Sequence record: PV808484.1
DNA from: a phage
Direction: 5' to 3' (one strand)
Length of the DNA: 64,000 nucleotides
Shown here: in pieces, positions 1 through 64,000 of the stretch
Position numbering within the stretch: the first letter of the stretch is position 1
Layout: each line of letters opens with the position of its first letter
Notes under the pieces: model-generated
Seen by the model: the letters and a program-made list of their open reading frames with translations, nothing else
Databases searched by the model: none
What the model was told of the DNA's origin: nothing
Translations under genes and position numbers: made by a program

Positions 1-2
1 AA

Positions 3-437
3 TTAGTTTAAAATTTCTTTTGCAATGGTAGAAGCAAGTTTTCCATCATATTGATTCGGATACTCTGCTTTAAGGTGTTTCATCATATCTGGCATTTTCT
101 TGCCTGTCAAGGCAAATTCTTCGGCAATAGCTCGAAGATCATCTTCAGATAGCATTTCTGGTAAATATTTCTCCAGAGTGGTGATATCACGCATAGCTCG
201 CTCACATTTGCTAAGGGAAGCATTAACTTTCTTAAGCGAGTCTAGTTCCTCTTTAGCGTGTGCAATACCAATCTTAACAATGTTAATCATAATATCGTCT
301 TCTGATTTGTTTAGATTTGCCTTTTGAGTACGAGCAAGGTCAAACTCACCAATAATATTAGTTAACAAAGCAAAAGCACCCTTATCGGTTGTACGTGCTA
401 AGATACGATCTGCTTTCATTTGTGTCACAATAGACAT
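3..437 (-). CDS. GatB/YqeY-domain protein
   Basis: 144 aa; C-terminal LEKYLPEMLSEDDLRAIAEE...GKLASTIAKEIL resembles YqeY/GatB C-terminal domain; stop codon at window edge. Confidence 0.55.
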   Translation of the reverse strand: MSIVTQMKADRILARTTDKGAFALLTNIIGEFDLARTQKANLNKSEDDIMINIVKIGIAHAKEELDSLKKVNASLSKCERAMRDITTLEKYLPEMLSEDDLRAIAEEFALTGKKMPDMMKHLKAEYPNQYDGKLASTIAKEILN

Positions 438-449
438 TCTATTCTCCTC

Positions 450-1022
450 TTATTTGCTAATGCTTTGAATGTTATTTACAACACGGTTTATTGCCAGTGA
501 AGCCCTAGGCTCTGCAATACCTGTTGCATAGATATAAGGATGACCTTTTGGAGACTCCCTCATACCGAATGAACCTAATTCTAAACCATATTCATCCTCT
601 ACGTCAACCCCAATATTAGTGGGTACTAAATATGTTTTAACTCCATAATAAGTAGAGAAGAAACAGCGCATAGCGTTAGCATACTCTTCAATTGTAGCAT
701 CAGGGTAGAACTCAATCAACTCCAATTTCAAGAAAATATTAAAATGGGTATCATCTAAACTTTCTTCTGTACGGTAACATGGCGTTAGTGCCATATACGG
801 ATTACCTGCTGCAAATTCAAAACCATCCTTCTCCATTTGCAGGAAAGATTGTTCTGCACTAGCTACATAGTATTTACCGTTAGGATGCCCTAATGGGCGA
901 TCCTCTTTATTTTCTGGTAGTGTGTACGCCAGTATATCAGCATCCACGAGATATGGAACTTCTAACATTTGTGCAAATCGACCATAGTAATCAATAGCTT
1001 GAGCTATTACTGCAACATTCAT
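450..1022 (-). CDS. hypothetical protein, possible class II ligase (AsnA/aaRS-like) core
   Basis: 190 aa; PCYRTEE and ELGSFGMRES...ATGIAEPRASL resemble class II motif 2/3; tentative. Confidence 0.4.
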   Translation of the reverse strand: MNVAVIAQAIDYYGRFAQMLEVPYLVDADILAYTLPENKEDRPLGHPNGKYYVASAEQSFLQMEKDGFEFAAGNPYMALTPCYRTEESLDDTHFNIFLKLELIEFYPDATIEEYANAMRCFFSTYYGVKTYLVPTNIGVDVEDEYGLELGSFGMRESPKGHPYIYATGIAEPRASLAINRVVNNIQSISK

Positions 1023-1270
1023 GATCGACCTCCATTGCGGAATGCACGTTTAGTAATGTTTGACATAGTGATCAAATCTTGAAGCGTCATATCAGGAAAA
1101 TGCTGTTCAAGAACACCTTCAACAGCGCCTACAATATCTGATAACTCAATAAGTTGCATCAGCTTGCAGTCTTGATCAATAGCATCTTGAAGTTCATAAA
1201 GCTCTTCTTGAATCTTAGCAACAGAACCATATTCCTCTTTGCTAATCTCCTTCAAATGATACCCTGCCAC
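1019..1270 (-). CDS. possible MazG-like NTP pyrophosphohydrolase
   Basis: 83 aa; EELYELQDAI (EExxE) followed by ELSDIVGAV (ExxD) as in all-alpha NTP-PPases; overlaps downstream start. Confidence 0.35.
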   Translation of the reverse strand: MAGYHLKEISKEEYGSVAKIQEELYELQDAIDQDCKLMQLIELSDIVGAVEGVLEQHFPDMTLQDLITMSNITKRAFRNGGRS

Positions 1271-1280
1271 TTTAACCCCC

Positions 1281-3017
1281 TTAGTTTACCAGTTTATTTA
1301 TGTCTGGTAAAAGATTTATTTCACCTAAGAAATCACCTTCACCTTCCTCTAGCCAACTCTCATATGCTTGTGCATGATTATAGTTACCATCAAAAGAATC
1401 TGCAACAAATTTTTCTACAGTTTTTCGAGATGTGCCAGCGCCAAATACACCAAGTTTAATACCATTGATCGGTAAAGTGGTGCTTGTGGGTACTTTCTCT
1501 GTTGCAACACGGTTGATATCTATAATCTCCTGTACGGTTGTATTCCATTGTAAGCATTTAACACAACGGGTGTGCGCTACATACAGTAGGTTTCGCTCTG
1601 CCTCTTCCAGTCCTACCCATTCACCAGTCTTTTTATCATAATTGGAAGGAAAATCATTAGCAACAATAACCTGATCCCACTCCAAACCTTTAGATTTGTG
1701 TGCTGTAGTCAATGTGACTTTTGCTGTAGGAGAATTTCTATGCGTTCTAAGTGTATGTGCTATAGTGTTTGCCTTACCAGAAACTACAATGTTTAACAAA
1801 CGTTTAGCATCTGGATCAGCCTCTGCACACTCAACAAATTCATCCCAGTCTGCATAAGGTAATACAGTTTCATGTTTTACTTTCTCAATATCTCCTCTCC
1901 GAAGAGCATTAACACTATCTACCATAGAGATAAAATCCCTGGTATCTACGTTAATAATAATTTCTTCCCCGTCTGCAATACGATCCATTGCCTCCATAAG
2001 CAAGGTTAAATTCTTGCGAAAGATGATAGTGTAAGGCTTTGTATAGTCTACAACATCTGATTTGTAGCTACCTACTACAGTATCAAAGCCTTTACCAACC
2101 AAAGGATGACGCAAAGGTTCTTTATCACTTAAAATCATATTCGCAATGTTTGCCACTTTGGGGCCAAAACGGAAGCAAGCAGTTAATGGAAGTTCTGCCC
2201 CATATGTAGAAGTTTCCTTCATCATATTTTGGCTTCCACGGAACTGGTAGATGCTCTGATATTCGTCTCCCACCACTACTACTTGTTTTGCAGATTTAGC
2301 ATTCCGCAGAATAGACAAGAATGCAGGGTTAACATCCTGGAATTCATCCCCAAAAATAATGTCATAACCAAGATCAGCACCTGATAATTCAAACAATTTT
2401 ACATAGGTGTCATGCGTCATCAAAGTATCTGTGTTAGGATCAATGCGCTCTCGCCACAATTGTTTTGCATACTTAACTACTTCTGTAATTAGTTTGTGTT
2501 CGTTAATACCTTTTCTTTTAATATCTGCAAGATGTACACCAGGAAAATGTTTACGGCTGATAAAAGGATCATCCGAAAATTCAAACTTACCTACGGTTTG
2601 CTTGATCATTAAACCAATCATAGCACGAGTTAAAAGTGTTTTCCCTCGTTTATCAATAAGATTATTAATCTTAAATTTCTTTGCTATCTCGCTACCTGTA
2701 CCTGCAACGTTAACATACTGTCCTTCTGGTCGTGACAGTTTTGCACGTAAACGATGATCCAGGAATTGATAGCAAATGGAATGCAATGTACGGCATTCTA
2801 CATTTGGTGGCATCTTACGCCGTGCTTCTTCTGCCATGCTTTTATTGAAAGCTAAGTAAAGAATGCGATCTTCTGTACTGTTAGCCAGCAAATAAAGTGT
2901 TGACGTTTTGCCTGATCCAGATTTAGCCTGGATAGTTAAAAAGCGATGATCTGGAAAAGCCTCCTTAATAGCTGTTTGCTCTTCTGTTGGAGTAAAACTC
3001 AACTCTTTCTTAGCCAT
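1281..3017 (-). CDS. UvrD/PcrA-family SF1 DNA helicase
   Basis: Walker A AKSGSGKTST, DEFQD, VGDEYQSIYQFRG, TTAHKSKGLEWD; start set at internal ATG with AGAGAGG SD, abutting upstream stop. Confidence 0.8.
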   Translation of the reverse strand: MAKKELSFTPTEEQTAIKEAFPDHRFLTIQAKSGSGKTSTLYLLANSTEDRILYLAFNKSMAEEARRKMPPNVECRTLHSICYQFLDHRLRAKLSRPEGQYVNVAGTGSEIAKKFKINNLIDKRGKTLLTRAMIGLMIKQTVGKFEFSDDPFISRKHFPGVHLADIKRKGINEHKLITEVVKYAKQLWRERIDPNTDTLMTHDTYVKLFELSGADLGYDIIFGDEFQDVNPAFLSILRNAKSAKQVVVVGDEYQSIYQFRGSQNMMKETSTYGAELPLTACFRFGPKVANIANMILSDKEPLRHPLVGKGFDTVVGSYKSDVVDYTKPYTIIFRKNLTLLMEAMDRIADGEEIIINVDTRDFISMVDSVNALRRGDIEKVKHETVLPYADWDEFVECAEADPDAKRLLNIVVSGKANTIAHTLRTHRNSPTAKVTLTTAHKSKGLEWDQVIVANDFPSNYDKKTGEWVGLEEAERNLLYVAHTRCVKCLQWNTTVQEIIDINRVATEKVPTSTTLPINGIKLGVFGAGTSRKTVEKFVADSFDGNYNHAQAYESWLEEGEGDFLGEINLLPDINKLVN

Positions 3018-3018
3018 T

Positions 3019-3495
3019 TCAACCTCTCTTAATTTGTTTAACAAGCATAGGAACAAAATCTCGTTTTAAAATTTGTTCAATAATGTGATCAGGTAGCTGT
3101 TGGAAATTATAATTAAAAGCTACTGTTTCACCTTTAGGTGTTTCTACCCGCACATATAACATGTTGCGAAGTTTATCCACTTGTGCTGTATATTCTAAAC
3201 CACGTAATTGATGCATTGCAAACATCAAATCATCAGTTTCAGTTTGGAATCTATCCCTTGTCTGCATCAAGGATAAGGCAAAAGGTAGATTTTCCCTAAG
3301 AGCCACCTTCTTAGGCACTAGTGAAGGGAAATACTCCCCAATAACTTCCTGTGTAAGCTGAATACACTCTTTTTCAAGCTGGTTTTGTTCCTTGAGTTCA
3401 CAAACACTTTTTTGTAAAGTGTTAACCTCTTTTTGCAAAGCTGCTAGTTGAGCACTTAACTTTCTTTTTTGATTACGACCAAAACGTTTAGACAT
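3019..3495 (-). CDS. hypothetical protein (coiled-coil N-terminus)
   Basis: 158 aa ORF; operon context. Confidence 0.5.
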   Translation of the reverse strand: MSKRFGRNQKRKLSAQLAALQKEVNTLQKSVCELKEQNQLEKECIQLTQEVIGEYFPSLVPKKVALRENLPFALSLMQTRDRFQTETDDLMFAMHQLRGLEYTAQVDKLRNMLYVRVETPKGETVAFNYNFQQLPDHIIEQILKRDFVPMLVKQIKRG

Positions 3496-3503
3496 ATTTC
3501 CCC

Positions 3504-4019
3504 CTAGTAAAACCCCTTAACAATTTGTATTAACTCGGCACAACGGTTGACCAACTTTTCCTCGCACAATACACGTTGTGGCATATGTTGTATAATATAC
3601 TCCATTTGCTCATGCCATGTCCACTTTTCTTTTTTGTCCGGGATAACATCACTAGCACGAGAATTATCTTTTAATGTTTGTATAATCCAATTGCTTGGAA
3701 AGTGCTCTCCACCTTTCTTAAATGGTTTATAGTGTCCTAGAGTGAATTGAGAATCCCCTGTTAGAGCACCCAATTTATTTAGATGGATAATCAAACTACG
3801 AAACACGTAGTATTCATAGATGTTATCCACCGTATAGCAAGCATAATATTTCAAGATGCCCTTATCTCGCGGATACTTACCAACATCCAGATTACACCAG
3901 TTGACATTTTCTGGATCATAGTGGTGTTCCTTAAGCCATATTTCTCTTTCATCAAAGTCTGGATATATTACCGCCCTGCTTACAGAGTCAACAAGTGGAG
4001 ATTGAGCATCAAAAAACAT
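3504..4019 (-). CDS. hypothetical protein
   Basis: 171 aa ORF; operon context. Confidence 0.5.
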   Translation of the reverse strand: MFFDAQSPLVDSVSRAVIYPDFDEREIWLKEHHYDPENVNWCNLDVGKYPRDKGILKYYACYTVDNIYEYYVFRSLIIHLNKLGALTGDSQFTLGHYKPFKKGGEHFPSNWIIQTLKDNSRASDVIPDKKEKWTWHEQMEYIIQHMPQRVLCEEKLVNRCAELIQIVKGFY

Positions 4020-4040
4020 TATATTTTCCTTATTGGTTTG

Positions 4041-4406
4041 TTAAACGTTTTCTAAATCTTTTAAGGCATTACCCAACGTTAGAACAATAACATCGTTTGC
4101 TGCCTCTTCCCCATTGATATTGGTGAAATTTGGTGTGACAAAAGTAACCATATAAAACTCGTCCACCTGGAAGATAGCAATAACACCATCCATCTTAACA
4201 TCTTGACGAAAGGAAAAACCAATCATCTTCTCTTGCAAAGGCATATCCCCTTCCTTCATTACCGCCAGGGAGTTTTCAGGAATGTTATATTTATCTGCTC
4301 CGATGTAGATGTACGTAATGTTATCTTTATCGTGATGATACAGGGTTGCTTTTTCCATGTCTAAACCTGACAGATCAAATACGTTAATTTCTTGTGTAGT
4401 CTTCAT
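4041..4406 (-). CDS. hypothetical protein
   Basis: start moved to internal ATG (MKTTQEINVF) preceded by GGGAGG SD; avoids long overlap with neighbour. Confidence 0.45.
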   Translation of the reverse strand: MKTTQEINVFDLSGLDMEKATLYHHDKDNITYIYIGADKYNIPENSLAVMKEGDMPLQEKMIGFSFRQDVKMDGVIAIFQVDEFYMVTFVTPNFTNINGEEAANDVIVLTLGNALKDLENV

Positions 4407-4770
4407 AAATATCCTCCCAAATCCAATAATCATCTGTGTAAGTAGGATGCCTTTTATCCCACTCTGTTCTAGCCCAAGCAACCGCTGCTACCAACACATC
4501 ACCATGACAAGGTTGAGGTGAGCAGAAGCAAACTAAGTCTTTCCCTTCTAATTCTAACAAATCCTCAAGAGTGATTTTACCACAACGAATTTGTTCCCAC
4601 AACCACTCTTTATATCTTTGTATAGTTGATCCTCGTGGTTCATCATCCTTTAACTTGAAAGGATTTGCAAACTTTGAGGCTTTTAACCCCATATGAGGCA
4701 TAGCTCTGCCAATGTACACTGCACCTTCAGGTATTACTTTACCTGAGTGGTAAAAATTTAATACTTTCAT
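4384..4770 (-). CDS. DUF4326-like protein
   Basis: 128 aa; AVYIGR...SKFANPF...LVCFCSPQPCHGDVL pattern typical of DUF4326. Confidence 0.5.
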   Translation of the reverse strand: MKVLNFYHSGKVIPEGAVYIGRAMPHMGLKASKFANPFKLKDDEPRGSTIQRYKEWLWEQIRCGKITLEDLLELEGKDLVCFCSPQPCHGDVLVAAVAWARTEWDKRHPTYTDDYWIWEDIYEDYTRN

Positions 4771-4771
4771 A

Positions 4772-5122
4772 TTAACCCAAACACATCTGCGCGATCAAGC
4801 CTTGTATAAATTTATTAGCTTCTTTACTGTCGTAGTCAGTCTCTTCTGGATATCCATCTTCATCGTACACAACTGTACCTTCAATATACCCTGCCTCAAT
4901 TAAGGCGCGGATCATATCAAATTGCCAGCATGAGTTACCAAATGGACGTTTACCATTAAAACACTCTTCTTCTCTCCATAACGTAGAGAGTAGTTGTCGG
5001 AAATATTCCCGTACAGTGACAGTACCAAGATCTGAATCCTCAAACATAACATCCAGGGCATCAGGATTGCTTTTCTCTACATAAGGAATATATTTAACAC
5101 CATTAATAGTTACATCAAGCAT
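4772..5122 (-). CDS. hypothetical protein
   Basis: 116 aa ORF; 1-nt gap to neighbours. Confidence 0.5.
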   Translation of the reverse strand: MLDVTINGVKYIPYVEKSNPDALDVMFEDSDLGTVTVREYFRQLLSTLWREEECFNGKRPFGNSCWQFDMIRALIEAGYIEGTVVYDEDGYPEETDYDSKEANKFIQGLIAQMCLG

Positions 5123-5485
5123 TTATTTCTCCTTATCATCATATTCTAGGAACATATCTGCACGATATGCTTTACGCTCTTCAAACTTAGCAGGATCTAC
5201 AACAATAAGCAATACAAGGTTAACATCTAAATACTTTTTAACAAATAGAAATAAATCTTTTCCACAGTTAAAACCTACACCAGTATAGGCATCCCCATAT
5301 TGATCTACTGATTTAATCTTCTTACTAACCGTACATTCTATGCTATTCTTTTCTTCTTGGTATAAGGCTTTCCCACCCCAATATGTAAAGAATTTAGTAC
5401 CGTCAGCACCAAGTTTAAAACCCTCTGTTGCATGTCCCGCAAATGAAAGTAAGCATAACCAAGTGATCATCAGGTACTTTAGCAT
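5123..5485 (-). CDS. predicted secreted protein
   Basis: N-terminal signal-peptide-like LMITWLCLLSFAGHA; ATG with AGGTGG SD directly after upstream stop. Confidence 0.5.
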   Translation of the reverse strand: MLKYLMITWLCLLSFAGHATEGFKLGADGTKFFTYWGGKALYQEEKNSIECTVSKKIKSVDQYGDAYTGVGFNCGKDLFLFVKKYLDVNLVLLIVVDPAKFEERKAYRADMFLEYDDKEK

Positions 5486-5486
5486 T

Positions 5487-5969
5487 TTAACCACCTAATT
5501 GCAAATGTTTAGAAAGAACAATATCCCACTGATCACCACAACCGTTATCTATGCGGAACATAATGTACGTATCATCTTCTTCTACGACATATAATACCTC
5601 ATAGGAATTACAACAGCCTTCCCAATTTTTAACAGCCTCTGGTGTATCATGTGTAAAAATTTCATTACCATCATATGACCAAAACAAAGGAGTAAGGTTT
5701 TCGAACGTCAGTGAAGTAGGGTTCACTTCGTCTTTAACTGCTTCCTCATATTCCTTATGCGTTTGTACTGCTTTAGTTAGTGTACTCATGTCTATCTCCT
5801 TTTCTCCTTCTTGACTATGGAGGATAGCGAACTCTCTAAACTCCACCTCACGCCATGTTTTCAGGTAGTGCTTTATAATTTGATCAACATCTGCCTGTTC
5901 AACGTTACTTTTCAAGCAATAGTAGTCATGGTCTTCACCCATTCTACCCCATATGCTATACATTGTCAT
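5487..5969 (-). CDS. hypothetical protein
   Basis: 160 aa ORF. Confidence 0.5.
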   Translation of the reverse strand: MTMYSIWGRMGEDHDYYCLKSNVEQADVDQIIKHYLKTWREVEFREFAILHSQEGEKEIDMSTLTKAVQTHKEYEEAVKDEVNPTSLTFENLTPLFWSYDGNEIFTHDTPEAVKNWEGCCNSYEVLYVVEEDDTYIMFRIDNGCGDQWDIVLSKHLQLGG

Positions 5970-6237
5970 CTGATTGATCCTTCACATTGTTCTTGGCATA
6001 CACAGGAATAACATCATGGTGATCTTTATTACTTTCGTCTGTTAAAGCCCAAAACAACTTACCTGCCGGATGTTTAAAGATGTAAGCAATAGGTTCCTCT
6101 TCCTGTGCTTCTTTGCTACGGATGCCATCCCGCCAGGCAAGCCAAGTGTAGATCATCATCTCTTGACGTTCTTCTTCATTAGGCCACAGATGGGGTAGAA
6201 AGTTTTTATCAAACCATTGCTTAAACTCTTCAGTCAT
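5956..6237 (-). CDS. hypothetical protein
   Basis: 93 aa ORF; SD TAAGGAG region upstream. Confidence 0.5.
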   Translation of the reverse strand: MTEEFKQWFDKNFLPHLWPNEEERQEMMIYTWLAWRDGIRSKEAQEEEPIAYIFKHPAGKLFWALTDESNKDHHDVIPVYAKNNVKDQSDDNV

Positions 6238-6247
6238 AGTCTACTCC

Positions 6248-6412
6248 TTAGCGTACAAAGTTAACTTCTGCTTCTTTCAGCTTTGACACTTCTACATAAC
6301 CACCATGATCATCTTTAATCCATTCTTTTCCTTTACGGATGATAACAGGATATGTAGAGTGAGTAAGTTTAGGTACAGATCTTTTTGTTTTAGTGATAGA
6401 AATGTTTTGCAT
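6248..6412 (-). CDS. small hypothetical protein (54 aa)
   Basis: hand-translated MQNISITKTKRSVPKLTHSTYPVIIRKGKEWIKDDHGGYVEVSKLKEAEVNFVR; AAGGAG SD 6 nt upstream; below ORF-track cutoff. Confidence 0.35.
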   Translation of the reverse strand: MQNISITKTKRSVPKLTHSTYPVIIRKGKEWIKDDHGGYVEVSKLKEAEVNFVR

Positions 6413-6472
6413 AGTAATCTCCTTAGTAAATTTTACATAGAGTCTAGATTATTTAGTAGGTAGAGTCAATAA

Positions 6473-6739
6473 CTAATTACTGTTAGATCTGTACTCTGTC
6501 TTCCATTCACAATGGTAAACTTCAACAGGTTCTAACTTCCAGTGTTCAGGAACTAGTTCAGGACAATATCTACAAAAGAGAAATAGATAGATAACTAAGA
6601 CAGGTATTAAATAGTAAAATGGTATACGATCATAACCATACTTACGAGATAACATGTAGACATATAGATAGGGTATAACAATTAATCCTATAACTATAAG
6701 TAAGAAGAGAAGTATAAACCTTAGTGTAGTAACATCCAT
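6473..6739 (-). CDS. small membrane protein
   Basis: 88 aa; two long hydrophobic segments. Confidence 0.5.
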   Translation of the reverse strand: MDVTTLRFILLFLLIVIGLIVIPYLYVYMLSRKYGYDRIPFYYLIPVLVIYLFLFCRYCPELVPEHWKLEPVEVYHCEWKTEYRSNSN

Positions 6740-6817
6740 AGTATTCTCCTATACAGTAATATACTCTGTTCCTGCCCCTCCATGAGTGACAGGAACAATA
6801 TCTATAGAGAATACTAA

Positions 6818-6878
6818 CTCGCTTCGCTCGTCACCTTTCAGGTTTAGGGTAGCATGTTTTTCTGAAAAAGTCAATACT
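6818..6878. repeat. conserved noncoding element, copy 1
   Basis: CTCGCTTCGCTCG...TTAGGGTAGCATGTTTTT...GAAAAAGT; second copy at 35445-35504. Confidence 0.5.
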
Positions 6879-6904
6879 CTCCACAAAACTTTACAAAATA
6901 CTTT

Positions 6905-7177
6905 TTACATAGGTACAACAGAGTCTGTTTTGAAGTCGTACATATGATTTACACCTGTGATTTTTGACATAGAGATCGCACGTTTAGCACCTGCAATTAC
7001 CTGGTCTGTCTTCTTAATCTCTTCACGGAACTTACGCACAGTTAGAGAGAAGAAACGATGATCCATCCATTGACGATTCACACGATCACGCTTGAAGTGA
7101 CGGAAATCTTCAATCTGTTTATTGCGCAATCGGCGCAGTACATGCAATAATTTATAGTAAGGGTGTTTATTTTTCAT
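6905..7177 (-). CDS. hypothetical protein (basic)
   Basis: 90 aa ORF. Confidence 0.5.
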   Translation of the reverse strand: MKNKHPYYKLLHVLRRLRNKQIEDFRHFKRDRVNRQWMDHRFFSLTVRKFREEIKKTDQVIAGAKRAISMSKITGVNHMYDFKTDSVVPM

Positions 7178-7180
7178 AAT

Positions 7181-7609
7181 TTATTCTCCAAATCGAAAAT
7201 CGTCAATATCATCAAACCATACACAATGGCGAGTCCTTTCTTTTTCTGTTGCAGACATTGTTTCAACAGCTTTAGGACTAAGCACAACAGGAATGTAACG
7301 AACAGGTCGTTCATAGTAGTAGCCATACTTTTCTGTATTAGCTGCCTCAAAGACTTTACGGCGTTCTTCAAGATCTTCTATGGTGAATCCTACCATATAA
7401 CCATCATGTTTGCTACCCCATCCTTCCTCACTTTCAACAATCGGGATATAAAAGCCGTTACGCGTCCCTGACGCTGGTTTTTCTTGAGCCTGAAGGCAAG
7501 CCTCCCATCCTGCTTTAAAGACGTTATAGAGCGATTTACGCACGTTATGAGTGCCGCTTTCGCTTGCTGGATAGAGTTCATTAAATTTATCTTGGATTTG
7601 TTGTGTCAT
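7181..7609 (-). CDS. hypothetical protein
   Basis: 142 aa ORF. Confidence 0.5.
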   Translation of the reverse strand: MTQQIQDKFNELYPASESGTHNVRKSLYNVFKAGWEACLQAQEKPASGTRNGFYIPIVESEEGWGSKHDGYMVGFTIEDLEERRKVFEAANTEKYGYYYERPVRYIPVVLSPKAVETMSATEKERTRHCVWFDDIDDFRFGE

Positions 7610-7752
7610 ACTCGCCCCTTAGTGATTATTTGACCAGCTAAACAAATAGCTTGTAGTACAATAAAGAAGTAGCCTAATTTTACACTACCCAATACCCAGA
7701 ATGCAATGTTTGCAAACAAACAAAAAGCAATATTAAGTCTAAAGAATAACAT
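7606..7752 (-). CDS. small hydrophobic peptide (48 aa)
   Basis: hand-translated MLFFRLNIAFCLFANIAFWVLGSVKLGYFFIVLQAICLAGQIITKGRV; fills intergenic gap; overlaps neighbour start. Confidence 0.3.
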   Translation of the reverse strand: MLFFRLNIAFCLFANIAFWVLGSVKLGYFFIVLQAICLAGQIITKGRV

Positions 7753-7953
7753 TTAATCCCCTTCATATTTAGGTAAAGGCATATATGCCACAATAGGAGG
7801 GTAATCAAAGTGAAAATGATGGTTCACCACAATAATCTTACCAGACATACTTTTATGCACTTCACAATACCCTTTTTCACCATCTTCCATTACCACCACA
7901 TACTCACCTAGTGGGATATCGTATGGATCTTCTACTTTTACCCATTCTGTCAT
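7753..7953 (-). CDS. hypothetical protein
   Basis: 66 aa ORF. Confidence 0.45.
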   Translation of the reverse strand: MTEWVKVEDPYDIPLGEYVVVMEDGEKGYCEVHKSMSGKIIVVNHHFHFDYPPIVAYMPLPKYEGD

Positions 7954-8219
7954 TTTGGAAATACCTCTTGTCCATCTTCATGCATTTGTAGTAAAGTTTC
8001 ACAGATTTCATACACATCTTGGTATGTTACAACTGAGAGATCAGATTCTTGATCTTCGACAAGCATAGCACAAAGAGCTTTAATGTCAATACCTTTACAA
8101 TGTTCCGTAGCTACACGGTACATTTCACCATCCTCCCAAACAATTGGTTGCGGGAGCAAAACATCTGTACCATCTTCACAAGTTACAATGTAGTCTGCAA
8201 TATTGTCACGAATTTTCAT
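7950..8219 (-). CDS. hypothetical protein
   Basis: 89 aa ORF; 4-nt overlap coupling. Confidence 0.5.
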   Translation of the reverse strand: MKIRDNIADYIVTCEDGTDVLLPQPIVWEDGEMYRVATEHCKGIDIKALCAMLVEDQESDLSVVTYQDVYEICETLLQMHEDGQEVFPK

Positions 8220-8473
8220 TGTACTACCCCCTTAAATCCAGATGTACTGCCAGTTTTAACTTTTGCTTTAAGATGTTCCAACTCTACCATAGGTGTTGCT
8301 ACTTGTATAGGATTTTCCTCAACCTCATAAATATAATATTCATAATAAGCATACTTACCAATAGAGTGCAGATACTTAATTGCATGTTCAGGCGAATCTG
8401 CTTCAACATACCCTAAATCTTTTGTGGTACGACCTTCGCAATCACCTTCGGTAGTTACATGATAAAGTGTCAT
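8216..8473 (-). CDS. hypothetical protein
   Basis: 85 aa ORF; 4-nt overlap coupling. Confidence 0.5.
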   Translation of the reverse strand: MTLYHVTTEGDCEGRTTKDLGYVEADSPEHAIKYLHSIGKYAYYEYYIYEVEENPIQVATPMVELEHLKAKVKTGSTSGFKGVVQ

Positions 8474-8784
8474 AAAACCTCCTCATAGTAAGGTAAAGCC
8501 TTGATCAGTTGTTCTGAAGTGCCATTTTGCACCCACGTAACACCATTGTCAACAGAAACATACCCTTTTTTGTCAATAAATTTACGCAGACAACCAGTGA
8601 ACTTATTTTTGTAGATCATTTCTTCTTTCCTTTTTTGATTACAGCCCCCGTCACTTCCTTGCCAAACTTCCGCTCTGAATTCCATCTCAAACCACTCACC
8701 ACCGCAAAAACGGCTGTGTTCAACACGTCTATCTTCCTTCATTGCTTCTTTAGCTTCGATAGAAGTTAGTTCGATGTTTTGCAT
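8470..8784 (-). CDS. hypothetical protein
   Basis: start set at internal ATG (MQNIELT) with AAGGAG SD. Confidence 0.45.
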   Translation of the reverse strand: MQNIELTSIEAKEAMKEDRRVEHSRFCGGEWFEMEFRAEVWQGSDGGCNQKRKEEMIYKNKFTGCLRKFIDKKGYVSVDNGVTWVQNGTSEQLIKALPYYEEVL

Positions 8785-8902
8785 TTGCTTTTCTCCTTTC
8801 CTTTGGTATGCGCTAATCTTAACAAAATAAAAACGTATGTCAATACTTGATTTGAAATTAGTTTCTGGTACTCTGTGTGTATCGTAACAAAAGAGGTTAG
8901 AT
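8785..8902. promoter_or_regulatory. divergent promoter / strand-switch region
   Basis: AT-rich 118 bp gap between first minus-strand gene and first plus-strand gene. Confidence 0.4.
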
Positions 8903-9193
8903 ATGAACATCACACTAGCAACTAAGAATATTACAGAAACTTTCGATGGTTTTGGCATTATTATTGCTGTTCATGGGCATAACGAAAAATGGTTAGCCTC
9001 TTTTGAAGAGGACAAAGAACGCAATGTACGTTTGAATGCACCAATCAAAGTTTTACACCAGGTAGGTGAGAATAAGAAACAATGGAGATCATACAAAGAG
9101 TGGAACATTACAAACGAATTAATACACAAACTTGACAAAGTGATAAACATGTTCGACAATGCACCAAGCAGTGCAAAACGTGTTTTACTATAA
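8903..9193 (+). CDS. hypothetical protein
   Basis: 96 aa ORF; GAGG SD. Confidence 0.5.
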   Translation: MNITLATKNITETFDGFGIIIAVHGHNEKWLASFEEDKERNVRLNAPIKVLHQVGENKKQWRSYKEWNITNELIHKLDKVINMFDNAPSSAKRVLL

Positions 9194-9204
9194 AGGAGAG
9201 TGAT

Positions 9205-9558
9205 ATGAAAATTGTACACGATGAAATTCAATTTGAAGAGAGTGATCTTCTTGATCTGGATGTGACACTAAGTAAACTGATCTACAACGCACTTTCTGCA
9301 TATCGTGCAAAAGTGATAGCCACAAACAATGTTAAAATTCCTAGTGGGTTACTTCGTCGGATGTACCCACACGCTAAAGGTGACTATCTACCTTATATGG
9401 AAGAACGAGCAGCAGAACACTGGTTAGAAATTCTTGAAAAAATGGAGTCCTCTTTTAAAGATTCAACTCCACCTGAAGAAGTTAATGAAAAACAACGGCA
9501 AGAGCGTTTAGAAGGTCGTATTTTGTTTGCTAAGTATTTCCATAATTTGTGGAGCTAA
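9205..9558 (+). CDS. hypothetical protein
   Basis: 117 aa ORF; AGGAGAG SD. Confidence 0.5.
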   Translation: MKIVHDEIQFEESDLLDLDVTLSKLIYNALSAYRAKVIATNNVKIPSGLLRRMYPHAKGDYLPYMEERAAEHWLEILEKMESSFKDSTPPEEVNEKQRQERLEGRILFAKYFHNLWS

Positions 9559-9656
9559 ACATATCTGGTAAAATCACTTATATGTTCTTAGTATACTTGT
9601 GTAAAGAAGTTATCTAACAGGTGTTGAGTGGACTATTAAATTAGGAGGGCTTTAAT

Positions 9657-9995
9657 ATGTTTAGTAAAGAAATGAGAGAAGTAATTGCCACTTTGGTAGT
9701 TGATCATGGTGTTGAAGTTGAGCGTCACGTTTGGAACGATGAACCTCCTTTCTTCGATTTGGCATCACGAGCTAAAAGTCATATGCACCTGCTGGAAGAC
9801 GGTAATGAGTTTGTTCTCCGTATGCGTTATGATCGAGAGTTTCGAATTCCGCTTGACACTGAACCAGATGGTGTAGTAATGTGGTTGGCAGAACATTTCG
9901 CATACGATGCACTACATGGAAGAAGTTTTGGTAATGAGCGTTGGGATGCCATTTGTCGTAAGCATAATATTGAACCAGAGTACGGGAGTTTATAA
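9657..9995 (+). CDS. hypothetical protein
   Basis: 112 aa ORF; GGAGGG SD. Confidence 0.5.
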   Translation: MFSKEMREVIATLVVDHGVEVERHVWNDEPPFFDLASRAKSHMHLLEDGNEFVLRMRYDREFRIPLDTEPDGVVMWLAEHFAYDALHGRSFGNERWDAICRKHNIEPEYGSL

Positions 9996-10246
9996 TGTTA
10001 AGTATCAAACCTAAAATGATAACAGCAGATGAAGCAGACTTTATTTTCAAATGTGGACGTGTATGGAGAGAGTTCACAAAAGGGAATGAAGTGGTTGTTG
10101 TTGTCGAACACAAGATATCTATCCAGGATCTGTTTGGACAATATGTTGATGTTATTAAATTAGGTATTGACAAGGGTTTAGTTGAGGTGTTAACATTAGA
10201 TCAAGTTGAAGCAGAGCACCTCGATAAAGTGGTGGTTGAATTTTAA
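9995..10246 (+). CDS. hypothetical protein
   Basis: 83 aa ORF; ATGA-type overlap with upstream gene. Confidence 0.5.
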   Translation: MLSIKPKMITADEADFIFKCGRVWREFTKGNEVVVVVEHKISIQDLFGQYVDVIKLGIDKGLVEVLTLDQVEAEHLDKVVVEF

Positions 10247-10266
10247 AATACAGACGGGAGAAAGGT

Positions 10267-10440
10267 ATGAGTTTCTTTGTTACAGTATTTATGGCTATTT
10301 GGATTGTAGTCTCACTCGTTCTTTTCCTGGTGGGTTGTCTGGAAGAGATTAAGAAAGCGGTTATTTGCGGTTTCTTTGGCTTTATTATCTCTCCTGCCTG
10401 GATGTGGTTCTTCATTATGATTGGTTTCCTTAAAAGGTAA
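10267..10440 (+). CDS. small membrane protein (57 aa)
   Basis: hand-translated MSFFVTVFMAIWIVVSLVLFLVGCLEEIKKAVICGFFGFIISPAWMWFFIMIGFLKR; GGGAGAAAGG SD. Confidence 0.4.
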   Translation: MSFFVTVFMAIWIVVSLVLFLVGCLEEIKKAVICGFFGFIISPAWMWFFIMIGFLKR

Positions 10441-10454
10441 GTGAGGAATAAAGA

Positions 10455-10892
10455 ATGAGTAAAACAAACGCAATCGCAGATAAAGCAACGGATGTACTTC
10501 TGAACATGGTTAACGTCACTATTCAAACAATGAGTGATGTTGTGGAGTTTGGAAAACAACAAATTCCAGAAGTAATCCATCAATTATTAGTGTGGAAAGC
10601 AGTATCCGCAGGTTTATGGCAACTTTTTAGTATTTGCTTTATGTTTATTACTTTTATTGCTGTGCGGAACCTCGTAAAAGCAATTAAAGATAAAGAATGC
10701 CTGTGGTCACGAGATCGCTATGGTGAAGTATCTGCTTTACCTATTGTTGGTCTTGTTGTCTGTGCTTTCTTTTTCTTTTTAGGATTTGTTATTTTCTTTT
10801 CGAATTTTGATTGGCTAAAAATCATTATTGCACCAAAAGTGTATCTGATTGAATTTGCTGCTGATTTAATTCGTTCATCTCAACAAAAATAA
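10455..10892 (+). CDS. membrane protein
   Basis: 145 aa; several hydrophobic helices. Confidence 0.5.
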   Translation: MSKTNAIADKATDVLLNMVNVTIQTMSDVVEFGKQQIPEVIHQLLVWKAVSAGLWQLFSICFMFITFIAVRNLVKAIKDKECLWSRDRYGEVSALPIVGLVVCAFFFFLGFVIFFSNFDWLKIIIAPKVYLIEFAADLIRSSQQK

Positions 10893-10903
10893 AAGGGGTT
10901 AAA

Positions 10904-12031
10904 ATGAAATACACGATTTATGGTGATATTGTAAGTGTAAATAAAGATATGGGCGTGGAATCTAACTACCTTCCACCTGGATTCTATACTGTTAGTCGTG
11001 ATCCCCTTGGCAATTATTTTTTAAGCCGTGGTAATCTGACAGGTGTACCGGATGTTCTGTATGGTGAAACAGAAAAACGAGCAAATCACGTTATCCGTAC
11101 ATTCCATCGCCGGAGTGCACAAGGTAAAAATACAGGTTTGCTCCTGACAGGAACTAAGGGCAGTGGTAAAACTATGTTAGCCAAACTCATTAGTCGTGAC
11201 CTTGTAGAAGAAGGTATTCCAACTATTATGGTTACTCAAGCCTACAGCGATGCTAATTTCATTGAACTTATTAGCAAGATCACCGACAAAGCAGTGATTA
11301 TTTTTGACGAGTTTGATAAAGTGTATGAGAAGAAACAAGATCAAGAAGCACTTCTCACTTTGTTAGATGGTACTGGCAGTGGTAATAAACTGTTTATTCT
11401 GACTAAAAACAGTGGTTTTATCTCTGAATTCTTTTTAAATCGTCCTAGTCGTGTGTTTTATAATTTTAATTATGATAAAATCTCACTAGAAACTATGATT
11501 GACTATTTAGATAAAAACCTGGATAACAAAGCACACTTTGATAATTTCCAAAGACTTTGGGATGTAAGTTTAGAGTTGTCCTTTGATGTGATCCAAGGTA
11601 TAGTAGAAGAACTTAATTTCTACCCTGATTTATCCTTTAAAGAATGCATCTCTATGATGGGCGTTTCTTTAGGTGGTGGTAATAAATGGGATATCAGCAG
11701 CGTTGTTATTAATGGAAAACTTCAGAAAGTTAGCTGGGTATCTAGTTGGCATAACTTCACACCTGCAATCTTTTTAGGTGGTTCGTGCACACTAGACGTG
11801 TACTTGTCATCTCCAAGTGATGCAGATTCTAAAGAAGCCCTTGCTAATAGCTCTTACGTGGTTTTTGATGATGAAGGCGATGCTCGAATTCCATTGAATG
11901 CGACAAAAATGAAAGCAGACCTTATCACAGGCGGTAAAATCGTTGTGTTTAGTGATGATCCAGAAGATTCTTTCCGTATTGTTCTGGAACCAACTATCAC
12001 CAATGGTGCAACTTTGGCAAGCGTGTTTTAA
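10904..12031 (+). CDS. AAA-type ATPase
   Basis: Walker A LLTGTKGSGKTMLAKL and Walker B VIIFDEFDK. Confidence 0.7.
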   Translation: MKYTIYGDIVSVNKDMGVESNYLPPGFYTVSRDPLGNYFLSRGNLTGVPDVLYGETEKRANHVIRTFHRRSAQGKNTGLLLTGTKGSGKTMLAKLISRDLVEEGIPTIMVTQAYSDANFIELISKITDKAVIIFDEFDKVYEKKQDQEALLTLLDGTGSGNKLFILTKNSGFISEFFLNRPSRVFYNFNYDKISLETMIDYLDKNLDNKAHFDNFQRLWDVSLELSFDVIQGIVEELNFYPDLSFKECISMMGVSLGGGNKWDISSVVINGKLQKVSWVSSWHNFTPAIFLGGSCTLDVYLSSPSDADSKEALANSSYVVFDDEGDARIPLNATKMKADLITGGKIVVFSDDPEDSFRIVLEPTITNGATLASVF

Positions 12032-12047
12032 GTAAGCCAGCAAATAA

Positions 12048-12072
12048 AAACCCGCTTCGGCGGGTTTTCTTG
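12048..12072 (+). terminator. rho-independent terminator
   Basis: AAACCCGC-TTCG-GCGGGTTT hairpin followed by TTTTCTTG. Confidence 0.7.
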
Positions 12073-12105
12073 CATTAATGCCAGATTTAATAAGAGGAGT
12101 AGTAG

Positions 12106-13083
12106 ATGGCAGCACCAAAATCATGGGAACAATATAAAGAAGAGTGTATACCAATAGCAGAGAGTAAGCAAATCCAAATCTTAGGATGGACGGGACAATG
12201 GAAAGGGGGCCACACAAAACTTGATTTGTTGTGCCATTGTGGTTATAAATGGGATACTACAAGTATTAACAGTTTTAAATGTGGTAGCGGTTGTCCACAA
12301 TGTAAGAGGGAGAAACAAACAATGTCCGACGATCAACATATTGCAGGTTTCTTTTCTACAGGGAAATTTAAGGAAGGCACTATCTTCACTAACACAGGAA
12401 CACGGGGTAAAGGATGTAGGCATATTACCTGGATGGTTGAATGTCCTGTTTGCTCTCATGATGAATATGTTCAAGCAGGTGTTTGTGATGGTAAATTTTA
12501 CTCTAAAGGACATCGCCTTAAACAAGGGTATATTCCGTGTCGTTGTGGGAAATATCAGTATACAGAAGACCAGATCACCTATAGGGTAAAAAAGGAAGTA
12601 GAAGGGAAAGGGTATGTCTGGGTAGATTGGATTACCAAACCCTCTTCTATAGGTAAGTTTAAATATCTTTGTCTTGTGCATGGTGAGCAGATAGGGAGTG
12701 CTCGTAATTTATTAAGCCTCGGTCAAGGTTGTCCACAGTGTGCTGGTCATAGTCAACAGCAATTATATATTAATATTGTTAAAGATAATGATATTATAGT
12801 TGCTCTTAAGTTTGGTATAGCTAAAGATAGCGATAGACGATTAAACGGTCAAAATAGCCGTAATCTGTTTTTTATGGAGCGTATTTGTTTATATGATTTT
12901 AGCACAGTGAAACAATGTAAGGCTGCTGAAAGAGCTATAAAGAAAAAATTAAAAACTGGTATTTTAACGGCAAGAGAGTTGAAAGATGGTTATACAGAAA
13001 CAGTAAGTGTTTCTGATTTGGAAAATCTTCAAAAAATTATTACACAATATGGTGGCAAGTTAGTATACAGTAAGGAGGTGTAA
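12106..13083 (+). CDS. multi-zinc-ribbon protein with GIY-YIG-like C-terminal motif, possible nuclease
   Basis: repeated CxC/CxxC modules (CHCGYKW, CGSGCPQC, CPVCSH, CRCGKY, GQGCPQC); C-terminal LYINIV...ALKFGIA...RRL...ERI. Confidence 0.5.
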   Translation: MAAPKSWEQYKEECIPIAESKQIQILGWTGQWKGGHTKLDLLCHCGYKWDTTSINSFKCGSGCPQCKREKQTMSDDQHIAGFFSTGKFKEGTIFTNTGTRGKGCRHITWMVECPVCSHDEYVQAGVCDGKFYSKGHRLKQGYIPCRCGKYQYTEDQITYRVKKEVEGKGYVWVDWITKPSSIGKFKYLCLVHGEQIGSARNLLSLGQGCPQCAGHSQQQLYINIVKDNDIIVALKFGIAKDSDRRLNGQNSRNLFFMERICLYDFSTVKQCKAAERAIKKKLKTGILTARELKDGYTETVSVSDLENLQKIITQYGGKLVYSKEV

Positions 13084-13635
13084 ATGCGGATTACTGATAA
13101 GTATGTGTTCTTCTTCTCGGCAAAAGATGAATTTAGCAACTGGTATCTATCATCTTTTATTGAACCTTTAGCTCCCAAGTATAATAATTCTATCACAAGT
13201 TCTGTCGAATTTACTTGTGTGGAACAATATATGATGTGGAGAAAAGCATGTTTATTTTATGATTACAACATTGCATCTTCTATTTTAACCGGAGATCTAA
13301 GATATACAGGAGAAAAAGAACAAGCATATTATAAGCGACTAGGTAGATTAGTTAAAGATTATGATGAAGATACCTGGACTTCTTTACGGGAGAAGATTGT
13401 CAAACGTGGTTTGTATCTTAAATACACACAAAATGAAGATCTCAAAAATAAACTTATAGCTTACGCAGATAAGGAGTTCGTAGAGGCAAGCCCTTATGAT
13501 TCTATTTATGGTATCAAAATGGGGATGTGGGATCGTGATGTTGAAAATAAGGATTGTTGGAAAGGACAAAATCTTTTAGGAAAATGGCATACAGACCTTG
13601 CTGTTTATCTAAAAGCACAATCTGATATTTCCTGA
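13084..13635 (+). CDS. NADAR (YbiA-like, DUF1768) domain protein
   Basis: FFFSAKDEFSNWY, FTCVEQYMMWRKA, GIKMGMWD...NLLGKWH match NADAR signature blocks; ATG overlaps upstream stop. Confidence 0.7.
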   Translation: MRITDKYVFFFSAKDEFSNWYLSSFIEPLAPKYNNSITSSVEFTCVEQYMMWRKACLFYDYNIASSILTGDLRYTGEKEQAYYKRLGRLVKDYDEDTWTSLREKIVKRGLYLKYTQNEDLKNKLIAYADKEFVEASPYDSIYGIKMGMWDRDVENKDCWKGQNLLGKWHTDLAVYLKAQSDIS

Positions 13636-13854
13636 TATTTTGAAAATTTTTATTTTTATAAAAAGGGGTGTGGGTTTCATGTACGGAAATCCACCCTCTG
13701 AATAATATATCCAGAGTAAGTATTATTCTGTACTCTGTTAATAAATTATTTAATTTGTTTGTTGGATTATGATATCTGGTTTTTAAAAGGCATACTATCT
13801 CTTAACTACTACTTATAACAGAACAGTAAAATCATTTTTATAAAAAGGACAAAA

Positions 13855-14051
13855 TTATTTAAAGTTTTTACAGATTTTTGGGTACAAATTTTGAAAATGA
13901 AAAGTTCAAGTTTGGTCAAAATTATTTAAAGTTTTTGTACGTATTTCCATCCAGATTTTGAAAATGAAAAGTTCAATTTTTTAAAAATTCCCCAGTTTAT
14001 TTAAAGTTTTTTTGCCTTTTTCCGTAGAAAAATCAAAAATGAAAAGTTCAA
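13855..14051. repeat. three imperfect tandem repeats (~67-73 bp) with two conserved boxes
   Basis: box A TTATTTAAAGTTTTT at 13855, 13923, 13997; box B TTTTGAAAATGAAAAGTTCAA at 13889, 13956, 14031. Confidence 0.6.
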
Positions 14052-14076
14052 TTTCGTGTTTTTATAGGTATGCGTA

Positions 14077-14190
14077 TGATAATCATTCTCATTTGTAAAT
14101 GAGAATCATTATCATTTAATTATGTAAGTGATAATCATTCTCAGTAAGAGAATGAGAATCATTAGCAAATGAGAATTTTCTCATTTAGAG
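14077..14190. promoter_or_regulatory. cluster of Fur-box-like palindromes
   Basis: TGATAATCATTCTCATT, AATGAGAATCATTATCATT, GTGATAATCATTCTCAG, AATGAGAATCATTAGC; compare Fur consensus GATAATGATAATCATTATC. Confidence 0.5.
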
Positions 14191-14447
14191 AATAACGCGT
14201 AGGGGTGGTGTTTGTCTCGCGCTCCCGTGTCCCCTCGCCATACAATAAGAATAGCATAACCAACAACAAAAGCAAGCGATTATTTTTATCTTTACATTTC
14301 TTTACAAATTTATTTTAGACGAGCTACCGGCGATCAACCTTCCAACCAGTGTGCCCTGGTATGTTAGCCCCGCCTTTACGCCGTGGGGGTGGCGCTTCCT
14401 CTTCTGTATGTAAAACAGTATAAGCCCGATCCCTGGGCTTGTCAAGA

Positions 14448-14714
14448 TTATTTTTTGTTTTCTTGCCAGGATAGGACACCTAACCAAAAATACATGTCGC
14501 CCCGCGCCCCTGGCGGGATCTTGCTTTCCCCGCCGCCACTGCAAGCCCATAGATAACCATTTGCGAACGTATCAAAATGATCTATTTCTTCCACCTTATG
14601 ATCGCCCAGGTTGAGAACGGTTTCAACCTTTAAGCCCGTTGCGCTTGCTACCTGGTGCACCGTGCCGCCTTGCCAGCCTAATGAGTGCATGAGGTGTAAA
14701 GTAGTATTTGTCAT
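14448..14714 (-). CDS. hypothetical protein (88 aa) in GC-rich segment
   Basis: internal ATG (MTNTTLHLMHSLGW...) in ORF-track frame; local GC roughly 50-60 percent versus 32-42 percent elsewhere; weak SD. Confidence 0.35.
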   Translation of the reverse strand: MTNTTLHLMHSLGWQGGTVHQVASATGLKVETVLNLGDHKVEEIDHFDTFANGYLWACSGGGESKIPPGARGDMYFWLGVLSWQENKK

Positions 14715-14824
14715 GGTATCGCCCTTTCTTTGATGTGCGCCCTGGTTGGCGCGGTAGAAAGATAATAGCCCCTTTCCTTTATAGATAGCAAGCAAAAAAG
14801 AAATGAAAAAAGATTAAAAAAGGG

Positions 14825-14853
14825 TTGACGTTCCTCACCTGGTAGCGTATTAT
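14825..14853 (+). promoter_or_regulatory. sigma70-like promoter
   Basis: TTGACG-17 nt-TATTAT. Confidence 0.45.
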
Positions 14854-14980
14854 TCATCTTGTCGAGGGGGGCGAGGCACAACGACAATAAACAAAAGGAG
14901 GGCGCAATGCAGGACGGGCAAAGGTGAGGATCTCCACAATCCACCGTCACAATAACATTACTTATAAAAGGTTGATAACG

Positions 14981-15076
14981 ATGATCAAGAAAGAAAACAG
15001 CTTGACGGTTGGAACGATTAACGCTATCATTTTCGCCGTTCCATTTTGGGTTGTAGTAGCGGTTATTATCTTTTAA
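14981..15076 (+). CDS. small hydrophobic peptide (31 aa), type I toxin-like
   Basis: MIKKENSLTVGTINAIIFAVPFWVVVAVIIF; about 120 nt leader containing a 6-codon mini-ORF (MQDGQR) with AAGGAGG SD. Confidence 0.35.
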   Translation: MIKKENSLTVGTINAIIFAVPFWVVVAVIIF

Positions 15077-15084
15077 AAATATTC

Positions 15085-15141
15085 TTGACAACGTTTTTTA
15101 ATCTGATAAGATGTATCACATAGGGCGGCAATAGTGCCGCT
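15085..15141 (+). promoter_or_regulatory. promoter plus 5'-UTR hairpin cassette
   Basis: TTGACA-16-TAAGAT then CATAGGGCGGCAATAGTGCCGCTCATA. Confidence 0.55.
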
Positions 15142-15164
15142 CATAACAGAAGAGAGAAATAATC

Positions 15165-15437
15165 ATGGCATCATATAGCGCATCAATGATCGTAATGGGT
15201 ATCACTGGTAAACCTATGCGCGGTGGCGGATCTTTCGCTAACATCAATATTGATGGACGTTTATCCCTGGACGCAGCGATCACAGTGGCACGGGAAACAT
15301 TTAAAAAAGAATGTAATTTCAATAAACAAGATTATCTCGGTTTCGCTATTGAAAAAACCGCGCGATTTGTGGATTATAAAAGCCCGAAAATGATCGACAC
15401 TACACTAAAAGCGAAAGATGTAGCGTTTTTGCTTTAA
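15165..15437 (+). CDS. hypothetical protein
   Basis: 90 aa ORF downstream of cassette. Confidence 0.55.
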   Translation: MASYSASMIVMGITGKPMRGGGSFANINIDGRLSLDAAITVARETFKKECNFNKQDYLGFAIEKTARFVDYKSPKMIDTTLKAKDVAFLL

Positions 15438-15440
15438 GAC

Positions 15441-15501
15441 TTGACACTGAAAAATAATTTGGTAATATATACCACATAAGGCGGGGAAATGGTTTCCCGC
15501 C
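15441..15501 (+). promoter_or_regulatory. promoter plus 5'-UTR hairpin cassette
   Basis: TTGACA...TAATAT then GGCGGGGAAATGGTTTCCCGCC. Confidence 0.55.
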
Positions 15502-15526
15502 AAGCCATCAAAGAAAGGGTAACACA

Positions 15527-15889
15527 ATGAGCAAGCAAATCAATACTATCATGTTAAACCTGGTATCTTTCCGCGATGACGTGAAAAATCTTTCGCGTGA
15601 TGCAGTGGATGCACGGATCGAAAGCTATCGCACACAGATCGCAACATTACCGTTAAAACGTGATCAACATGCCGCTAATATGATGCTTGATGCTATGATT
15701 AAAAAGATGATTCAATGTGATCTTACTCTGGCTTATGAATATGCTGGCGATCTTTTTGTAACATATAACAAGCCCGTTCCAGGTATGAGCACCACGGAAG
15801 AATTGCATGCCTTAAATCTGCGACAAGATGCATGGGATAACATGCGCCGTGTTATGGTATGGGTAGAAAGCGGTAAAATTTACGAATAA
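15527..15889 (+). CDS. hypothetical protein
   Basis: 120 aa ORF; AAAGGG SD. Confidence 0.55.
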   Translation: MSKQINTIMLNLVSFRDDVKNLSRDAVDARIESYRTQIATLPLKRDQHAANMMLDAMIKKMIQCDLTLAYEYAGDLFVTYNKPVPGMSTTEELHALNLRQDAWDNMRRVMVWVESGKIYE

Positions 15890-15895
15890 AAACGG

Positions 15896-15950
15896 TTGAC
15901 ATTGCACTAAAACCTGATAAGCTATCTTAAAGCGGGAATAGTTCCCGCTT
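15896..15950 (+). promoter_or_regulatory. promoter plus 5'-UTR hairpin cassette
   Basis: TTGACA then AAGCGGGAATAGTTCCCGCTT. Confidence 0.5.
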
Positions 15951-15967
15951 ACATAGGATAAAACTTT

Positions 15968-16114
15968 ATGAAACAATATGTAATGAGTATTCACACCAAA
16001 AACGGCGCTACTGTTACGACTCCGGCACGGTTTGCACTTGTAAACCGTTGCAAGAGACTAAAACGAGAGCTAAAAAACAACCGTGCAACGGGCTTTAAAC
16101 GCTGGGGAGGATAA
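15968..16114 (+). CDS. small basic protein (48 aa)
   Basis: hand-translated MKQYVMSIHTKNGATVTTPARFALVNRCKRLKRELKNNRATGFKRWGG; cassette upstream. Confidence 0.4.
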   Translation: MKQYVMSIHTKNGATVTTPARFALVNRCKRLKRELKNNRATGFKRWGG

Positions 16115-16116
16115 TC

Positions 16117-16389
16117 TTGTTTTTTCTAAAAGTTTTTGATAATGTGATCGCTTTTGAACATGCTGCAACGTTCAACCTGGCGAGATACGCTATCAGGTTT
16201 AAAGATAATGTTTATCCCCGTGCTGGTGGCGGTTACACTATCTTTAATCATCGTAACGCTCAATTAACGGATATAACGAATCCAGATCCTGGAGTGTATC
16301 GCATAGGTTGGCTACCGTCAAAAGACGCGGCAAGCATGTTTAAGGTGTGTAAACTACTAACAGAAGAGGCGAACGAACATGGGGCGTGA
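16117..16389 (+). CDS. hypothetical protein (probable TTG start)
   Basis: no in-frame ATG near 5' end; GGGGAGG SD 6 nt before TTG. Confidence 0.4.
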   Translation: MFFLKVFDNVIAFEHAATFNLARYAIRFKDNVYPRAGGGYTIFNHRNAQLTDITNPDPGVYRIGWLPSKDAASMFKVCKLLTEEANEHGA

Positions 16390-16933
16390 ATATGTGATCC
16401 AGTCCTGGGTAAAGCATGATGCTGATGATCCGCGCATAATACCAGATGACATGATCGATCACATGGTAGGGTATAGCGGGGAGCAGATAGGAAATCGAGC
16501 GGCAAAGAGCAACGGTCACACAAAAACGCGATCCGTTCGCCCTGGTTGGCTGGCAAATGGTAACGCTGACATTGCAAGCGCCGCAGATCCAAGCGATGAC
16601 GCTAAAAATAATCCCTTATACAGCATTGATCCGGCTTTTAAGGTGTTAGAAGAGTATCCCGCTAAATTAGCCGCACTAGATAAAGCATATGAAGAAAAGC
16701 GCATGGCATGGACGGTATACAACACCGCTAAAATGGTGCTAGATGCAAAATTGATTAAAGCCCAGGAGAAGATCAATAAACTTGTTACCATAGCGCAAGA
16801 GGAAGACCAGGACGACCAGGAGGAAGAGGAAGAAATCATGCCTACCCTGGAAGAGGAAGAGATCCAGCCATACATGCCGACGGAAGAGGAAAAAAGACAA
16901 GCCCTAAAAAATTATGAAAATTGTGTTGTGTAA
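16379..16933 (+). CDS. hypothetical protein with acidic C-terminus
   Basis: 184 aa; ATG overlaps upstream stop; EEDQDDQEEEEE tract. Confidence 0.5.
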   Translation: MGREYVIQSWVKHDADDPRIIPDDMIDHMVGYSGEQIGNRAAKSNGHTKTRSVRPGWLANGNADIASAADPSDDAKNNPLYSIDPAFKVLEEYPAKLAALDKAYEEKRMAWTVYNTAKMVLDAKLIKAQEKINKLVTIAQEEDQDDQEEEEEIMPTLEEEEIQPYMPTEEEKRQALKNYENCVV

Positions 16934-16936
16934 GGC

Positions 16937-17042
16937 TTGACATATGCAAACAAGCCCCGTAATATGTACCACATAAAGCGGGGCAACGCCCCATAAGGTG
17001 AAATAAAAAATCACTTGACACCTGAAATCAGTAAGCTATAAT
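16937..17042 (+). promoter_or_regulatory. tandem promoters, first with 5' hairpin
   Basis: TTGACA-17-TAATAT then AAGCGGGGCAACGCCCCAT; second TTGACA-16-TATAAT. Confidence 0.5.
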
Positions 17043-17079
17043 GCTTATATAGATTGAAACATTACTAAGGAATAAAAGC

Positions 17080-17259
17080 ATGGCTATTATTGCAAAGACT
17101 GAGATCGTAGGTTTAGATTCTATCATCCTGGCATATGAGGAAGCTATAGAAATGTATGTGGTTTCCTATGGTGATTATATCCGTGAATATAAATCTATTG
17201 ATCTAGCTTTTGAATGCTATATTCGCCAGGTCAATAAAGCCTATGATGATTATCGTTAA
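17080..17259 (+). CDS. small protein (59 aa)
   Basis: hand-translated MAIIAKTEIVGLDSIILAYEEAIEMYVVSYGDYIREYKSIDLAFECYIRQVNKAYDDYR. Confidence 0.4.
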   Translation: MAIIAKTEIVGLDSIILAYEEAIEMYVVSYGDYIREYKSIDLAFECYIRQVNKAYDDYR

Positions 17260-17354
17260 AAGTTTTAGTCTTGTGCTATTGACAACGAACGATAGTGCAA
17301 GCATAATAACTTTTATCGGGAATACTCCTAACTAATCAAAAGAGATTAAAGACT

Positions 17355-17720
17355 ATGGCTAAAAATATCAATGTTTCTGCTTATGCTACCCTGGCTAACA
17401 CTGCTAAAATTGAACTATCCAGCATTGAAGCGGTACATATTAGCGCCCGTCGCTGGTTTCAAAAGTCTTATGGTAACACTTATTTCTCTTTGATGGTTGA
17501 CGTTGAGATCGGCGGTAAACTGATTGAAGTCGTTAACGTTCCGTTTCACTATGGCTACGGGGATCATTTTGATACCGTTGCCCTAGAAGAGTTTAGCAAG
17601 GTTATCAACCTGGAAGGTAAAGAATTTTCAAATTATGCCTACCTTTCCCGTTTTTGCCGTGATAATGGGATCGCTGTATACAGTCATGCAAGCGATGTTA
17701 AACGTAAAAAAGATTTATAA
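17355..17720 (+). CDS. hypothetical protein
   Basis: 121 aa ORF; TTGACA-type promoter about 17280. Confidence 0.55.
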   Translation: MAKNINVSAYATLANTAKIELSSIEAVHISARRWFQKSYGNTYFSLMVDVEIGGKLIEVVNVPFHYGYGDHFDTVALEEFSKVINLEGKEFSNYAYLSRFCRDNGIAVYSHASDVKRKKDL

Positions 17721-17726
17721 AAAGCA

Positions 17727-17754
17727 TTGACAGCACGAATAAAAAGCGTAAAAT
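17727..17754 (+). promoter_or_regulatory. sigma70-like promoter with no ORF directly downstream
   Basis: TTGACA-16-TAAAAT; followed by about 85 nt structured noncoding sequence. Confidence 0.4.
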
Positions 17755-17840
17755 GTTTCATATCAGGACGGGGAACGAAGTAACACCCCGTTAAGTAGCC
17801 CAGGAGTAAGACACACGAAAAACTCCCCTGATAAAATAGT

Positions 17841-17901
17841 TTGACAATGGTTTCTAATAACGTATAATACTTACATCGAGAGCGGGAACACTTCCCGCCT
17901 C
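17841..17901 (+). promoter_or_regulatory. promoter plus 5'-UTR hairpin cassette
   Basis: TTGACA-16-TATAAT then AGCGGGAACACTTCCCGCC. Confidence 0.55.
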
Positions 17902-17923
17902 ACTGAAAAAAGAGATTAACATC

Positions 17924-18163
17924 ATGGCTAAATCTAAAATGTTCTTAGGTCACAAAAACAAAACTCATTGGAATGTAAGCCTTTGGATCAACAACGATGA
18001 AGGTTTTTATAATCTTGCGCGTGAATTTATCGCAGCTAACACCAATAAGAATGACGCAGCGCGTGATATGATGTTATTTCTTGAAAGTATGGATCAAGAT
18101 AAAACGCCAGACGGATTCAAGTTCAGTAAAACCGCGATCCGTGCCGCTATGGTTGGAATGTAA
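17924..18163 (+). CDS. hypothetical protein
   Basis: 79 aa ORF. Confidence 0.55.
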   Translation: MAKSKMFLGHKNKTHWNVSLWINNDEGFYNLAREFIAANTNKNDAARDMMLFLESMDQDKTPDGFKFSKTAIRAAMVGM

Positions 18164-18258
18164 AGGAGACATAAAAATGAAACATCGTTCGACCTATCTC
18201 ACAAAACGTTTTAGCTTAGATCATAAATTGGGCTATTACGGAAGAAATAGAAAATAAT

Positions 18259-18318
18259 TTGACAACGTTTTAAATTAGTGTAAGATATATCACATAGGGC
18301 GGGAAATGGTTTCCCGCC
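18259..18318 (+). promoter_or_regulatory. promoter plus 5'-UTR hairpin cassette
   Basis: TTGACAACGTTTT...TAAGAT then GGGCGGGAAATGGTTTCCCGCC. Confidence 0.55.
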
Positions 18319-18340
18319 AAATCAAAGAAAGGTTATCATT

Positions 18341-18568
18341 ATGGCTATCATTATTGTTCGCGTATCCGGTACGGTTGGAAGCTCCCAGGTAGTAGCAGTT
18401 ATCACAGAGAAGAAAGGGGATGATCTTCACTCTTCCTTGAATAGTTGGGCGGTCGCTAATTTTGGTCAGTGGTCGAGCGTCGAGTATATCGAATCCTACC
18501 AGGTGCCGACGATTAGCCTAACCGATTTAAATGTTGATCGCTTGTTGTGCCTGGATGGATTAAACTAA
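18341..18568 (+). CDS. hypothetical protein
   Basis: 75 aa ORF. Confidence 0.55.
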   Translation: MAIIIVRVSGTVGSSQVVAVITEKKGDDLHSSLNSWAVANFGQWSSVEYIESYQVPTISLTDLNVDRLLCLDGLN

Positions 18569-18576
18569 AAATAATC

Positions 18577-18633
18577 TTGACAAGATAACTAAAATCAGTA
18601 AAATGTAATGCATAGGGCGGCAATAGTGCCGCT
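18577..18633 (+). promoter_or_regulatory. promoter plus 5'-UTR hairpin cassette
   Basis: TTGACA-16-TAAAAT then CATAGGGCGGCAATAGTGCCGCTCATA. Confidence 0.55.
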
Positions 18634-18655
18634 CATAGTAAGAGAGATTATCAAA

Positions 18656-18871
18656 ATGGCTAATATCCGCACACTGTTAAAAAATGCAAGTCAAGTTTTA
18701 TTTTCAGATGACGAGTATTTCAACAAAGACATTACAGGCGTGAAAAATTTAAAAGACGTGAAGGATGTTATCGGTATCCGTGGATCTTTACGTAAAGGTG
18801 ACATATACGGTAACAAGGTGCAATATAAACTGTCAAAAGATTATGATTTTACTTTGACAATTATCAATTAA
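18656..18871 (+). CDS. hypothetical protein
   Basis: start at internal ATG (MANIRT) downstream of cassette. Confidence 0.5.
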   Translation: MANIRTLLKNASQVLFSDDEYFNKDITGVKNLKDVKDVIGIRGSLRKGDIYGNKVQYKLSKDYDFTLTIIN

Positions 18872-18882
18872 GGGATCACAAA

Positions 18883-19041
18883 ATGAAAACTTGCCAATGT
18901 GGTAAAAAGTCTATCTCTGGTTTAAAACGTGGCGTTGCTCTTTGTCAATATCACTATAACGCTCAAACGTGGGGTAAGCAGTGGGCGGATCAGATGGAAG
19001 AGGCAAAGAAAGAAAATATAAAAGTAGTTGCAAAGAAATAA
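18883..19041 (+). CDS. small Cys-containing protein (52 aa)
   Basis: hand-translated MKTCQCGKKSISGLKRGVALCQYHYNAQTWGKQWADQMEEAKKENIKVVAKK. Confidence 0.4.
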   Translation: MKTCQCGKKSISGLKRGVALCQYHYNAQTWGKQWADQMEEAKKENIKVVAKK

Positions 19042-19112
19042 AAATAAAGTAAACTGTATTCATCAAGGCGGTGGAATAGCCCACCGCCTAACAAAGAGAA
19101 GAGGAAAACATC

Positions 19113-19283
19113 ATGATCACTTTCGCTACCCGTGAAGCCGCTCGCAACGTTGCACGTAAAGTTAACGCCGCCAACCTGGGCGCTACGTTTAAAGCCCCGG
19201 TGAAAGATGAGTCAGGAAAATGGATCTTCCCTGGTCTGCGTCACGCTGATAAGCTGGGAACATTAACGTTAAAAAATAAATAA
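19113..19283 (+). CDS. small protein (56 aa)
   Basis: hand-translated MITFATREAARNVARKV...; preceded by hairpin GGCGGTGGAATAGCCCACCGCC. Confidence 0.4.
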   Translation: MITFATREAARNVARKVNAANLGATFKAPVKDESGKWIFPGLRHADKLGTLTLKNK

Positions 19284-19290
19284 GATCCGC

Positions 19291-19349
19291 TTGACAGTAG
19301 CATGATTTATAAGTAAAGTAACAACAACGGCGGGAAATGGTTTCCCGCC
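19291..19349 (+). promoter_or_regulatory. promoter plus 5'-UTR hairpin cassette
   Basis: TTGACA-17-TAAAGT then GGCGGGAAATGGTTTCCCGCC. Confidence 0.55.
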
Positions 19350-19369
19350 ATCAATAAAGAGATAAGATT

Positions 19370-19729
19370 ATGAAATCAGTAAAAGCAATCAAAACTTACA
19401 TTGTATCGGCTATTTCTTTTGAAGGTACTACAACCGAAAAAGAAAAAATCACCGAACTGATGCGCCGTTTTAATTCTGAATACTGGTATCCCGATAATCA
19501 AAAACGTTACAATTATAACGTGATCAAGGCGATAGCCTCATGGTTACAAGGTTTACCGTCAGACATTAACATCGCCTTTGATTATAACGAGATCGATCAC
19601 TTGTTAATTGAATGGAAGTACATAAAAGAAACAAGCAAAGAAACAACCGTTACCCGTGAGCGGGAAAATTATTGGTTATATATTGCAAGCATGATCGTAA
19701 TCCTGGCAAAACAGCATAACGTGGCGTAA
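19370..19729 (+). CDS. hypothetical protein
   Basis: 119 aa ORF. Confidence 0.55.
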   Translation: MKSVKAIKTYIVSAISFEGTTTEKEKITELMRRFNSEYWYPDNQKRYNYNVIKAIASWLQGLPSDINIAFDYNEIDHLLIEWKYIKETSKETTVTRERENYWLYIASMIVILAKQHNVA

Positions 19730-19743
19730 TTAAGAGGAAGAAA

Positions 19744-19881
19744 CATGAACGCATCACAGCAGATCGAAAAATTCAACCGCAGCAAGGCGCGTAAAGATTG
19801 GAACGAAGAGATCACCAAAAAAGGCGACAAGCGGAACAAAACAAAAAGAGATCGCAGCACAAAAAGACACTGGAACGAATA
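19744..19881 (+). CDS. small basic protein (45 aa)
   Basis: hand-translated MNASQQIEKFNRSKARKDWNEEITKKGDKRNKTKRDRSTKRHWNE; terminator follows. Confidence 0.35.
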
Positions 19882-19887
19882 ACAAAA

Positions 19888-19910
19888 AAGGGCGCAATAA
19901 GCGCCCTTTT
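19888..19910 (+). terminator. rho-independent terminator
   Basis: AGGGCGC-AATAA-GCGCCCT then TTTTA. Confidence 0.6.
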
Positions 19911-20000
19911 AGCTTATATAGAGGCTTGTTACCCATAGGCAATGGTAACGCCAGGGCAAGCCTATAAACAACGTTAGACGGCTTTACAGGAGCTTTAAAA

Positions 20001-20183
20001 ATGAGATTAGAAGAAATAAGCAAGGCACTAGCCCAGGGGCAAAGGTTATGCGCCAGATATCGTGATCAATATGGCTTCATAACTAGCGGCGTGATCCTGG
20101 GGATTGAAGGCAATAAGATTTTTATTGACACGTTGAAAAACGTTGTATATAGTGACAATATAATCTCAATAAAACATATATGA
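20001..20183 (+). CDS. hypothetical protein
   Basis: 60 aa ORF. Confidence 0.45.
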   Translation: MRLEEISKALAQGQRLCARYRDQYGFITSGVILGIEGNKIFIDTLKNVVYSDNIISIKHI

Positions 20184-20593
20184 GGCAAGAAATGAAAAAC
20201 TTATTGATCGCTGGTTTACTCTCTTTTGGTATGGTTGGAACATCTAGCGCGGCGATATCCTCCACAGTAGCAGAATTAAGCGCCGTTGATGCAATGGAAA
20301 ACGTCATGCTTATTAATAATGCGATCCCCGATGAAATCATGGAGGATTCACACATGATCGCTTATGGTGCTGTTACACAACTAACGGCAAAAATAGATAA
20401 ATCTATTGTTAATGGCTTAAATGAAGATGTACCATGTGAAATTATTACCAGTGTGCTTACTACTCAAAATTTTACGCCGTGGTTAAAAAGTATTCAAAAA
20501 GTACACAGTACAGCCGCAGATCGTAGCAATGAAAAACTAGTGTCAGCACTTGCAACGTATACCCTAGCAAAATGCACCGAGATAAAAGATTGA
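20180..20593 (+). CDS. predicted secreted protein
   Basis: N-terminal KNLLIAGLLSFGMVGTSSA signal-peptide-like segment. Confidence 0.5.
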   Translation: MRQEMKNLLIAGLLSFGMVGTSSAAISSTVAELSAVDAMENVMLINNAIPDEIMEDSHMIAYGAVTQLTAKIDKSIVNGLNEDVPCEIITSVLTTQNFTPWLKSIQKVHSTAADRSNEKLVSALATYTLAKCTEIKD

Positions 20594-20616
20594 CAACATA
20601 GAAAGCACGTTATAAG
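20590..20616 (+). promoter_or_regulatory. sigma70-like promoter
   Basis: TTGACA-15-TATAAG, then AAGGAG SD. Confidence 0.45.
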
Positions 20617-20640
20617 ATACACACAACAAAGGAGAACTAC

Positions 20641-20943
20641 ATGAACGGCATAGCTAAAACGTTTTTTCTTTTTTCTGGTGTAAATGATCCATCAATAAAA
20701 GTCGATAGTGTAAAAGAAAACAATACTATCACCGCTAAATTGTTTCAAGATGAAACAAATAACGTGCTAATCATTAATCTTAAAGAAATAACTAAAGGTT
20801 ATTATACTATTGCTTACCATGCAATCTATCATGCTGGTACTAGTGAGGAAGTGCAAACAAGCAACAACGAAAGCGCGGCGCTACCTGGTGATCTGGTGCT
20901 GGGCGTTATCAGTTTAATTGTCAATGATTTTTTTAAGGAGTAA
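20641..20943 (+). CDS. hypothetical protein
   Basis: 100 aa ORF. Confidence 0.55.
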   Translation: MNGIAKTFFLFSGVNDPSIKVDSVKENNTITAKLFQDETNNVLIINLKEITKGYYTIAYHAIYHAGTSEEVQTSNNESAALPGDLVLGVISLIVNDFFKE

Positions 20944-20947
20944 AACC

Positions 20948-21043
20948 ATGCCCTATTTACATTTATTTTTCGGTATCTTATTGACAGGATCTTTTTTCTT
21001 CTGTATGCTTGTTTCTATTGTAAACCACGTTTTAAGACATTAA
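20948..21043 (+). CDS. small hydrophobic peptide (31 aa)
   Basis: MPYLHLFFGILLTGSFFFCMLVSIVNHVLRH. Confidence 0.3.
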   Translation: MPYLHLFFGILLTGSFFFCMLVSIVNHVLRH

Positions 21044-21052
21044 GGAAACAGC

Positions 21053-21172
21053 ATGAAAATTATTCCCGTACAATATAGCGTAATAAATCCAGCATACGAG
21101 GAAGGAAGGAAAACAAGCATGGCTTTATGTTGTATTGCTACTATAGCCATGTTGTTATGCATTGTGTTTTAA
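21053..21172 (+). CDS. small hydrophobic peptide (39 aa)
   Basis: MKIIPVQYSVINPAYEEGRKTSMALCCIATIAMLLCIVF. Confidence 0.3.
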   Translation: MKIIPVQYSVINPAYEEGRKTSMALCCIATIAMLLCIVF

Positions 21173-21272
21173 TAGGTTTTATAGTTGTACGCTTTAAAGG
21201 CTTGACAATTTTTTGTTATGCTTTAAACTATATCTTGAAAACGGCAAAGGCCGCAAACAAAAGGGTAAAATT

Positions 21273-21596
21273 ATGAAATCTGTGATCGGTGTTTATTTGG
21301 ATAACTCTGATTTTTTCTATCATCGCGCTCGTTTCCTTGATGCGATTGAAATGATAGAATCAGGCTTTAAAGAGTATCGCCTTGCACATGATGACCTGGA
21401 AGCATTACAGGGCAATAGTGTTTTTACATTGCAAGCTAAAGCACTATGCAAAAGCCGGATCGACATTGCGAGCAAAAAGATAGAACGCGGCATGTCCTGG
21501 TTGCGCACCGCAGAAATCAACATGGGGCAATGGTACGGCGAAAACTTAGAAAATAAACATGCTTTTGTCAATGTAGAAAATATTGAAGATTATTGA
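21273..21596 (+). CDS. hypothetical protein
   Basis: start at internal ATG (MKSVIG) after AAAGGG SD. Confidence 0.5.
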   Translation: MKSVIGVYLDNSDFFYHRARFLDAIEMIESGFKEYRLAHDDLEALQGNSVFTLQAKALCKSRIDIASKKIERGMSWLRTAEINMGQWYGENLENKHAFVNVENIEDY

Positions 21597-21658
21597 TTGA
21601 CAGCACACCTAACGGGTAGTATATTGTATCTCATAGAGCGGGGAAATGGTTTCCCCGC
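21597..21658 (+). promoter_or_regulatory. promoter plus 5'-UTR hairpin cassette
   Basis: TTGACA-17-TATATT then GCGGGGAAATGGTTTCCCCGC. Confidence 0.55.
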
Positions 21659-21678
21659 CATCAATAAAGAGATAAGCT

Positions 21679-21963
21679 ATGAAGATCACAAAAGCACTTT
21701 CCAACTATGCAGCACGTCGCGGATTATGTTTAACCGTTGAAAATTTAGGGAAAGAAGATTTTTTGTGCTTTTGGGAGCTTGAGAATGATAATGAGTGGAT
21801 CTTCTCTTATTCTATCTGCGAAGATCAAAACGGTTGTTTATTAACCTGGCGCGGTAATATCTATCTACCGGAAGAAATCAAAGAAGAATTACCAGGCACG
21901 ATCATGACTGAGAAACAGCTTAAGGAAGTGATCAATTTTGTAGGGCAAAACATTAAAAAATAA
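21679..21963 (+). CDS. hypothetical protein
   Basis: 94 aa ORF. Confidence 0.55.
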   Translation: MKITKALSNYAARRGLCLTVENLGKEDFLCFWELENDNEWIFSYSICEDQNGCLLTWRGNIYLPEEIKEELPGTIMTEKQLKEVINFVGQNIKK

Positions 21964-21964
21964 T

Positions 21965-22022
21965 TTGACAGCAGAAAAACAACGTAGTAAAGTTTATCAC
22001 ATAGGGCGGCAATAGTGCCGCT
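21965..22022 (+). promoter_or_regulatory. promoter plus 5'-UTR hairpin cassette
   Basis: TTGACA-17-TAAAGT then CATAGGGCGGCAATAGTGCCGCTCATA. Confidence 0.55.
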
Positions 22023-22044
22023 CATAACAGAAGAGAAACAAATC

Positions 22045-22215
22045 ATGATCCCGACTATGTTTTATGTATCGCGCAAAGGTCACAATATTTTTTGGTCTGA
22101 AGATTTAAATGAAGCCATGACGTTTGCCCGTGATCGTGTTGCTATCGGTGGCGTTAACATTACTGTAACCGATGAAAATGGCATTGAATACTATAACGGC
22201 GACGATGAAGAGTAA
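22045..22215 (+). CDS. small protein (56 aa)
   Basis: start at ATG (MIPTMF) downstream of cassette. Confidence 0.45.
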   Translation: MIPTMFYVSRKGHNIFWSEDLNEAMTFARDRVAIGGVNITVTDENGIEYYNGDDEE

Positions 22216-22260
22216 TTAACAAGGCGGGGAGTATTCCCGCCGTCAATAAAGGATAATATC

Positions 22261-22398
22261 ATGAAAACTTTCAACGCAACAGCATCAACAATTGGTTATA
22301 TTATCACCGTGCAAGCTATTGATCTAGTAGCTGCAACAAACAAGATTAAAAACATGATCCCTGTAGGCAGTGATTTTTCCGTTTGGGAAGTAAAATAA
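22261..22398 (+). CDS. small protein (45 aa)
   Basis: MKTFNATASTIGYIITVQAIDLVAATNKIKNMIPVGSDFSVWEVK; hairpin GGCGGGGAGTATTCCCGCC upstream. Confidence 0.35.
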   Translation: MKTFNATASTIGYIITVQAIDLVAATNKIKNMIPVGSDFSVWEVK

Positions 22399-22401
22399 AT
22401 C

Positions 22402-22463
22402 TTGACAGTGATTTGTTATTTGATAAGATGTACTACGTAGGGCGTGGCAATAAGGCAACGCCC
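22402..22463 (+). promoter_or_regulatory. promoter plus 5'-UTR hairpin cassette
   Basis: TTGACA-17-TAAGAT then GGGCGTGGCAATAAGGCAACGCCC. Confidence 0.5.
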
Positions 22464-22484
22464 CACATCAGAAAGGGAAAGATT

Positions 22485-22721
22485 ATGACTATAGCAACAG
22501 TATTAACCGCCGTTAAAACCGCCGAATCATCCGGCTTGCATGTTGAGATTATAGATCAACCAGGTGGCGATCTCCTTGTCCAGGTTTACCCGCCGAAAGT
22601 AGGGGATGATTATTATTGGTGCTATTCTGATACGTTCGAACAAGTAGACACGAAAGCGATCACGGCTTTTATTTTAAAAGCTATTGAAGAAAATAACTTT
22701 CATTATAACATCAATCAATAA
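22485..22721 (+). CDS. hypothetical protein
   Basis: start at internal ATG (MTIATV) after AAAGGG SD. Confidence 0.5.
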   Translation: MTIATVLTAVKTAESSGLHVEIIDQPGGDLLVQVYPPKVGDDYYWCYSDTFEQVDTKAITAFILKAIEENNFHYNINQ

Positions 22722-22763
22722 ACCATAAGCGGGGCAGTAACGCCCACTAATGAGGGTAAAATC

Positions 22764-22868
22764 ATGTTAGAGAAAATTTTCACGGTTGTAGTAGTGGGCC
22801 TGGCGTTATCGGTTGGAGTGGTTGCAACTATGGCTAACATGATTCTATCTTCTCACGGTATTGGATAA
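22764..22868 (+). CDS. small hydrophobic peptide (34 aa)
   Basis: MLEKIFTVVVVGLALSVGVVATMANMILSSHGIG. Confidence 0.3.
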   Translation: MLEKIFTVVVVGLALSVGVVATMANMILSSHGIG

Positions 22869-22878
22869 GGTGAATCAA

Positions 22879-23094
22879 ATGATCACGAATAAGACAGGTA
22901 AAACAGAATTTTTACGCGGCTTGCAAATAGGTAAACCTGAGATCTGGCATTGCACTAAATCCGCGCATAATGAAATGAAAGATTTTACCGCTACTTTACA
23001 ACGTGTTAAAATATCTATCACACAGAAAAAAGCCTTGTTAGTAGTAGAAAACGAGATCCCGCAAACTATTATTATTGTCGAGCGTACAGCATGA
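22879..23094 (+). CDS. hypothetical protein
   Basis: ATG (MITNKTG) with AAGGTG SD. Confidence 0.5.
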   Translation: MITNKTGKTEFLRGLQIGKPEIWHCTKSAHNEMKDFTATLQRVKISITQKKALLVVENEIPQTIIIVERTA

Positions 23095-23477
23095 AAACAG
23101 AAATCATTATTGAAATCATCAACGGTTATAAAGAAGCCTTTATTTTTGCTGAATCCGCCAGGGATCATGAAGGTAATTTTATTGATAACTTGACTGATTA
23201 TGATTTTTCAGATCAAGCCCATCAGCGGATCATTCATGACGTAGCGGCTTATTGTGATGCCAATGATGCCGCTATCTCTGAGGCAATGAGCGACGGCGCA
23301 ACAGCCAACCAGATCGGGAATGATTTACATTTTACCCGTAATAGTCACGGCGTAGGCTTTTGGGATCGCCCTGAAATATACACTACTAACACCGCCAACC
23401 GCTTAACTAATGCAGCTAAATTGATGCCATCGGTGCATGCTTACATTGGTGAAGATAATTTGATTTATATTGAATAA
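23091..23477 (+). CDS. hypothetical protein
   Basis: 128 aa ORF; ATGA overlap. Confidence 0.55.
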   Translation: MKTEIIIEIINGYKEAFIFAESARDHEGNFIDNLTDYDFSDQAHQRIIHDVAAYCDANDAAISEAMSDGATANQIGNDLHFTRNSHGVGFWDRPEIYTTNTANRLTNAAKLMPSVHAYIGEDNLIYIE

Positions 23478-23483
23478 AAAGTA

Positions 23484-23542
23484 TTGACACCGATCCCCAA
23501 TATGGTACTATTTACCACGTAGGCGGGAAATGGTTTCCCGCC
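23484..23542 (+). promoter_or_regulatory. promoter plus 5'-UTR hairpin cassette
   Basis: TTGACA then GGCGGGAAATGGTTTCCCGCC. Confidence 0.55.
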
Positions 23543-23565
23543 AGGTAATCAAAAAGGTAAATACT

Positions 23566-23955
23566 ATGCGCAACCTGGTTTCTGTTTCTAACGTTGAAAA
23601 ATTTCAATCTTTACAGGGTATCGTTAACAACGTAGCGCCTTTTTTAGTCAACGGCTTGATTGCAAAGATGAAAAATAAACATCATGCGGCATGGTCTGCT
23701 TACTGCTTTGATAATGATGAAAAAGCGGCTGAAATGATGTTAAATATGCTGTTAGACAGTGTAGAATCATCTTTACCGGAAAACATCGCAGAAGAGATCA
23801 CCTATCGTTATAATATGGCGATCACTTACCAGGAGGTTGCGCAATTTAATATGATGGACGATGACGAACAACAGGATCAGGAAATTTTCTGGGAGTATGC
23901 AGATCGTCAATCGGCTTTTGATGAAAAGTTAGCGATGTATTATAACGAATATTAA
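23566..23955 (+). CDS. hypothetical protein
   Basis: start at internal ATG (MRNLVS). Confidence 0.5.
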   Translation: MRNLVSVSNVEKFQSLQGIVNNVAPFLVNGLIAKMKNKHHAAWSAYCFDNDEKAAEMMLNMLLDSVESSLPENIAEEITYRYNMAITYQEVAQFNMMDDDEQQDQEIFWEYADRQSAFDEKLAMYYNEY

Positions 23956-23970
23956 TACACGGTAAAAGAA

Positions 23971-23997
23971 AGGGGCGCACTAAGCGCCCTTTTTTGT
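23971..23997 (+). terminator. rho-independent terminator
   Basis: GGGCGC-ACTAA-GCGCCC then TTTTTTG. Confidence 0.7.
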
Positions 23998-24341
23998 ATT
24001 CTTTTTTCACAATGGAAGCGACACGTAAAGAATAGGCGTAAAAGGTGGCGTAAAACCATCTAAAACCGACTGTAACCGCTTAAACAAGGCAGGGATGATT
24101 AATCCCCTTACCAGGATGAAAAAGCTGTTAGAGAGCTATTCATAGCGTTTAAAGCACATAGGAAATAATTTGCTTTTTATCTTGCCTTTTATCCTGCTTT
24201 TGATTATTATTATGGAACGGGCGGCACCTGGGGACAGGGGAAGATAATCACCGGAAGATCCCGCTATATATTGATAGCTAATACCTATTAAACAACAAAA
24301 CATCAAAGGGATAAACTATCAAATCTTTACAATCCTACCTA

Positions 24342-24400
24342 TTGACACACGATCACCCTTATACTAATATGTATCCCGTAGGCGGGAAATGGTTTCCCGC
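24342..24400 (+). promoter_or_regulatory. promoter plus 5'-UTR hairpin cassette
   Basis: TTGACA-17-TAATAT then GGCGGGAAATGGTTTCCCGC. Confidence 0.55.
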
Positions 24401-24419
24401 TTGATATAGGAATCATACC

Positions 24420-24650
24420 ATGATCGAACAAATTAAAAGCACTCAAAATGTTAACGGCAATGTGTTCCACTTTATCGGCAATAAAGGAAAAGGCGTACCC
24501 TACGCCGCCGTAACCGTGCAACCTAATGGCGATTATTGGTTTACCGTGTACGGATCATACTCTTTCGGACGCCCGGCACATGATAAGATCTTGCAAGCGG
24601 TTAAACCTGCGGGGAAGAATATTACAGCAGAAAAATTTTATAAAAAATAG
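24420..24650 (+). CDS. hypothetical protein
   Basis: 76 aa ORF. Confidence 0.55.
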   Translation: MIEQIKSTQNVNGNVFHFIGNKGKGVPYAAVTVQPNGDYWFTVYGSYSFGRPAHDKILQAVKPAGKNITAEKFYKK

Positions 24651-24725
24651 CTTGCTTTATTTCTTCTGTTAACTTATAGTTATCGCGTAGGGCAAACAAT
24701 TTTAAACGGTAGACGAGGAATCACC

Positions 24726-25109
24726 ATGAGCAATATCATCAACCTGGCAGCGACTGTAAACGGTAAAGACTTTAACGGCGCTGTAGACCGTGATCCTATG
24801 TGGTGCTTATCAGTGTTTAAAGGCGATCTGGTTGAAGTTAGAACAACCGAAGGGTATAGCGATGATTATAAATGCGAGATCCATTTACATAACTGGTACA
24901 CGGGGAAAACTTATGCGCTGAATCACGCGTTTATCGGGAAAATTGAATATCGCGAGATGATCGACGATGAAACGGGGCAAGATTTTAGTGATTATGTTTA
25001 TATTCGTTCAGAAACATTAGCCGAACGTTTGATCGAGAAAATGAAAGCAAAAAATAAAATTAATTTAGCTCATTGGCTTGATATAACAAATGATCCGGCT
25101 TACAAGTAA
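24726..25109 (+). CDS. hypothetical protein
   Basis: 127 aa ORF; GAGG SD. Confidence 0.55.
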   Translation: MSNIINLAATVNGKDFNGAVDRDPMWCLSVFKGDLVEVRTTEGYSDDYKCEIHLHNWYTGKTYALNHAFIGKIEYREMIDDETGQDFSDYVYIRSETLAERLIEKMKAKNKINLAHWLDITNDPAYK

Positions 25110-25124
25110 ATAACATTTCATACC

Positions 25125-25150
25125 AGGGCGCACAAAGCGCCCTTTCTTTT
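25125..25150 (+). terminator. rho-independent terminator
   Basis: AGGGCGC-ACAAA-GCGCCCT then TTCTTTTT. Confidence 0.65.
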
Positions 25151-25357
25151 TACCTAAATAAAGATGATAGCTTTTACCTATCAAAAACATTCACCGAAAA
25201 AAGTGAATAGATCGCGGTATCGAGCTAATCAAGGAGCAGATGAACAACCATACCATGAAGATCATAAGGCGCTTACAACGTGTTTTAAACCGCTTATTTT
25301 TAATTTCTCCATGTAACTATCTGGCAAAAACAGCCTTTTTCGTGTCTTTCCTCTTAA

Positions 25358-25430
25358 GTGATAATCATTCTTATTTATAGCTGATTATTTATGCAATAAA
25401 CTGCATAATGCAATAATGATAATCATTCTT
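25358..25430. promoter_or_regulatory. Fur-box-like palindromes
   Basis: GTGATAATCATTCTTA and AATAATGATAATCATTCTT; the latter 16/19 to Fur consensus. Confidence 0.5.
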
Positions 25431-25440
25431 AACTTATGAC

Positions 25441-25790
25441 CATCTAACCTATAAAATAATAAGTTATCTAACTAAATTAAAGCTAATTATTTCACCTTTA
25501 TTTATAACTTACTGTTACTATCTCATTGATAACCTTATATTAAACAACAATAACTAATATAAATCATTACTAAGCTAAATATAATCTATCTAACCTTTAA
25601 AACTATAACTATAATCTATCGAATTGTTGCACAAAGTAACTATTAAATTGTTAGTAACATTACTAAATAATTCATATCCTATCTATTTATGATCTAATCT
25701 TTACTTTCCTATCTATTACCTAAATAATCCTATCATACAGTTACCATTTCATGTAATAATCATTTCATACAATAACTATAACAAGAAATA
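25441..25790. repeat. G-depleted AT-rich low-complexity tract
   Basis: about 4 percent G on plus strand; degenerate ATCTATC / CTAACCT motifs. Confidence 0.55.
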
Positions 25791-25808
25791 TAATTCGCAA
25801 GCGTATCA

Positions 25809-25982
25809 TTAGCAGCCTATGCCGGACACATAGGCGGCTAATAATAACGCAACTACACACCCCACATAATAACCATCACCGATAGTTATTATTTGTGCTT
25901 ATGTAGCTTGCAACAATTGCAAGCGCAACAATATACATGGTATATTGTATCCCTTACATTGTTGCGGTGCGTTATTATTAGC
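25809..25982. repeat. nested inverted repeats (structured noncoding element)
   Basis: hairpin TTAGCAGCCTATG-CCGGACA-CATAGGCGGCTAA; palindrome GCTTGCAA-CAA-TTGCAAGC; 14-bp inverted pair GCTAATAATAACGC / GCGTTATTATTAGC. Confidence 0.5.
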
Positions 25983-26296
25983 TAATGTTTGGAACATTGG
26001 CTATAATATAAGCTAAATAATAAGCTATTCAATAATAAACATAATGAATAATGACACTGATGATCATAATGCGCCACCTTCCAGGGGGCGCTATGTGAAC
26101 ACAAAGAAATCTTTCTTGTCAAGAAAAATATTAACACTATTGCGCAAAATTATTTATGTCTGAATAGATGATTTTTCATACTATTGTTATTATTTATCGG
26201 CCCTAACTATTGCCTATTTGTTGAGCCTACTTTCTTAAAAGCGCAATAAATCAGAATTATCTTGATTTTTAGGGTGTTTTATAGTATAGAAAATAT

Positions 26297-26317
26297 GCAA
26301 ATGATAATCATTATCAG
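26297..26317. promoter_or_regulatory. Fur-box-like site (near consensus)
   Basis: GCAAATGATAATCATTATCAG; 16 contiguous matches to Fur consensus. Confidence 0.55.
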
Positions 26318-26481
26318 CTATCTTCCACGGGTGGCACTATTTCACGCAGGATCATTTCATTTGGCAAGGTGTATATAGATGTTTAGACTTGCCAAGCCAT
26401 TGATTTACTTAGAATTTATCTGTTTTGTTGTGAGTAGTACCTTTCTTGCTCAGAAAATAATCAAAAGTCTTATAAGTCATT

Positions 26482-26513
26482 GAATGATAATGCAAATGAT
26501 AATTATTCTCATT
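26482..26513. promoter_or_regulatory. Fur-box-like site
   Basis: GAATGATAATGCAAATGATAATTATTCTCATT. Confidence 0.45.
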
Positions 26514-26872
26514 GATATTTGAGGGGGACGGTCGGCAGAAATCGGGGGGCGCTGAAAATCGCGTTAAGCACCTCTCGCAAGCGAGCAGTATTTTGCGGCA
26601 AGTTATTGATATTATTGGCTTTACGCTTATGGAAAGGGGGTGTGTCGAAATAAATCGGGTATACCGGAAAATTTTTGTGGCATAGATATTTATTTGTCTA
26701 TATTATGTACAAAGGGGTGTGTTAAAAATATTAGGTATATATAGAATAATTGATAGGGAAATCCTATACTAATTCCTCCATTAATGATGTTTCTATGTTG
26801 CTGTTCTTGTAACAGATGAAAAGACGCTGTATGATGTGTAGCATGAAACGTAAATTTATAAAGGAGTCTGAT

Positions 26873-27241
26873 ATGTGTGTTCCTCTTAGCAGTCCTCTGC
26901 TGTTAGAATTTTACAAAGCATGGATGGAAGATCATTCCTCAATGCATCGTGAGAATGTTGGTTTGTGTAATTGCCTTATGGATTACCTGGCAACCACTAT
27001 GTCAAAGAAAAAGCCTACGGAAGAAGATATAGAATATTTCAAGATGGTTCGTAGCAAAACGCTGAAAGAGATGAAACTGCAATTCACGTGTGCTGGGCTA
27101 TCCTCCTTCCTACCCTTTAATTATGATCTTCTATGTTATGAAGATGAAGGTAAGACACATTCTTGCCATACCAACCCAAAGAGATTGCAGTGGGTGAAAG
27201 ATCGTATTGCCGATTCATGTTTGGTGTTAGGGGGGTGGTAA
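26873..27241 (+). CDS. paralog family A protein
   Basis: start at ATG (MCVPLSS) after AAGGAG SD; shared motifs FYKAW, GLC.CL.DY, FTCAGL, LPFN, CHTN..RLQWVKDRI. Confidence 0.55.
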   Translation: MCVPLSSPLLLEFYKAWMEDHSSMHRENVGLCNCLMDYLATTMSKKKPTEEDIEYFKMVRSKTLKEMKLQFTCAGLSSFLPFNYDLLCYEDEGKTHSCHTNPKRLQWVKDRIADSCLVLGGW

Positions 27242-27609
27242 TGAAAAGTAATATTCCGTTGAGTAGTGCAGCTTTAATACGATTCTATAAAGCATGGATT
27301 GCCAACCATCCGGCAATGAATCGCACAACGAGTGGCTTGTGTGGTTGTCTGGTAGATTATGTAGATGATTTTGTTGGCGAGGTAACTAGAGAAGAAGATA
27401 AAAGATGGCGTGATCGTTTGTTGGATAGTTTGAAATACGAAATGAGGAAACAATTTACATGTGCAGGACTGGACTACAATCTTCCGTTCAATGTAGATTG
27501 CATGGATTACCTTTCAGAGTGTATAGACTTGGCGTGTCATACCAACACGTTACGTCTTCAATGGGTGAAAGACAGAATCGAAGATGCAAATAATGCTTGC
27601 ATTGAATAG
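27241..27609 (+). CDS. paralog family A protein
   Basis: tandem duplicate of previous gene; same motif set; ATG overlaps upstream stop. Confidence 0.6.
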   Translation: MKSNIPLSSAALIRFYKAWIANHPAMNRTTSGLCGCLVDYVDDFVGEVTREEDKRWRDRLLDSLKYEMRKQFTCAGLDYNLPFNVDCMDYLSECIDLACHTNTLRLQWVKDRIEDANNACIE

Positions 27610-27680
27610 AAATGTCTGTACACTGTGTTCCATAAGATATGCAATATCGCGCATAACAAAACTACTAATGAGAGGTGTAA

Positions 27681-28139
27681 ATGAAAACTGTATCTTTGTA
27701 TCTTGCTAACACGGAGCGTGTACATAATCTCGTAAAAGAATGCGGTGTGAGTGTTCAATTTAATACAGGAAAGCCTTCCGTGGTGACAGGCAGTGAGATG
27801 TGTGTTATTGATTTCCTCAATGAATATTTTCGTGGAAAACCTATTGCTCGTCACTTCATTCAAGAAATGCGAGATGTTCTACAGGATTATGAATTCTACC
27901 CAGAAGTTTGTGAACGCTATGAAACGATTCTTAGTTCTGTAGAAGATCCAGATACTAGTGAAACAGGTGCTTCCCACTTACTGTGGATGTTGAATGAAAT
28001 TCAGGATGGGTGTAATGGTATGTCTGAAACCAAACGCCATCGTTGGCTAGGCTATATTCAGGGTGTTATGGTTATGAAAAACCTTATTACAGTGAACGAT
28101 GAACGTAACGCTACACGCCCCGTCTTTAATGGAGCATAA
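27681..28139 (+). CDS. hypothetical protein
   Basis: 152 aa ORF; GAGAGG SD. Confidence 0.55.
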   Translation: MKTVSLYLANTERVHNLVKECGVSVQFNTGKPSVVTGSEMCVIDFLNEYFRGKPIARHFIQEMRDVLQDYEFYPEVCERYETILSSVEDPDTSETGASHLLWMLNEIQDGCNGMSETKRHRWLGYIQGVMVMKNLITVNDERNATRPVFNGA

Positions 28140-28140
28140 C

Positions 28141-28356
28141 ATGAAAAGCATTAAGGTGTGTATTGAAAATAATTGTGGCTATCTGGGGTTGACACACGTT
28201 GCTTTCCCTCTTATATTGGATGCCGATATAGCTTACAGCGGAGTTGCTTATGTGTCATTCAAGACAATGAGCCAAGTACCTGGCTGGAATTGGGAAGTAG
28301 TTGATGTTGTTGAAGGAGAAGACTATGTTTTCCTTCCACACGAATATACTGTTTAA
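28141..28356 (+). CDS. hypothetical protein
   Basis: start at ATG (MKSIKV) 1 nt after upstream stop. Confidence 0.5.
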   Translation: MKSIKVCIENNCGYLGLTHVAFPLILDADIAYSGVAYVSFKTMSQVPGWNWEVVDVVEGEDYVFLPHEYTV

Positions 28357-28371
28357 AGAGAGGAAAAGAAG

Positions 28372-28548
28372 ATGGATAAACAAACTACTGTGTACTTAGT
28401 AACAAAGAATACCCCAGGCTGGAGCCAATGCAGCACTGTCCCTTACAAGATTTGTGCAACATTAGAACTAGCACAACGCGCAGAAGCAGAAGTGGATGCC
28501 ATGCAATACAGCTATGGTGAGATCATTCCTTTTACTCTTGAACAATAA
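28372..28548 (+). CDS. small protein (58 aa)
   Basis: MDKQTTVYLVTKNTPGW...; AGAGAGGAAAAG SD. Confidence 0.4.
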   Translation: MDKQTTVYLVTKNTPGWSQCSTVPYKICATLELAQRAEAEVDAMQYSYGEIIPFTLEQ

Positions 28549-28559
28549 GGAGTTGTGTA

Positions 28560-29012
28560 ATGTTTGAAATTGGTAAAGTGTATCGTTTTAAGAACGCATC
28601 TTATATCCGTAAGTTTGCTAATGTGTCTGAGTGCAATAGCAGGATTGCTTCTTTCTTAGGTGATTCCTGTTTTCGTGTATTAGATGTGGATGCCTGGTAT
28701 GGTGTCACTTCTTTGCAATCCTTAGCAGGAGAGCAAGAAATTATCACTCAAAATGAAGGAGACTTTGTTCTGTGTTACACATTGCTTGCAGAAAGTGAGT
28801 TTGAGTATTTTGTAGAAGTATTAGAAGAAGCACCAAAAAGTAAACACGAAGAGAAATACCTGCTTGTAGTGGATGGAGTTCCGATCATGGAAACCACCTC
28901 CCGTGAGGAAGTTGAAAAAGAGGCAAAACGTTACAAGCTGGATCGTACACAGAGTGTAGTTGAAGTCTATTCTCTTGTTGGTGTTGCAGATGTTCATGTG
29001 AACATTGTATAA
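28560..29012 (+). CDS. hypothetical protein
   Basis: 150 aa ORF; AAGGAG SD. Confidence 0.55.
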   Translation: MFEIGKVYRFKNASYIRKFANVSECNSRIASFLGDSCFRVLDVDAWYGVTSLQSLAGEQEIITQNEGDFVLCYTLLAESEFEYFVEVLEEAPKSKHEEKYLLVVDGVPIMETTSREEVEKEAKRYKLDRTQSVVEVYSLVGVADVHVNIV

Positions 29013-29015
29013 TAT

Positions 29016-29228
29016 ATGTGTAATGATAGATACATTCTTCGTGTATCTGATAAGTCTCCTATGTTTGACTGGCGGGGCTGGTGGCTACTAGCTCCGATGC
29101 AAGGTCTGACAGACGTGGAAAAGGAGGCTTATGTGTATACAAAAGAAGAGATAGAAGATAGCCTTTATTTGACAGATAACATTAAGAATGGTATCTTTGA
29201 GTGTAAATTGAAAGGAGAGGAAGAATGA
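29016..29228 (+). CDS. hypothetical protein
   Basis: 70 aa ORF. Confidence 0.45.
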   Translation: MCNDRYILRVSDKSPMFDWRGWWLLAPMQGLTDVEKEAYVYTKEEIEDSLYLTDNIKNGIFECKLKGEEE

Positions 29229-29524
29229 CTATTACAGAAAAACTGCGCTGTATTGCAAAGCAAAGTGGAGAAGGTTTATGGTTTCCTATTGAGGAAATTA
29301 TTCAGGACTGTTATGATCAGGCTAAGACTGGCAAATACTCCAAAGCATTTAAACCGTCTGTTTTCGGTTTGGATGACTATCCAAAAAATGAACAAGCAAA
29401 GAAACGACAAGTTGATTTGATTGATCTGGCTATGGAAGCACTACGAGAGCATGGACTTAGTAAGGTGTATGCTTTAAACACCAAAGAGGGCTTTGTAGAT
29501 TCCGTGATCGTAGACTGGTATTAA
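29225..29524 (+). CDS. hypothetical protein
   Basis: 99 aa ORF; ATGA overlap. Confidence 0.55.
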   Translation: MTITEKLRCIAKQSGEGLWFPIEEIIQDCYDQAKTGKYSKAFKPSVFGLDDYPKNEQAKKRQVDLIDLAMEALREHGLSKVYALNTKEGFVDSVIVDWY

Positions 29525-29533
29525 GGAGAAGTC

Positions 29534-29902
29534 ATGCAAGAGAATAGTAAAGTGTGTAGCATGAAAAGCAGCCCCTATTTGCTACAATTTTATGAGTGGT
29601 GGTTAGAACAAGAAGATACAAACTTTAGCAAAAAACATTATGGTCTTTGCACGTGTCTTGTAGACTTCTTGTACAATATTGCTTTGATAAAAGATGTTGA
29701 GAATGTAGCAAAGCTCCAATCCTCTGTACGAGAGGAAATGAAGGAACAATTTAAGAAAGCGGGTTTGAACCATTTACATCCGTTTAATACGGATTTCTCG
29801 CACTACTTTACGGAAACAGAGCTAGGCATTGCACACCTTAATAAAGAACGTGTACAATGGGTGATTGATCGTATTCGTGATATGGAGGAATACAATGGTT
29901 AA
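29534..29902 (+). CDS. paralog family A protein
   Basis: LLQFYEWW, GLCTCLVDF, FKKAGL, HPFN, AHLNKERVQWVIDRI. Confidence 0.55.
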   Translation: MQENSKVCSMKSSPYLLQFYEWWLEQEDTNFSKKHYGLCTCLVDFLYNIALIKDVENVAKLQSSVREEMKEQFKKAGLNHLHPFNTDFSHYFTETELGIAHLNKERVQWVIDRIRDMEEYNG

Positions 29903-30104
29903 GTTTAAAACTTTCTGTGCAATCACTGTTTGTCTTATTCTTGCATACGTGTTATTCTCTGGTATCGTTCGTTTAGGTGAGTATATGGCAAGAGAAGCTC
30001 GTGAAAGTGCAGCTAAAAAAGAACAGTGTATTGTGTTCAAGCATCAAAGAGATGCTGAAAAGTTTCTTGAACAGGATTGTGGGCGCTATGTGAATTATAA
30101 TTAG
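29895..30104 (+). CDS. paralog family B small membrane-anchored protein
   Basis: N-terminal TM helix; C-terminal KHQRDAEKFLEQDCGRYVNYN matches 34892-35116 (KHNKQAEDFLKNKCYNYIDYE). Confidence 0.5.
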   Translation: MVKFKTFCAITVCLILAYVLFSGIVRLGEYMAREARESAAKKEQCIVFKHQRDAEKFLEQDCGRYVNYN

Positions 30105-30113
30105 GAGGGAAGT

Positions 30114-30362
30114 ATGTTAGATATTTTTACCTTTGATCGTGTTGGTACACCGATTACCGAAGAAGAACGTACCAAAATTGAACAAGAATTGGATGCTTTA
30201 CGTGCGTCTCTTACAGACACAGCCTCACTACAACGTGAAGCTGCACATCTCACAGAGATCACTGGTATTCAGTGGAACACGGAGTGGGTTGTAATTACAA
30301 TTGAAGCGGATATTTGGGGACATGAAGAGACGCTACGTACCGGAGTAGTAACGGTTTGGTGA
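30114..30362 (+). CDS. hypothetical protein
   Basis: 82 aa ORF; GGAGGG SD. Confidence 0.55.
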   Translation: MLDIFTFDRVGTPITEEERTKIEQELDALRASLTDTASLQREAAHLTEITGIQWNTEWVVITIEADIWGHEETLRTGVVTVW

Positions 30363-30408
30363 TAGATGTTATTCTTTTGTGTTTCTTGATATATAAATAG
30401 GAGGGTTT

Positions 30409-30633
30409 ATGGTAAAACGTCTGGAATGGGATGCGTGTACTGCTCACGCTTGTCACTGTGATATTGTTGAAGATCCTAATGGAGAGATGGTGTATTATGA
30501 GGATTACGAAGCATTGCACAATGCTGTGATTGCTTTACTGGATGATATTAGCTCACGCTATCCAGGACAACAATTCACGTGTCCACATATCCAACTATTA
30601 GCCGAACTTACGGAGTATCCAAGTGTTCCATAA
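30409..30633 (+). CDS. paralog family C protein
   Basis: CHCDIVEDPNGEMVYYEDYEAL matches 35768-36040 (CDIVPDPEGDYVLLADYNKL). Confidence 0.5.
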   Translation: MVKRLEWDACTAHACHCDIVEDPNGEMVYYEDYEALHNAVIALLDDISSRYPGQQFTCPHIQLLAELTEYPSVP

Positions 30634-30634
30634 T

Positions 30635-30802
30635 ATGGGTGTCCCTGAACAACTGCTCTTTATTGTAGGATTAGTAGGCTTATTGGCGGCTGGCGCTAAA
30701 GCCGCTTCTCACACGCATCACATAATGTTAAGATTTCTGTTCCTACTCCCTTCTATCCTTGTATTATTAGTCATATTGATTGATAACATTTTTCACAATT
30801 AA
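30635..30802 (+). CDS. small membrane protein (55 aa)
   Basis: MGVPEQLLFIVGLVGLLAAGAKAASHTHHIMLRFLFLLPSILVLLVILIDNIFHN. Confidence 0.35.
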   Translation: MGVPEQLLFIVGLVGLLAAGAKAASHTHHIMLRFLFLLPSILVLLVILIDNIFHN

Positions 30803-30811
30803 GGAGAGGTT

Positions 30812-31396
30812 ATGAGTAAAATTATACCAAGCAGTTATGAATTATTGCAGTTTTATGTATATTACTTAGACTGGGTTAATAGATCGAATGTTAAAGACAA
30901 TGCGATGTTTAGTAAAAACATCTGTTTAACAGAAAGTATCTTCCGTTATTGGCACACAGGCAGAAAGTGTACACACAGTGAAGCTATGCGCATTGTAGGT
31001 GAATACCTGGAGCAATTGCAAAAAGCAGAACTTCCTGTCCTTCACCCATTCAACGAATCTAAAGAAGAATTAGAACAAGAGTGTAGAGAAGGTAAGTGCC
31101 ATTTAAATGAAAAACGTATCGAATGGGTGAGGCAACGTTTAGCCGATGCAGGGAATCCTCCTAGTGACTCTGACTATACGTGGTATGATGTAGAGGGTTT
31201 AGTTCAAGGTTTTGAGGCTTGTGCTATAGGTAATACCAACTTTGCCAAAGTTTTATGCGAGGTTTATGATCTGGCAGATAAAATCCGAAATCACGGATGG
31301 AAACAAGAGCATAAAGAATCATATGAACGCCTTGACAAGATTTTCAAACAGATCTATTCTAACCACAAAGAGATGTTCCAAATGGAGGATGTGTAA
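30812..31396 (+). CDS. paralog family A protein (extended C-terminus)
   Basis: LLQFYVYYL, HPFN, CHLNEKRIEWVRQRL; AAGGAGAGG SD. Confidence 0.55.
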   Translation: MSKIIPSSYELLQFYVYYLDWVNRSNVKDNAMFSKNICLTESIFRYWHTGRKCTHSEAMRIVGEYLEQLQKAELPVLHPFNESKEELEQECREGKCHLNEKRIEWVRQRLADAGNPPSDSDYTWYDVEGLVQGFEACAIGNTNFAKVLCEVYDLADKIRNHGWKQEHKESYERLDKIFKQIYSNHKEMFQMEDV

Positions 31397-32082
31397 TGAA
31401 AGAGATTATGTTTGAAGGGCATCGTTACGAAGTTCCAGACAATGCAAATTTCATGGCTCGTGATATCACTGGAGATGTGTTCTGGTTTGAAGATGAACCT
31501 GTGTTTTCTTCGAACAAACACTGGTTTTCACAACAATCTTCTTCGGAAAATATGACTTTTGGCTACGTAGAGCCTAAAGTGCGCTGCAAAGCAGCTTCTT
31601 CTTTGGTAAAAATTTCCCAAGATGATCAAGAAAATACTCCAGATGTTGTTAGTGCACTACTGAAGTACATTGCAGAACTTGAGAAGAAAATTAAAGAAGC
31701 AGAAACTAAGGTGAAAGCACGATCAGCCATCATTGAAGCTATGTCTGAACGTATCTTAGAGCTAGAAGATTTGTGTGGAGAGGCTTATCAAGTGGTTGGT
31801 GCGCTGGCTTGTGAAGCACAAATGTTTGAAACTTCAGAACAAGTTTCACATATGTTAGATAATTTGAGTGAATGTAAAATGATTCATGATGATGTATTGC
31901 CATTTTGTTGCAATGTTAACAAAACAGAGCAAACACAAGATTCAGAAACAGTTTATGTTCCGCTAATGTGTGTTCCAGATCATCTAAAAGGTGTATTCTC
32001 TTGTAAATGGTCGCTGTTGAGCGTTACTAATTGTGGTGAAAACTATTCTGCCAACATTGAATTGCTAAAACACGTTAAATAA
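31396..32082 (+). CDS. hypothetical protein
   Basis: 228 aa; central coiled-coil-like segment. Confidence 0.55.
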   Translation: MKEIMFEGHRYEVPDNANFMARDITGDVFWFEDEPVFSSNKHWFSQQSSSENMTFGYVEPKVRCKAASSLVKISQDDQENTPDVVSALLKYIAELEKKIKEAETKVKARSAIIEAMSERILELEDLCGEAYQVVGALACEAQMFETSEQVSHMLDNLSECKMIHDDVLPFCCNVNKTEQTQDSETVYVPLMCVPDHLKGVFSCKWSLLSVTNCGENYSANIELLKHVK

Positions 32083-32092
32083 GGAGAGTAAT

Positions 32093-32497
32093 ATGTGGTC
32101 TGTTAAAATCAAATATAATGCGCAGTATTATGGTGGAAAGCCTTACGAAGTTGTTATTTGTGACTGTATCTCTAAAGAAGTTGCACAGCTTTGTGGTGCT
32201 GGTGTTAGTGAAGCTATGAACAAAATGCATAACTCGACTGTGCGTTACCTGGATCAAGATATTCCAGAAGATGTAAATGACTATGCTTACGAAGTTATTT
32301 ACAGTGAAGGTAAGAAGCTCTCTATTGAAGATGCACTTAAAGCACTACCTGCTATGTGCAGCCCAACACCAGAAGCAGTTAAAGAGATTTTACCAGAATC
32401 CAACCCCGATGAATATGCCTCTATGGTTGCTTCAGATATGTGGAATCTCTGTCGAGAAACTATGATTAAAAATCTTGTGGAAATGGCGCATGAGTAA
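32093..32497 (+). CDS. hypothetical protein
   Basis: 134 aa ORF; AAGGAGAG SD. Confidence 0.55.
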   Translation: MWSVKIKYNAQYYGGKPYEVVICDCISKEVAQLCGAGVSEAMNKMHNSTVRYLDQDIPEDVNDYAYEVIYSEGKKLSIEDALKALPAMCSPTPEAVKEILPESNPDEYASMVASDMWNLCRETMIKNLVEMAHE

Positions 32498-32708
32498 AAC
32501 ACACTTTATACATCCGTTTGATCCAAAGAACAAGGCGGTTATACACCGCCGTTGGACTGAAACGCGCATTACAAAATGTCCTGTGCCAGCAGCACAGGAA
32601 TATAACAAAACATATAAAGCAGAATTTGTGGAGTACACCTTTGTAAATAACAAAGGGAAGGAGGTTTATGTTCCAGAATACTGCCTTTGGATAAAATGGG
32701 AGGAATAA
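32490..32708 (+). CDS. hypothetical protein
   Basis: start at ATG (MSKTHF) overlapping upstream gene end. Confidence 0.5.
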   Translation: MSKTHFIHPFDPKNKAVIHRRWTETRITKCPVPAAQEYNKTYKAEFVEYTFVNNKGKEVYVPEYCLWIKWEE

Positions 32709-32875
32709 TGCAAACATTTTTTATCGACAAGTTCAATAAAAGTATGAACACGTGGATGGCAACATTCACTATGCAATTTGCGTCATTTAAAGAAGCTCAA
32801 GAATGGTGCGATCAACACAAGGATTTTGATTTTTACTATCAAATTAATACAAATCTTTCTCCAGAGGATAAATAA
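32708..32875 (+). CDS. small protein (55 aa)
   Basis: start at ATG (MQTFFIDK) after GGGAGG SD. Confidence 0.45.
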   Translation: MQTFFIDKFNKSMNTWMATFTMQFASFKEAQEWCDQHKDFDFYYQINTNLSPEDK

Positions 32876-32876
32876 T

Positions 32877-33221
32877 ATGTTGGCTGATATTGAAATCCTT
32901 ATGTACCGCCAAGGTATGATCAAAATGTGGCTGGATTCTTTTAGCAACATATACTGCACAGTGCGATCAGCAGAGGAGCGTAAAACGCTTATTTTATCTG
33001 CTATTGTTGATAAACAACGTTTCTTCAAAGAAGTTTTGCAAACAGGCTTCTCCGATGCAGGAGTAGAGATTGCAACTCTTAGTCTTGGGGTGCTGTCTTA
33101 CTTGGAGTCCGTTGTTTTATATGTCTTCTCTTTAGAAGAACACTTGCAATTTGAAGCATTAAAACTTATCTTAGATGCTGCAATTGACATAGAACAAAAT
33201 CGAATTGATTCTTTTGAATAA
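32877..33221 (+). CDS. hypothetical protein
   Basis: start at internal ATG (MLADIEIL). Confidence 0.5.
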   Translation: MLADIEILMYRQGMIKMWLDSFSNIYCTVRSAEERKTLILSAIVDKQRFFKEVLQTGFSDAGVEIATLSLGVLSYLESVVLYVFSLEEHLQFEALKLILDAAIDIEQNRIDSFE

Positions 33222-33236
33222 AATAAGGAGAAAACT

Positions 33237-33695
33237 ATGCAAGAGGTTAAACATTATCCACATGGTCGTAGTTTTGTAGCTGTATGGCATGTTCCTGCTC
33301 GTAATGAACTGTTTTGTGCATCTTTTCATTACAAAGATGGACAATATTTCACCTATGATGAGACGATGGATGATTTTATCCCAGAGTGCGATCATGGGTA
33401 TACACCAATGTTCTTTAAACGTATGAAAGCTCGTTTCTTCGTTACAGATGTTGATGGTGAACCTACTTGGCACATCGAAGAAGATTGGCAAGATTCTGTG
33501 GATATTAAAGAAGCCCCAGAATGGGCTACACTACTGGTACACGTGAAAACCCCTACCCTTGACATTATGGCGTGGGTTAATCATGATGATACCCATTACC
33601 AATACATAAACAGTAGCACAGAGATTTCTGGTGAGATTATTGGTCGTTGGAAGCCTACGAATCAGGTTGCTATTGTCGGATATAAGACAGTATAA
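33237..33695 (+). CDS. hypothetical protein
   Basis: 152 aa ORF; AAGGAGAAAA SD. Confidence 0.55.
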   Translation: MQEVKHYPHGRSFVAVWHVPARNELFCASFHYKDGQYFTYDETMDDFIPECDHGYTPMFFKRMKARFFVTDVDGEPTWHIEEDWQDSVDIKEAPEWATLLVHVKTPTLDIMAWVNHDDTHYQYINSSTEISGEIIGRWKPTNQVAIVGYKTV

Positions 33696-33696
33696 T

Positions 33697-33891
33697 ATGA
33701 AAAGTAGCGTAGATTGGGATGATTTATCCGCTTTTGAAAAATGGTTCTTAGGTAGTGGTTGTTATGCAGATGGGGATCTCGAAAGAGATCCTTCTGGAAA
33801 CTACATTATGCCATTAACCCAAGGTTTTTATGAGTGCTGGTGCGCAGCACAAAACAACGTACTGAATAAGGAGACAACACAATGCAATTAA
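33697..33891 (+). CDS. hypothetical protein
   Basis: start at internal ATG (MKSSVDWDD). Confidence 0.5.
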   Translation: MKSSVDWDDLSAFEKWFLGSGCYADGDLERDPSGNYIMPLTQGFYECWCAAQNNVLNKETTQCN

Positions 33892-34121
33892 ACATCGGAC
33901 AACCCATTTTTGATGCAGATACTGGTCAATATGCAGTGATTGTTGCTCGTATGAGCGGTGATGACTTTATTGTTTCAGAACTACTCGGATCAGATCCGCA
34001 ACTGCGAGTAGTATGTGACCTATATCTTCGAGACGAAAGTGATCGCATTGCACTGAAAGAAGATGGTATGCTTTACTACACCTGGACTAGAGATCCTGGT
34101 GTAAAGGAGGTAGAGGTATAA
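33882..34121 (+). CDS. hypothetical protein
   Basis: 79 aa ORF. Confidence 0.5.
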   Translation: MQLNIGQPIFDADTGQYAVIVARMSGDDFIVSELLGSDPQLRVVCDLYLRDESDRIALKEDGMLYYTWTRDPGVKEVEV

Positions 34122-34420
34122 TGGTAAGGAATAGGGGTTTACATAAAAGAAGACACCTTACTTACTGGCATCGCAAAGTACATGAACCTGTATCAAAGAA
34201 AGAATGGCAATACCTTCCTTATGGAAAGGAGCGAAGGAAGTATTTGTTAGCTCATTTAAGGGTACATGGTTCGCTTCCTGTTAACAGTAAGTGGCAATTG
34301 CAAACAGCTTATGACGAAGATATGAAATATCTGTTAAAGAGAGGCATTATTTGCCTTGTTAAGATAGGACGATGGAAATCTCGTCAATCTTATATCGTAC
34401 TTAAACAGGAGAAACCATGA
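34121..34420 (+). CDS. hypothetical basic protein
   Basis: 99 aa, K/R-rich; AGGAGG SD. Confidence 0.55.
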   Translation: MVRNRGLHKRRHLTYWHRKVHEPVSKKEWQYLPYGKERRKYLLAHLRVHGSLPVNSKWQLQTAYDEDMKYLLKRGIICLVKIGRWKSRQSYIVLKQEKP

Positions 34421-34668
34421 ATATCAAAGATGTTGTAGCATATGTAGAAGATGAAGTTAAAAACCATACAAGTTTACTGAAAGTAATGGTTGTGGTTAAA
34501 AATGGCATTGGACAAGTAAACGTACAACATGTCTTATCTGATACTGTATATAATGTGTTTGAATGTAAAGACACACCTCATGGAGTACGTGTGGTGTATA
34601 TTGATAACAATTTCAAAGAGTGTGTGAGACATACCTTAGAAAATGAGCTAAGGATCACAATCTTATGA
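34417..34668 (+). CDS. hypothetical protein
   Basis: 83 aa ORF. Confidence 0.55.
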   Translation: MNIKDVVAYVEDEVKNHTSLLKVMVVVKNGIGQVNVQHVLSDTVYNVFECKDTPHGVRVVYIDNNFKECVRHTLENELRITIL

Positions 34669-34838
34669 GTTATTATGTTGTACCCTATGCCAATAAGTGG
34701 AGAGTAAGAGAAACTTGTTTTCTATTCTCCTGGTGGGCTACGTTCGGAGATGGTTGTGGAAATGATACAGGGAAGCCTGTAGAGTATGACACAAAAGAAG
34801 AATGTGAACAGTGGATAAAATTAACACAAAGATGTTGA
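34665..34838 (+). CDS. small Cys/Trp-rich protein (57 aa)
   Basis: MSYYVVPYANKWRVRETCFLFSWWATFGDGCGNDTGKPVEYDTKEECEQWIKLTQRC; ATGA overlap. Confidence 0.4.
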   Translation: MSYYVVPYANKWRVRETCFLFSWWATFGDGCGNDTGKPVEYDTKEECEQWIKLTQRC

Positions 34839-34863
34839 CACGATCTTAACTTCTTGTTAGTAT
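34835..34863 (+). promoter_or_regulatory. sigma70-like promoter
   Basis: TTGACA-17-TAGTAT upstream of 34892. Confidence 0.4.
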
Positions 34864-34891
34864 CAATATGTACTAACGATAAGGAGGGTTT

Positions 34892-35116
34892 ATGAAGTCT
34901 GTAAACAAGTTGCAACAATTTTTGTTATCAACAGCAATCTTTTTGCTTTTGTTAATTGGTATTCTGTATGGTGCATCTAACTTATACAATCTACACAACA
35001 ATGTAGAACATAATATAGAGAAGTGCACCATCCTAAAACACAATAAACAAGCAGAAGATTTCTTAAAGAACAAGTGTTACAACTACATTGATTATGAGGA
35101 GACAAACAATGATTAA
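34892..35116 (+). CDS. paralog family B small membrane-anchored protein
   Basis: N-terminal TM helix; AAGGAGGG SD. Confidence 0.5.
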   Translation: MKSVNKLQQFLLSTAIFLLLLIGILYGASNLYNLHNNVEHNIEKCTILKHNKQAEDFLKNKCYNYIDYEETNND

Positions 35117-35351
35117 AGAATTAGGTATGCGAGTATACAGTGAGTGGACTCCAAGCAATGGCCCAGGAGTTGTTGCAGCTAAATGTATCAATGGTCGTAT
35201 TGAGTACCTAGAAGGGTATGAAGATAATGAAGAGTTAGTAGATTATGCTAAATCTTTTATTGAAGATGATACAGACTTTATTGTATTATATGATACAGGA
35301 GAGTTAGAGTATGGATATGATGGAGATGGGGATATCTTTGAACTTCAATAA
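35109..35351 (+). CDS. hypothetical protein
   Basis: start at ATG (MIKELGM) overlapping upstream end. Confidence 0.5.
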   Translation: MIKELGMRVYSEWTPSNGPGVVAAKCINGRIEYLEGYEDNEELVDYAKSFIEDDTDFIVLYDTGELEYGYDGDGDIFELQ

Positions 35352-35444
35352 GAGTAGTAAGTAAGGTATAAAGAGTATATAGTTAGTTATAGAGTTAGTA
35401 ACATTACATATACTCTTCCCATGTATAACATGGAATATTCTCTA

Positions 35445-35504
35445 CCTCGCTATCGCTCGGTATATAAGATTAGGGTAGCATGTTTTTTACGAAAAGTAAA
35501 ACTG
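35445..35504. repeat. conserved noncoding element, copy 2
   Basis: CCTCGCTATCGCTCGG...TTAGGGTAGCATGTTTTTT...GAAAAGT; matches 6818-6878. Confidence 0.5.
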
Positions 35505-35558
35505 TTTATACCGATTGATAGCAGGTTTTTAATAGATTCTATCTATGAGGAGTAGAAA

Positions 35559-35777
35559 GTGTACAAATTATATAAAGGAAAAGATAAGTTTACGGGTAAT
35601 ACATCTGGTTTCTATGTAACACCACGTGGCGTTGCTGTATTTGATTGGATTCCTGGTACTCCAGATCGTGAAATGATCTCTCTTGTAAAACTGTCGGAAC
35701 AAGAGTACACTTACGGTGACATTACAACATTCTATTCTCGTGCAGAAAATCCAAAACTGATCGCGGAGTGGGAATAA
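35559..35777 (+). CDS. hypothetical protein (GTG start)
   Basis: 72 aa; GAGGAG SD upstream of GTG. Confidence 0.45.
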   Translation: MYKLYKGKDKFTGNTSGFYVTPRGVAVFDWIPGTPDREMISLVKLSEQEYTYGDITTFYSRAENPKLIAEWE

Positions 35778-36040
35778 TGGTTACACGATATGATTTAGAG
35801 GTGTACAGCCAAGGTGCTGCTGGTCAATGTGATATTGTACCAGATCCAGAAGGAGACTATGTTCTTCTTGCTGATTACAACAAGCTAGAAGAAAGACTTC
35901 TGGCTGTGTATGCTAAAGAGAACAAAACAATCTGTCCTTATTGCAATGGAATGGGTTGGGTGGTTGCAGATGTTGGACAAATGTATGAATGTGTACCTTG
36001 TAAAACCACAGGCTTTATTGAAAAGGATACTGACAAATGA
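35768..36040 (+). CDS. paralog family C protein
   Basis: 90 aa; CPYCNG and CVPCKTTG zinc-ribbon-like C-terminus. Confidence 0.5.
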   Translation: MGIMVTRYDLEVYSQGAAGQCDIVPDPEGDYVLLADYNKLEERLLAVYAKENKTICPYCNGMGWVVADVGQMYECVPCKTTGFIEKDTDK

Positions 36041-36285
36041 CTGTAGCAGATAAAATGAGAGAAATGGCAGAAAACGCAGAACTTAACAAAGCAAAGGAGA
36101 GTTTACAAAACATCTACGCGTATATTGAAAGAGCAGCTAAAGATGGAGACAGAGAAGCTGCCATATACACGCTTTATCCAACTTTTGTAAAAGTTAGTTT
36201 GGATGCTGAAGGTTTTTCAACTTTTATTGATACAGAAACATCTCATTACGATGAAAATTTTACTCGAATAGTTATTCGATGGTAA
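36037..36285 (+). CDS. hypothetical protein
   Basis: 82 aa ORF; ATGA overlap. Confidence 0.55.
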   Translation: MTVADKMREMAENAELNKAKESLQNIYAYIERAAKDGDREAAIYTLYPTFVKVSLDAEGFSTFIDTETSHYDENFTRIVIRW

Positions 36286-36390
36286 ATTTCTGATATTTAT
36301 GCGCCCTGGCTACCTGGGCGTAATAAATTCAGCTTATATTTGATCCGCGCCTTCGGCGCTTAGGCAAAGCCACGCCACACAGGAGAGTTT

Positions 36391-36801
36391 ATGTTCAAAT
36401 GGTTAAAAGAGTTTCTAACATCTTTGGCAGAACCTAAGCAAGATGTTATTAAAAGCTCTATCACAGGAAAACCGCTTGTTATAGTTACAGGCGGCTTTGG
36501 TCATGGGTTTTCTCTTAAACAAACAGATATAGGTTTACAGGGATCTTTGATTAGTTTTAGAATCACTCAATTAGGAGATAATAGACAAACAATCTTAGAC
36601 CTTTTCAATGGGGAATTTGATGATTATTTATCCAAGAGTGGTAAAGAACGTCTGATCGAGCATATAAAACACCGCTATGAGCATGGTGGTTACTACTTAG
36701 ATACAAAACGTAATGCACAAGGTGATCTTGACATAGTTCGTATAGCGTGGGATAATGAATTTAAAACTAAACTTGGTAAACTTCTGGAGGAGTTATGGTA
36801 A
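36391..36801 (+). CDS. hypothetical protein
   Basis: 136 aa ORF; AGGAGAG SD. Confidence 0.55.
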   Translation: MFKWLKEFLTSLAEPKQDVIKSSITGKPLVIVTGGFGHGFSLKQTDIGLQGSLISFRITQLGDNRQTILDLFNGEFDDYLSKSGKERLIEHIKHRYEHGGYYLDTKRNAQGDLDIVRIAWDNEFKTKLGKLLEELW

Positions 36802-36977
36802 ATATTAAAACAGGTGATATTGTACGTCTTGCTAGTGAAGAAATGTTAATGACTGTAATGGTATCTACCTACGATACTTGCGAAGTGGTGTGGTTTGATG
36901 TTAATGAACAACTACAGAAAGCTACATTTGATAAACGTATGCTTCGTAAAGTTGAAGAAGTGAAGGAGGAAGAATAA
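36795..36977 (+). CDS. hypothetical protein
   Basis: 60 aa ORF. Confidence 0.45.
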   Translation: MVNIKTGDIVRLASEEMLMTVMVSTYDTCEVVWFDVNEQLQKATFDKRMLRKVEEVKEEE

Positions 36978-36978
36978 T

Positions 36979-37191
36979 ATGACAATGTTGCTTCGTATGT
37001 TTGTGTTTCTTATGTTCTGGATTATCGTTGGTAACGGTATTGTGTTTTTGATTTTTCCTGAAGTAATGACAGGTAATGAAAATAAGGCAGTGCCTTACAT
37101 TATGCTTATCGGTTACGGTATTGGTACACTCGGATTACTGTTTGCTGACTGGTTAGTCAATACTTTGTTCTCTAAGTACAGGAACAACTAA
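36979..37191 (+). CDS. small membrane protein
   Basis: 70 aa; two hydrophobic helices. Confidence 0.5.
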   Translation: MTMLLRMFVFLMFWIIVGNGIVFLIFPEVMTGNENKAVPYIMLIGYGIGTLGLLFADWLVNTLFSKYRNN

Positions 37192-37192
37192 T

Positions 37193-37465
37193 ATGTCGGA
37201 AAAATTACCTAATGTTTTCTTTTGTTTTGTAGATTGTGTTACACAAGAAATTATAGTTGACGAAGAAGGTATGTTTACTTATTTTGCATCTGAAGAAGAG
37301 GTAAAACTGTCAGCTATGAAATGTATAAGCCAATTGTCAGTACCTGCTGTCAACAGGTTCGGTATTGCACAGGTGTATAAAACAGTAACAGAGTTTACAC
37401 CAGATCGAAAACTAACTTTTCTTAACGTTCACTTTGTTTGTAAGTTTAGTGAACTACGACATTAA
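37193..37465 (+). CDS. hypothetical protein
   Basis: 90 aa ORF. Confidence 0.5.
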   Translation: MSEKLPNVFFCFVDCVTQEIIVDEEGMFTYFASEEEVKLSAMKCISQLSVPAVNRFGIAQVYKTVTEFTPDRKLTFLNVHFVCKFSELRH

Positions 37466-37478
37466 ATCAGGAGTGAAA

Positions 37479-38078
37479 ATGAAAGAATATTGGAGTGGTG
37501 AGAAGGGCTTACTAAAGCCAGGAATGCTTTTGCGAGTGAAGAACATGTTGATCACACAAGATTACATAATGCCTAATCCTGGAGCATTAGTAGAATTCCT
37601 TACTGCGCGAGATCAACCTGGGGTTGGTGAAATGTGGATTGTAACGTGGATATCTCTCGATGGTAAATTGCGCGTTGCTCCTATTGACCCAAAACACCTA
37701 GAATCTCCTTACGCCAGTATTGATCCTCGGATCATAGATTTGGCTAGAGTTTATAAAGCTCGTACTGGTGTAGAATTAAATGTGGAAATTTTAAATCAAT
37801 GTATTGACTTCTTACCGGAAAAAGTGCATAATGCACAACAAGAAGGTAACGGTTTAGAAGTTGTTCTTCTTAATGATGGGATGTTCTCTGGTTTGGCATC
37901 CGTAGATTTTCCAATAACATTAAGATTGTTACCTGGAGAATATGTACTGGATGAAGATACTATTGCTATATCCTCTAAAATTTTAGAACTCATTCCAGGT
38001 GCAAGGTGTGTTGGTGATACATCTTCCTTGCTGTTTACTCTGAATGAAGAAGCCATTATAGTTAAAAAGGAGAAGTAA
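37479..38078 (+). CDS. hypothetical protein
   Basis: start at ATG (MKEYWSG) after AGGAG SD. Confidence 0.55.
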   Translation: MKEYWSGEKGLLKPGMLLRVKNMLITQDYIMPNPGALVEFLTARDQPGVGEMWIVTWISLDGKLRVAPIDPKHLESPYASIDPRIIDLARVYKARTGVELNVEILNQCIDFLPEKVHNAQQEGNGLEVVLLNDGMFSGLASVDFPITLRLLPGEYVLDEDTIAISSKILELIPGARCVGDTSSLLFTLNEEAIIVKKEK

Positions 38079-38183
38079 ATGATGACGTTTATTGTTGGTG
38101 TTATTGTTGGTTATTTTGGTCACAAGTACCAGGATGTTATCATCGCTAAAGTTGACGAAGTAATCGAAAAATTTAAACACTAA
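38079..38183 (+). CDS. small hydrophobic peptide (34 aa)
   Basis: MMTFIVGVIVGYFGHKYQDVIIAKVDEVIEKFKH; AAGGAGAAG SD. Confidence 0.3.
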   Translation: MMTFIVGVIVGYFGHKYQDVIIAKVDEVIEKFKH

Positions 38184-38193
38184 TTTTTTAAAA

Positions 38194-38221
38194 GGCTGTA
38201 CTGCTGTGCAGCCTATCTTTC
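38194..38221 (+). terminator. possible terminator hairpin
   Basis: GGCTGTAC-TGCT-GTGCAGCC then TATCTTTC. Confidence 0.4.
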
Positions 38222-38234
38222 AAAGGAGAGTAAA

Positions 38235-38408
38235 ATGTTCAAAGATACCAATTATAAATGTGTACATTGCGGTAAATCTTTTGGTGATCACAAAGCTAAA
38301 ACATTCAATTGTCCACGAAAAGGGCGGGGTAGCTTTAAAGGTTTTAATCCATCCCACGTTTACTCTCCCAACTACGACAAACCAGAAGAAGAAAAATTTG
38401 TAATCTGA
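38235..38408 (+). CDS. small zinc-ribbon-like protein (57 aa)
   Basis: MFKDTNYKCVHCGKSFGDHKAKTFNCPRKG...; AAAGGAGAG SD; preferred over overlapping ORF-track frame 38206-38403. Confidence 0.45.
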   Translation: MFKDTNYKCVHCGKSFGDHKAKTFNCPRKGRGSFKGFNPSHVYSPNYDKPEEEKFVI

Positions 38409-38417
38409 GGAGGCAAT

Positions 38418-38705
38418 ATGGAACTAGTGCAAGAAGTTTATGAAAAACTGAAAGAAGAGAATCTTGATTGGCCTGAACATGCTCTTATTGTCGTCAAAGA
38501 TACTAATGGTGAAATAAAATTCTCAAGTGTAAGTGAAGATGATGTTGTTTTAAGTCCTACAGGGTATTATATGAGAGGTGTTACGTGTCTATTCAACACC
38601 AAAGTGTATCCTGAAATTAAACTTAGTTACGGTGAACCTGATCATCCAGAAATCGTTACACGTAATGAATATGAAAATTATTATTTTGCTCGTGAAAGCA
38701 AATAA
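38418..38705 (+). CDS. hypothetical protein
   Basis: 95 aa ORF; GAGGAGG SD. Confidence 0.55.
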   Translation: MELVQEVYEKLKEENLDWPEHALIVVKDTNGEIKFSSVSEDDVVLSPTGYYMRGVTCLFNTKVYPEIKLSYGEPDHPEIVTRNEYENYYFARESK

Positions 38706-38713
38706 GGAAAACT

Positions 38714-39037
38714 ATGCAAAAAATAAACACTGGTTCTCGTCCTAAACAGAAGCAAACAAAAGCAAGGGTATCTTATGTTGACAACTCTTGTTATAATTTC
38801 AAAAATGTTAAAGAAGTTATCATTGATGAAAAAGAAGGTTTGATTCACATTTCATCTGAACGTTTGAAAGGTAGTGTTACTCTTCGTGAGAATGTATCTA
38901 TACCTATGAAAGTTGTGGCTACACTCTGTGTTGATAAGCCAGATGTTGTTAACTACTATGTGTTCCGTGATAGTTGTATTTCATTACATAATAAGATTTT
39001 TAAATCTTCGCACGTTAAAACAAAACACATTGTATAA
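38714..39037 (+). CDS. hypothetical protein
   Basis: 107 aa ORF; AAGGAAAA SD. Confidence 0.55.
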   Translation: MQKINTGSRPKQKQTKARVSYVDNSCYNFKNVKEVIIDEKEGLIHISSERLKGSVTLRENVSIPMKVVATLCVDKPDVVNYYVFRDSCISLHNKIFKSSHVKTKHIV

Positions 39038-39042
39038 CACAT

Positions 39043-39067
39043 AAACCCGCTTCGGCGGGTTTTCTTG
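39043..39067 (+). terminator. rho-independent terminator
   Basis: AAACCCGC-TTCG-GCGGGTTT then TCTTG; same hairpin as 12048. Confidence 0.7.
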
Positions 39068-39122
39068 TATATATGCTCTTTGTGTGTTTTTATTTGTCTT
39101 AGCCTAAACAGTAGGAGGTCTT

Positions 39123-39344
39123 ATGTCTGTAGTTGTAGAAGGTAGTATTGGTTTCTTAGTAGATAACCCTCACCCTTTCGTGGTTAAGGTTCATATTCAA
39201 GAAAAGGTAAGCAACAATACGTGGTTGTGCTTGTTAGATAGTAAGATACACTCTTATACAGAGGTTTATCTTCACACTTGGCAAATTGGTACGATAACAG
39301 CAGAGGATGAATTGATAATTGAATTATATGAACGAGATCTATAG
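39123..39344 (+). CDS. hypothetical protein
   Basis: 73 aa ORF; AGGAGG SD. Confidence 0.55.
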   Translation: MSVVVEGSIGFLVDNPHPFVVKVHIQEKVSNNTWLCLLDSKIHSYTEVYLHTWQIGTITAEDELIIELYERDL

Positions 39345-39419
39345 ATGACTTTACTAGAGAGTATCGTAGTGTTAATCATCTTTATCATTGTTGTCATAGG
39401 ATATTTTACAGAAGACTAA
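39345..39419 (+). CDS. possible micro-peptide (24 aa, hydrophobic)
   Basis: MTLLESIVVLIIFIIVVIGYFTED; ATG overlaps upstream stop. Confidence 0.2.
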   Translation: MTLLESIVVLIIFIIVVIGYFTED

Positions 39420-39423
39420 AATA

Positions 39424-39457
39424 AAGCCCCTAGAATCGCTTCTAGGGGCTTTTGTTT
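39424..39457. terminator. bidirectional terminator at convergent operon junction
   Basis: AGCCCCTAG-AATCGCTT-CTAGGGGCT flanked by A-run upstream and T-run downstream. Confidence 0.7.
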
Positions 39458-39519
39458 GCATTAGATAGGGAAACGTATTACTAAGATAAAAAGTGCGTTA
39501 GAATGCGTTACAGGAGGTT

Positions 39520-39777
39520 TTAGGAATGCATAAAATCTTCTTCAGGGCAGGTTGAAAGATAAGAGATGCACGTTGGGACAACAACAACATTGTCTTTAAG
39601 GTTTGCAACCAAGCCTTTTGTAATTCCAGCCACTGCCCCGTTAATATCTGCTTGACGGATACCAAAACCTTGTTGTGCGGATAGATAACAAAATCCCTCA
39701 CCTTTCTGTTGATTATTATTGAAGTAATAAACGTAGTGCATCATAAAATGGTCTTTAACGATTTGTTCTGTGGTCAT
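39520..39777 (-). CDS. hypothetical protein
   Basis: 85 aa; AGGAGA SD. Confidence 0.5.
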   Translation of the reverse strand: MTTEQIVKDHFMMHYVYYFNNNQQKGEGFCYLSAQQGFGIRQADINGAVAGITKGLVANLKDNVVVVPTCISYLSTCPEEDFMHS

Positions 39778-39797
39778 AATATTCTCCTATAAGAAAA

Positions 39798-39811
39798 GGG
39801 GCTTTCGCCCC
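39798..39811 (-). terminator. intergenic GNRA-loop hairpin (attenuator-like) abutting RBS
   Basis: minus-strand RNA GGGGCGAAAGCCCC then UUUUCUUAUAGGAG and ATG. Confidence 0.45.
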
Positions 39812-39821
39812 CTTGGTCAAG

Positions 39822-40634
39822 TTACTTAGTCAAATGATCTTCTATCATTTTTATGAAAGCAGGATTGCTAAAAGCATCTGCTGCCTTTTCTCTATAAACA
39901 AAGACTCCTCTATCTTCGTAAAGAAGAGTTTCTTCGTAATTAATTCCTGGGTTAACAACAATCATTTTTGTACCCATATTAAGTGCAGGGAATAATTCCC
40001 AATTAAAATTGATAACTTGGTTTGAACATCCTACTACAACAACCAAATCTTGCATGGTCAAAGTATCAAACAAGTGAGCCATATCTGCATACAAAGGTGC
40101 AGCCTCACCAAAAAATACAACATTAGGCTTCACCCAGTTATAATCATCTATGTTTATACTATTGTAACCAATGTCTACCAGTGTTTTGTAATCTCCAGGA
40201 TGCATACGGTAAACTACTTCAGGAAGATACCCGTGCACGTGAATAACAGAATCCCTGTCCACACCTGCTCGCTCTAGTAGATCATCAACGTTTGTTGTCA
40301 AGTTTACTACTTGGTTAGGATATTCCTTAAACCACTTTGCTATTTGAATATGTGCAGCATTAGGTTGTACATCTTTAAGCTCAACACGTCTTTTGTTATA
40401 AAATTCGTGTGTTTTGGCATACAAGTCCATACCGTTCTCGTCTACACCACCGACCACTGGAAGATCTGGAGATGTTCTCACACGATAACCTGCTTGGAAA
40501 GCTCCAATATCGCAGACCTCTTCTAAGTCATATTCTTCCCATAAGGCACGACCACTATCTGTGTCTGTTCGGAACGTTCGAATCCCACTGTCTGCACTTA
40601 AACCTGCGCCACTAACAAAAATTACTCTTCGCAT
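39822..40634 (-). CDS. Sir2-family NAD-dependent protein
   Basis: GAGLSADSGIRTFR, TTNVDDL, VHG motifs; no CxxC zinc module seen. Confidence 0.75.
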   Translation of the reverse strand: MRRVIFVSGAGLSADSGIRTFRTDTDSGRALWEEYDLEEVCDIGAFQAGYRVRTSPDLPVVGGVDENGMDLYAKTHEFYNKRRVELKDVQPNAAHIQIAKWFKEYPNQVVNLTTNVDDLLERAGVDRDSVIHVHGYLPEVVYRMHPGDYKTLVDIGYNSINIDDYNWVKPNVVFFGEAAPLYADMAHLFDTLTMQDLVVVVGCSNQVINFNWELFPALNMGTKMIVVNPGINYEETLLYEDRGVFVYREKAADAFSNPAFIKMIEDHLTK

Positions 40635-40645
40635 TCAATATCCTC

Positions 40646-41176
40646 TTAGTAATCATCATCCCAAGAAGATGCGTCGTAACGCTCTTCCTCTTCGAAATCC
40701 CAATTAATTTCTACTCCAAAATCTAAAAACAATTTAACAATGTTTTCTGTAGAGTAGTATTTATCATAAGCATTAGCTAGTTCCCAATACTTGTCACTCA
40801 ATTTTTTATATTTAGGATCATTATAGTCATAATCTACTTTATAACCATAATCATACATCTCTTGTTCAGCTTTAAGCATAGCTTCTGGTGTAAGAAGATT
40901 AGGGAACGGACGATTTCTTTCTTTTAACTTAGAAGCAATCCAGTTTGCAACATTCGCCACTTCACCATCTCGATTATCACCTAAACAACTTGCATAATCT
41001 CCATCTTCGTAAGTGCCTAAATCCCCACTAACTTCATGTACAATAGACGAATACGATCCACACGTTTCACAATCTGAAAAAGTGTCTACTGTTGTAATAT
41101 CAATAGATAAAACTGGTAAAGCCATAGCTTCTTTCACACAAGCCTCCTCATATAATAACATGTCATCAAAACCCAT
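40646..41176 (-). CDS. hypothetical acidic protein
   Basis: start at internal ATG with GGAGGA SD; acidic C-terminus. Confidence 0.5.
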   Translation of the reverse strand: MGFDDMLLYEEACVKEAMALPVLSIDITTVDTFSDCETCGSYSSIVHEVSGDLGTYEDGDYASCLGDNRDGEVANVANWIASKLKERNRPFPNLLTPEAMLKAEQEMYDYGYKVDYDYNDPKYKKLSDKYWELANAYDKYYSTENIVKLFLDFGVEINWDFEEEERYDASSWDDDY

Positions 41177-41230
41177 ATATCCTCCAGACAAATAAAGCCC
41201 CTGTTTGGGGCTTTGGTTAAGTTTTACGGA

Positions 41231-41842
41231 TTATACCAGACTTTTAAGGTACTTGTCAAGGGCTTCTTGATCACCTTGACAAACATAGCAACGGAAGTCT
41301 TGAGCAGAAGGTTCTTTGTCCTCGTCCCAATCCCAATAGACAGTACCTTTATAGCGTGAGCCTGGGAACTCGAAGTATGCCACATGAGTAATATGGTGTG
41401 GGCCACCCCAAAATTCTGTAAAAGTAAATTGAGGATACGCTGCTTTAACTGTATTTTCAAACCAAGTTTTACGATCTAATGCTTCGTTTATAAAATAAGC
41501 ATGGCGTTCCATTTCATCCCAATCTTTCCAAACGCATTTTTCATCCAGAGAAAAAACAAAATCTTCACTGTTAAAATCGTCTGTATCTGATTCCAAAATA
41601 TCATAATCATGTGCACTAGGTATCCACCATCCAGCTTCTAATAGTGCTTTTGCAGGTACAAAACCTTTTTCAGCATATTGATCAAATTCTTTTACTCTAC
41701 GTACAGTGCAGTATTCATCTTCACCACCAATGTCCAGTAGACAAGCACCTTTGCGTCTTGCTGCAAGACCATGTGTATCAAAAACTACAACACTACCTTC
41801 ACCGTCTTCACGATCTACTTGATATGCAACTTTTTGAGTCAT
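41231..41842 (-). CDS. hypothetical protein
   Basis: 203 aa ORF. Confidence 0.55.
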   Translation of the reverse strand: MTQKVAYQVDREDGEGSVVVFDTHGLAARRKGACLLDIGGEDEYCTVRRVKEFDQYAEKGFVPAKALLEAGWWIPSAHDYDILESDTDDFNSEDFVFSLDEKCVWKDWDEMERHAYFINEALDRKTWFENTVKAAYPQFTFTEFWGGPHHITHVAYFEFPGSRYKGTVYWDWDEDKEPSAQDFRCYVCQGDQEALDKYLKSLV

Positions 41843-41965
41843 ATTACCCCCAATGTATATGGGAAATTAACCAAAAGATAAATTCCCAAAAACACCAACC
41901 AAGAAAAGTTAATGGAATTATAAAGGCTATCAGAGCAGTCTTCCAGCCTTTCCACAATGTTTCCA

Positions 41966-42955
41966 CTATTCCTCCATACATTTAAGAATATGTGCAATGA
42001 CAGGTATAGTCCAACCGTTACCTAACATCTTATATGCTTGTGTGTTACTACTCACTTTAAAGTAATCATCTGGCACACCTTGCAAGCGGCAACACTCTTT
42101 AACCGTTAACTTTCTATAATGTACGCCTTCACTCAATTTTTCAAAGGCATCTAGATATCTTCCAGGTGGAATGTAGGCTAATAGTACGTCTTTAGGCACA
42201 GTCGTGAGGCAACGAGTTTTTTCACTGTCCTGAACTTCCAAACAATGTACCAAACGATCAGTTTTAGATGTACTACGTTTGCCATTTTCATTAATTCTAC
42301 GCCCATATATTGCTGCCGGATAAAAAACCAGTTGTCTGCGACTCTTTTCAAAATACTGTTCTATATTACCACCTTTGGCATAATTTGCATCTATGCAATA
42401 AGCCTTATCTCTGTCTACAATACTATCATCTTCAATGATATCTTGCAACACTTCATTGGTAATCTCCCAGGGTTTTATTTCCCAGTTGCACCAGTATAAA
42501 CGTTGTCTATTCTGTGCCGTGAAATCTGCGGAGTTAATGAATACGGGATCAACACCTAAGTAACTTGTGATCACGTTTTCCCACTCCACTTTCATCTTAA
42601 CGTTTTCAAGCATGAACTTAACATTAGGATTAAACTTTTTAATATGTTCAAGAATTTCAACATATTCGAAGAATAGCTTAGATCGCGGATCTTGAAAGTT
42701 CAAACCCTTACCAGAAGAAGAGAAGCCTTGACACGGACTACCACCTAACAAAAGATCAATTTCTCCCCACGGGATATCCCATTCTCTCCATTTTGTAACA
42801 TCACCTAACTGAATAATATCTGGAAAATTTGCTTGGCTTTCAGCTACGGCAAATTTGTCTAATTCTGAAGCGTAATATGTATCTACTTCAATACCTGCAC
42901 TTTTTAGCGCAAGCATTCCTCCTGACATACCATCAAAAAGACTTAAAACTTTCAT
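41966..42955 (-). CDS. dcm: DNA cytosine-5 methyltransferase
   Basis: LFDGMSGG (motif I), GGSPCQGFS (motif IV), MLENV (motif VI). Confidence 0.85.
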   Translation of the reverse strand: MKVLSLFDGMSGGMLALKSAGIEVDTYYASELDKFAVAESQANFPDIIQLGDVTKWREWDIPWGEIDLLLGGSPCQGFSSSGKGLNFQDPRSKLFFEYVEILEHIKKFNPNVKFMLENVKMKVEWENVITSYLGVDPVFINSADFTAQNRQRLYWCNWEIKPWEITNEVLQDIIEDDSIVDRDKAYCIDANYAKGGNIEQYFEKSRRQLVFYPAAIYGRRINENGKRSTSKTDRLVHCLEVQDSEKTRCLTTVPKDVLLAYIPPGRYLDAFEKLSEGVHYRKLTVKECCRLQGVPDDYFKVSSNTQAYKMLGNGWTIPVIAHILKCMEE

Positions 42956-42957
42956 TA

Positions 42958-43368
42958 TTACTTCTTCTCCTTAACACTAGCTGGTAATTCTGCCTTGAGG
43001 CAGAAGTTTAAACGGTAAGCCTCATTCTCATTTAAAAGTACAGATTCACACGATAACCAGAACAAGAGATCCTCAATACCAGGACTGTTAAGCCAACAGT
43101 GCAGAAGAGAATGTTGTTCTATATCAATGTAATTTAGTAACAAGGCTTGTAAGGCGTAACTAGTTCCTGTCGTTTTTGCTTTTTCAAGGATGATATTGTG
43201 TTTACTAACAACTTTCTTCCTAAGACCAAACCATTTATTAACAACAACAGTCTCTTCTTGTAGTTGTTTTCTTATTTTCTCACATTCTTTAACTACAATC
43301 TGCATCTTATCCACTGCTGATTGAAGTTGTTCTTTTGTTGGGTTTACAAAATAATCACTATAATACAT
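42958..43368 (-). CDS. hypothetical protein
   Basis: 136 aa ORF; GAGGAG SD. Confidence 0.55.
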   Translation of the reverse strand: MYYSDYFVNPTKEQLQSAVDKMQIVVKECEKIRKQLQEETVVVNKWFGLRKKVVSKHNIILEKAKTTGTSYALQALLLNYIDIEQHSLLHCWLNSPGIEDLLFWLSCESVLLNENEAYRLNFCLKAELPASVKEKK

Positions 43369-43394
43369 GCTAAACTCCTCTTCTGTTTTTCTGT

Positions 43395-43423
43395 AGTCTA
43401 TTCGAAAAAACTGGTGTTGTCAA
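43395..43423 (-). promoter_or_regulatory. sigma70-like promoter (minus strand)
   Basis: reverse complement reads TTGACA-17-TAGACT. Confidence 0.4.
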
Positions 43424-43450
43424 CAAAAAACCCGCCGAAGCGGGTTTATA
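43423..43450 (-). terminator. rho-independent terminator
   Basis: minus-strand CCCGC-TTCG-GCGGG followed by TTTTTTG. Confidence 0.65.
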
Positions 43451-43708
43451 TTATTCTACAGGAACTTCTTCACCAAGAGAAACTTCTAAACGGAATGCTT
43501 TACTTTCAATACATTCACTACCTTTTAAGAAATCGAATTGCACTATAGACTGACTTAATAGAATAGATAGAATCACATCGCAATCTTCACTAGGGGCTAG
43601 ATGTTTGTATTCTTCCTTCAAGGTAACATCATAAAAACATAAGTCCCCTACTCCTAGTTCATCCCATCCTTCCCATGCATCTACAAAGTTAAATTCTAAA
43701 CCTTTCAT
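43451..43708 (-). CDS. hypothetical protein
   Basis: 85 aa; GAGGAGG SD. Confidence 0.55.
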   Translation of the reverse strand: MKGLEFNFVDAWEGWDELGVGDLCFYDVTLKEEYKHLAPSEDCDVILSILLSQSIVQFDFLKGSECIESKAFRLEVSLGEEVPVE

Positions 43709-44229
43709 ACAACCTCCTCGTAATCGTTATTGTGTTTTACTGTCTCAACATACAATAAAGATTCCATCTGTAATACATTACCAGAAAGAATAAACCCATA
43801 AGCCATTTCAGATGTGTCTATATCATATGCCCCGTCTTCCGGTTTAGCAAAGTGTAAAACTATTTCATCTGGGTTTTCTGCATCCCATAGTTTAGAAATT
43901 TTCCGAACCAGAATGTTAGCTAAAATAGTTGACATTCGGGATAAAGCTGTATCCTCATATCTTTTAAAACCTAGCCAATAGAGGTTAAGAATTTCTACTT
44001 CTTCTTGTGTTAAGTTTTTGTCTAAAGTAATCAGATCTGTAGAGCACGGCGTTTTTGTTGAACCTACTGTTACAAAACCTGGAGTGTTATGAAAAACAAT
44101 CTTAACTTTATCACGTATAAAGTTTAAACCTTGTGCCTCAACTATATATTGTATTGTAGGTACAATATCGTTTGTTACATCAATAAAACTATCTTTAATG
44201 ACGCTTATATTATTTCTGGACAAGACCAT
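43705..44229 (-). CDS. hypothetical protein
   Basis: 174 aa ORF. Confidence 0.55.
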   Translation of the reverse strand: MVLSRNNISVIKDSFIDVTNDIVPTIQYIVEAQGLNFIRDKVKIVFHNTPGFVTVGSTKTPCSTDLITLDKNLTQEEVEILNLYWLGFKRYEDTALSRMSTILANILVRKISKLWDAENPDEIVLHFAKPEDGAYDIDTSEMAYGFILSGNVLQMESLLYVETVKHNNDYEEVV

Positions 44230-44788
44230 TCTCCTCTAAAATAGGCTTAATAAATTCGAAAATTTGTTTTTTACTTTTACCTCGAATATTAAAACAAGGA
44301 ACATTAAACTTTTTAGCCAACATCCAAGCTGTTCTTGTACCACCTAAAGGATCTCCATTTTTATCTGTATTTGCACAAGCTAAAAGAAAACAAGATGGTT
44401 TTGGATTCTCAAGATCTCTTCCAAGAACTTGGTGGATATTTCTTTGATGTAATTTTTTAGCACCTTGAGATAATCTGTCCCAAGCTGGATGCAATTCTTT
44501 TGCATATTGCAAGGTTAGAGCATAGTTTACACTATCTGGTCTGTCAAGAACAATAACCTCTCCCTCTATTTCATTACCTTTAAACGAGAGCCAAGGGATG
44601 TATATTTCTTTCTTTGTATTGTTCCCACTATCATATACCCCGCATTCAAATGCGGAATCTGCACCTTCTGCTTTACCGGATCGCAAAATGAACCATGTAG
44701 ATAACCATTTTGCAACAGATACCATAGTATCCCATTCTTCGTCTGTAATATCTCTGCTACCAACACCTGTGTAGAATAAATCGCTCAT
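44210..44788 (-). CDS. DprA/Smf-like (SLOG-type Rossmann) domain protein
   Basis: start at internal ATG with AAGGAG SD; YTGVGSR, SGKAEGADSAFECG, GGTRTAWMLAKKFNVPCF resemble DprA motifs. Confidence 0.5.
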   Translation of the reverse strand: MSDLFYTGVGSRDITDEEWDTMVSVAKWLSTWFILRSGKAEGADSAFECGVYDSGNNTKKEIYIPWLSFKGNEIEGEVIVLDRPDSVNYALTLQYAKELHPAWDRLSQGAKKLHQRNIHQVLGRDLENPKPSCFLLACANTDKNGDPLGGTRTAWMLAKKFNVPCFNIRGKSKKQIFEFIKPILEENGLVQK

Positions 44789-44798
44789 GGTTTTCTCC

Positions 44799-45119
44799 TT
44801 AACAAGTAATATTGGGAGTAACAATTGGATTAACAATTGGAGTAATAGGGTACGTAAACCAAGGGCTTCCAATTTCCCAAGGATAATAAGGTCTACGAGG
44901 ATCGTATGGAGGAGTTACTTCAGGCTTTTTCCAAATCTCCGCTAATTGTTTCTTCCATTTATCCCTTGCTGTCTCATTATCTTCATCCAACTGTTCATCA
45001 TTATCTTTTATTTCTGGTTTTGGAAATAAAAGCTCTTTGACTAATTCAACATCTTCCGTCTCAATAGTAGTTTCTTTCGTAAGTTCTCCTACTGTTTCTT
45101 TAATTGTGATTTTATACAT
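44799..45119 (-). CDS. hypothetical Pro-rich protein
   Basis: 106 aa; Pro/Thr-rich C-terminus. Confidence 0.5.
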   Translation of the reverse strand: MYKITIKETVGELTKETTIETEDVELVKELLFPKPEIKDNDEQLDEDNETARDKWKKQLAEIWKKPEVTPPYDPRRPYYPWEIGSPWFTYPITPIVNPIVTPNITC

Positions 45120-45862
45120 TAGTCCTCCTCTAAAGTAGAATAAAATTGTAACGTATTTGAATCATCAAAATATGCAAAGGTTAAATTACCATTGAAGCAA
45201 GATCCTGTGTCCATATATACCCTATTACTGCTAATCACAGGTTTAGGAACATAAGAATGCCCGTGAAATACATAATCTACTCCTGAAACCCTAGGAAGAA
45301 GAATTCCTTCAAGTGCGCAATCTATCATATCACGATCCCACATTAAAGATTCTGTGAATCGAGAAACTTGCTCTTTATTCATATTCAAACAAAATGGCAA
45401 AACTTCTGTCACTGGCAAATGTTCCAAAACTGAAGGATACCCACCGTGAATAAAGCCTAGTTTCATATTACGATAATTGACAACAAGTACAACAGGTAAA
45501 TCTTCTAGCATCAAAGCAAGAGCAGTTGCACCCTCTTCTCCACACTCGTCTAGAACTGTATGGCCTCCGTTCTGAAACCAACATTCGTAATATCGTCTAT
45601 CACCTTCTAGCAACCCTTTAATCATCATATCTTCATGGTTCCCACGAATAGCATAACGATTTAGCTTTCTGGTGAATTCAACAACACAACGAAAATTCTG
45701 CTTGCCGCGATCTGTAAGATCTCCTAAAGATACAACAACATCTTGATCTCGGATACCTAAAGTATTAACACCTTTCTGGTACAAATCAAAGCAACCATGT
45801 AAATCACCAATAATAAACAGGTCTTGATCATCTTTTACACTAATTTCTTGATATACTAACAT
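45119..45862 (-). CDS. Ser/Thr protein phosphatase (calcineurin-like)
   Basis: IIGDLHGC, GDLTDRG, RGNHE metallophosphatase motifs; ATG chosen one codon in from TTG. Confidence 0.75.
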   Translation of the reverse strand: MLVYQEISVKDDQDLFIIGDLHGCFDLYQKGVNTLGIRDQDVVVSLGDLTDRGKQNFRCVVEFTRKLNRYAIRGNHEDMMIKGLLEGDRRYYECWFQNGGHTVLDECGEEGATALALMLEDLPVVLVVNYRNMKLGFIHGGYPSVLEHLPVTEVLPFCLNMNKEQVSRFTESLMWDRDMIDCALEGILLPRVSGVDYVFHGHSYVPKPVISSNRVYMDTGSCFNGNLTFAYFDDSNTLQFYSTLEED

Positions 45863-46188
45863 CAACTCTCCTCAAAATCCATAAGTATAAAGATATTAAC
45901 TTTACCTTCTATATTATGTTCTACAACAAGATCTGCAAATTCTTTGTAGGCTTTTTCTTCTATTTGTTCAATGTGAGACGCTACATCTTTGTATATAGCG
46001 TCACCATCTACTTTAACAAGGAGGAATAGAGATCTTACTTCAATCTCTTTATTTTTACGGGGTAGAAAATCGACGGCTTCTTGTATACGCCAGCCGAGAT
46101 ACCCTGGAGTCCTTTGAATATCCTCCAAATGACTTTCTAAGATTTCCCTTCCTTTGTCTATTAAAGCCTGTTCTGTCGTTATTTTCAT
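45862..46188 (-). CDS. hypothetical protein
   Basis: 108 aa ORF. Confidence 0.55.
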   Translation of the reverse strand: MKITTEQALIDKGREILESHLEDIQRTPGYLGWRIQEAVDFLPRKNKEIEVRSLFLLVKVDGDAIYKDVASHIEQIEEKAYKEFADLVVEHNIEGKVNIFILMDFEES

Positions 46189-46198
46189 CCCCTTCTCC

Positions 46199-46771
46199 TT
46201 AATGTGTTAATGAAACTGCGTAGCTAAACACAGGTTCAGATATTACATCGGCTACAGTAATAAAAACGTCTTCGTCTTGAGTTGTTTCTACACGACATAC
46301 AGTTACACCATTCACCACGAATTCAACGCAATGTGGAATATTTTCACAAACGAAGGTAGTGTAAGTAACACCCAAAGCATCATACAAAGATTTAACAGTG
46401 TTTGCAAGTGCCGCAGTTTCTTCTTTTTCTGAGACAATGAATGCTGTAACAACAAGATTGTTTGCATAGTTTAGACTGTCCTCTATAGCCAATGATTTAC
46501 AAGGTAGTAATGCAAAATATTTACCTGGTTTAATCAGACCTGCTTCCCATTGATTCAAAATTGCCTGGGATGGTTTAGTAATATAAAACAGATTTTCACT
46601 TGGGTTATCAATATTACTTCTGGCGATACAACGTGAAGGATTATTAATATCAAACACATGATCAAAATCTACACAAACAGGTAAACTGAAAGGTGTGAAT
46701 TTTTTACCTAATAATCCTATGGCTGATAATATGTTTGCTGTGCTTATCTTCCCGTTAAAAGCTAAACGCAT
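46199..46771 (-). CDS. hypothetical protein
   Basis: 190 aa ORF. Confidence 0.55.
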   Translation of the reverse strand: MRLAFNGKISTANILSAIGLLGKKFTPFSLPVCVDFDHVFDINNPSRCIARSNIDNPSENLFYITKPSQAILNQWEAGLIKPGKYFALLPCKSLAIEDSLNYANNLVVTAFIVSEKEETAALANTVKSLYDALGVTYTTFVCENIPHCVEFVVNGVTVCRVETTQDEDVFITVADVISEPVFSYAVSLTH

Positions 46772-46782
46772 ATTTAACTCCT

Positions 46783-46986
46783 TTAACTAGCAACCGTAAC
46801 TTCCGAACTTTCTTCTTTCGTACTGTCTACGATATGCCTGGTGGCAATATACGAGACTTGCCAGTTACCATCTGGTGTAGTCTCAATAAGTACCCTATCT
46901 ACTTCGAGAAAATGCAAAAATTCAACCATCGCTCGCTTCGATAGGAATTGTTTTTTAACAGTCTCCTCAAAAGATTGAACTGCCAT
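46783..46986 (-). CDS. hypothetical protein
   Basis: 67 aa; GGAGGAAA SD. Confidence 0.5.
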   Translation of the reverse strand: MAVQSFEETVKKQFLSKRAMVEFLHFLEVDRVLIETTPDGNWQVSYIATRHIVDSTKEESSEVTVAS

Positions 46987-46995
46987 GTTTCCTCC

Positions 46996-47658
46996 TTATT
47001 TAATATTCAATTTTGCACAAAGACGTTGTACCGCTTTGGCATCGAACAAACTCCCACGAATAGTTCTCTTTCCTGATTCATTCAGATGCTTTGCAATCGT
47101 CATATATGGCGTTTTACAAGCTCTGTATGCAACTAAAGAATCTTTTAAAGAAAGCGCAAACTCTCTTGAGCGTTTTGCTTCTTCCGTTTTCGTATAATCT
47201 GTTCTTTTGTATTTAGGGTTTGCTGCACCAAGAAGCGTTCCCTTCGCTTTTGCTACCTTAAGGCTCTTCTTAACACGATCAGATATTGCACGAGCCTCTT
47301 CTTCTGCCAGAACTGCTAAAATATTTATTATCATATTTTCAGCGGAGGGCATAGTTGCTATTCGTACATTAATCATCTCTAACAAGGTTGCAACAGAAGC
47401 TGTGTTACGTCCAAGACGGTCAACCTTAGCAACAACAAGTGTAGCACCTGTTTCTTTGCAAAGATTAACAGCTTTTACAAGCTCTCTACGTTGCTTCCAA
47501 TCGCCTTTACCCGAATAAAACTCTGCAAAGCTACCTACAATAGTATAATTTTCTTGTGAATCCAGGAAGCGTTGAATATCTGCTTCCTGTGATTCTATAC
47601 CATACTGGTTGCCTTGTTGTTTCTTCTTAGAAAGTCGATGATATAGTACAAACTTCAT
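46996..47658 (-). CDS. serine recombinase (resolvase/invertase family)
   Basis: N-terminal YHRLSKKKQ with catalytic Ser, VAKVDRLGRN, C-terminal HTH-like segment; GGAGGG SD. Confidence 0.8.
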   Translation of the reverse strand: MKFVLYHRLSKKKQQGNQYGIESQEADIQRFLDSQENYTIVGSFAEFYSGKGDWKQRRELVKAVNLCKETGATLVVAKVDRLGRNTASVATLLEMINVRIATMPSAENMIINILAVLAEEEARAISDRVKKSLKVAKAKGTLLGAANPKYKRTDYTKTEEAKRSREFALSLKDSLVAYRACKTPYMTIAKHLNESGKRTIRGSLFDAKAVQRLCAKLNIK

Positions 47659-47715
47659 AATACCCTCCTGTTCTGTTACAGGAAGTATGCACTACCTTAA
47701 TGTTAAAGTCAACAG

Positions 47716-47919
47716 TTAAGTAGTGGTAATATCATCCTCTTGAATACCAGGGTCAACTTCTGCAAAGATAGCCTCTACAGGAATTTCTTCACCTGCTATT
47801 CTAGAAAGAAGCACTGAACCAATAGCTTTTGCGTGTTCTTCGGATTCCGCATAAACATTAGTTCCTGTGTCTTTTTTCTTAGTTTCGTTAAAATATACCA
47901 GATAGTAATTGTATGCCAT
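47716..47919 (-). CDS. hypothetical protein
   Basis: 67 aa ORF. Confidence 0.45.
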   Translation of the reverse strand: MAYNYYLVYFNETKKKDTGTNVYAESEEHAKAIGSVLLSRIAGEEIPVEAIFAEVDPGIQEDDITTT

Positions 47920-48170
47920 TATTCATCCCAATCGTTGTTACGAGCACTTTCAAGAACCTTGACAACTTCTGCATACTCTACAGCTAAACCAGCACACACT
48001 TCAGCTTGTTTTGCAATTGCTTGTTTAAAGAACATAGCGATTGCAACACTCTGTGTTGTGTGAATGTTATCTGCTTTAGTTGATACATGAAGATCAAAAT
48101 CTTCTTCATCAAAGGTGAGTTCCATAGTAACAATAAATTTCTCGGTCATAAAAATGCTCCTCTTAAACAA
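47919..48170 (-). CDS. hypothetical protein
   Basis: 83 aa ORF. Confidence 0.5.
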   Translation of the reverse strand: MFKRSIFMTEKFIVTMELTFDEEDFDLHVSTKADNIHTTQSVAIAMFFKQAIAKQAEVCAGLAVEYAEVVKVLESARNNDWDE

Positions 48171-48672
48171 AATAGAAAGGTTGAGTTAAACCCAGCCTGT
48201 TTTTTGGGTCGTAGACGTACCAAGCATATGCTGTCTTATCAGTACCACCTGCAACAAAAGATGGTCGTTCAGAAAGAACAATCAAATTTGTTGGTGGATT
48301 CTGTTTATGGAATTCCCTTCGTTTAATAGACTCTAGGAACCCAAGACGCAACAAGTATATGCAAACGTCTGCTTCTTTTAAGCTCTTTTGCAAGAACTCA
48401 AGTGCAAGTTTGAATGGGGGATTTGTGATTATAATATCCGGCTTAGTATGCCATTCGTGGTTAAAATAATCTTTCCCTTCTTCTAACTCACAATATTCTG
48501 ATCCTTCTGGAAAATGTTGATAAATTGCAGCAGCAGCGCCTTTACACGGTTCTGCAAAAATAAAACCTTCTTCTTTAAGGTTATTAAAATCTATTACACT
48601 AAATAATGCATTTATACATTTTTGTGGAGTAGGATAGTAATCAGTTGGTGGACGATCATACTTATTTGCCAC
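48163..48672 (-). CDS. small DNA N6-adenine methyltransferase (probable GTG start)
   Basis: DYYPTP and IIITNPPF motifs; GAGGAG SD. Confidence 0.6.
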   Translation of the reverse strand: MANKYDRPPTDYYPTPQKCINALFSVIDFNNLKEEGFIFAEPCKGAAAAIYQHFPEGSEYCELEEGKDYFNHEWHTKPDIIITNPPFKLALEFLQKSLKEADVCIYLLRLGFLESIKRREFHKQNPPTNLIVLSERPSFVAGGTDKTAYAWYVYDPKNRLGLTQPFYFV

Positions 48673-49090
48673 TACTTAAAATCTCCTCTTTTGTGATTTC
48701 AGGGTCTTCTTCAAAAACCATAATATCTCTTAAGAACGTTAATTCTTCCATAGATACTGGTATTGTATCTTCTTCTGTTTTTCGTTTACATAAATCGTCA
48801 AGAAAGTTTTTAAAGTTTTCTGACAAGTCGTAAAATTTCAACAGTTGATAATCACAGGAGGAGATCCTATCTAGTTCTAACATTCTTTCTAAGATATTTT
48901 CTGTGTTGCCGTACAACACACGAACTTCTCCGAAAGGGTTGACTAAATATTGTGAAGTTCTGAACCATCCCTTTTTAGATACAGTGTAACGCTGTTCTGC
49001 TAAACTTTCAATAAAATTTTTAGCTCTTTTACAGTTTTGTTCTAAAGAGTAGTAGGCTTTTTCTACAAAGTTTACAGGTACTGGTAACAT
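48662..49090 (-). CDS. hypothetical protein
   Basis: 142 aa; AGGAGGAG SD. Confidence 0.55.
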   Translation of the reverse strand: MLPVPVNFVEKAYYSLEQNCKRAKNFIESLAEQRYTVSKKGWFRTSQYLVNPFGEVRVLYGNTENILERMLELDRISSCDYQLLKFYDLSENFKNFLDDLCKRKTEEDTIPVSMEELTFLRDIMVFEEDPEITKEEILSSGK

Positions 49091-49105
49091 ATCTCCTCCT
49101 AATAA

Positions 49106-49120
49106 CCCCCCTTGAGGGGG
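49106..49120 (-). terminator. intergenic hairpin abutting RBS
   Basis: CCCCC-CTTGA-GGGGG directly 5' of AGGAGG SD. Confidence 0.4.
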
Positions 49121-49131
49121 TTTATACTAGA

Positions 49132-49785
49132 TTAATTATCAGAGGACACTTTATCAAGTTTTTCAGAGACTGTCAATACTTTTTCTTGTGATTCTTTCAT
49201 TTCTGCTAAAATACTTTCAGCTTCATCACTATCAGGATCACCAGTCAACAGCATACTAATTAGTTGCTCCTTGCTGAAGTTCAGAATATCTTCCGCTGTT
49301 AACTCCAGTTGTTCTTCGATCTCTTCGATAAAAGTTTCACCGCCTGAAAAAGCATCTCGCAGTTTTGCAACTTCCATCGCTTCTTCTGGGGTTGCCCCAG
49401 CGTCTAAAGCTGCTAAAGCAAAATCTGCCCCACTACCCACAGCATAATAATCTTCAGTTAAAGGATATGCTCGCGTTGGATTATTACCCTCGTGCATATA
49501 AATTTTACCGTCTGGGTGAACAACCAATGCCACAAACTCTTCATCTTCTTTATCAGGATCTGACTGGATCACCAAACCTGGGATTGTCTCTTGTGCTGCT
49601 TGGCATTGTAAGTTTTGTTCGAACCAAGAAAAGAAAGTCAGGATAGAAGACAGACGTCCTGCACCACCAACAAGGTAATCCCCAATTTTACGCACTTTCT
49701 TGAAATTTAAAGTGTCTACACGACTACCTACTGTTACCTTACCGTCAGACAGAATTTTGTTACGTGTTGCAATAATTGTTGTCAT
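49132..49785 (-). CDS. HslV/proteasome beta-like Ntn peptidase
   Basis: N-terminal MTTIIATR, DGKVTVG, KVRKIGDYLVGGAG, AVGSGADFALAA align with HslV blocks. Confidence 0.65.
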   Translation of the reverse strand: MTTIIATRNKILSDGKVTVGSRVDTLNFKKVRKIGDYLVGGAGRLSSILTFFSWFEQNLQCQAAQETIPGLVIQSDPDKEDEEFVALVVHPDGKIYMHEGNNPTRAYPLTEDYYAVGSGADFALAALDAGATPEEAMEVAKLRDAFSGGETFIEEIEEQLELTAEDILNFSKEQLISMLLTGDPDSDEAESILAEMKESQEKVLTVSEKLDKVSSDN

Positions 49786-50276
49786 TATACTTCCTCCTGT
49801 AGTGTTTTAAGGACTGCTTTACCACCGCTTACATATTTACGGAGGTAATCAATAGCTCTTAGTGTTTCTTTATCCACAAGAATTTTATTAGTTCTTGTTA
49901 GTGGATGATTTAGTAAATCACTGCAATTTCTTACTAACATAGATTTCTTGTGAAAGATACTGCTAAGAAAAAGAAGTTTAGAATCTTCTTCATCAATCAG
50001 GAGTAATTCTGAATTAGACCCAGCTATATTTATTATACACTCAAACAAGCCTTCTTGACTATCAGATAATTCCTGGTAATATTTAGTTAGCCAATCCTCG
50101 CCTTTTAACCAACTAAAAAACATCTGAACTTTTTGCAAAGTTGTCATGTTCTCTAAACGAAGAGATATTTCTTTTTCAATCTTGTCAATATAAATCTGTC
50201 TAAACTCATTCGGCTTAACTAAGCCAGCTTGATAGCATTCATCAATACCATTGCGATCAATCTCAATTAGCGTCAT
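49785..50276 (-). CDS. hypothetical protein
   Basis: 163 aa ORF. Confidence 0.55.
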   Translation of the reverse strand: MTLIEIDRNGIDECYQAGLVKPNEFRQIYIDKIEKEISLRLENMTTLQKVQMFFSWLKGEDWLTKYYQELSDSQEGLFECIINIAGSNSELLLIDEEDSKLLFLSSIFHKKSMLVRNCSDLLNHPLTRTNKILVDKETLRAIDYLRKYVSGGKAVLKTLQEEV

Positions 50277-50312
50277 TTAACCTCCATAACAGGCATCCTT
50301 GCCTTGTAATTA

Positions 50313-51065
50313 TTAATATACTTCCGTGATGAACTGAGACAAACGGGAACGTTGGTTATCAGCAGTTGTCATTTCAACATAACCAATAAAATCCACAATA
50401 GCTTCCCTTTCTCCTTCTTCGTTAATAGGAACAACACGATCTAACAAATCACCTAACCCGTTAGCTCTTCGTTTAATTGCATATGTTTGATTAACATCGC
50501 CCATAATGACAATACGTGTATTAAGACCTGCTCGCTCAAGGAGAAGTTTTACTGTATTTGGTGACATAAGTTGAACTTCATCAATAAGAATAATGCTGTT
50601 ATCCCACGTAGCACCTAGTGCATAGTTTGGAATATTAAGTTCAATTTTGCCACTTGCAATATCGTTTTCCAATTTATTTGCAGTCATAAACTGTTGGAAA
50701 ATTCTTTTAGTTGATTCGTAGTGTGCTGCTAGTTTATCAGTTTTATCTCCAGATAAGAAACCAATTTGATCATCACCTACTTCTGTCGGGTTTTTAAGGA
50801 AAATCAACTTTCTGAAATCACCAGCTTTAAGCATTTGCAATGCTTTCCATAGTGCTGTTGTCGTTTTTCCTGTTCCTGCTGGGGCATTAACAATGGTTAA
50901 ATCATTCCAAACCATGCTTCTTACAATAGCTTCTTGATTCCCAATAGGGGTAAATTCATCAAGACGGTAATCATCATTTCCTACTGCTTTAGCCGCATAA
51001 CGACTGGCACGTTTGTCATCATTGGCTGCTGATTGACGACGAGCCTTTGCGGTTTTATTTCCCAT
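50313..51065 (-). CDS. phoH: PhoH-like ATPase
   Basis: Walker A NAPAGTGKTTTAL; PhoH-typical length. Confidence 0.8.
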   Translation of the reverse strand: MGNKTAKARRQSAANDDKRASRYAAKAVGNDDYRLDEFTPIGNQEAIVRSMVWNDLTIVNAPAGTGKTTTALWKALQMLKAGDFRKLIFLKNPTEVGDDQIGFLSGDKTDKLAAHYESTKRIFQQFMTANKLENDIASGKIELNIPNYALGATWDNSIILIDEVQLMSPNTVKLLLERAGLNTRIVIMGDVNQTYAIKRRANGLGDLLDRVVPINEEGEREAIVDFIGYVEMTTADNQRSRLSQFITEVY

Positions 51066-51084
51066 GTTTGCACTCCTTATAAAA

Positions 51085-51098
51085 GGGGCTTTCGCCCC
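51085..51098 (-). terminator. intergenic GNRA-loop hairpin (attenuator-like) abutting RBS
   Basis: minus-strand RNA GGGGCGAAAGCCCC then UUUUAUAAGGAG and phoH ATG; identical to 39798 element. Confidence 0.45.
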
Positions 51099-51103
51099 TT
51101 TGT

Positions 51104-51604
51104 TTAGTTATAAGCGTCTAATGTTCCAGTTTTAAGTACCTGAATTACACGCTCTGCGCGATTAGGCGTTTGGCGATACCATTTACTTTTACGTAAATTT
51201 ATAGAGGCTTGAGTATAATATGAATTACTCACTAAAGTCAAGCTATTTTTGAAAGATTCTGCACCTTTCAATCCCATTTGAAATACCATATTAATAATAG
51301 CCATTTTACGATTAGGACTTACTTTATCGTAAATAGGAGATAATATGGTACTTGAATGGATTTGTTGTATCGCTTTCTTTACGTCACTCTCAAAGATTTT
51401 TCTAGCTTCCGCTTCAGTAATAACTCCATTGGTTTTTCTACCTACTAAGTTATCAAGAATGCGTATAGCTTCTGCTTTATCTTTGCGTTTTGTCAGAAGG
51501 TGTCCAATACCAACTGTCCAATACCCTTCGGTATCAGGATATACAGTTAGCTTTAGTCCTTCATCAAAACGTAACATATCAAACACATCAACTACCTTAG
51601 CCAT
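51104..51604 (-). CDS. T4-type lysozyme (endolysin)
   Basis: MLRFDEGLKLTVYPDTEGYWTVGIGHLL and NMVFQMG close to T4 lysozyme. Confidence 0.9.
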   Translation of the reverse strand: MAKVVDVFDMLRFDEGLKLTVYPDTEGYWTVGIGHLLTKRKDKAEAIRILDNLVGRKTNGVITEAEARKIFESDVKKAIQQIHSSTILSPIYDKVSPNRKMAIINMVFQMGLKGAESFKNSLTLVSNSYYTQASINLRKSKWYRQTPNRAERVIQVLKTGTLDAYN

Positions 51605-51616
51605 GTTTTCCTTATA

Positions 51617-51760
51617 TCAGTCGCCCTCCCCATGATCTAGCTCTTGAAACAGTAGGTGTTCAGGAGACATTTCACGTTTAGGCTTCGTCTTTTTAGTTTG
51701 GGACTTAAGCTCTGTTGCCAAAGCACGAGAAAAGATCTTACGTTTCTGTTTACCTTTCAT
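51617..51760 (-). CDS. small basic protein (47 aa)
   Basis: hand-translated MKGKQKRKIFSRALATELKSQTKKTKPKREMSPEHLLFQELDHGEGD; GGAG SD. Confidence 0.35.
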   Translation of the reverse strand: MKGKQKRKIFSRALATELKSQTKKTKPKREMSPEHLLFQELDHGEGD

Positions 51761-51764
51761 ATTG

Positions 51765-52025
51765 TTACTCCGCAATCTGAGCCATGAATTCACGTAGTTC
51801 AGAAAAACCTCCTACGTGGGTTAGCTGTTCACCATCTTCCACAAAAATCTGAGGAAATGTGCGTGGTAGAACACCTGTTTTCTCTAAAACCAGATTCTGA
51901 ATCTGATCTAAAGAATAGTCTTCATCTAAGGTAAGGTATTTAAAATCCTGTTCACGCTGTTCTAGTAGAATCTTAGCGTTAGTGCAGAAAGGACAATTTG
52001 GTTTACCGTAGATAATAAAATTCAT
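51765..52025 (-). CDS. glutaredoxin-like protein
   Basis: CPFC active site; start set to ATG (MNFIIYGKPNCPFC) with AAGGAG SD. Confidence 0.8.
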   Translation of the reverse strand: MNFIIYGKPNCPFCTNAKILLEQREQDFKYLTLDEDYSLDQIQNLVLEKTGVLPRTFPQIFVEDGEQLTHVGGFSELREFMAQIAE

Positions 52026-52027
52026 TT

Positions 52028-52858
52028 TCACTCCTTGTTTAAAAGTATAGTTAAAGTTCTTACAATACCGCTATCAACACTTCGCGGATTTAAAGTAGGA
52101 TCTGTTTTTAAATAAGATGTTGCTGGTCTGACTGCTTTGGAATTATAGGTTGAAGCAGACACAGGATTAACTGTAACAGATAAATCTATAACAAGAAATA
52201 TCTTTCGTGCAAAATCATACCAAGAAATATAATCTGCACCTGCATAGTGTACAATTTTACTATTTACACCATCTTTTACAAGTTTAAAAATTGTTTCTGC
52301 AAGATCAGGTGCATAAGTAGGACATGATAAATGATCACATACTACATTAAATTCTTTTTGACCACCGTTGTAGCGTTCCAACATAGTTTTCAAAAAGTTA
52401 TGTCCAAATTCACTATAAACAGAAGCTGTTCTGATAATAAGTGCTGTAGGACAAACTGTTTGTACTAAAGTTTCACCTAATTGTTTACTGTAACCGTAGG
52501 TGTTCAAGGGGTTTGTTTTACTATCTTCTGTGCCAGCAACATGCCCATCAAAAACATAGTCTGTTGAAATATGTACAAACTGTATCAGTAAATCATTACA
52601 TGCTTTGGCAATGTTTGTTGCACCGTATGCATTAACATTTATACAGGTGTTAACATCTTCTTCAGCTTTATCTACTGCCGTGTAAGCCGCACAATTCACA
52701 ACAACATCAGGCACATGCTGTACAAGACTATTCATAACATCTTTAAAGTTGGTAATGTCTATATCACTTGCTTCAATCAAAACAACATCTTCTGGTGCAA
52801 CTTTTGCCAAAGATTGTCCTAATTGACCTTTTGATCCAAAGACTAAAAATTTTGTCAA
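52028..52858 (-). CDS. rmlD: dTDP-4-dehydrorhamnose reductase (probable TTG start)
   Basis: N-terminal FGSKGQLGQ Rossmann motif; typical RmlD length; AAGGAG SD. Confidence 0.8.
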   Translation of the reverse strand: MTKFLVFGSKGQLGQSLAKVAPEDVVLIEASDIDITNFKDVMNSLVQHVPDVVVNCAAYTAVDKAEEDVNTCINVNAYGATNIAKACNDLLIQFVHISTDYVFDGHVAGTEDSKTNPLNTYGYSKQLGETLVQTVCPTALIIRTASVYSEFGHNFLKTMLERYNGGQKEFNVVCDHLSCPTYAPDLAETIFKLVKDGVNSKIVHYAGADYISWYDFARKIFLVIDLSVTVNPVSASTYNSKAVRPATSYLKTDPTLNPRSVDSGIVRTLTILLNKE

Positions 52859-53409
52859 AGTATGATCTCCTTTAGTGTTTTTGCTTCCTGATCTTTTTGT
52901 GACAAGATAGGTTTAAAATTAATATCATTAAAGATTAAATCAAAACCCCAATCTATATTGATATCTGGATCATTCCACGCAAGACTACATTCTGAAGTCG
53001 GATCGTAATATTCTGTACATTTATATTCAAAATCAGCAATATCGCTAATCACAACAAAGCCATGAGCGAAACCAGGAGGAATCCAAAATTGTGTTTTATT
53101 CTTTTCAGATAAGAGAACACCTACCCATTCTCCAAATGTTGGACTACCAACCCTAATATCTACAGCAACATCATAAACTTCACCACGAACACAGCGTACT
53201 AACTTCCCTTGTGGGTTTTTCTTTTGAAAATGAAGCCCACGTAGAACTCCTCGGATAGAACGTGAATGGTTATCTTGGACAAAGTTTTGTTTACCTATGT
53301 ATTGATCATATAAAGCCTGATTAAAACTTTCTAAGAAAAAGCCACGTTCATCTCCGTAAACGTCAGGTTGAATGATCAACAAATCTTCGATTTTTGTTGC
53401 TTGAATCAT
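52855..53409 (-). CDS. rmlC: dTDP-4-dehydrorhamnose 3,5-epimerase
   Basis: GDERGFFLESF, RGLHFQ and cupin-type motifs. Confidence 0.85.
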   Translation of the reverse strand: MIQATKIEDLLIIQPDVYGDERGFFLESFNQALYDQYIGKQNFVQDNHSRSIRGVLRGLHFQKKNPQGKLVRCVRGEVYDVAVDIRVGSPTFGEWVGVLLSEKNKTQFWIPPGFAHGFVVISDIADFEYKCTEYYDPTSECSLAWNDPDINIDWGFDLIFNDINFKPILSQKDQEAKTLKEIIL

Positions 53410-53421
53410 TTAATTCCCCTT

Positions 53422-54291
53422 TTATTTTAATTTAAGTAAATACTTACCGTAGTCTGTTTTACTTAAAACCTCTCCAGAACTTTTTACAGAGTCTAAAGTA
53501 ATCCATTCATTTTTAAAAGCAATCTCTTCCAGGCATGCAACCTTCATACCTTGTTGCTTCTCTATTGCATGAACAAATTGAGATGCTTCCATAAGACTTT
53601 CATGTGTTCCTGTATCCAGCCAAGTGAAACCTCTTCCTAGCTTACAGACACGTAAAGCCTTTTCTTTCCAGTACATCTCATTTATATCTGTGATCTCTAA
53701 CTCCCCTCTAGCAGAAGGCTTAACGCTTTTAGCTTTCTGTATAACAGAATTATCGTAAAAGTACAAGCCTGTAATTGCATAGTTGCTTTTTGGTGCTTTT
53801 GGTTTTTCTTCAATACTTACTACTGTACCTTCAGAATCAAACTCAACAACACCAAATCTTTCAGGATCATTTACGTGATACCCAAAAATATTAGCTCCAC
53901 CATTCTTTTCAATATGTTCTCTAGCAGAATCTAAAATGCTACCAAAACTCTGACCAAAGAATAAATTATCACCTAGAACAAGTGCTACAGAATCTTCACC
54001 AATAAAGCTCTCACCAATAATAAACGCTTCTGCTAAACCTTTTGGGCTGTCCTGTATTGCATACTGTAGGGAAACACCAAAAGAAGAACCATCACCTAGA
54101 AGATTTACAAAATTAATTTGATCTTCTGGTGTTGTAATTATTAGTATTTCCCTAATTCCAGAAAGCATTAGGACAGAGAGTGGATAATAAATCATAGGTT
54201 TATCGTAAATTGGTAATAGTTGTTTACTAACCCCTTTAGTAACTGGGTAAAGTCTTGTCCCACTACCACCCGCTAAGATAATACCTTTCAT
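53422..54291 (-). CDS. rmlA: glucose-1-phosphate thymidylyltransferase
   Basis: [18 protein letters not shown]...[16 protein letters not shown]. Confidence 0.9.
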
Positions 54292-54299
54292 ACTCCTCC

Positions 54300-55289
54300 T
54301 TAAACTTTATTTTCCCACCACTCTTTGTTATCTACATACCAATCAATGGTTGAATAAAGTTTTTCTTCAAATGTGCCTTTAGCTTTCCACCCTAATTCCT
54401 TTTCAATCTTATAAGGATTCACTTCATATCTTAAATCATGCCCAGGTCTATCTGTAACCATCTCAATGAGGCTACAAGCATCTGTTTCAGATGGATATAC
54501 CGCATCCATATAATCACAAATCATATAGATTACATCAATATTAGTTCTAGGGTTTCTGCTCCCAATATTATATGTCTCTCCAGATTTGCCTTTAGTTACT
54601 ACCAGGTGTAATGCTTCTGCGTGATCATCAACGTATAGCCAATCTCTTACTTGAAGACCATCGCCATAAACAGGGATTGGTTTATTCATTAAGATATTTG
54701 TTATCGTCTTAGGTATTAGTTTTTCTGGATGATGATATGCTCCAAAATTATTTGAACAATTTGTTATAACTGTCGGAATACCATAAGTACGATGCCACGC
54801 TCTTACCAAATGATCGCTTGCAGCTTTAGATGCAGCATATGGACTACTTGGTTTATAAGGATTCTGTTCTGTAAACGGATAATCCCCTTCTTCCATATCA
54901 CCATACACTTCATCTGTTGAAATATGATGGAACATTTTAAGATTTGATTTATCTCCCATTAAACGAACAGCTTCTAGAAGATTAAATGTTCCAACAATAT
55001 TTGAATTTATAAAAACACTCGGTGATGCTATTGAATTATCTACGTGACTCTCTGCTGCAAGATGCATTATATAATCTGGATTAACATCTGCCACAATCTT
55101 AGCAGTTAACTGCGCATTTGTCAAGTCAACACGACAAAACTTTACATTAGGTGTTTCTGATAAATTTCTAGGGTCTGAAGCGTAACCCCATTTATCTATA
55201 ACGTAAATATCATTCTTAGTATTTTTAGCTAGGAAACGAACTACCGCACTTCCAATAAAGCCTAAACCACCTGTTACTAAGTATTTCAT
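54300..55289 (-). CDS. rmlB: dTDP-glucose 4,6-dehydratase
   Basis: TGGLGFIGS Rossmann motif, YAASKAASD catalytic YxxxK. Confidence 0.9.
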
Positions 55290-55483
55290 TTAGTCTCCTT
55301 CCAATTATTACCTTCAGTAAAAATAATACCTTCATAAAACAACCATCTGGAACCTTTTTCAACAGGAACAGGAAGCTCTTCTTCAGTAAAGTTATAAACC
55401 TCTCTAGCATCTTCTAAAAGTGATGCAAATGTTTTTGGACTTACTGTTACGCGAGGAGCATTGATCAATTGATCTAGCATCAT
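55286..55483 (-). CDS. hypothetical protein
   Basis: start at internal ATG with AAGGAGG SD. Confidence 0.45.
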   Translation of the reverse strand: MMLDQLINAPRVTVSPKTFASLLEDAREVYNFTEEELPVPVEKGSRWLFYEGIIFTEGNNWKETK

Positions 55484-55496
55484 TCTACTATCCTCC

Positions 55497-55823
55497 TTAC
55501 CAAACGTGTTGAGAAATAATAGTTTCCGTTTCAATGTTATATTTTTCAAGAAGTTGTGCATAGGCTTCTTTTGCATTTTTATTTAGTTGCTCAAGATCTA
55601 CAGCTACACTTCCTTCGCCACCTTCTAAATAAATGCCATATATGCAATAAGATTCATCAGCGTCATAGAAAGGTGAGATACGGCTTAAATCAAGACCTTC
55701 TTGTAAGAACCAATTAAAATCTCCATCAAATTCTTCTTCAATTCTAGGATCTTCTCCTACAGCCTCTTCCCATTTATTAAAAGGTGCACCCTGTAACATA
55801 CGCCATTCAGTGTCAACTCCCAT
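55497..55823 (-). CDS. hypothetical acidic protein
   Basis: 108 aa ORF. Confidence 0.5.
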   Translation of the reverse strand: MGVDTEWRMLQGAPFNKWEEAVGEDPRIEEEFDGDFNWFLQEGLDLSRISPFYDADESYCIYGIYLEGGEGSVAVDLEQLNKNAKEAYAQLLEKYNIETETIISQHVW

Positions 55824-55953
55824 TATCTTCCTCTTCTTCTTCCGTGTGAACGAAGCCTAAACCGTTACAATTCCAACACGGAATAAATTGTTCCATACTA
55901 ACAATAAAATTCCCAGTACCACCGCAGATAGGACAAATACTTACATCATCCAT
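55813..55953 (-). CDS. small zinc-ribbon protein (46 aa)
   Basis: hand-translated MDDVSICPICGGTGNFIVSMEQFIPCWNCNGLGFVHTEEEEEDNGS; GAGGAG SD. Confidence 0.4.
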   Translation of the reverse strand: MDDVSICPICGGTGNFIVSMEQFIPCWNCNGLGFVHTEEEEEDNGS

Positions 55954-55955
55954 TA

Positions 55956-56138
55956 TTAAAGCTCCTCAATCTTTTCTAACATCTGTTTTAACTCATTCTC
56001 TGTTAACAGAATTTCTGTGATACCATCATAAGTTTCTACCATCAGAGTAAAACATTTTTCTCCATCTGAACACACAAAAGCACCACCTTCATCTTCTGTT
56101 AAGTCAGAATTAATATCCACATCAACAAAATCAATCAT
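55956..56138 (-). CDS. hypothetical acidic protein
   Basis: start at ATG (MIDFVDV) with AAGGAG SD. Confidence 0.45.
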   Translation of the reverse strand: MIDFVDVDINSDLTEDEGGAFVCSDGEKCFTLMVETYDGITEILLTENELKQMLEKIEEL

Positions 56139-56349
56139 CTTTTTCTCCTTTGATAATTTCAAACTTGGCTACACCATTAACTATAATGTGACCGCAAGAC
56201 ATAACCCCTAGCCAATGATCACCATTCTTTTTTAAACGTTTACCGTAAACATCACAGAAACCATTCTGTAATTCGGAAGCCTCATAAGAGGCTCCCTTTT
56301 CGAAAACGTCTTTGAAGTCAGAAATTAATCCAACACAAAGTAGTTTCAT
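56131..56349 (-). CDS. hypothetical protein
   Basis: 72 aa; ATG overlaps nrdB stop. Confidence 0.5.
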   Translation of the reverse strand: MKLLCVGLISDFKDVFEKGASYEASELQNGFCDVYGKRLKKNGDHWLGVMSCGHIIVNGVAKFEIIKGEKDD

Positions 56350-57434
56350 TAAAAGTCTAACTCCTCGTCATCACTTACATCTTTATTTGCTGAATTCAGT
56401 TTGTAAGCTGTAATTTGGATCTCCTGTGCTGCTGCTTGAATTTGATCTGGATTTAACCAAACATCCATCCAAGGCAGTGGACTTTTCTTCGGTGCACGGA
56501 ATTTGTGTTTCATTTTCAGTCTGCGATAGATAGGCGCGGCATTGAAGTAAACCCAAAGTTTGAACAACTCTGCGTTACCACCAACGATAACCCTTCCTTC
56601 ACTAAACAGATAGTCACACCAATCTTCCTCTTGTCCAACTACCGTATCAAGAATTTCTGTCAGAACGTCGATATTGTCTTCGTATACTTTTCTCCAGACA
56701 GGATCTTTCAGCAGTGCATCAATAATAGCATAATCCATTTTAACGTGCAATAGTTCATCCAACATAATTTTTTGAATGAGTTTAGCTGCACCTACAAACA
56801 GTTGCTGCTCTGCTAAGGCAAATGTTGCAGCAAAAGATGATATGAATTGAATGCCTTCCAGACCGATAAGTGCAATCATTCCTTTCAGAATCAGTAGACG
56901 AAGGTTATCATCCTTCTCAATCAGACCTAGAGCATATTTATGTCCTGCCTCTGCCAGATCACTCATTATCTCTTCAACTATACCCATCCTCTGGAAGATT
57001 CTTTCGTTCTCCATAATCTGATCGATAACTTCATTTGGATTAGGGATACACTGACGAATAATTTCAGAATATGTCAAAGCGTGTAAAACTTCCATTTCTG
57101 ATTGCTTCATCATCATTGCACATGCTTCGTTGTTGCTTAAAAATGGTGCAAACAAAGTGATGATTGATTTAGCAAGTGAATCATTTTCCCATTGGAAGGA
57201 TAGGTTTTTGATCATAACATCATAGTTGCTTTTAGAACAAGCTACGAAATCTTTTCGTGTCTGATCTAAGTTTACTTCGTTTTCATCCCAATCTTGCTGT
57301 TTTTGTAGTTTGTACAGACGATGCATTTCTGGGTATGTTACATTAATAGAATCAAAAATACCTAACTGTTCTCCCAAAAATACAGGGTAGAAACCTTCTT
57401 TGTAAGTGTCGTTGTATAAGTTAATTGCTGCCAT
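56349..57434 (-). CDS. nrdB: ribonucleotide reductase class Ia small subunit
   Basis: 361 aa; diiron/tyrosyl-radical subunit pattern; adjacent to nrdA. Confidence 0.9.
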   Translation of the reverse strand: MAAINLYNDTYKEGFYPVFLGEQLGIFDSINVTYPEMHRLYKLQKQQDWDENEVNLDQTRKDFVACSKSNYDVMIKNLSFQWENDSLAKSIITLFAPFLSNNEACAMMMKQSEMEVLHALTYSEIIRQCIPNPNEVIDQIMENERIFQRMGIVEEIMSDLAEAGHKYALGLIEKDDNLRLLILKGMIALIGLEGIQFISSFAATFALAEQQLFVGAAKLIQKIMLDELLHVKMDYAIIDALLKDPVWRKVYEDNIDVLTEILDTVVGQEEDWCDYLFSEGRVIVGGNAELFKLWVYFNAAPIYRRLKMKHKFRAPKKSPLPWMDVWLNPDQIQAAAQEIQITAYKLNSANKDVSDDEELDF

Positions 57435-57756
57435 TTAAATCCTCCACAATATCACACATTGCTTTTATTGTATCAATGTGTTCTCTCTCCATACCATCCT
57501 CTAGGTAAGCCTTCTCTAATGCGTCCCATACACTCTTTGTGAGTAGTATAGTAACCTCTCCCTCATACCTTGCTCTGGTTAAAGCATACCAGGTAGCTAT
57601 GGGATCATTGGAAGCCCATATTTCAACACTGGAAAATTGAAAACCTGCAATATAATGACAACACCAATCGAATGTAAAATCTTTACTATCTACCAGTGTA
57701 TAATTTCCCCAGCGTCTTTGTGGTGTTGCCCCAGGTAATACAACTAATGTAGGCAT
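57421..57756 (-). CDS. hypothetical protein
   Basis: start at internal ATG (MPTLVVLP) with AAGGAGG SD just after hairpin. Confidence 0.5.
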   Translation of the reverse strand: MPTLVVLPGATPQRRWGNYTLVDSKDFTFDWCCHYIAGFQFSSVEIWASNDPIATWYALTRARYEGEVTILLTKSVWDALEKAYLEDGMEREHIDTIKAMCDIVEDLNGSN

Positions 57757-57772
57757 ATTCCTCCTTAAGAAA

Positions 57773-57788
57773 GGGGGACAAAGCCCCC
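57773..57788 (-). terminator. intergenic hairpin abutting RBS
   Basis: GGGGG-ACAAAG-CCCCC between nrdA stop and next SD. Confidence 0.4.
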
Positions 57789-57796
57789 TAGTTTCA

Positions 57797-60058
57797 TTAC
57801 ATCTTACAAGCCTCACAACCGGATTCTTCATCCTCTTGAGCGAGTGAGGTTGCCGATTTTGTTCTGCTATTTAGATAGTACAAAGATTTACCACCAAGTT
57901 TTGCAAACTGAAGAATATATTGCATTTCTGATTTAATGGATAAACGACCACCTTCCATCTTAGAATAGTCAATCCACTTATCACATGATGCACCTTGATC
58001 TAAGAATTTAGTCAATAGTCCATATGCTTCAGCCATATCTTTATCTGGCGTATCCCAAGCCGATTGGTAAATATCTTTTAGTTTATCGTAATCTGGCACA
58101 ATAAACAGAACATTACCTTTTTGGCTTTGTTTATAAACTATAGTATCACGTACAGGATACACAGAGTTAGTCGTATTACTTACAAGACTACTGGACTCAT
58201 TCGGAGCAATAGCTGCTAATACACTATTTCGGATACCGCCTTGTGCAATGATATCTTGTCGTAAACCTTCCCAATCCATTTTAAGTTTAAAATTGCCAAT
58301 ATCATCTACAGCTTTAGCGTAGGTGTCAATAGGCAACCATCCTTCAGGCCATTTGGTTTTATGCATCCATTCTGCATTACCTTTCTCTTTTGCCAAACGA
58401 AGAGAAGCTCTTGCTAACCAATAATAATGTCTTTCTGCTAATTCGTGAATTAGTTTTTTGCCGTAAGGATCTGAATAAGTAACAAAATTACTTGCCAGAT
58501 AATGTGCAAGGTTTGTAATACCTACACCGATAGACCTACGTGCTTTAGCAGTGATTTCGTTATGTTTAAACGGATACTGCATTGTTTCAATCACATTATC
58601 AATAGTTAGAACGGTATAATATGCAACATCTTCATATTCTTCTGGTGTAACACGACCAGCTACAATAGAAGACAAGAAGCATAATGCCAATTCTTGATCT
58701 TCTGTGTTCTCACCTGTGAAAAGATCCGTCATACTGTGAAATGCTTTCGTAGGTAAGAAAATTTCTTGGCACAAGTTTGACTGATAAATAACATCCTTAA
58801 ACGGAGTATGCTTATTAGCATTATCCGCAAAGAACATATAAATACGTCCTGTCTCTGCTCTTTGTGTAATAATTTCTGCCAGAAGATCTCGTGCTTTTAC
58901 AAACTTCTTCTTAATTCGTTTGCGACTAACTTTTTCATATACTTCTTCAAACTCTTCCTCGCTTTTATAAAGCGCCTCATAGAGTTCTGGTGCTTCGTCA
59001 TAACTGACTAGCATCCAATCTTTGCCTTTTGCTGCACGGCGCAGGAAAGCATTGTTTACTACAATAGAGTAATCAAGTTTATCTACTCGTTTTTCACTAA
59101 CAGTAGTTGGGTTTTTCAAACGTACCAGATCTTCAAAATCAGGTTCTAGTATTGTAAACGTTACTGTTGCACTTCCACCACGACTTGCTTGTTTTGATGC
59201 TCCAACACTTGTTTCCATCCATTTCAGATATGGTAAAAGACCACCGTGAACGATACGGTTGTTCTTAACACCTTGTCCTGTAGCACGGGTTTGGAGGTTA
59301 ACACCAATACCTGCATTATTCAATGTATATTCATGAGCAAGATAGTTAGCAATTGCTAAAGATTCTGCTGTATCGTCTGCTCTAAACAGACAACAAGAAG
59401 CACTACCTTTAATCTTAGTACGCAAAGTTGTTAAATAAGGTGATGGTAAATTAATCTTAAGATCACTTACGTAGGTATATAGACGTTTAATGTCTTCTAC
59501 TCTGCGATCTTTTGGTTGGATTTCCATTACCTTCATTGCTACACCAATGAATAAAAATTGTGGTGATTCAAAAACCACATCATTGATCGCATCTTTCACA
59601 AGATACTTATCAACCATCTGGCGCAGTACGGAATAACCATAAGTTAGGTTTTTATCATGATTGATAATTTTACCAATCTCAATAATTTCTTCTTCTGTAT
59701 AATCCATTTTCCCCCAATAGCCTTTACTTACAGACATATTGTAGAAATCCAGGAGGGAGGGGATATTGTGATATCCCCCATGAGCCTGTTTATAGATCAT
59801 ACCAAGAAGTAACCGACCTGCCATATCACTATATGCCTGATCTTTCTTATCAATACATGCTGCTATCATAGCTTTATGTAAATCACGAGTAGGCACACCG
59901 TCGTAACAACGTTTAACAGCTTCGAGTTCAATTTCAGACCAATTTAATTTACCAGCAGCAAACTCTGACCATTTACGAAGTTTTTCTGGATTAAATTCTT
60001 CTTTCTTGCCGTTTGTTTTTGTTACATAACGGATAGATTTGCTTAGATACTGAGTCAC
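57797..60058 (-). CDS. nrdA: ribonucleotide reductase class Ia large subunit (probable GTG start)
   Basis: 753 aa; catalytic Cys-containing blocks and C-terminal CEACKM tail; AGGAGAGG SD. Confidence 0.9.
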   Translation of the reverse strand: MTQYLSKSIRYVTKTNGKKEEFNPEKLRKWSEFAAGKLNWSEIELEAVKRCYDGVPTRDLHKAMIAACIDKKDQAYSDMAGRLLLGMIYKQAHGGYHNIPSLLDFYNMSVSKGYWGKMDYTEEEIIEIGKIINHDKNLTYGYSVLRQMVDKYLVKDAINDVVFESPQFLFIGVAMKVMEIQPKDRRVEDIKRLYTYVSDLKINLPSPYLTTLRTKIKGSASCCLFRADDTAESLAIANYLAHEYTLNNAGIGVNLQTRATGQGVKNNRIVHGGLLPYLKWMETSVGASKQASRGGSATVTFTILEPDFEDLVRLKNPTTVSEKRVDKLDYSIVVNNAFLRRAAKGKDWMLVSYDEAPELYEALYKSEEEFEEVYEKVSRKRIKKKFVKARDLLAEIITQRAETGRIYMFFADNANKHTPFKDVIYQSNLCQEIFLPTKAFHSMTDLFTGENTEDQELALCFLSSIVAGRVTPEEYEDVAYYTVLTIDNVIETMQYPFKHNEITAKARRSIGVGITNLAHYLASNFVTYSDPYGKKLIHELAERHYYWLARASLRLAKEKGNAEWMHKTKWPEGWLPIDTYAKAVDDIGNFKLKMDWEGLRQDIIAQGGIRNSVLAAIAPNESSSLVSNTTNSVYPVRDTIVYKQSQKGNVLFIVPDYDKLKDIYQSAWDTPDKDMAEAYGLLTKFLDQGASCDKWIDYSKMEGGRLSIKSEMQYILQFAKLGGKSLYYLNSRTKSATSLAQEDEESGCEACKM

Positions 60059-60069
60059 TTCCTCTCCTA

Positions 60070-60318
60070 TTAATTGTGCATGTTTAGAACATCTACATCA
60101 TAACCGCCACGCATCTCATTATATAAGCCATTTGCGTATAGAAAACCTTCAAAATGATCTATACCTTCAAAACCTTTTGCCTTTGCTTTGCGGTCTGCTT
60201 CTTGTCTTTTTGGGGATAATCTTTTAGATGTATCAAGGATAACTGTTACATTGCAACCTAATGTTTCATCAAAATAGACTTCAATTTCACAGCCTTCATA
60301 TTTATTACTTTCTGTCAT
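60070..60318 (-). CDS. hypothetical protein
   Basis: start at internal ATG (MTESNKY) with GAGAGG SD. Confidence 0.5.
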   Translation of the reverse strand: MTESNKYEGCEIEVYFDETLGCNVTVILDTSKRLSPKRQEADRKAKAKGFEGIDHFEGFLYANGLYNEMRGGYDVDVLNMHN

Positions 60319-60330
60319 TTGGCCTCTCAA

Positions 60331-60741
60331 TTAGAATTCAGAATCATCATCTCGTGATGGATCATGTTCATTTCCGAAGTCTTCCATTTTGATATGAGAG
60401 CTACCCCAACCTGTAAAATCTTCTTCTCCAAAGTGCAAAATATCTACACCTTGATAGATTCGCTTATATTTATAGTCTTGTCGAACTGGGAAAGTATACA
60501 ATGTAGTATTTGCAAACACCACACGTCGATTGTTGTTACTACGAATATTAACACCACGTTCTACTGTATAATGTCCATCGGTAGACATACCAAGCATTAC
60601 TAATGCTGCTCGCAATGTAGTGTTATGATATTCGTGAGGAATTTTTCCTCCGTGCTTTTTAGCCATTTCTTTCCAGATCGGTGTAGCCTTAATGGTAGAC
60701 ATACTTACGGTCGCCCAAATGGTTGTATTAATTAGTGACAT
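60331..60741 (-). CDS. hypothetical protein
   Basis: 136 aa; GAAGGAG SD preceded by AGGAGAGC-TAT-GCTCTCCT hairpin. Confidence 0.55.
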   Translation of the reverse strand: MSLINTTIWATVSMSTIKATPIWKEMAKKHGGKIPHEYHNTTLRAALVMLGMSTDGHYTVERGVNIRSNNNRRVVFANTTLYTFPVRQDYKYKRIYQGVDILHFGEEDFTGWGSSHIKMEDFGNEHDPSRDDDSEF

Positions 60742-60838
60742 AAATTCTCCTTCTCTCTTTTAAGGAGAGCATAGCTCTCCTAACGTTAGCCTATACTACA
60801 CGAATCTCAATTAAAAGTCAACTATAATTTTAAGTTGA

Positions 60839-61810
60839 TCACCATTTTGTATGGTTAGTCAAAAGTTGACGATGTTGAATCCAACCACAGAAGTTTCCAC
60901 TCCACAAACGATGTTTACGATCCATATGTGTAATACCTTCTTCCCAAGAGGAAGGGAACGGAGGAATATTAATACCACCTTTCTGTTGTTTTAATCCTGA
61001 CAAATCCATTTCTTTCATTGGCGTTGCCTGGTGTTCAAACGGAGATGCATGTACCTTTTGTCCAGACAGCAAACGAGAATAGATATCCAATGCTTTATCT
61101 TTAGTATCATTCAACTTACGATAACTTACCTGAGCGCAACAAGAAGCTGAAATAGCTTTTGCTTCATCTTCTGTCAACATTTTCTCGTTGGAGAAGGTTT
61201 CACCCAAGAAATAACGGATCATACCAGTTTCTGGATCTCGATCACGATTAACGTAAGGTGTATGCCACTCCCCTGGGAAAAGAAGATATGGTTCAGAAGA
61301 TTCATACAGTTTTTTAATTTCTTTAGCAAGAGCCTCAATAGTAGGATCTGCATCAGCATCTACGCGCAACCACAAGAAGTTTTCTAACTCTGTAGTGGTT
61401 ACTACAGTCTTCATACGCTGGAATGGTTCTAGTAGTCGGTTTGCAACCTGTTTATGATAACCAGCAAGAGCAAACTCTTCTGCAAAACGTGCAGCACTTA
61501 GCGCAGCCAAGTCCCACCATTCTTTTGCAGTGTAACCTGCATCAATCAGGGCATCGTGATCTGTGCCTTTATCTTGCATACCTGGTTGGTTAGCACCAAA
61601 ACGATAAGGACGTGCTGGAGATTGCCGTACCATTTCAATTAGAGTTTTAACAGGGATAGCTCGACTTGATGCGGCATTACGAGAAAACAAACGATGCGTC
61701 ATCAATTCAGAGTGAATGATTCGAGGATATTCAAGTTCAAAGGTAACAATATCCTTACCTTCAGATGTTTGAGAGTGTGCAATAATTTTTGCTGAAATAG
61801 AATCTGTCAT
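60839..61810 (-). CDS. thyX: ThyX-like (flavin-dependent thymidylate synthase family) protein
   Basis: THRLFSRNAASSR aligns with ThyX RHR-x7-S block but first Arg is Thr; ENFLWLRVDADA matches downstream ThyX block. Confidence 0.7.
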   Translation of the reverse strand: MTDSISAKIIAHSQTSEGKDIVTFELEYPRIIHSELMTHRLFSRNAASSRAIPVKTLIEMVRQSPARPYRFGANQPGMQDKGTDHDALIDAGYTAKEWWDLAALSAARFAEEFALAGYHKQVANRLLEPFQRMKTVVTTTELENFLWLRVDADADPTIEALAKEIKKLYESSEPYLLFPGEWHTPYVNRDRDPETGMIRYFLGETFSNEKMLTEDEAKAISASCCAQVSYRKLNDTKDKALDIYSRLLSGQKVHASPFEHQATPMKEMDLSGLKQQKGGINIPPFPSSWEEGITHMDRKHRLWSGNFCGWIQHRQLLTNHTKW

Positions 61811-61819
61811 TATTTCTCC

Positions 61820-62410
61820 TTAAGGTAGTAAAATACTTTCAATTTCTTCCCACTGATTATCTAAACCAGTGATAATTACATTAGGAAGTTTCTTTAACTC
61901 TTCCAAGTATGGATCTTCATAAATAGTGTTGAAATATATTTTCAACGTTTCATCTGGAAACAGGACAAGATTTTCAGCCCTATCATCAATAGTTACGTCG
62001 CAAGGTAATAAGTATTTTTCTTTTGTTGCGAAAAAACCATTACCAGATGTTCTACTAAAATCCACTTTATCTAAAGACCGTGTTACGTGTCTATATTTAG
62101 AACTAAGGTGTCCACCCTTAGTGTGGCTTGCTATAGATATATTAGCTCCATTTGCAATTATACGATGAACAACATCTGTACTATTAGGTACTACGCCCAT
62201 AGTATCATATAGATGTTGGTTATCCCAAAAAGAGTAAGGATCTACACCAAATTGCTTTTTAAAATCAGGGAAATATTTCGTAATATCATAATGCACAGTT
62301 TTATGTGTCTTATCAAATTTGATATTAGATCTACTTACCGCATTTAACCAATTTAACCATTCTATATCCGCAGGAGCTATTACTAAATCCCAATCACATA
62401 CTAGACGCAT
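61820..62410 (-). CDS. HAD-family 5'(3')-deoxyribonucleotidase-like protein
   Basis: start at internal ATG with AGGAG SD; HAD motif I CDWDLV (DxDxV) near N-terminus; later DD motif. Confidence 0.5.
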   Translation of the reverse strand: MRLVCDWDLVIAPADIEWLNWLNAVSRSNIKFDKTHKTVHYDITKYFPDFKKQFGVDPYSFWDNQHLYDTMGVVPNSTDVVHRIIANGANISIASHTKGGHLSSKYRHVTRSLDKVDFSRTSGNGFFATKEKYLLPCDVTIDDRAENLVLFPDETLKIYFNTIYEDPYLEELKKLPNVIITGLDNQWEEIESILLP

Positions 62411-62957
62411 TATTTCTCCTGTTATAACATTTTCTACACATTGTTTCGTAAATGTCTTCTCCCCCAATAACAATCTGTTCTTTAGAGTCGATAAGTCTAG
62501 CATTGAAAATAGCTTTTCTTCCACATTTACAAATGCTTTTCAATTCTGTAATTGAATCTGCTATAGCTAATAACCGTTCAGAACCTTCAAACAATTCTGT
62601 AGCAAAATCTGTTTTAAGTCCATAGCAGAATACAGGAATATCGTAATTATCTACCACATCTCCAAGAATGTCAACCATATCTTTAGTTAGGAATTGTGAT
62701 TCATCTACAAATACTGCATCTACTGGATTTTCTTTAAGCTGTGTATAAATTTCCAGCATATCTTCTTTTGTTTTAACTGGTTTTGCTTCCTCTTTAATAC
62801 CTATCCTAGAAGCAATAGCACAACCAGATCTGGTATCTAAAGCTGAAGTTAAAAGAAGAACTTTCATATTTCTTTCTTTATAGTTCCAAGCTGTTTGTAG
62901 AAGATGTGTGCTTTTACCACTGTTCATCGGACTATATCGGAAATAAAGTTTAGCCAT
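62394..62957 (-). CDS. tdk: thymidine kinase
   Basis: P-loop PMNSGKSTHLL, VDESQF, C-terminal CxCG...CRKCY zinc knuckle. Confidence 0.9.
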   Translation of the reverse strand: MAKLYFRYSPMNSGKSTHLLQTAWNYKERNMKVLLLTSALDTRSGCAIASRIGIKEEAKPVKTKEDMLEIYTQLKENPVDAVFVDESQFLTKDMVDILGDVVDNYDIPVFCYGLKTDFATELFEGSERLLAIADSITELKSICKCGRKAIFNARLIDSKEQIVIGGEDIYETMCRKCYNRRNNASSM

Positions 62958-63002
62958 ATTTTCTCCTCTAACGCTCCCGTTTGTGGGAGCGATAATACTT
63001 TA

Positions 63003-63578
63003 TTATTTCTCTTCGTCAAGAAGAATTTTTACTATTTGTTTTCTTCGCTTACTTACTGTACTTTCTGGTGAAATTCCGCGCTTCGTTAGCCAATTTTTAT
63101 CCTTTTTAGACTGGCATAAAGCTATCGCTTCCTTCTCCGCTTTTGCTTCCCTGAATGTCATATCGTGCTTGTCAGCATAAGCCAGGATAGCGTTACACTG
63201 CTTACAAACTACACGCAGGTCGTCTTCTGTTACATACAATAGGCGTAAAACAAAACTTGGGATATCTTCATAACAGGTTAATGTACCTGCTGCATTGATA
63301 TGGTCTACTTGAAAGTCTTTCATACCTCCTGTGTGTCCACACAATTCACACTTACAATTCCAAACCTGTTTCGGTTTGCCTGTTTTCTTATCTAAAACTA
63401 CATTGCCATCTTTGTCCAACCTATCGGCTTTAAATCGTACAGATTGGATCTTTTTTATCTTATTTGGGTGTCTCACCCATGCTTTCCTTAAGCAACCCCT
63501 TAAATATGTATAAAAGGCTGCTTGAGTTTTCCAAGGTGTTCCATCTCCCCAAATAACTTTAGGTTCTTTATTTTCCAA
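63003..63578 (-). CDS. HNH endonuclease (probable TTG start)
   Basis: CKCELCG...DHINAAG...CKQCNAIL; no in-frame ATG near 5' end; AAGGTG SD. Confidence 0.6.
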   Translation of the reverse strand: MENKEPKVIWGDGTPWKTQAAFYTYLRGCLRKAWVRHPNKIKKIQSVRFKADRLDKDGNVVLDKKTGKPKQVWNCKCELCGHTGGMKDFQVDHINAAGTLTCYEDIPSFVLRLLYVTEDDLRVVCKQCNAILAYADKHDMTFREAKAEKEAIALCQSKKDKNWLTKRGISPESTVSKRRKQIVKILLDEEK

Positions 63579-63762
63579 TAGTGCTCACCTTTTTAGCTAC
63601 ATAATCTCCAGGTGGGATGTTATATTTAAAGAAAAGCATACGGTCTAAACCAGCCTTACACATGTTTTCTGGGATTGTGATTGTATATAGGAGTTTATCT
63701 CCACGCTTATTGTATATTTTATATACTTCACCCTCTCCGTATTGTTTACCGTGAGAAGCCAT
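63568..63762 (-). CDS. hypothetical protein
   Basis: 64 aa ORF. Confidence 0.45.
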   Translation of the reverse strand: MASHGKQYGEGEVYKIYNKRGDKLLYTITIPENMCKAGLDRMLFFKYNIPPGDYVAKKVSTIGK

Positions 63763-63955
63763 CTACACTCTCCTTCAATTGTTCAATAGCATCTGCTGCT
63801 TCAATGTACTTACCTTTATACATTGCTTTTAAAGCCTTACGAACAAGATCATCGTCTGTGTATAAATCAATTAGCTGATTAGCTAACTCAATTTTTACAG
63901 GGTTTTTTAGATTAGGGTAGGCTTCATACAACATATTGTAATACTTATCACTCAA
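63746..63955 (-). CDS. hypothetical protein
   Basis: 69 aa ORF. Confidence 0.45.
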   Translation of the reverse strand: MSDKYYNMLYEAYPNLKNPVKIELANQLIDLYTDDDLVRKALKAMYKGKYIEAADAIEQLKESVDGFSR

Positions 63956-64000
63956 TTCTTTTTCAATATGAATAACGTGAATCGCTTTGTTTAGGTTGAT

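Follow-up and report, generated by a model that had tools for sequence, protein, structure and literature searches.

The question raised by this locus is what three tandem repeat units in a non-coding part of a phage genome are for, and whether they mark a replication origin, a protein-binding array or something else. By its sequence, the window (the whole stretch of 64,000 nucleotides that was analysed) comes from a phi92-like Escherichia coli myovirus of the genus Justusliebigvirus, subfamily Stephanstirmvirinae. In the nucleotide comparison, phage EmilieFrey (Bas61) shares 98% identity with the segment 13000-15600; of 146 phage records with a match, 51 align to at least 80% of this segment, with identities of 96-98%. 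The array is located in a 1.5-kb ORF-poor gap that extends from the end of a NADAR gene to a + strand early gene at 15165, the gap being embedded in a 30-kb block of small + strand genes (8.9-39.3 kb). Many genes of this block have a sigma-70 promoter of their own, and one promoter-plus-leader copy (15074-15167) is repeated at 18251, 18566, 21995 and 22391. The neighbouring genes encode NADAR, a CapR/T5orf172 endonuclease and small unknown proteins. The 88-aa ORF to the right of the locus yields an AF2 model with a pLDDT of 94 and no significant fold match, and neither by sequence nor by fold does it match a DNA-binding or Rep protein. The window search found no tRNA or tmRNA, and Rfam returned zero matches at the gathering threshold in the window, with chance-level matches only in 13500-15300.

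In the rV5 genome paper the region is drawn merely as a ‘non-coding’ box (PMC3606486), and some GenBank records annotate the array as a bare ‘repeat_region’. Our search of the literature on Fur boxes, promoters, origins and transcriptomes of these phages found nothing on this locus; its three-unit architecture, Fur cluster, CpxR-type motif and conserved module are apparently undescribed, as we found no description of them in the searchable literature. The features to which we refer are the following, from left to right.

13084-13635, + strand: NADAR/YbiA-like gene (Pfam NADAR, E 2.5e-36)
13622-13641, + strand: two GATATTT direct repeats (CTGATATTTCCTGATATTTTG), 10 bp apart, overlapping the NADAR stop codon; TRF period 10
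13652-13666: short repeat ATTTTTATAAAAAGG, copy 1 of an exact 15-mer pair, a T-run/A-run palindrome
13664-13700, + strand: stem-loop at the 3' end of the NADAR-gene transcript, assigned by folding energy
13834-13848: short repeat ATTTTTATAAAAAGG, copy 2 of the exact 15-mer pair, directly before unit 1
13850-13916: unit 1, with box A at 13855-13869 and box B at 13889-13909
13917-13991: unit 2, with box A at 13922-13936 and box B at 13956-13976, ending in TTTTTTAAAAATTCC
13992-14054: unit 3, with box A at 13997-14011 and the box B core at 14036-14051, the 5' part of box B diverged
14072-14186: predicted Fur-box cluster of four sites and one palindrome, spanning about 115 bp
14188-14193, + strand: hexamer GAGAAT (CAGAAT in relatives), conserved in the alignment
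14197-14245: GC-rich hairpin with conserved loop GGTGnTTGTCTC, the most widely conserved piece of the locus
14248-14275, - strand: candidate sigma-70 promoter P2(-), with -35 TTGCTT (14275-14270), a 16-nt spacer and -10 TATTCT (14253-14248)
14291-14305, - strand: CpxR-type motif GTAAA-N5-GTAAA, its sole exact match in the window
14320-14412: highly conserved GC-rich domain with a hairpin and one compensatory base-pair change
14417-14445, - strand: strong sigma-70 promoter P1(-), TTGACA-17-TATACT, with an A/T-rich upstream stretch
14448-14714, - strand: 88-aa ORF (phrog_19316, no function assigned), linked to the locus in Stephanstirmvirinae and some Certrevirus phages

The initial annotation described three tandem repeats of ~70 bp, each with two conserved boxes, in AT-rich non-coding DNA, and this description holds. 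Three units span 13850-14054, with unit starts 67 and 75 bp apart; box A (TTATTTAAAGTTTTT) is present in three exact copies (at 13855, 13922 and 13997), as is the 16-nt core of box B (AAAATGAAAAGTTCAA; at 13894, 13961 and 14036), and the offset between the two boxes is constant at 39 bp. Box B had been given as a 21-nt element: in that form it is exact in units 1 and 2 only, its counterpart in unit 3 being AATCAAAAATGAAAAGTTCAA, which has diverged at its 5' part. The array is 77.5% AT, and the ORF scan found no ORF of at least 40 aa in 13636-14300. A repeat search returned a 79-nt unit in three copies of 72-73% identity, and TRF a period of 67 with a score of 185. Elsewhere in the 64-kb window, allowing up to two mismatches, box A has one site (two mismatches, at 32068) and the box B core has none; the chance expectation for the box B core is 0.29 matches, and 1 of 100 shuffles reaches three. 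The short repeat that had been placed upstream, at ~13651 and ~13836, is likewise confirmed as two exact copies of ATTTTTATAAAAAGG, and related T-run/A-run palindromes are found at unit boundaries too, at 13977-13991 (between units 2 and 3) and at 14058-14068 (past unit 3).

Several simple readings of the boxes were rejected. Box A resembles TTTAAATA, a T4-type late promoter, but the motif is confined to the array; a sigma-70 promoter in each unit is discounted by the lack of a conserved -35/-10 in the three units, and small peptides starting from the ATG in box B by the fact that this ATG is not kept in relatives. In IMG/VR, box B has, among the matches listed, only unrelated single chance matches.

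The array is present at full length and 91-99% identity in 56 Justusliebigvirus records, and among seven close genomes its ~205 bp contain 4 variable positions, as compared to ~19 in the 130 bp to the left. In six further genera of Stephanstirmvirinae and Vequintavirinae – Phapecoctavirus, the Klebsiella Stephanstirmvirinae group, Certrevirus, Seunavirus, Henunavirus and Vequintavirus – about three units of ~60-80 bp are found in the same place. The gaps compared were those of Phapecoctavirus (L004, L009 and L010), the Klebsiella group (L005 and L006), Seunavirus (L007, which is PVP-SE1, and L013), Certrevirus (L011, L017, L022 and L025, the latter being phiTE), Henunavirus (L012) and Vequintavirus (L036, MaxTheCat), together with several IMG/VR contigs. 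The comparison with syntenic regions of related phages, which had been proposed as a check of the repeats, thus finds the three-unit, two-box layout kept in seven genera. FBKp34 of the Klebsiella group (L006) is an exception in that it has a different, two-copy repeat, and in one Phapecoctavirus (L004) three box-B-like copies are spaced 48/90 and the three-unit layout is less clear.

The units of the relatives, spaced 61/81, 74/71, 78/63 and 65/74, contain conserved boxes with a fixed internal offset, and the box sequences are genus-specific. Box A is recognisable within Stephanstirmvirinae only, there across genera, and the linkers cannot be aligned; the Vequintavirinae unit consensus is GGtTCTCGATCG ... 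CGTAT, with two GATC in each unit. On sequence comparison, the flanks of the array are better conserved than the array itself. Since phages of the same host carry different boxes, the pattern argues for a box-binding factor that is phage-encoded and co-evolves with the boxes, rather than for a host protein.

Would such a factor recognise DNA or RNA? Compared with dinucleotide shuffles, neither strand of the units gives a fold signal (unit z -2.1 to +1.1), and the fold of the whole of 13640-14070 has z of -1.1 and -0.7. Furthermore, a box B-like core, TTTTCATTTTC, has opposite orientations relative to the GC-rich module in the window and in Vequintavirinae. The missing fold signal and the reversal of the core between lineages favour recognition of double-stranded DNA. 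The reading as a protein-binding array, one of the two offered by the initial annotation, is well supported, if indirectly, because the layout is kept in seven genera with genus-specific boxes, the offset is fixed and fold signal is absent; we consider it probable that the array is a double-stranded DNA site bound by a lineage-specific phage protein.

The DNA in which the boxes are set has distinctive physical properties. The array contains 20 A/T tracts of at least 4, and for AA/TT periodicity near 11 bp it ranks at the 99.5th percentile within the window. Only one segment of the window has a less stable duplex than 13700-14200, which directly adjoins the most stable segment, 14200-14700. Cumulative GC skew tracks gene orientation and does not mark the site of the array; the authors of the rV5 study likewise found skew uninformative (PMC3606486).

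On the left, the conserved locus has its edge marked by the GATATTT repeats, which in the window start at 13623 and 13633. At this same position, all 15 loci of both subfamilies have 1-5 copies (2-5 in 14 of the 15), in a single orientation and usually 10-13 bp apart. The stem-loop at 13664-13700 has a folding energy of -20.9 on the + strand (z -3.4) and -11.8 on the - strand (z -0.8), and was rejected as a leftward terminator, the hairpin being specific to the + strand.

The most informative neighbours of the array, a Fur-box cluster on its right and a conserved GC-rich module, were absent from the initial annotation. For scoring, we used the 19-bp Fur consensus GATAATGATAATCATTATC: the sites at 14072, 14095, 14124 and 14148 match 15-16 of its 19 positions, and each of the four is overlapped by a partner 6 bp away. 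The palindrome at 14167-14186, AAATGAGAATTTTCTCATTT, is homologous to the sole Fur box common to every relative; the number of Fur boxes per locus ranges in the relatives from one to at least four, and every relative has at least one. In the window, 29 sites score 14/19 or better, as compared to 5.1 +/- 2.3 in simulations, and a 15-mer search gives 22 matches versus 4.7 expected. In genuine E. coli Fur operators, sites lie 6 bases apart in clusters of up to about 140 bp (Chen et al., PMC2189734). Both in its likeness to the consensus and in its 6-bp overlaps, 14072-14186 agrees with the sequence criteria of a Fur operator, and we treat it as a predicted operator. The hexamer that follows, at 14188-14193, could be the -10 element of a + strand promoter overlapped by a Fur box; it could equally be the U-rich tail after a - strand hairpin. 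In Vequintavirinae, a Fur box lies between the -35 and -10 elements of a rightward TTGAAT-N18-CAGAAT, the -35 of which has a poor homologue in the window (GCAAAT).

The GC-rich module of ~215 bp (14197-14412) was found in 360 phage records of both subfamilies and, when 185,579 species genomes were searched, in a single MAG contig. A host origin of the locus was rejected, as neither 5,426 E. coli genomes nor plasmids contain anything similar. The hairpin element at 14197-14245 is present in two copies in rV5-like phages. The promoter P1(-), at which the module ends, agrees with the consensus at 11 of 12 positions, and all genera retain its hexamers around a variable spacer; the P2(-) hexamers, as read off the alignment, are kept across genera (TTGCCA/TTGCAA/TTGATC ... 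TATATT/TATTAT), the spacer not being alignable. Both promoters are directed leftward at the array, into the stretch that lacks ORFs of at least 40 aa (13636-14300). Just upstream of the P2(-) hexamer pair lies the CpxR-type motif, GTAAA-N5-GTAAA being the recognition motif of CpxR (PMC9600279). With a chance expectation of 0.39 in the window, this match does not reach significance by itself; 17 of 18 aligned sequences retain it, and the exception, the Erwinia phage (L012), has one GTAAA only.

As for a structured RNA, the module folds no better than shuffles (z 0.15 and 1.38), G.U pairs and minimum free energy on both strands show no strand preference, and no Rfam family matches it. In the domain 14320-14412, columns 50/72 pair as G-C in 11 sequences and as A-U in 7, and RNAalifold finds few covarying pairs in the module, with helices re-shaped between lineages. 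Because the evidence for a structured RNA is thin, the module may mainly be a dense block of promoter and regulator sites.

How might these parts work together? The other reading of the initial annotation, a replication origin, is plausible. We tentatively propose, as a serious possibility that falls short of an expectation, that the array is the protein-binding and unwinding part of a transcription-activated, Fur-gated origin. The control locus would then be a non-coding segment of ~0.8 kb that comprises, from left to right, the GATATTT repeats, the array, the Fur cluster, the GC hairpin, the CpxR-type box with P2(-), the conserved GC-rich domain and P1(-). Each unit would be a bipartite site for a phage-lineage protein, with box A and box B 39 bp apart, set in A-tract-phased, easily melting DNA. 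Host RNA polymerase would start at the right-hand promoters and run leftward through the Fur boxes into the array, where transcription and the protein on the three units would open the AT-rich DNA and allow phage replication to start; iron-loaded Fur, positioned between promoter and array, would gate the process. Transcription is used at the origin by lambda ori, T4 oriF/oriG, the T7 primary origin and ColE1.

An origin is favoured by the low stability and A-tract phasing of the DNA, by the conserved promoters that point into an ORF-free stretch and by the many repeat motifs that surround the array. At the sequence level, the locus has what a promoter-plus-unwinding origin calls for, namely promoters that read into an AT-rich, non-coding region of low duplex stability; the GC skew of the leftward transcript, +0.05 to +0.19 across 18 sequences, is weak for a persistent RNA-DNA hybrid, in which a G-rich transcript pairs with a C-rich template, and gives no strong R-loop signature. 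The label ‘iteron-like’, under which the origin had been suggested, fits the array poorly. With its three direct repeats and an AT-rich unwinding element the array has two of the hallmarks of iteron origins, but iterons are repeats of ~17-22 bp set one to two helical turns (~22 bp) apart, whereas here the spacing is 67/75 bp; at the locus, a spacing of ~10 bp is found in the GATATTT repeats (13623 and 13633) only. No initiator, helicase loader or primase gene is recognisable adjacent to the array. A search that allowed up to one mismatch detected no DnaA box in 13600-15200; an IHF consensus is missing from the array, and GATC from 13600-14331.

For the Justusliebigvirus phage BME3, direct terminal repeats of 342 bp were determined by PhageTerm (PMC12210895). 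Relative to the window, the BME3 record begins at 26565 and proceeds leftward, and its annotated repeat corresponds to 26297-26638; the physical end maps to ~26224-26638 of the window, resting on one PhageTerm report and a record that is oddly duplicated at the terminus. This end falls inside the second large non-coding region of the window (25110-26815), the region that also contains the best Fur-box matches of the window (17/19 at 26297), and the array lies about 12 kb, or ~8% of the genome, away from it.

A parallel is offered by Repeat Region 3 of T5, a conserved 1.2-kb maze of repeats of unproven function, whose description does not mention Fur (10.1101/866236). In T5-like phages this region, at the inner end of the terminal repeat, contains Fur-box-like palindromes, a LexA-like box and DnaA boxes, and it adjoins the 7.9% first-step-transfer boundary. 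We read the likeness between its palindromes and those of the window as a resemblance in sequence, not as demonstrated functional homology. Virulent phi92- and rV5-like phages might share a dedicated non-coding sensor locus that takes its reading of host physiology straight from host regulator sites; in it Fur would report on iron and the CpxR-type box on envelope stress, coupled to a phage-specific array that starts or licenses replication or stepwise entry. With Fur boxes inside the terminal repeat as well, iron status might gate the opening minutes of infection. This broader idea is speculative and, on present evidence, rather unlikely to hold in full, and by analogy it could extend to T5-like phages.

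The same elements lend themselves to other explanations. If the hexamer at 14188-14193 were the -10 of a rightward, Fur-repressed promoter, then the array, as a set of activator, silencer or bent-DNA sites, could be the upstream regulatory region of one or more Fur-controlled promoters in and beside the Fur-box cluster, from which the GC-rich module would be expressed as a conserved non-coding RNA; the units would time that expression by recruiting either a regulator of the phage or a nucleoid protein, for instance H-NS. We regard this, the main rival, as possible, if doubtful. The rightward Vequintavirinae promoter with its Fur box, 60-110 bp upstream of which the array is located, agrees well with such an arrangement, as do the AT-rich, phased DNA, some base-pair covariation in the module and the overlap of ~83% of E. 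coli Fur clusters with sigma-70 promoters (PMC2189734); it is harder to reconcile with the poor -35 of the window, with a module that neither folds better than shuffles nor shows an Rfam match or a strand preference, and with the size of the array, a 200-bp, three-unit structure being unusual upstream of a simple Fur-repressed promoter. The repeats could also work as RNA, in a leftward non-coding transcript of ~0.75 kb that begins at P1(-)/P2(-); its three A/U-rich units would bind an RNA-binding protein, or titrate it, or serve as a decoy against a host defence. Conserved leftward promoters aimed at the array with no ORF downstream would suit this proposal, and the relative phiTE does use a tandem-repeat RNA, pseudo-ToxI, against ToxIN (PMC3475682). 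Nevertheless we think it unlikely: the units give no fold signal on either strand and, at 67-75 nt, are unlike the 36-nt repeats of type III antitoxins, which are recognised by units of ~34-45 nt, pseudoknots and likeness to known antitoxins, a combination that the array fails to show. We found no similarity to ToxI, the best match to the ToxI repeat covering 22 of 36 positions and being located elsewhere; in phiTE, pseudo-ToxI maps to a different locus, beside tRNA and terminase genes. Moreover, the hairpin at 13664-13700, specific as it is to the + strand, would be a poor leftward terminator, and the reversed orientation of box B relative to the module in Vequintavirinae fits recognition of DNA better.

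Three further explanations are less probable still. By analogy with T5 Repeat Region 3 and its injection stop signal, the locus might be a site of DNA entry or genome organisation, which we judge improbable. In T5 this is a large untranslated repeat region, ~8% of the genome away from an end, that sets an initial block of small early genes apart from the remainder of the genome. It lies 11.7-12.5 kb (~8%) from the BME3-defined end, close to the 7.9% of the genome that makes up the first-step-transfer region of T5; in four rV5-like records the element is 11.5-12.1 kb from the record start, and Fur-box-like palindromes of the T5-like phage EC100 match the window cluster at 76%. Yet there is no report of two-step injection in any of these phages, and the locus lacks the paired DnaA boxes by which the T5 region is defined. 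Where the end lies is not certain across the whole group, given the internal duplication at the end of the BME3 record and the reported circular permutation of phiTE (PMC3475682), and the match in distance could be a coincidence. Regions of the pac and cosB kind typically contain repeated bent sites, and a few GenBank records start or end 0.1-0.6 kb from the array, as would be seen if it were a pac recognition site on which the small terminase assembles on repeated bent DNA. This is very improbable because the genome end maps elsewhere (about 26.2-26.6 kb): the PhageTerm-defined BME3 end with its direct terminal repeat is 12 kb away, the terminase genes are not near, and record starts are mostly arbitrary. 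Finally, AT-rich non-coding DNA, in which slippage is easy, could have given rise to a neutral tandem duplication, functionless junk; this we find hardly credible given exact boxes, variable linkers and a fixed offset, and a three-unit layout that persists in seven genera despite unit sequences that have diverged beyond alignment.

Coming back to a protein-bound array at a Fur-gated origin, the locus is of interest in several ways. The phi92/rV5 group is large and includes many candidates for therapy, and the locus gives it a conserved, testable candidate for an origin or for early control, conserved in hundreds of genomes and yielding sharp predictions that are cheap to test. The lineage-specific boxes of the three-unit array are a handle for finding the binding protein, and its position beside near-consensus Fur operators predicts iron dependence. 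If Fur (and CpxR) act here, lytic phages would sense host iron and the state of the envelope via cis sites; if true, this would be relevant to phage efficacy at iron-limited infection sites, and might explain the long-puzzling repeat region of T5.

How does the locus compare with known systems? Its Fur cluster is like the Fur-repressed multi-site operators of iucA, fhuF and fepA-fes in having 4-5 near-consensus sites with 6-bp overlaps over ~115 bp and promoter-like hexamers inside; unlike them, it belongs to a virulent phage, controls no iron-uptake gene or ORF, and has a repeat array on one side and a conserved GC-rich module on the other. Like T5 Repeat Region 3, the locus is an untranslated region that exceeds 1 kb, is dense in direct repeats and palindromes and stays conserved across a phage family while neighbouring genes vary; the two also have in common a position ~8% from a genome end and Fur-box-like palindromes of detectable similarity, whereas the eight paired DnaA boxes and large inverted repeats of T5 are absent here, and the terminal repeats are 10 kb in T5 versus the reported 342 bp. 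Centromere-like repeats (the 43-bp units of F sopC, box A/box B of P1 parS) are similarly tandem units of tens of bp with bipartite boxes, but here there are three units only, with unrelated boxes, in a virulent phage that shows no parA/parB-type genes.

Iteron origins (lambda ori, P1 oriR and plasmid oriV) likewise place lineage-specific direct repeats beside AT-rich DNA that melts easily, surrounded by additional repeat motifs and with host-factor sites incorporated in the region; theirs, however, are 17-22-bp sites spaced ~22 bp apart, while the array consists of three bipartite units of 67-75 bp, has no adjoining initiator gene and lacks DnaA, IHF and GATC sites. Compared with origins that combine a promoter with an unwinding element (T4 oriF/oriG, T7, ColE1 and the activation of lambda ori), the locus differs in its host sigma-70 promoters, in the Fur and CpxR-type sites between promoter and AT-rich DNA, in the three-unit array that occupies the AT-rich part, and in a G-skew that is weak for a stable R-loop; we know of no described origin with Fur or CpxR-type host-factor sites. 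It is like these origins in that conserved promoters point into an AT-rich, ORF-free stretch of low stability and in that a GC-rich transcribed segment precedes the AT-rich part.

At the left edge of the locus of interest, short GATATTT direct repeats are found in the window and, at the equivalent position, in the homologous loci L004–L025, which span the Stephanstirmvirinae and Vequintavirinae. The genes and elements on either side of the locus and within it are as follows:

12106–13083, CapR/T5orf172 endonuclease gene, upstream of the locus with a NADAR gene between
13622–13641, GATATTT direct repeats
14291–14305, minus strand, exact match to the CpxR-type motif GTAAA-N5-GTAAA (PMC9600279)
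14448–14714, minus strand, gene for an 88-aa protein (phrog_19316)

Each locus carries one to five GATATTT copies (at least two in 14 of the 15 loci), all in a single orientation and usually spaced by 10–13 bp, which is closer to iterons than is the spacing of the 70-bp units. The sequence is kept in both subfamilies irrespective of the upstream gene; the endonuclease gene itself differs in size among relatives.

The CpxR-type motif in the GC-rich module is retained in 17 of 18 aligned relatives, with a conserved promoter-like hexamer pair (14275–14248) immediately downstream. In the Vequintavirus MaxTheCat (rV5-like; L036, 1290–1520), a predicted Fur box, a -10-like hexamer and a GC hairpin with the loop GGTGnTTGTCTC form a unit present in two tandem copies, and the remainder of the module is absent. 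In L028 (IMG/VR 2974574029) an inserted ORF takes the place of the left half of the module. The neighbouring 88-aa protein folds into five helices in a confident AF2 model (pLDDT 94), for which we detected no significant structural neighbours. In Certrevirus (L017, L022) the homologue of this protein is encoded in the reverse orientation with respect to the module; in Seunavirus, an unrelated small ORF stands in its place. Several phage database records named ‘Campylobacter phage’ (MG065639, MG065689, MG065650 and others) are 96–98% identical to these coliphages, and are probably mislabelled or contaminants.

Further into the window, copies of a strong promoter of the sigma-70 type (TTGACA-16-TAAGAT) recur together with a leader hairpin that is conserved among them, each ahead of a small early gene:

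15074–15167, promoter and leader copy
18251–18305, promoter and leader copy
18566–18647, promoter and leader copy
21995–22047, promoter and leader copy
22391–22452, promoter and leader copy

The second large non-coding region of the window, 25110–26815, is the probable site of the group's physical genome end, as placed via the record of the Justusliebigvirus phage BME3: the record starts at window position 26565, and its 342-bp direct terminal repeat corresponds to ~26224–26638. The same region holds numerous short tandem repeats (25390–26050), the lowest DNA stability in the window (25.4–25.7 kb) and the window's best predicted Fur-box matches, scored against a 19-bp consensus:

25412, Fur-box match, 16/19
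26297, Fur-box match, 17/19
26492, Fur-box match, 15/19

At the end of the BME3 record (PP239276, 146169–147371), its first 788 bp recur, followed by the first 342 bp once more; instead of a clean direct terminal repeat, the terminus as deposited resembles a duplication that arose in assembly or editing.

A region with similar features lies in the T5-like phage EC100 (L033):

1360–1680, T5-type terminal repeat, untranslated region at its inner end

Besides two DnaA boxes (TGTGGATAA), this region has an almost perfect LexA-type box (TACTGTATATTTATACAGTA). Palindromes resembling Fur boxes number five or six there, and GTGCAAATCCGACA repeats come after them; the preprint on T5 iss (10.1101/866236) makes no mention of Fur.

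Follow-up and report, generated by a model that had tools for sequence, protein, structure and literature searches.

Fur-box palindromes in end-proximal noncoding DNA of a phi92-like coliphage and their likeness to the T5 injection-stop region

Fur boxes are the textbook operators of bacterial iron genes. In the Enterobacteriaceae, the Fur operators of fepA-fes, fepD-entS, fepB-entC and fhuA share the 7-1-7 inverted repeat TGATAATnATTATCA within the 19-bp consensus GATAATGATAATCATTATC. On temperate phages, Fur regulates cargo genes, such as stx1 of the Shiga-toxin phages. The sitABCD operon of lambdoid coliphages is also Fur-regulated cargo and places Fur boxes on phage DNA (PMC6969025). Crystal structures of Fur bound to DNA indicate that the conserved G and one or two T's are the only bases read, that the AT-rich narrow minor groove is also recognized, and that the remaining positions are variable (PMC4506495). 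In phage T5, the injection-stop region contains the DRE/DRC/pal repeat and palindrome elements (Davison, bioRxiv 10.1101/866236), and the mechanism of the stop was still called poorly understood in 2026 (PMC13250531).

The DNA analyzed here, a stretch of 64,000 nucleotides of record PV808484.1 (the window), belongs to a phi92-like myovirus (Justusliebigvirus), a virulent phage with E. coli as its host. We found nine palindromes split over three noncoding tracts, which total 2,518 nt with 32% G+C and are rich in repeats. Cluster A (14077-14190, four or five sites) sits between the convergent homologs of gp223 (plus strand) and gp224 (minus strand), B1 and B2 stand behind the terminator of the last "island" gene, and C1 and C2 lie in the terminal repeat. 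In phi92, a 343-bp direct terminal repeat represents the physical genome ends; in the Schickermooser record, the first 300+ bases, up to ~329 bp, recur at the record end. The features are as follows, with the strand given where one applies.

13834-14054, plus strand: three iteron-like direct repeats of 67-75 bp, directly upstream of cluster A
14077-14091: palindrome A1, TGATAATCATTCTCA, 1 mismatch in 14 specified positions; kept in alia, phi92 and IMG/VR relatives
14100-14114: palindrome A2, TGAGAATCATTATCA, 1 mismatch; 19-mer at 14095-14113 matches 16/19
14129-14143: palindrome A3, TGATAATCATTCTCA, 1 mismatch
14153-14167: palindrome A4, TGAGAATCATTAGCA, 2 mismatches; 19-mer at 14148-14166 matches 16/19
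14167-14186: palindrome A5, AAATGAGAA-TT-TTCTCATTT, the same half-site in a perfect 9-2-9 palindrome, with spacing one base shorter than in 7-1-7
14195-14420: GC-rich noncoding element of ~230 nt, directly downstream of cluster A and part of its conserved module
14973-14987: weak extra match, TGATAACGATGATCA, 2 mismatches, between island promoters; at chance level and of doubtful membership
25359-25373: palindrome B1, TGATAATCATTCTTA, 2 mismatches, 216 bp past the terminator of the gp248 homolog; not part of the original prediction
25417-25431: palindrome B2, TGATAATCATTCTTA, 2 mismatches; 19-mer at 25412-25430 matches 16/19
26224-26566, plus strand: equivalent of the 343-bp direct terminal repeat of phi92, with AGC following the boundary at both edges
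26302-26316: palindrome C1, TGATAATCATTATCA, a perfect 15/15 match to the 7-1-7 motif
26497-26511: palindrome C2, TGATAATTATTCTCA, 1 mismatch

Within the terminal repeat, C1 corresponds to phi92 positions 79-93, 78 bp from the left edge, and C2 to positions 274-288, 55 bp from the right edge. The Schickermooser site aligned to B1 reads TGATAACCATTATCA. A5 keeps a fixed distance to the conserved downstream element, and relatives hold a full 21-bp palindrome at its position; its own non-Fur spacing counts against a Fur reading.

Eight of the sites fit the Fur 7-1-7 motif with 0-2 mismatches, and the ninth is a related palindrome. The general form of the phage sites is AAATGA(T/G)AAT-N-ATT(A/C)TCATTT. 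In an identical consensus scan they showed 0-2 mismatches to the 15-mer and 2-4 to the 19-mer, compared with 1-3 and 3-5 for the native ent-fep and fhuA operators; the phage sites thus equal or beat the fepA, entS, entC and fhuA operators of E. coli. Among 76 unique phage sites, AA precedes TGA on the 5' side in 77-96%, in agreement with the Fur 19-mer. G2, A3 and the AAT-n-ATT core are retained in 85-100%, but these core columns had been pre-selected by the filter of at most 2 mismatches, and the flanking AA is the only independent evidence from the column analysis. The single tolerated core variation is T/G at one position, and the G variant (ATTCTC on the opposite strand) is also a half-site of the native fhuA and fepB-entC operators, which likewise have several sites per locus. 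The phage palindromes combine enrichment over chance with an AT-rich core that carries the G/C and T positions read by Fur. On sequence grounds, the label of Fur box is well supported.

The original prediction had reported a match to the Fur consensus at 16 contiguous positions at 26297, and the 19-mer at 26297-26315, GCAAATGATAATCATTATC, which overlaps C1, indeed matches 17/19 with 16 contiguous. Every other site that it cited (14098-14117, 25412-25430 and 26482-26513) was present on rescanning. Its five inverted hexamers in 14077-14190 also exist; however, they are spaced 18-29 bp from one another in a tandem row, without the overlap that had been claimed. Its identification of the motif as a Fur box is borne out by scores at least equal to those of native operators, by the fitting AA flanks and by the constancy of the motif across unrelated phage families with nothing but their hosts in common. 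The location of two sites inside the direct terminal repeat and the recurrence of these palindromes in the T5 injection-stop region lay outside the original prediction.

The core GAKAATCATTMTY gave 15 strand-hits in the window, where 1.3 would be expected. Over the 2,518 nt of noncoding DNA, we observed 8 sites with at most 2 mismatches (0.09-0.36 expected) and 5 with at most 1 (0.007-0.04 expected), where the expectations come from Markov models of order 1-3 trained on those same tracts. The enrichment over these local-composition models is more than 20-fold, and the maximum in 2,000 simulations was 4 sites with at most 2 mismatches. A whole 148-kb relative has 11 sites with at most 2 mismatches (2.2 expected), 8 of them in the same three tracts, and 5 with at most 1 (0.07 expected). 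As a positive control, 22 kb of the E. coli K-12 ent-fep cluster were scanned identically. Three of the four 15-mer matches (at most 3 mismatches) and four of the five 19-mer matches fell in the fepA-fes, fepD-entS and fepB-entC intergenic regions, where the matches had 1-3 mismatches; the remaining matches were a 15-mer between entF and fepE and a 19-mer within fepG. In the same scan, 3 mismatches were counted in the fhuA operator. The palindromes of the noncoding tracts are therefore real by scan, enrichment and control, as originally proposed. Tracts of 32% G+C laden with repeats might produce such palindromes by chance, but even the order-3 model trained on the tracts falls far below the 8 observed sites, none of the 2,000 simulations exceeded 4, and the sites are kept in relatives with flanks of 50-70% identity. 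They persist despite diverged flanks in relatives from Phapecoctavirus and in those of Klebsiella, Salmonella and Erwinia. By these statistics and this conservation the chance explanation is refuted, and we consider it extremely improbable.

The same palindrome family forms the repeat cluster of the injection-stop region in 38 of the 38 T5-like loci examined. On the one hand, the two phage groups are alike in several respects. In the DRE/DRC/pal cluster of T5 and its relatives, 3-6 sites of the same 21-bp palindrome family form an array, the T5 cluster and cluster A each occupy a large noncoding gap between convergent genes, and sites are found near terminal-repeat boundaries too. A distance of 6.5-8% of the genome length separates the T5 cluster from one physical end; cluster A is 11.5-11.6 kb (7.8%) from the right end of phi92, which would match the boundary of the first-entering ~8% of the genome if that end enters first, and the distance is ~9% in a Phapecoctavirus (Mt1B1_P17). 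On the other hand, the T5 cluster lies within a 10-kb repeat, whereas the myovirus repeat has 343 bp. The T5 cluster adjoins paired DnaA boxes and nine GTCGGATTTGCACA repeats, whereas the neighboring elements of the myovirus differ; DnaA boxes (TTWTNCACA) number 9 in the window against 10.9 expected, with 0 in the noncoding tracts. T5 also requires its A1 and A2 (not the palindromes of those names) for the second transfer step, whereas the myovirus has no homologs of them; a tblastn search with 11 T5 pre-early proteins, including the DNA-binding A2, against the 148-kb relative and the window returned nothing below E = 0.1. Judged by sequence, the likeness between T5 and the myovirus holds at the motif level only. 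It is conceivable, but in our view very improbable, that the palindromes are the host-factor-binding core of T5-type stop signals with an rV5/phi92-like equivalent ~8-9% from one end, and that DNA delivery, or an end-dependent step right after it, would proceed in stages, gated by Fur and the iron status of the host.

The palindrome is constant across Demerecviridae, Vequintavirinae and Stephanstirmvirinae infecting Escherichia, Salmonella, Klebsiella and Erwinia, and the direct repeats adjoining it are lineage-specific; in relatives, three repeats of unrelated sequence occupy the same place upstream of cluster A. This pattern fits a shared host protein rather than a co-evolving phage protein. 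Across genera, the sites keep the same places with respect to the repeat edges, the terminator and the conserved element, and the terminal repeats of three lineages have sites at 77-105 and ~256-275 bp. The ~230-nt element is near-invariant across Stephanstirmvirinae and Vequintavirinae. In six lineages, the spacing of the final cluster A palindrome to an invariant nAGAAT, and to the point where this element starts, does not change; nAGAAT is a -10-like hexamer with A2 and T6. Within the genus, extra conservation of the sites over the surrounding noncoding DNA was not measurable (variable columns 3/80 vs 41/732 and 3/60 vs 129/1615). The deepest relatives, PVP-SE1 and an Erwinia phage, have a single site, GAGAAT-C-ATTCTC, two symmetric steps off the Fur consensus, and a binder with a slightly different preference is therefore possible. 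It is doubtful, but worth weighing, that a phage-encoded protein (a replication initiator, small terminase subunit or early regulator) binds the palindromes and that their likeness to Fur boxes is incidental. The modules do resemble origin or packaging DNA in their iteron-like repeats, conserved 230-nt element and terminal-repeat edges, and the GAGAAT in place of GATAAT in the deepest branches and the different spacing of A5 would agree with such a binder. Against this, the same 21-bp palindrome is shared by T5-like siphoviruses and rV5/phi92-like myoviruses, the 11 T5 pre-early proteins tested, A2 among them, lack a homolog in the myovirus, and one site is a perfect Fur consensus. Moreover, the neighboring repeats, as probable targets of phage proteins, differ wholly between the lineages, whereas the palindrome does not.

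Native operators overlap the -35/-10 of iron-related genes, whereas no overlap with a regulated promoter was found at the phage sites, and no iron-related genes flank them. No sigma-70 match of at least 10/12 overlaps any palindrome; there are only 9/12 matches, formed by the boxes themselves. The three strong tandem island promoters at 14825, 15002 and 15085 have no strong box. These results, together with the location between convergent genes, behind a terminator and inside the terminal repeat, give no support to the proposed iron-responsive control of neighboring phage genes. The suggestion of a Fur-controlled noncoding RNA likewise found no support: two alignments contained no conserved -35/-10, and the conserved element beside cluster A had no Rfam match and no fold signal on either strand (z -0.33 and +0.35). 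Classical operators, at which Fur-Fe2+ would repress unannotated promoters for a noncoding RNA or for the early transcripts that leave the terminal repeat first, are in our opinion unlikely. The fixed distance of the last cluster A palindrome from the -10-like nAGAAT and the conserved element would suit them, as would the -10-like appearance of the Fur hexamers themselves and the location of the terminal-repeat sites 300-500 bp upstream of the next ORF. However, in addition to the missing sigma-70 matches, conserved -35, fold and Rfam signals and the box-free island promoters, the conserved TCTTGAT of the terminal repeat is not paired with a conserved -10, and the T5 cluster likewise lies between convergent genes.

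The original prediction also proposed titration of Fur, which is possible in terms of numbers. In such a decoy, replicating phage DNA would titrate Fur and derepress the iron-uptake regulon of the host, and phage metabolism would thereby be provided with iron. Since the terminal repeat is present twice, each virion genome has ~10 strong sites. A cell contains ~5,000-10,000 Fur molecules, of which a few hundred genome copies could occupy a considerable fraction. However, fixed positions would be unnecessary in a decoy, and yet those of the sites are kept across genera; iron-related genes are absent beside the sites. T5 destroys host DNA early (PMC13250531), which makes host derepression pointless there. 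We consider the decoy improbable.

The motif, statistics, placement and conservation that we observed, including the presence of these palindromes in the injection-stop region of T5, could best be explained if host Fur is recruited to end-proximal noncoding DNA as an architectural or roadblock factor, with the palindromes as conserved protein-binding sites and not operators of neighboring genes; we hold this reading with nearly even confidence. We infer Fur, as opposed to another protein, as the binder, and likewise the effect of its binding. Abundant iron-loaded Fur dimers, already in the cell, would occupy the palindromes on DNA arrival and, once bound, would serve the phage in an architectural or roadblock role on this DNA. 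The effect may be to shield the end DNA from read-through transcription or H-NS spreading, or to organize the DNA ends for entry, replication or cutting, and these steps would then be tied to host iron status. As analogies only, an IHF site in lambda cosB brings a host factor into phage DNA-end processing, and a Fur-box array upstream of ftnA displaces H-NS. The phage sites may resemble both in recruiting a DNA-binding protein already present in the host to act as an architectural element outside any promoter core, and the terminal-repeat sites lie 55-80 bp from the terminase cut sites. Bending, terminase assistance and H-NS competition would be candidate functions only for the phage sites. 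It counts against our preferred explanation that reliance on an iron-dependent architectural factor would be odd in a virulent phage, and we know of no direct precedent in virulent phages. To our knowledge, Fur has never been described in such an architectural or end-processing phage role, and no link between Fur and these phages was found in the literature searched. The Fur-regulated cargo of temperate phages differs in that it has ordinary promoter operators of prophage-expressed accessory genes, whereas this phage is virulent and its sites have no gene attached.

In summary, conserved promoter-less Fur boxes in a virulent phage would be a new viral use of a host regulator. The mechanism of the T5 injection stop has been open for more than 50 years, and a link to Fur makes it cheaply testable. 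If Fur binds, infection by two large groups of therapeutic-candidate coliphages may hinge on host iron status beyond receptor expression.

The studied region shares 95-98% identity with genomes of Justusliebigvirus (EmilieFrey, alia and phi92; Stephanstirmvirinae), a group of large virulent myoviruses of E. coli. Its small-gene island is the counterpart of phi92 gp225-gp248, with about 24 small + strand ORFs of unassigned function, and is flanked by two non-coding tracts, A and B. Tract A holds, in this order, three direct repeats, five palindromes, a GC-rich element and a terminator-like hairpin. The gp223 homolog at 13084-13635 contains a NADAR domain (Pfam E = 2.5e-36), and relatives annotate it as a YbiA-like N-glycosidase. 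Pfam and PHROGs searches on 10 flanking ORFs returned only this NADAR domain, a gp30.8-like protein and families of unknown function, with no iron-related gene among these neighbours. Searches with 13600-16600 and 25100-27300 also returned genomes deposited as Campylobacter, Serratia and Salmonella phages that are 89-97% identical to this coliphage; records labelled Pseudomonas or Acinetobacter gave partial matches only, at lower identity. The Campylobacter labels above all seem to reflect a mislabelled host or a contaminant isolate.

Features of the two tracts and their surroundings
13084-13635, + strand, gp223 homolog, directly upstream of tract A
13636-14447, tract A, non-coding, between convergent genes
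13834-14054, three 67-75-bp direct repeats, tract A
14077-14186, five palindromes (cluster A), tract A
14195-14420, GC-rich element of ~230 nt, tract A
14422-14440, - strand, terminator-like hairpin; a T-run follows on the + strand too
14448-14717, - strand, gp224 homolog, on the other side of tract A, convergent with the gp223 homolog
14825-15112, + strand, tandem sigma-70-like promoters TTGACG-17-TATTAT, TTGACG-17-TATCAT and TTGACA-16-TAAGAT with TG extension
25110-26815, tract B, non-coding
25125-25143, terminator of the gp248 homolog, start of tract B
25389-25408, palindrome TTATGCA-N6-TGCATAA, between sites B1 and B2, kept in Schickermooser
25800-25990, structured palindromic element, tract B, multi-branch, 16-bp closing stem (GCUAAUAAUAACGCAA...) around three hairpins
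26224-26566, equivalent of the phi92 direct terminal repeat, 343 bp, AGC following the boundary at both edges

Every site listed in the original prediction of Fur boxes was found in the sequence. Against the 7-1-7 Fur motif TGATAATnATTATCA, the mismatches in cluster A number one at 14077, 14100 and 14129 and two at 14153; those in tract B number two at 25359 (B1, absent from the earlier list) and 25417 (B2), none at 26302 (C1) and one at 26497 (C2). The longer 19-mer consensus is matched at 17 of 19 positions by 26297-26315. The fifth palindrome of cluster A, A5 (14167-14186), is a perfect 9-2-9 palindrome with the half-site of its neighbours, one base short of the Fur spacing. Markov models of order 1-3, with the 2.5 kb of the tracts themselves as training sequence, predict only 0.09-0.36 sites with at most two mismatches against the eight observed, so the enrichment is not due to AT-richness. 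A complete 148-kb relative has 11 such sites versus 2.2 expected; eight lie in the corresponding tracts, and the remaining three are consistent with chance. As an explanation of the tract sites, chance is very improbable. We applied the identical consensus scan to 22 kb of the E. coli K-12 enterobactin cluster as a control. Three of its four 15-mer hits (at most three mismatches) fell in the fepA-fes, fepD-entS and fepB-entC promoter regions, with 1-3 mismatches, and the fhuA operator showed three. Fur regulation of all these genes is established. From this like-for-like scan, the phage sites at least equal validated operators in consensus match.

Within the genus, divergence is too low for a footprint to be visible at the sites; an apparent signal in tract B (p = 9e-6) was a gap-column artefact that disappeared with substitutions only. 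In deeper relatives, the sites persist while their flanks diverge. Two to four of the tract A palindromes are kept in phAPEC8, Klebsiella phage KP13-26 and two IMG/VR lineages, and two Vequintavirinae, Salmonella phage PVP-SE1 and an Erwinia phage, each have a single perfect AATGAGAATCATTCTCATT at the same spacing to the GC-rich element. B1 and B2, located 216 and 274 bp past the gp248-homolog terminator, have aligned counterparts in Schickermooser, a Phapecoctavirus. They are followed by about 400 bp of DNA of 30% G+C with short repeats. The structured element at 25800-25990 (RNA fold energy -64.3 kcal/mol; z = -5.2 versus shuffles) is also kept in Schickermooser; in the window it lies about 230-420 bp upstream of the terminal-repeat edge.

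The GC-rich element hardly changes between E. coli phi92-like phages, Salmonella PVP-SE1 and the Erwinia phage: its mean column identity is 75%, versus 36-58% for the flanking protein. Within it lie two direct repeats of CTTTACA, 10 bp apart, and a hairpin at about 14343-14368 whose pairing is kept via compensatory changes in alignment folding; it has no conserved ORF. The element is probably a DNA-level cis element, perhaps an origin or a packaging site. An IMG/VR search with its invariant 15-mer gave 48 matches, five of them real and most by chance; the protein-anchored IMG/VR searches covered five loci each. Three iteron-like direct repeats lie upstream of the palindromes in all of the deeper relatives named above for tract A, with unrelated sequences. 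Such turnover at a fixed place is as would be expected of binding sites for a co-evolving phage protein.

The sigma-70 scan found no convincing promoter overlapping any site, only 9/12 matches created by the boxes themselves, as GATAAT resembles a -10 element. The highest promoter scores (10-11/12) belong to a tandem trio on the + strand (14825, 15002 and 15085), none with a strong box; they probably drive the small-gene island, and the arrangement recalls tandem early promoters of other virulent phages. The motif nAGAAT is conserved at a fixed distance after the last tract A palindrome in six lineages, without a conserved -35 partner, and TCTTGAT of the terminal repeat has no conserved -10 partner. 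Iron-responsive control of neighbouring genes by the boxes finds no support in the promoter arrangement. The suggested Fur-controlled noncoding RNA fared no better: the GC-rich element has no Rfam match and no fold signal on either strand (z = -0.33 and +0.35). Rfam returned nothing at gathering thresholds across the window and sub-threshold noise only at E<=10 in both tracts, and a tRNA search found none. An ncRNA adjoining cluster A was dropped as the main explanation, the single-sequence folds of 14196-14460 showing no signal on either strand. From this promoter context and the GC-rich element results, we conclude that the sites do not serve annotated genes as classical operators. They may act at an unannotated promoter, though nothing supports such a role, and we regard classical repression of such promoters or of an ncRNA as distinctly unlikely.

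Position 26224 corresponds to phi92 position 1, and the annotated 343-bp direct terminal repeat of phi92 ends at 26566; on this correspondence, the window traverses a concatemer junction. C1 (26302-26316; phi92 79-93) lies 78 bp inside the left edge of the repeat and C2 (26497-26511; phi92 274-288) 55 bp inside its right edge. Since both are inside the direct terminal repeat, they are present at both virion ends. Schickermooser, in whose record the first 300+ bases, up to ~329 bp, recur at the end, has terminal-repeat sites at 77 and 256, and a Klebsiella phage at 105 and ~275. Within the repeat, four lineages share the blocks TCTTGAT, TGCCAA-N2-ATTGAT and GAAAATCGCGTTAAGCAC unchanged. We also noted that ATGCAAAT, related to TTATGCA-N6-TGCATAA, stands before the Fur core at 26295 and 26490, as it does in phAPEC8 and T5; KP13-26 has TGCAAAT instead. 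A Salmonella phage record carries an attL/attR annotation that hinted at physical ends close to the module, but this seems to be a label placed automatically where the assembly overlaps.

BLAST with cluster A alone matched 368 phage records, T5-like phages being numerous among them. The T5 match (AATGATAATGAGAATCAATCTCATTT, AAATGATAATGATTCTCATTT and so on; positions 1480-1670 of locus L019, the reverse complement of T5 8108-11209) falls within what is annotated as the 'injection stop signal' in the left terminal repeat. Its repeats are the DRE, DRC and pal elements treated by Davison, whose analysis placed the first-step-transfer shear point inside DRE2 and discussed DnaA, not Fur (bioRxiv 10.1101/866236). 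Judged by sequence, the DRE/DRC/pal repeats are Fur-box-type palindromes. In the injection-stop region, Fur-type sites (at most two mismatches to the 15-mer) are present in nearly all of 38 T5-like loci, most often 3-5 at each. Where a T5-like genome has complete ends, its first site is ~300-510 bp from the right physical end or right terminal-repeat edge. T5 (AY543070) also has a perfect TGATAATCATTATCA at 233-247, 233 bp from the left end and inside dmp, where it encodes DNDYQ; this 15-mer is perfect in 34 of 37 T5-like loci (L079-L116, position ~10612), which coding constraint may explain. The T5 cluster lies between the convergent genes T5.017 and T5.018, just as cluster A lies between the gp223 and gp224 homologs. 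It lies 9.56-9.71 kb (7.9%) in from the left end; in phi92 the cluster lies 11.5-11.6 kb (7.8%) in from the right end. This coincidence is weak because the values spread, with ~9% for another Phapecoctavirus and a range of 6.5-8% among T5-like phages. The likeness between T5 and the myovirus is at the motif level; tracts A and B have no DnaA boxes as in T5, and no homologs of A1, A2 or other T5 pre-early proteins were found in the myovirus.

Considering the binder, 76 unique phage sites have AA next to the selected 15-mer at a frequency of 77-96%, which agrees with the Fur 19-mer, and these flanking bases played no part in choosing the sites. The core tolerates variation, T/G, at only one position; the native operators of fhuA and fepB-entC also contain its mirror form, ATTCTC. 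In Fur-DNA structures, base readout covers one conserved G and one or two T's, an AT-rich minor groove is recognised as well, and the rest is free to vary (PMC4506495). The palindrome is invariant in three unrelated phage taxa whose only common ground is enterobacterial hosts, with lineage-specific repeats adjoining it. Because of the operator-grade sites, the AA flanks, the ATTCTC variant, the structural readout and the cross-taxon invariance, Fur is probably the selected binder. Counting against Fur are the GAGAAT form kept by the deepest relatives and the odd spacing of A5. A phage protein with the same specificity is an unlikely binder. Fur binds its consensus at nanomolar affinity, and for this reason in-vitro binding to the perfect site is predicted with near certainty.

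Because the positions are promoter-less, end-proximal and in a convergent gap, the best-supported model, held tentatively at close to an even chance, is that phage DNA would recruit Fur-Fe2+ already present in the cell, which would act on non-coding control DNA as an architectural factor or a roadblock. Analogies are the IHF site in lambda cosB, close to where terminase cuts, and an array of Fur boxes upstream of ftnA that opposes H-NS. A Fur decoy, in which the same sites would titrate the host protein, is improbable. On temperate phages, Fur boxes are already known to serve cargo genes as operators, the sit operon being one example (PMC6969025). The palindromes of this phage belong to a familiar kind of site but stand in a new context. 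Our literature searches found no paper tying Fur to T5-like or phi92/rV5-like phages, or to the T5 injection stop signal, which a 2026 paper described as repeats, palindromes and DnaA boxes whose mechanism was still unknown (PMC13250531). The interest of these sites comes mainly from this testable link to the T5 injection stop signal.

Follow-up and report, generated by a model that had tools for sequence, protein, structure and literature searches.

Is the small-gene block at 14200-25150 of this phage DNA an imported island or a resident part of the phage? The initial annotation of the 64,000-nucleotide stretch analysed here (the window; sequence record PV808484.1) read the block as a horizontally acquired or recombinationally mobile accessory module. 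The window belongs to a phi92-like myovirus (Justusliebigvirus) with 97% identity to Escherichia phage EmilieFrey/Bas61; the block alone is 97.2% identical to EmilieFrey (Bas61) over 100% of its length, and its synteny is kept in phi92 (gp224-gp248), Paula, outra, muut, and PATM. The annotated 343-bp direct terminal repeat of phi92 has its equivalent at 26224-26566 (98% identity), corresponding to the physical genome ends. This places the gene array in about the final 12 kb of the linear genome, some 1.1 kb to the inner side of the repeat. The block probably represents the early, host-takeover region of this phi92-like virulent myovirus, situated a short way in from the right end of the linear genome and composed mostly of self-contained promoter units, hyperplastic yet stably inherited.

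The compositional difference of the block is real and is strongest in the codons; its description as compositionally distinct holds in a qualified sense. The block has 40.0% GC compared to 36.7% for the rest of the window, which is the top of all same-length windows (312 non-overlapping windows span 36.1-38.1%). The values given earlier, 45-60 percent inside and 32-42 percent in the flanks, are nevertheless wrong: 60-nt stretches inside the block have a median of 40% GC (5th-95th percentile 28-53%), and 29% of them have at least 45% GC, vs. 10-12% in the flanks. Peaks occur only at about 14250-14900 and 16000-17000, with 46-48% GC in 500-nt windows and up to 50% in 300-nt windows. GC3 is 0.394 in the block genes and 0.284 elsewhere (per-gene Mann-Whitney p about 1e-9); gene by gene the shift exceeds z = 1.5 in 24 of 27 genes, and it sets in abruptly on the left, between 13635 and 14448. 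Relative synonymous codon usage (RSCU) in the block correlates with that of 42 real E. coli K-12 genes at r = 0.55, compared to -0.00 to 0.10 for the four other blocks of the window and a maximum of 0.18 over 1000 random 27-gene sets. Codons read by tRNAs of the phage, which encodes 14 of its own, are weakly depleted in the block (0.41 vs. 0.45, p = 0.04). Sigma70-like promoters are present in the adjacent block of small genes (26873-39500) as well, but the codons there are not host-like (r = 0.08), indicating that promoter type alone is insufficient for the codon shift.

The compositional signal could in principle be a trivial by-product of GC-rich hairpins and two GC-rich genes, the coding sequences being otherwise ordinary. 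The restriction of the GC peaks to two places would agree with this, as would the intergenic GC of the block, which is 40% owing to stem-loops. However, when both peaks are taken out, the block genes keep a GC3 of 0.383 vs. 0.284 as well as a difference in per-gene GC (p = 0.004), and the RSCU pattern is specific, with CGC, CCG, GGC, ATC, AGC, and ACC up and AGA, CCT/CCA, AGT, and ATT down. These codon-level tests refute the by-product explanation, to which we assign practically no probability.

Import of the whole block as a unit from a GC-richer donor, with insertion between two copies of a 17-bp direct repeat, would explain why GC and GC3 exceed those of the flanks, why an exact 17-mer is found on both sides (14125 and 25355), and why the borders are AT-rich. 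The AT-rich tracts are indeed present at both borders, at 13640-14199 (25% GC) and 25151-26800 (31% GC), and both are noncoding. However, every Justusliebigvirus genome examined carries the block at this locus, as does Phapecoctavirus, rV5 has an architecturally equivalent array, and the block matches more phage records than the neighbouring 11.5 kb (290 vs. 122). A promoter-dense array with host-like codons is found at the matching locus of phi92-likes, phAPEC8-likes, and rV5, and the codon shift is common to arrays of differing gene content; the RSCU correlation with the host in array vs. elsewhere is 0.60 vs. 0.09 in ESCO37 and 0.72 vs. 0.24 in rV5. No integrase or transposase was detected among 30 window proteins scanned in Pfam (28 of them from the block) or among 20 scanned in PHROGs; a search of E. 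coli genomes, limited to the GC-rich left end (14170-14800), gave no match. The 17-mer is exact on both sides as annotated, yet it is no unique pair, as it represents two of eight position-conserved Fur-box-like sites. The conserved locus, the eight-site family, and the lack of recombinase genes already largely refute horizontal acquisition of the block, which is very improbable. Judged from these comparisons, the block is a normal, long-standing part of the phage family and not a recent import, with single genes being exchanged.

The left tract lies between a NADAR-family gene (13084-13635) and the array. It contains three direct repeats of about 70-79 nt with 72-73% identity (13834-14054), followed by a tandem array of four Fur-box-like palindromes with the core TGATAATCATTCTCA (14072-14190; at 14077, 14100, 14129, and 14153) that includes the left 17-mer (14125-14141). 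The right tract carries the other sites at 25355-25373 (the right 17-mer), 25412-25431, 26297-26316, and 26492-26511. The eight copies are confined to the two tracts, two of them lie inside the terminal repeat, and their positions are conserved in relatives. By its sequence, the 17-mer is a member of an operator-like motif family and not an island border. Next to the Fur boxes lies a conserved noncoding unit on the minus strand (14190-14445), a candidate ncRNA that is also conserved in relatives. It opens with a sigma70-type promoter, TTGACA-17-TATACT (14445-14417), with a hairpin in the promoter spacer, followed by a near-invariant domain of ~95 nt (about 14410-14316), TTTGTAAAGAAATGTAAAGA, and a GC-rich domain adjoining the Fur boxes; a comparison of the unit with Rfam gave no match. 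Fur boxes and noncoding unit are side leads of this analysis.

The block consists of about 32 tiny genes, most of which have their own host-type promoter cassette. The leftmost gene (14448-14714, minus strand, 49% GC) encodes an 88-aa protein that is 99-100% identical across phi92-like and phAPEC8-like phages; its predicted fold is confident (pLDDT 94), and a structural search gave no match. Its cassette (14715-14790, minus strand) has a promoter-like TTGCTA-18-TATTAT, a 5' stem-loop GCGCC..GGCGC, and a Shine-Dalgarno sequence. The remaining genes form a plus-strand array of 31 small ORFs (14981-25109; 31-184 aa, median about 75) with host-like codons. Only three of these have Pfam matches, namely to DUF7249 (17924-18163), the T7 gp1.1 family (19745-19882), and the T4 gp30.8 family (24726-25109), and all 20 proteins scanned in PHROGs belong to phage-only families of unknown function.

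The dominant repeat of the block is a cassette of ~85 nt that precedes 12-13 of the small genes: a TTGACA promoter leads into a GC stem-loop, located where the transcript is predicted to begin, and then come a ribosome-binding site and the start codon. In a typical unit, a near-consensus sigma70 promoter is followed by the stem-loop, a purine-rich Shine-Dalgarno sequence, and an ATG about 80 nt past the -35 hexamer. This cassette had been overlooked in the initial annotation. The block contains 21 TTGAC-N16-18-TAnnnT sites, all on the plus strand (14825 to 24342), which gives a density of 1.9 per kb compared to 0.7 per kb for both strands of the rest of the window. By alignment, 13 promoters form one family, with cassettes 70-100% identical to each other. 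With transcription starts predicted 7 nt after the -10 hexamer, 12 of the 21 promoters have a hairpin starting at +2 to +9 (-10.8 to -15.6 kcal/mol), compared to 2 of 37 elsewhere in the window (Fisher p = 2e-5); 11 of these 12 hairpins have -14 kcal/mol or lower and start at +2 to +7, while eight or nine of the 21 promoters lack one. A conserved CAYRTAGG leader precedes the stem-loop, and exact stem sequences recur three and four times, confined to the block. The hairpins have no downstream U-run and are thus not classical terminators. At the corresponding loci of relatives, a hairpin follows 11 of 20 promoters in phi92, 17 of 24 in ESCO37, and 2 of 14 in rV5; the ESCO37 stems differ in sequence with the pairing kept.

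The first plus-strand promoter, TTGACG-17-TATTAT (14825-14980), has a long leader and no stem-loop. Cassettes with promoter and 5' stem-loop follow on the same strand at 15085-15164 (stem GGGCGGCAATAGTGCCGCTC), 15441-15526 (CGGGGAAATGGTTTCCCGC), 18259-18340 (GCGGGAAATGGTTTCCCGC), 18577-18655 (GGGCGGCAATAGTGCCGCTC), 19291-19369 (GCGGGAAATGGTTTCCCGC), 21597-21678, 21965-22044 (GGGCGGCAATAGTGCCGCTC), 22402-22484, 23484-23562, and 24342-24419. In the cassette at 23484, the annotated start at 23530 falls in the hairpin loop, so the true start is likely 23563. Two tandem promoters (16937-17079), one with a stem-loop at 16937 and one with the consensus TTGACA-16-TATAAT at 17015, precede the gene at 17080, and two tandem promoter and stem-loop cassettes (17727 and 17841) occupy 17727-17923, one of which is missing in several relatives. 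Four promoters without stem-loop (20125, 20590, 20981, and 21202; 20125-21272, plus strand) are located within upstream ORFs or at their ends. Terminator hairpins are found at 19889-19907 (AGGGCGC-AATAA-GCGCCCT, flanked by A and T runs and bidirectional, after the gene ending at 19882), 23972-23990 (GGGGCGC-ACTAA-GCGCCCT, then a T run), and 25125-25143 (plus strand, AGGGCGC-ACAAA-GCGCCCT, then a T run), the last closing the array. The proposed terminator family AGGGCGC-N5-GCGCCCT is therefore exact at 19889 and 25125, has one mismatch at 23972, and occurs nowhere else in the window, but it is a minor feature: the block has about 20 GC-rich hairpins, and the family accounts for just three of them.

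In a presence/absence matrix, close relatives differ in which of the small genes they carry, with individual genes present, missing, or replaced. Of 26 breakpoints, 14 fall in cassettes, which make up 20% of the block (p = 1e-4), and 20 lie outside gene interiors. The notion of a recombinationally mobile module thus holds for single genes, which are swapped with breakpoints at promoter cassettes, but not for the whole block, which stays at one locus. Continuing gene flow out of GC-richer relatives (rV5-like and other coliphages) into this recombination-prone region might then have produced the codon and GC shift instead of selection for host-like translation. Some array proteins share 87-95% identity with homologues in rV5, where no match to the flanking genes was detected, the rV5 array has a GC3 of 0.475, six array genes are common to the jumbo phage A4 (Asteriusvirus), and the breakpoints sit at cassettes. 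However, the A4 locus has 37.6% GC, the 24 of 27 shifted genes include genes without rV5 homologue, and the rV5 and ESCO37 arrays exceed their own flanks in host-likeness, so that donor composition merely relocates the question. Gene flow could account for part of the codon shift; as its full explanation it is unlikely.

For a resident early, host-takeover region, the following sequence of events can be proposed. Once the DNA enters the cell, unmodified host RNA polymerase would fire all array promoters; early timing is suggested by promoter type and analogy, and the searched literature yielded no expression data for the phi92-like phage group. The 5'-terminal hairpins would shield the short mRNAs against the 5'-end-dependent decay pathway of RNase E and RppH, and they may also attenuate read-through from upstream units, a few of which end in an intrinsic terminator. 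E. coli mRNA is reportedly stabilised by a 5' hairpin. Host-like synonymous codons, presumably under selection, would provide efficient translation by the host tRNA pool, ahead of the phage's own tRNAs and AT-rich codon regime. The repeated cassettes could double as sites of homologous recombination, by which genes would be gained, lost, and swapped between co-infecting relatives, making the region hyperplastic while the block as such is stably inherited.

Several known systems resemble parts of this arrangement. The host-takeover module of Bacillus phage SPO1 is said to lie in the terminal redundancy, and T7 and T5 are said to have comparable early or pre-early regions. Genes of these regions are the first to be expressed, and most are dispensable or directed at the host; for the array, early timing is a prediction. 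Like the SPO1 module, the array groups about two dozen small genes near one end of the genome, and their host-type promoters and ribosome-binding sites are unusually strong. However, the SPO1 and T5 genes lie inside a long terminal repeat, in contrast to the short repeat here with the array to its inner side, and apart from the T7 gp1.1 and T4 gp30.8 relatives there are no homologues in common.

A codon-usage partition is also said to exist in T4. As in the early vs. late partition of phages (Mioduser et al., 2017, PMC5683454), one gene class is nearer to host codons than the rest of the genome in a tRNA-carrying phage. The partition here is unusually sharp and local, with one 11-kb block set apart from all others, including the other small-gene block with sigma70-type promoters, and it is conserved across three genera. 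The same architecture of a small-ORF region and a noncoding gap is described in passages of the rV5 paper (Kropinski et al., 2013, PMC3606486), which report 88 mainly small ORFs, a 2.6-kb ORF-free stretch, rho-independent terminators, and a large number of sigma70-type promoters. These passages do not mention promoter/stem-loop cassettes, a local codon shift, Fur-type operators, or a conserved noncoding unit, and of the 14 rV5 promoters just two belong to a stem-loop cassette, vs. 12 of 21 here.

T4-type phages provide a close parallel with their PeSL (promoter-early stem-loop) cassettes, which lie in hyperplastic regions (Arbiol et al., 2010, PMC2839356; Comeau et al., 2014, PMC4122927) and for which the searched literature holds no report outside the T4-likes. 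In both systems, a composite motif is repeated that combines an AT-rich upstream region and a consensus sigma70 promoter with a GC-rich stem-loop, a Shine-Dalgarno sequence, and an ATG. The motifs are concentrated among small genes of unknown function and bound the insertions, deletions, and replacements between close relatives, and one PeSL subclass also places the stem-loop 3' of the -10 hexamer. The lineages differ (Stephanstirmvirinae here, Straboviridae for the PeSL phages), and the cassettes have no sequence similarity to published PeSLs. Unlike in PeSLs, the stem-loop here has a nearly fixed position: it follows the CAYRTAGG leader at the predicted transcript 5' end, and it has no U-run. 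For PeSLs, terminator activity of one stem-loop and mini-circle formation have been shown. By analogy, the best reading is that the block works like the PeSL regions of T4-type phages, as a hyperplastic early, host-takeover region.

Together with its surroundings, the small-gene array at 14200-25150 (hereafter the block) is 97.2% identical to Escherichia phage EmilieFrey (Bas61) over 100% of the query. About 290 further phage records match the block, mostly from Justusliebigvirus and Phapecoctavirus (Stephanstirmvirinae), against 122 for the next 11.5 kb. In phi92 numbering the block corresponds to gp224-gp248, the last genes on the linear map. Window positions 26224-26566 are the counterpart (98% identity) of the annotated 343-bp right direct terminal repeat of phi92, so that the block takes up about the final 12 kb of the linear map and the physical genome ends fall within the right AT-rich tract (25151-26800). 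The GenBank records of many relatives begin or end at most about 1 kb from 26224-26566. The block holds 31 plus-strand open reading frames (31-184 aa) and one minus-strand gene, all of them intact. Pfam matches are restricted to DUF7249, the T7 gp1.1 family and the T4 gp30.8 family, and all 20 block proteins tested are assigned to phage-only PHROGs of unknown function.

The initial annotation had taken the block for a compositionally distinct island, with 45-60% GC inside and 32-42% in the flanks. The block is indeed distinct, but the size of the difference was overstated. Its GC content is 40.0% against 36.7% in the rest, the highest among all windows of the same length with the peak exactly at 14201, while 60-nt stretches inside it have a median of 40% GC and only 29% of them reach 45%. 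High GC is limited to 14250-14900 and 16000-17000 (46-48% in 500-nt windows and at most 50% in 300-nt windows). A tRNA array behind these peaks was considered and rejected (ARAGORN, no tRNA genes in the window), as was the idea that the GC-rich left end came from the host (5,426 E. coli genomes gave no match). The tracts on both sides are AT-rich as described, with 25% GC on the left (13640-14199) and 31% on the right.

The compositional difference is mainly one of codon usage. With a simple ORF call (131 genes in the window), the GC3 of block genes is 0.394 versus 0.284 elsewhere (per-gene p ~1e-9), a rise of 11 points compared to 3.3 points in overall GC; GC1 is slightly lower and GC2 equal, and the GC3 shift persists when both GC peaks are taken out. 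The relative synonymous codon usage (RSCU) pattern is the block's own; compared with 42 real E. coli K-12 genes it gives a correlation of r = 0.55, versus -0.00 to 0.10 for the four other blocks of the window, and in 1000 random sets of 27 non-block genes r never exceeded 0.18. CGC, CCG, GGC, ATC, AGC, ACC and GCG/GCC are raised, and AGA, CCT/CCA, AGT, ATT and ACA are lowered. The per-gene host-likeness score is up (z > 1.5) in 24 of 27 block genes and jumps abruptly between the NADAR-family gene, which ends at 13635, and the first block gene. This departure is also kept in the arrays of relatives: array and flank correlate with host usage at r = 0.60 and 0.09 in the Phapecoctavirus ESCO37 and at 0.72 and 0.24 in rV5 (Vequintavirinae), as calculated with an E. 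coli codon table that agreed with the real gene set on the blocks of the window. Selection tied to expression class best accounts for this conserved and sharply localised likeness to host codon usage, a concept already known for phages (PMC5683454). Gene flow may contribute in part to the shift. A tie to the 14 tRNAs of the phage is weakly supported, the A-ending codons that they read being weakly depleted (p = 0.04), and the tRNAs were rejected as the cause of the shift. The next plus-strand small-gene block (26873-39500) also has TTGACA promoters, less densely spaced. Its codons do not follow host usage (r = 0.08), so it probably represents a different expression class.

Horizontal acquisition of the block as an island is contradicted by its distribution, its gene content and the conservation of its composition in relatives. 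Seven loci were compared, six from Justusliebigvirus and one from Phapecoctavirus, and in all seven the block lies at the same place, with the NADAR-family gene on one side and the terminal AT-rich tract on the other. A sporadic distribution with empty sites was not seen in these loci, where only single genes vary. No integrase, transposase or recombinase was found by Pfam among 30 proteins of the window (28 from the island) or by PHROG among 20 proteins. The 17-bp direct repeat that had been proposed to bound the island does occur exactly at 14125 and 25355, but it belongs to an eight-member palindromic family that is spread across both tracts, and it is not an insertion-type direct repeat (att site or target-site duplication) unique to the borders.

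Most block genes share 90-100% protein identity among the Justusliebigvirus loci, while single genes are absent or replaced as a patchwork. Among the loci compared, the gene at 18883-19041 occurs only in EmilieFrey and outra, that at 22261-22398 only in EmilieFrey and ESCO37, and that at 22485-22721 only in EmilieFrey, phi92 and ESCO37; muut lacks three genes between 14981 and 15889. In rV5, an array of its own with 31 small genes is followed by a 2.5-kb gap, both already described for rV5 (PMC3606486), and about seven of its genes are recognisably common to the array of the window. Nineteen records labelled 'Campylobacter phage' also match the block, and three of these (MG065645, MG065689 and MG065639; ~146 kb, host given as C. 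jejuni) are ~94% identical to this coliphage over the block. Their host assignment looks doubtful.

The block contains 21 sigma70-type promoters (TTGAC-N16-18-TAnnnT), of which 19 carry an exact TTGACA -35 element; every one lies on the plus strand between 14825 and 24342. Their density is 1.9 per kb, compared with 0.7 per kb in the remainder of the window, where both strands were counted. Thirteen of the 21 align as one intergenic cassette of ~85 nt with the order TTGACA, N16/17, TAAnAT, (g)TAtCACATAGG, GC stem-loop, A/G-rich Shine-Dalgarno sequence and an ATG at +79 to +86. When each sequence is folded separately from the predicted start, 12 of the 21 promoters show a hairpin that begins at +2 to +9 and has an energy of -10.8 to -15.6 kcal/mol (at most -14 kcal/mol, with a beginning at +2 to +7, in 11 of these 12). 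Of 37 promoters elsewhere in the window, only 2 have a comparable hairpin (Fisher p = 2e-5). Alignment of the 13 cassettes with MAFFT followed by RNAalifold under-called the hairpin because the loop lengths differ. Two stem sequences recur and are confined to the block, GCGGGAAATGGTTTCCCGC with four exact copies and one variant, and GGGCGGCAATAGTGCCGCTC with three exact copies. The cassette hairpins are not followed by a U-run, and they form the dominant hairpin family of the block. The terminator family AGGGCGC-N5-GCGCCCT, which had been assigned to the island, is present three times and nowhere else in the window, though one copy has a mismatch; these are ordinary 3' terminators behind the genes ending at 19882, 23955 and 25109.

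At the left end, the 88-aa gene on the minus strand has the same cassette design in front of it, in opposite orientation. Far from the block, a site at 60821 on the minus strand also has this design, with TTGACT-17-TAGTAT, a 5' stem-loop and a AAAGAGAGAAGGAG Shine-Dalgarno sequence. At 23530-23562 the start that relatives' annotations assign to the gene at 23530-23955 falls in the loop of a cassette hairpin, and the cassette geometry together with the PHROG profile points to 23563 as the true start. A small-gene array is also present in the unrelated 355-kb jumbo Escherichia phage A4 (Asteriusvirus; 4293-11380 in that genome), where six homologues of block genes with 60-90% amino acid identity occur in a different order; stem-loop cassettes were sought in the A4 array and none were found.

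Promoter density is maintained among relatives, with ~20 promoters in each array of the phi92-like phages and ESCO37 and 14 in that of rV5. In the phi92 locus 11 of 20 promoters come with stem-loop cassettes, as do 17 of 24 in the ESCO37 locus and only 2 of 14 in rV5. The stems of ESCO37 have another sequence with the pairing kept. When the window is compared with its relatives, the same breakpoint positions come up repeatedly; cassettes make up 20% of the block and contain 14 of the 26 breakpoints (p = 1e-4), and 20 of the 26 avoid the interiors of genes. Cassettes from different positions cross-match each other at 76-80%, which makes them plausible substrates for homologous exchange, and recombination between them would drive the shuffling of genes. 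The suggestion of a recombinationally mobile accessory module is thus borne out for single genes at the level of the cassette, but not for the block as a unit. The block is the lineage's own, probably early, gene region, hyperplastic per gene cassette, and not an imported island. A trait of the early, host RNA polymerase-dependent gene class, near-consensus sigma70 promoters ahead of the genes, is present at 21 sites (19 with exact TTGACA), and the block genes are presumably expressed early, with the 5' hairpin possibly stabilising their mRNA. A search of the literature for a transcriptome of this phage group returned nothing relevant.

The two copies of the 17-mer belong to a motif family with the core TGATAATCATTCTCA, at most one mismatch away from the 7-1-7 inverted repeat of the Fur box. 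Fur boxes are described by the 19-bp consensus GATAATGATAATCATTATC or by the 7-1-7 inverted repeat TGATAATnATTATCA (as cited in PMC4506495). With up to three mismatches to the 19-mer, four sites are found versus 0.03 expected, and with up to two mismatches to the 7-1-7 motif there are nine in the window versus 0.86 expected, eight in the AT-rich tracts and one, unrelated, elsewhere. The best site agrees with the E. coli consensus at 17 of 19 positions. Four sites lie in tandem in the left tract (~14072-14190), two in the right tract at 25355 and 25412 (25355-25431), and two inside the terminal repeat (26297-26316 and 26492-26511). Seven sites (up to four mismatches to the 19-mer) hold their positions in five of the six Justusliebigvirus loci, and outra retains six. 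In rV5, Fur-type boxes stand at the head of its own array. Five other genera also have a Fur-type box at the start of the early array, and in several genera it occupies the spacer of a promoter-like site, TTGAAT-N18-CAGAAT. A comparison with E. coli genomes, meant to show whether the boxes resemble real Fur sites, was uninformative, the short matches being swamped by the size of the database, and the literature searched contained nothing relevant on Fur boxes in virulent phages.

Next to the left sites lies a candidate conserved noncoding unit (14190-14445, putatively on the minus strand), which is absent from rV5 and present in Mydovirus, Certrevirus and Seunavirus, where a Fur-type box adjoins it too. 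Within it, 14289-14414 retains ~84% nucleotide identity in distant genera, mostly as unannotated intergenic DNA. The spacer of a conserved minus-strand sigma70 promoter contains a hairpin, and behind this promoter come, in order, a near-invariant ~95-nt domain, the TGTAAAGA doublet, a domain rich in GC and the Fur-type box. Rfam gave no matches in the whole window at gathering thresholds, and nothing meaningful for 14150-14500 at E-values up to 10. The stability of the single-sequence fold of 14280-14412 is not unusual (z = -0.8), and RNAalifold on 15 sequences gave 16 pairs with one covarying, the sequence being nearly invariant. Elsewhere in the tracts, three direct repeats of ~70-79 nt at 13834-14054 adjoin the Fur-type boxes in the left tract and could be origin iterons or phage-specific promoters. 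The right noncoding tract is densely palindromic at 25800-25990, with several local hairpins and perfect 15-nt inverted arms (25837-25851 and 25968-25982), and this stretch is ~81% conserved in ESCO37.

One reading, which we regard as speculative and rather unlikely, is that the array borders form an iron-sensing control region with Fur-bound operators and a new family of phage noncoding RNA. Host Fur would then occupy all eight conserved operators, among them a tandem of four beside the left-border unit and a pair in the terminal repeat at the physical genome ends. The first phage transcription would thereby depend on the cell's iron status, and so, possibly, would the start of replication at the adjacent AT-rich repeats. 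In another version, phage DNA might titrate Fur as it multiplies, so that host iron uptake would be derepressed. Under either version of the iron-sensing reading, the ~95-nt domain transcribed from the promoter at 14445-14417 would represent a noncoding RNA family of the Stephanstirmvirinae and several genera of the Vequintavirinae. Putative Fur-type operators in the terminal repeat and near the noncoding unit provide a lead on the question of whether a virulent phage reads the iron status of its host.

The block, for all its foreign look, is thus the family's own, probably early, gene region, and its apparent border repeat is a putative regulatory motif. Host-like codon usage can stay in one sharply bounded expression block across genera despite the turnover of genes, and the pattern of cassettes and codons offers a simple sequence signature to find immediate-early host-takeover genes in unannotated phages; such genes may serve in anti-defence or host shutoff. 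Among described systems, the nearest counterpart is found in T4-type phages, in their hyperplastic region rich in promoter-early stem-loop (PeSL) cassettes (PMC2839356, PMC4122927). As in these regions, a sigma70 promoter with an adjacent stable stem-loop, a Shine-Dalgarno sequence and an ATG is repeated between genes, the cassettes preferentially accompany small genes that have no known function and cluster in a variable region, and insertions, deletions and replacements between close relatives are bounded by cassettes. All sequence-level defining features of PeSL regions are thus present in the block. On the functional side, PeSLs are also defined by promoters active in vivo, by stem-loops that terminate or attenuate transcription, and by mini-circles arising through recombination between cassettes. 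Nothing relevant on PeSLs outside the T4-like phages turned up in the literature searched, and PeSL-like cassettes, known to date from T4-type phages only, would also organise and shuffle the early genes of phi92-like and phAPEC8-like phages, therapeutic coliphages of a group unrelated to the T4-type. PeSLs were defined in the Straboviridae, whereas this genome belongs to the Stephanstirmvirinae; given this lineage and the matching sequence-level features, the block is best described as a region that works like the PeSL regions and not as a member of them.
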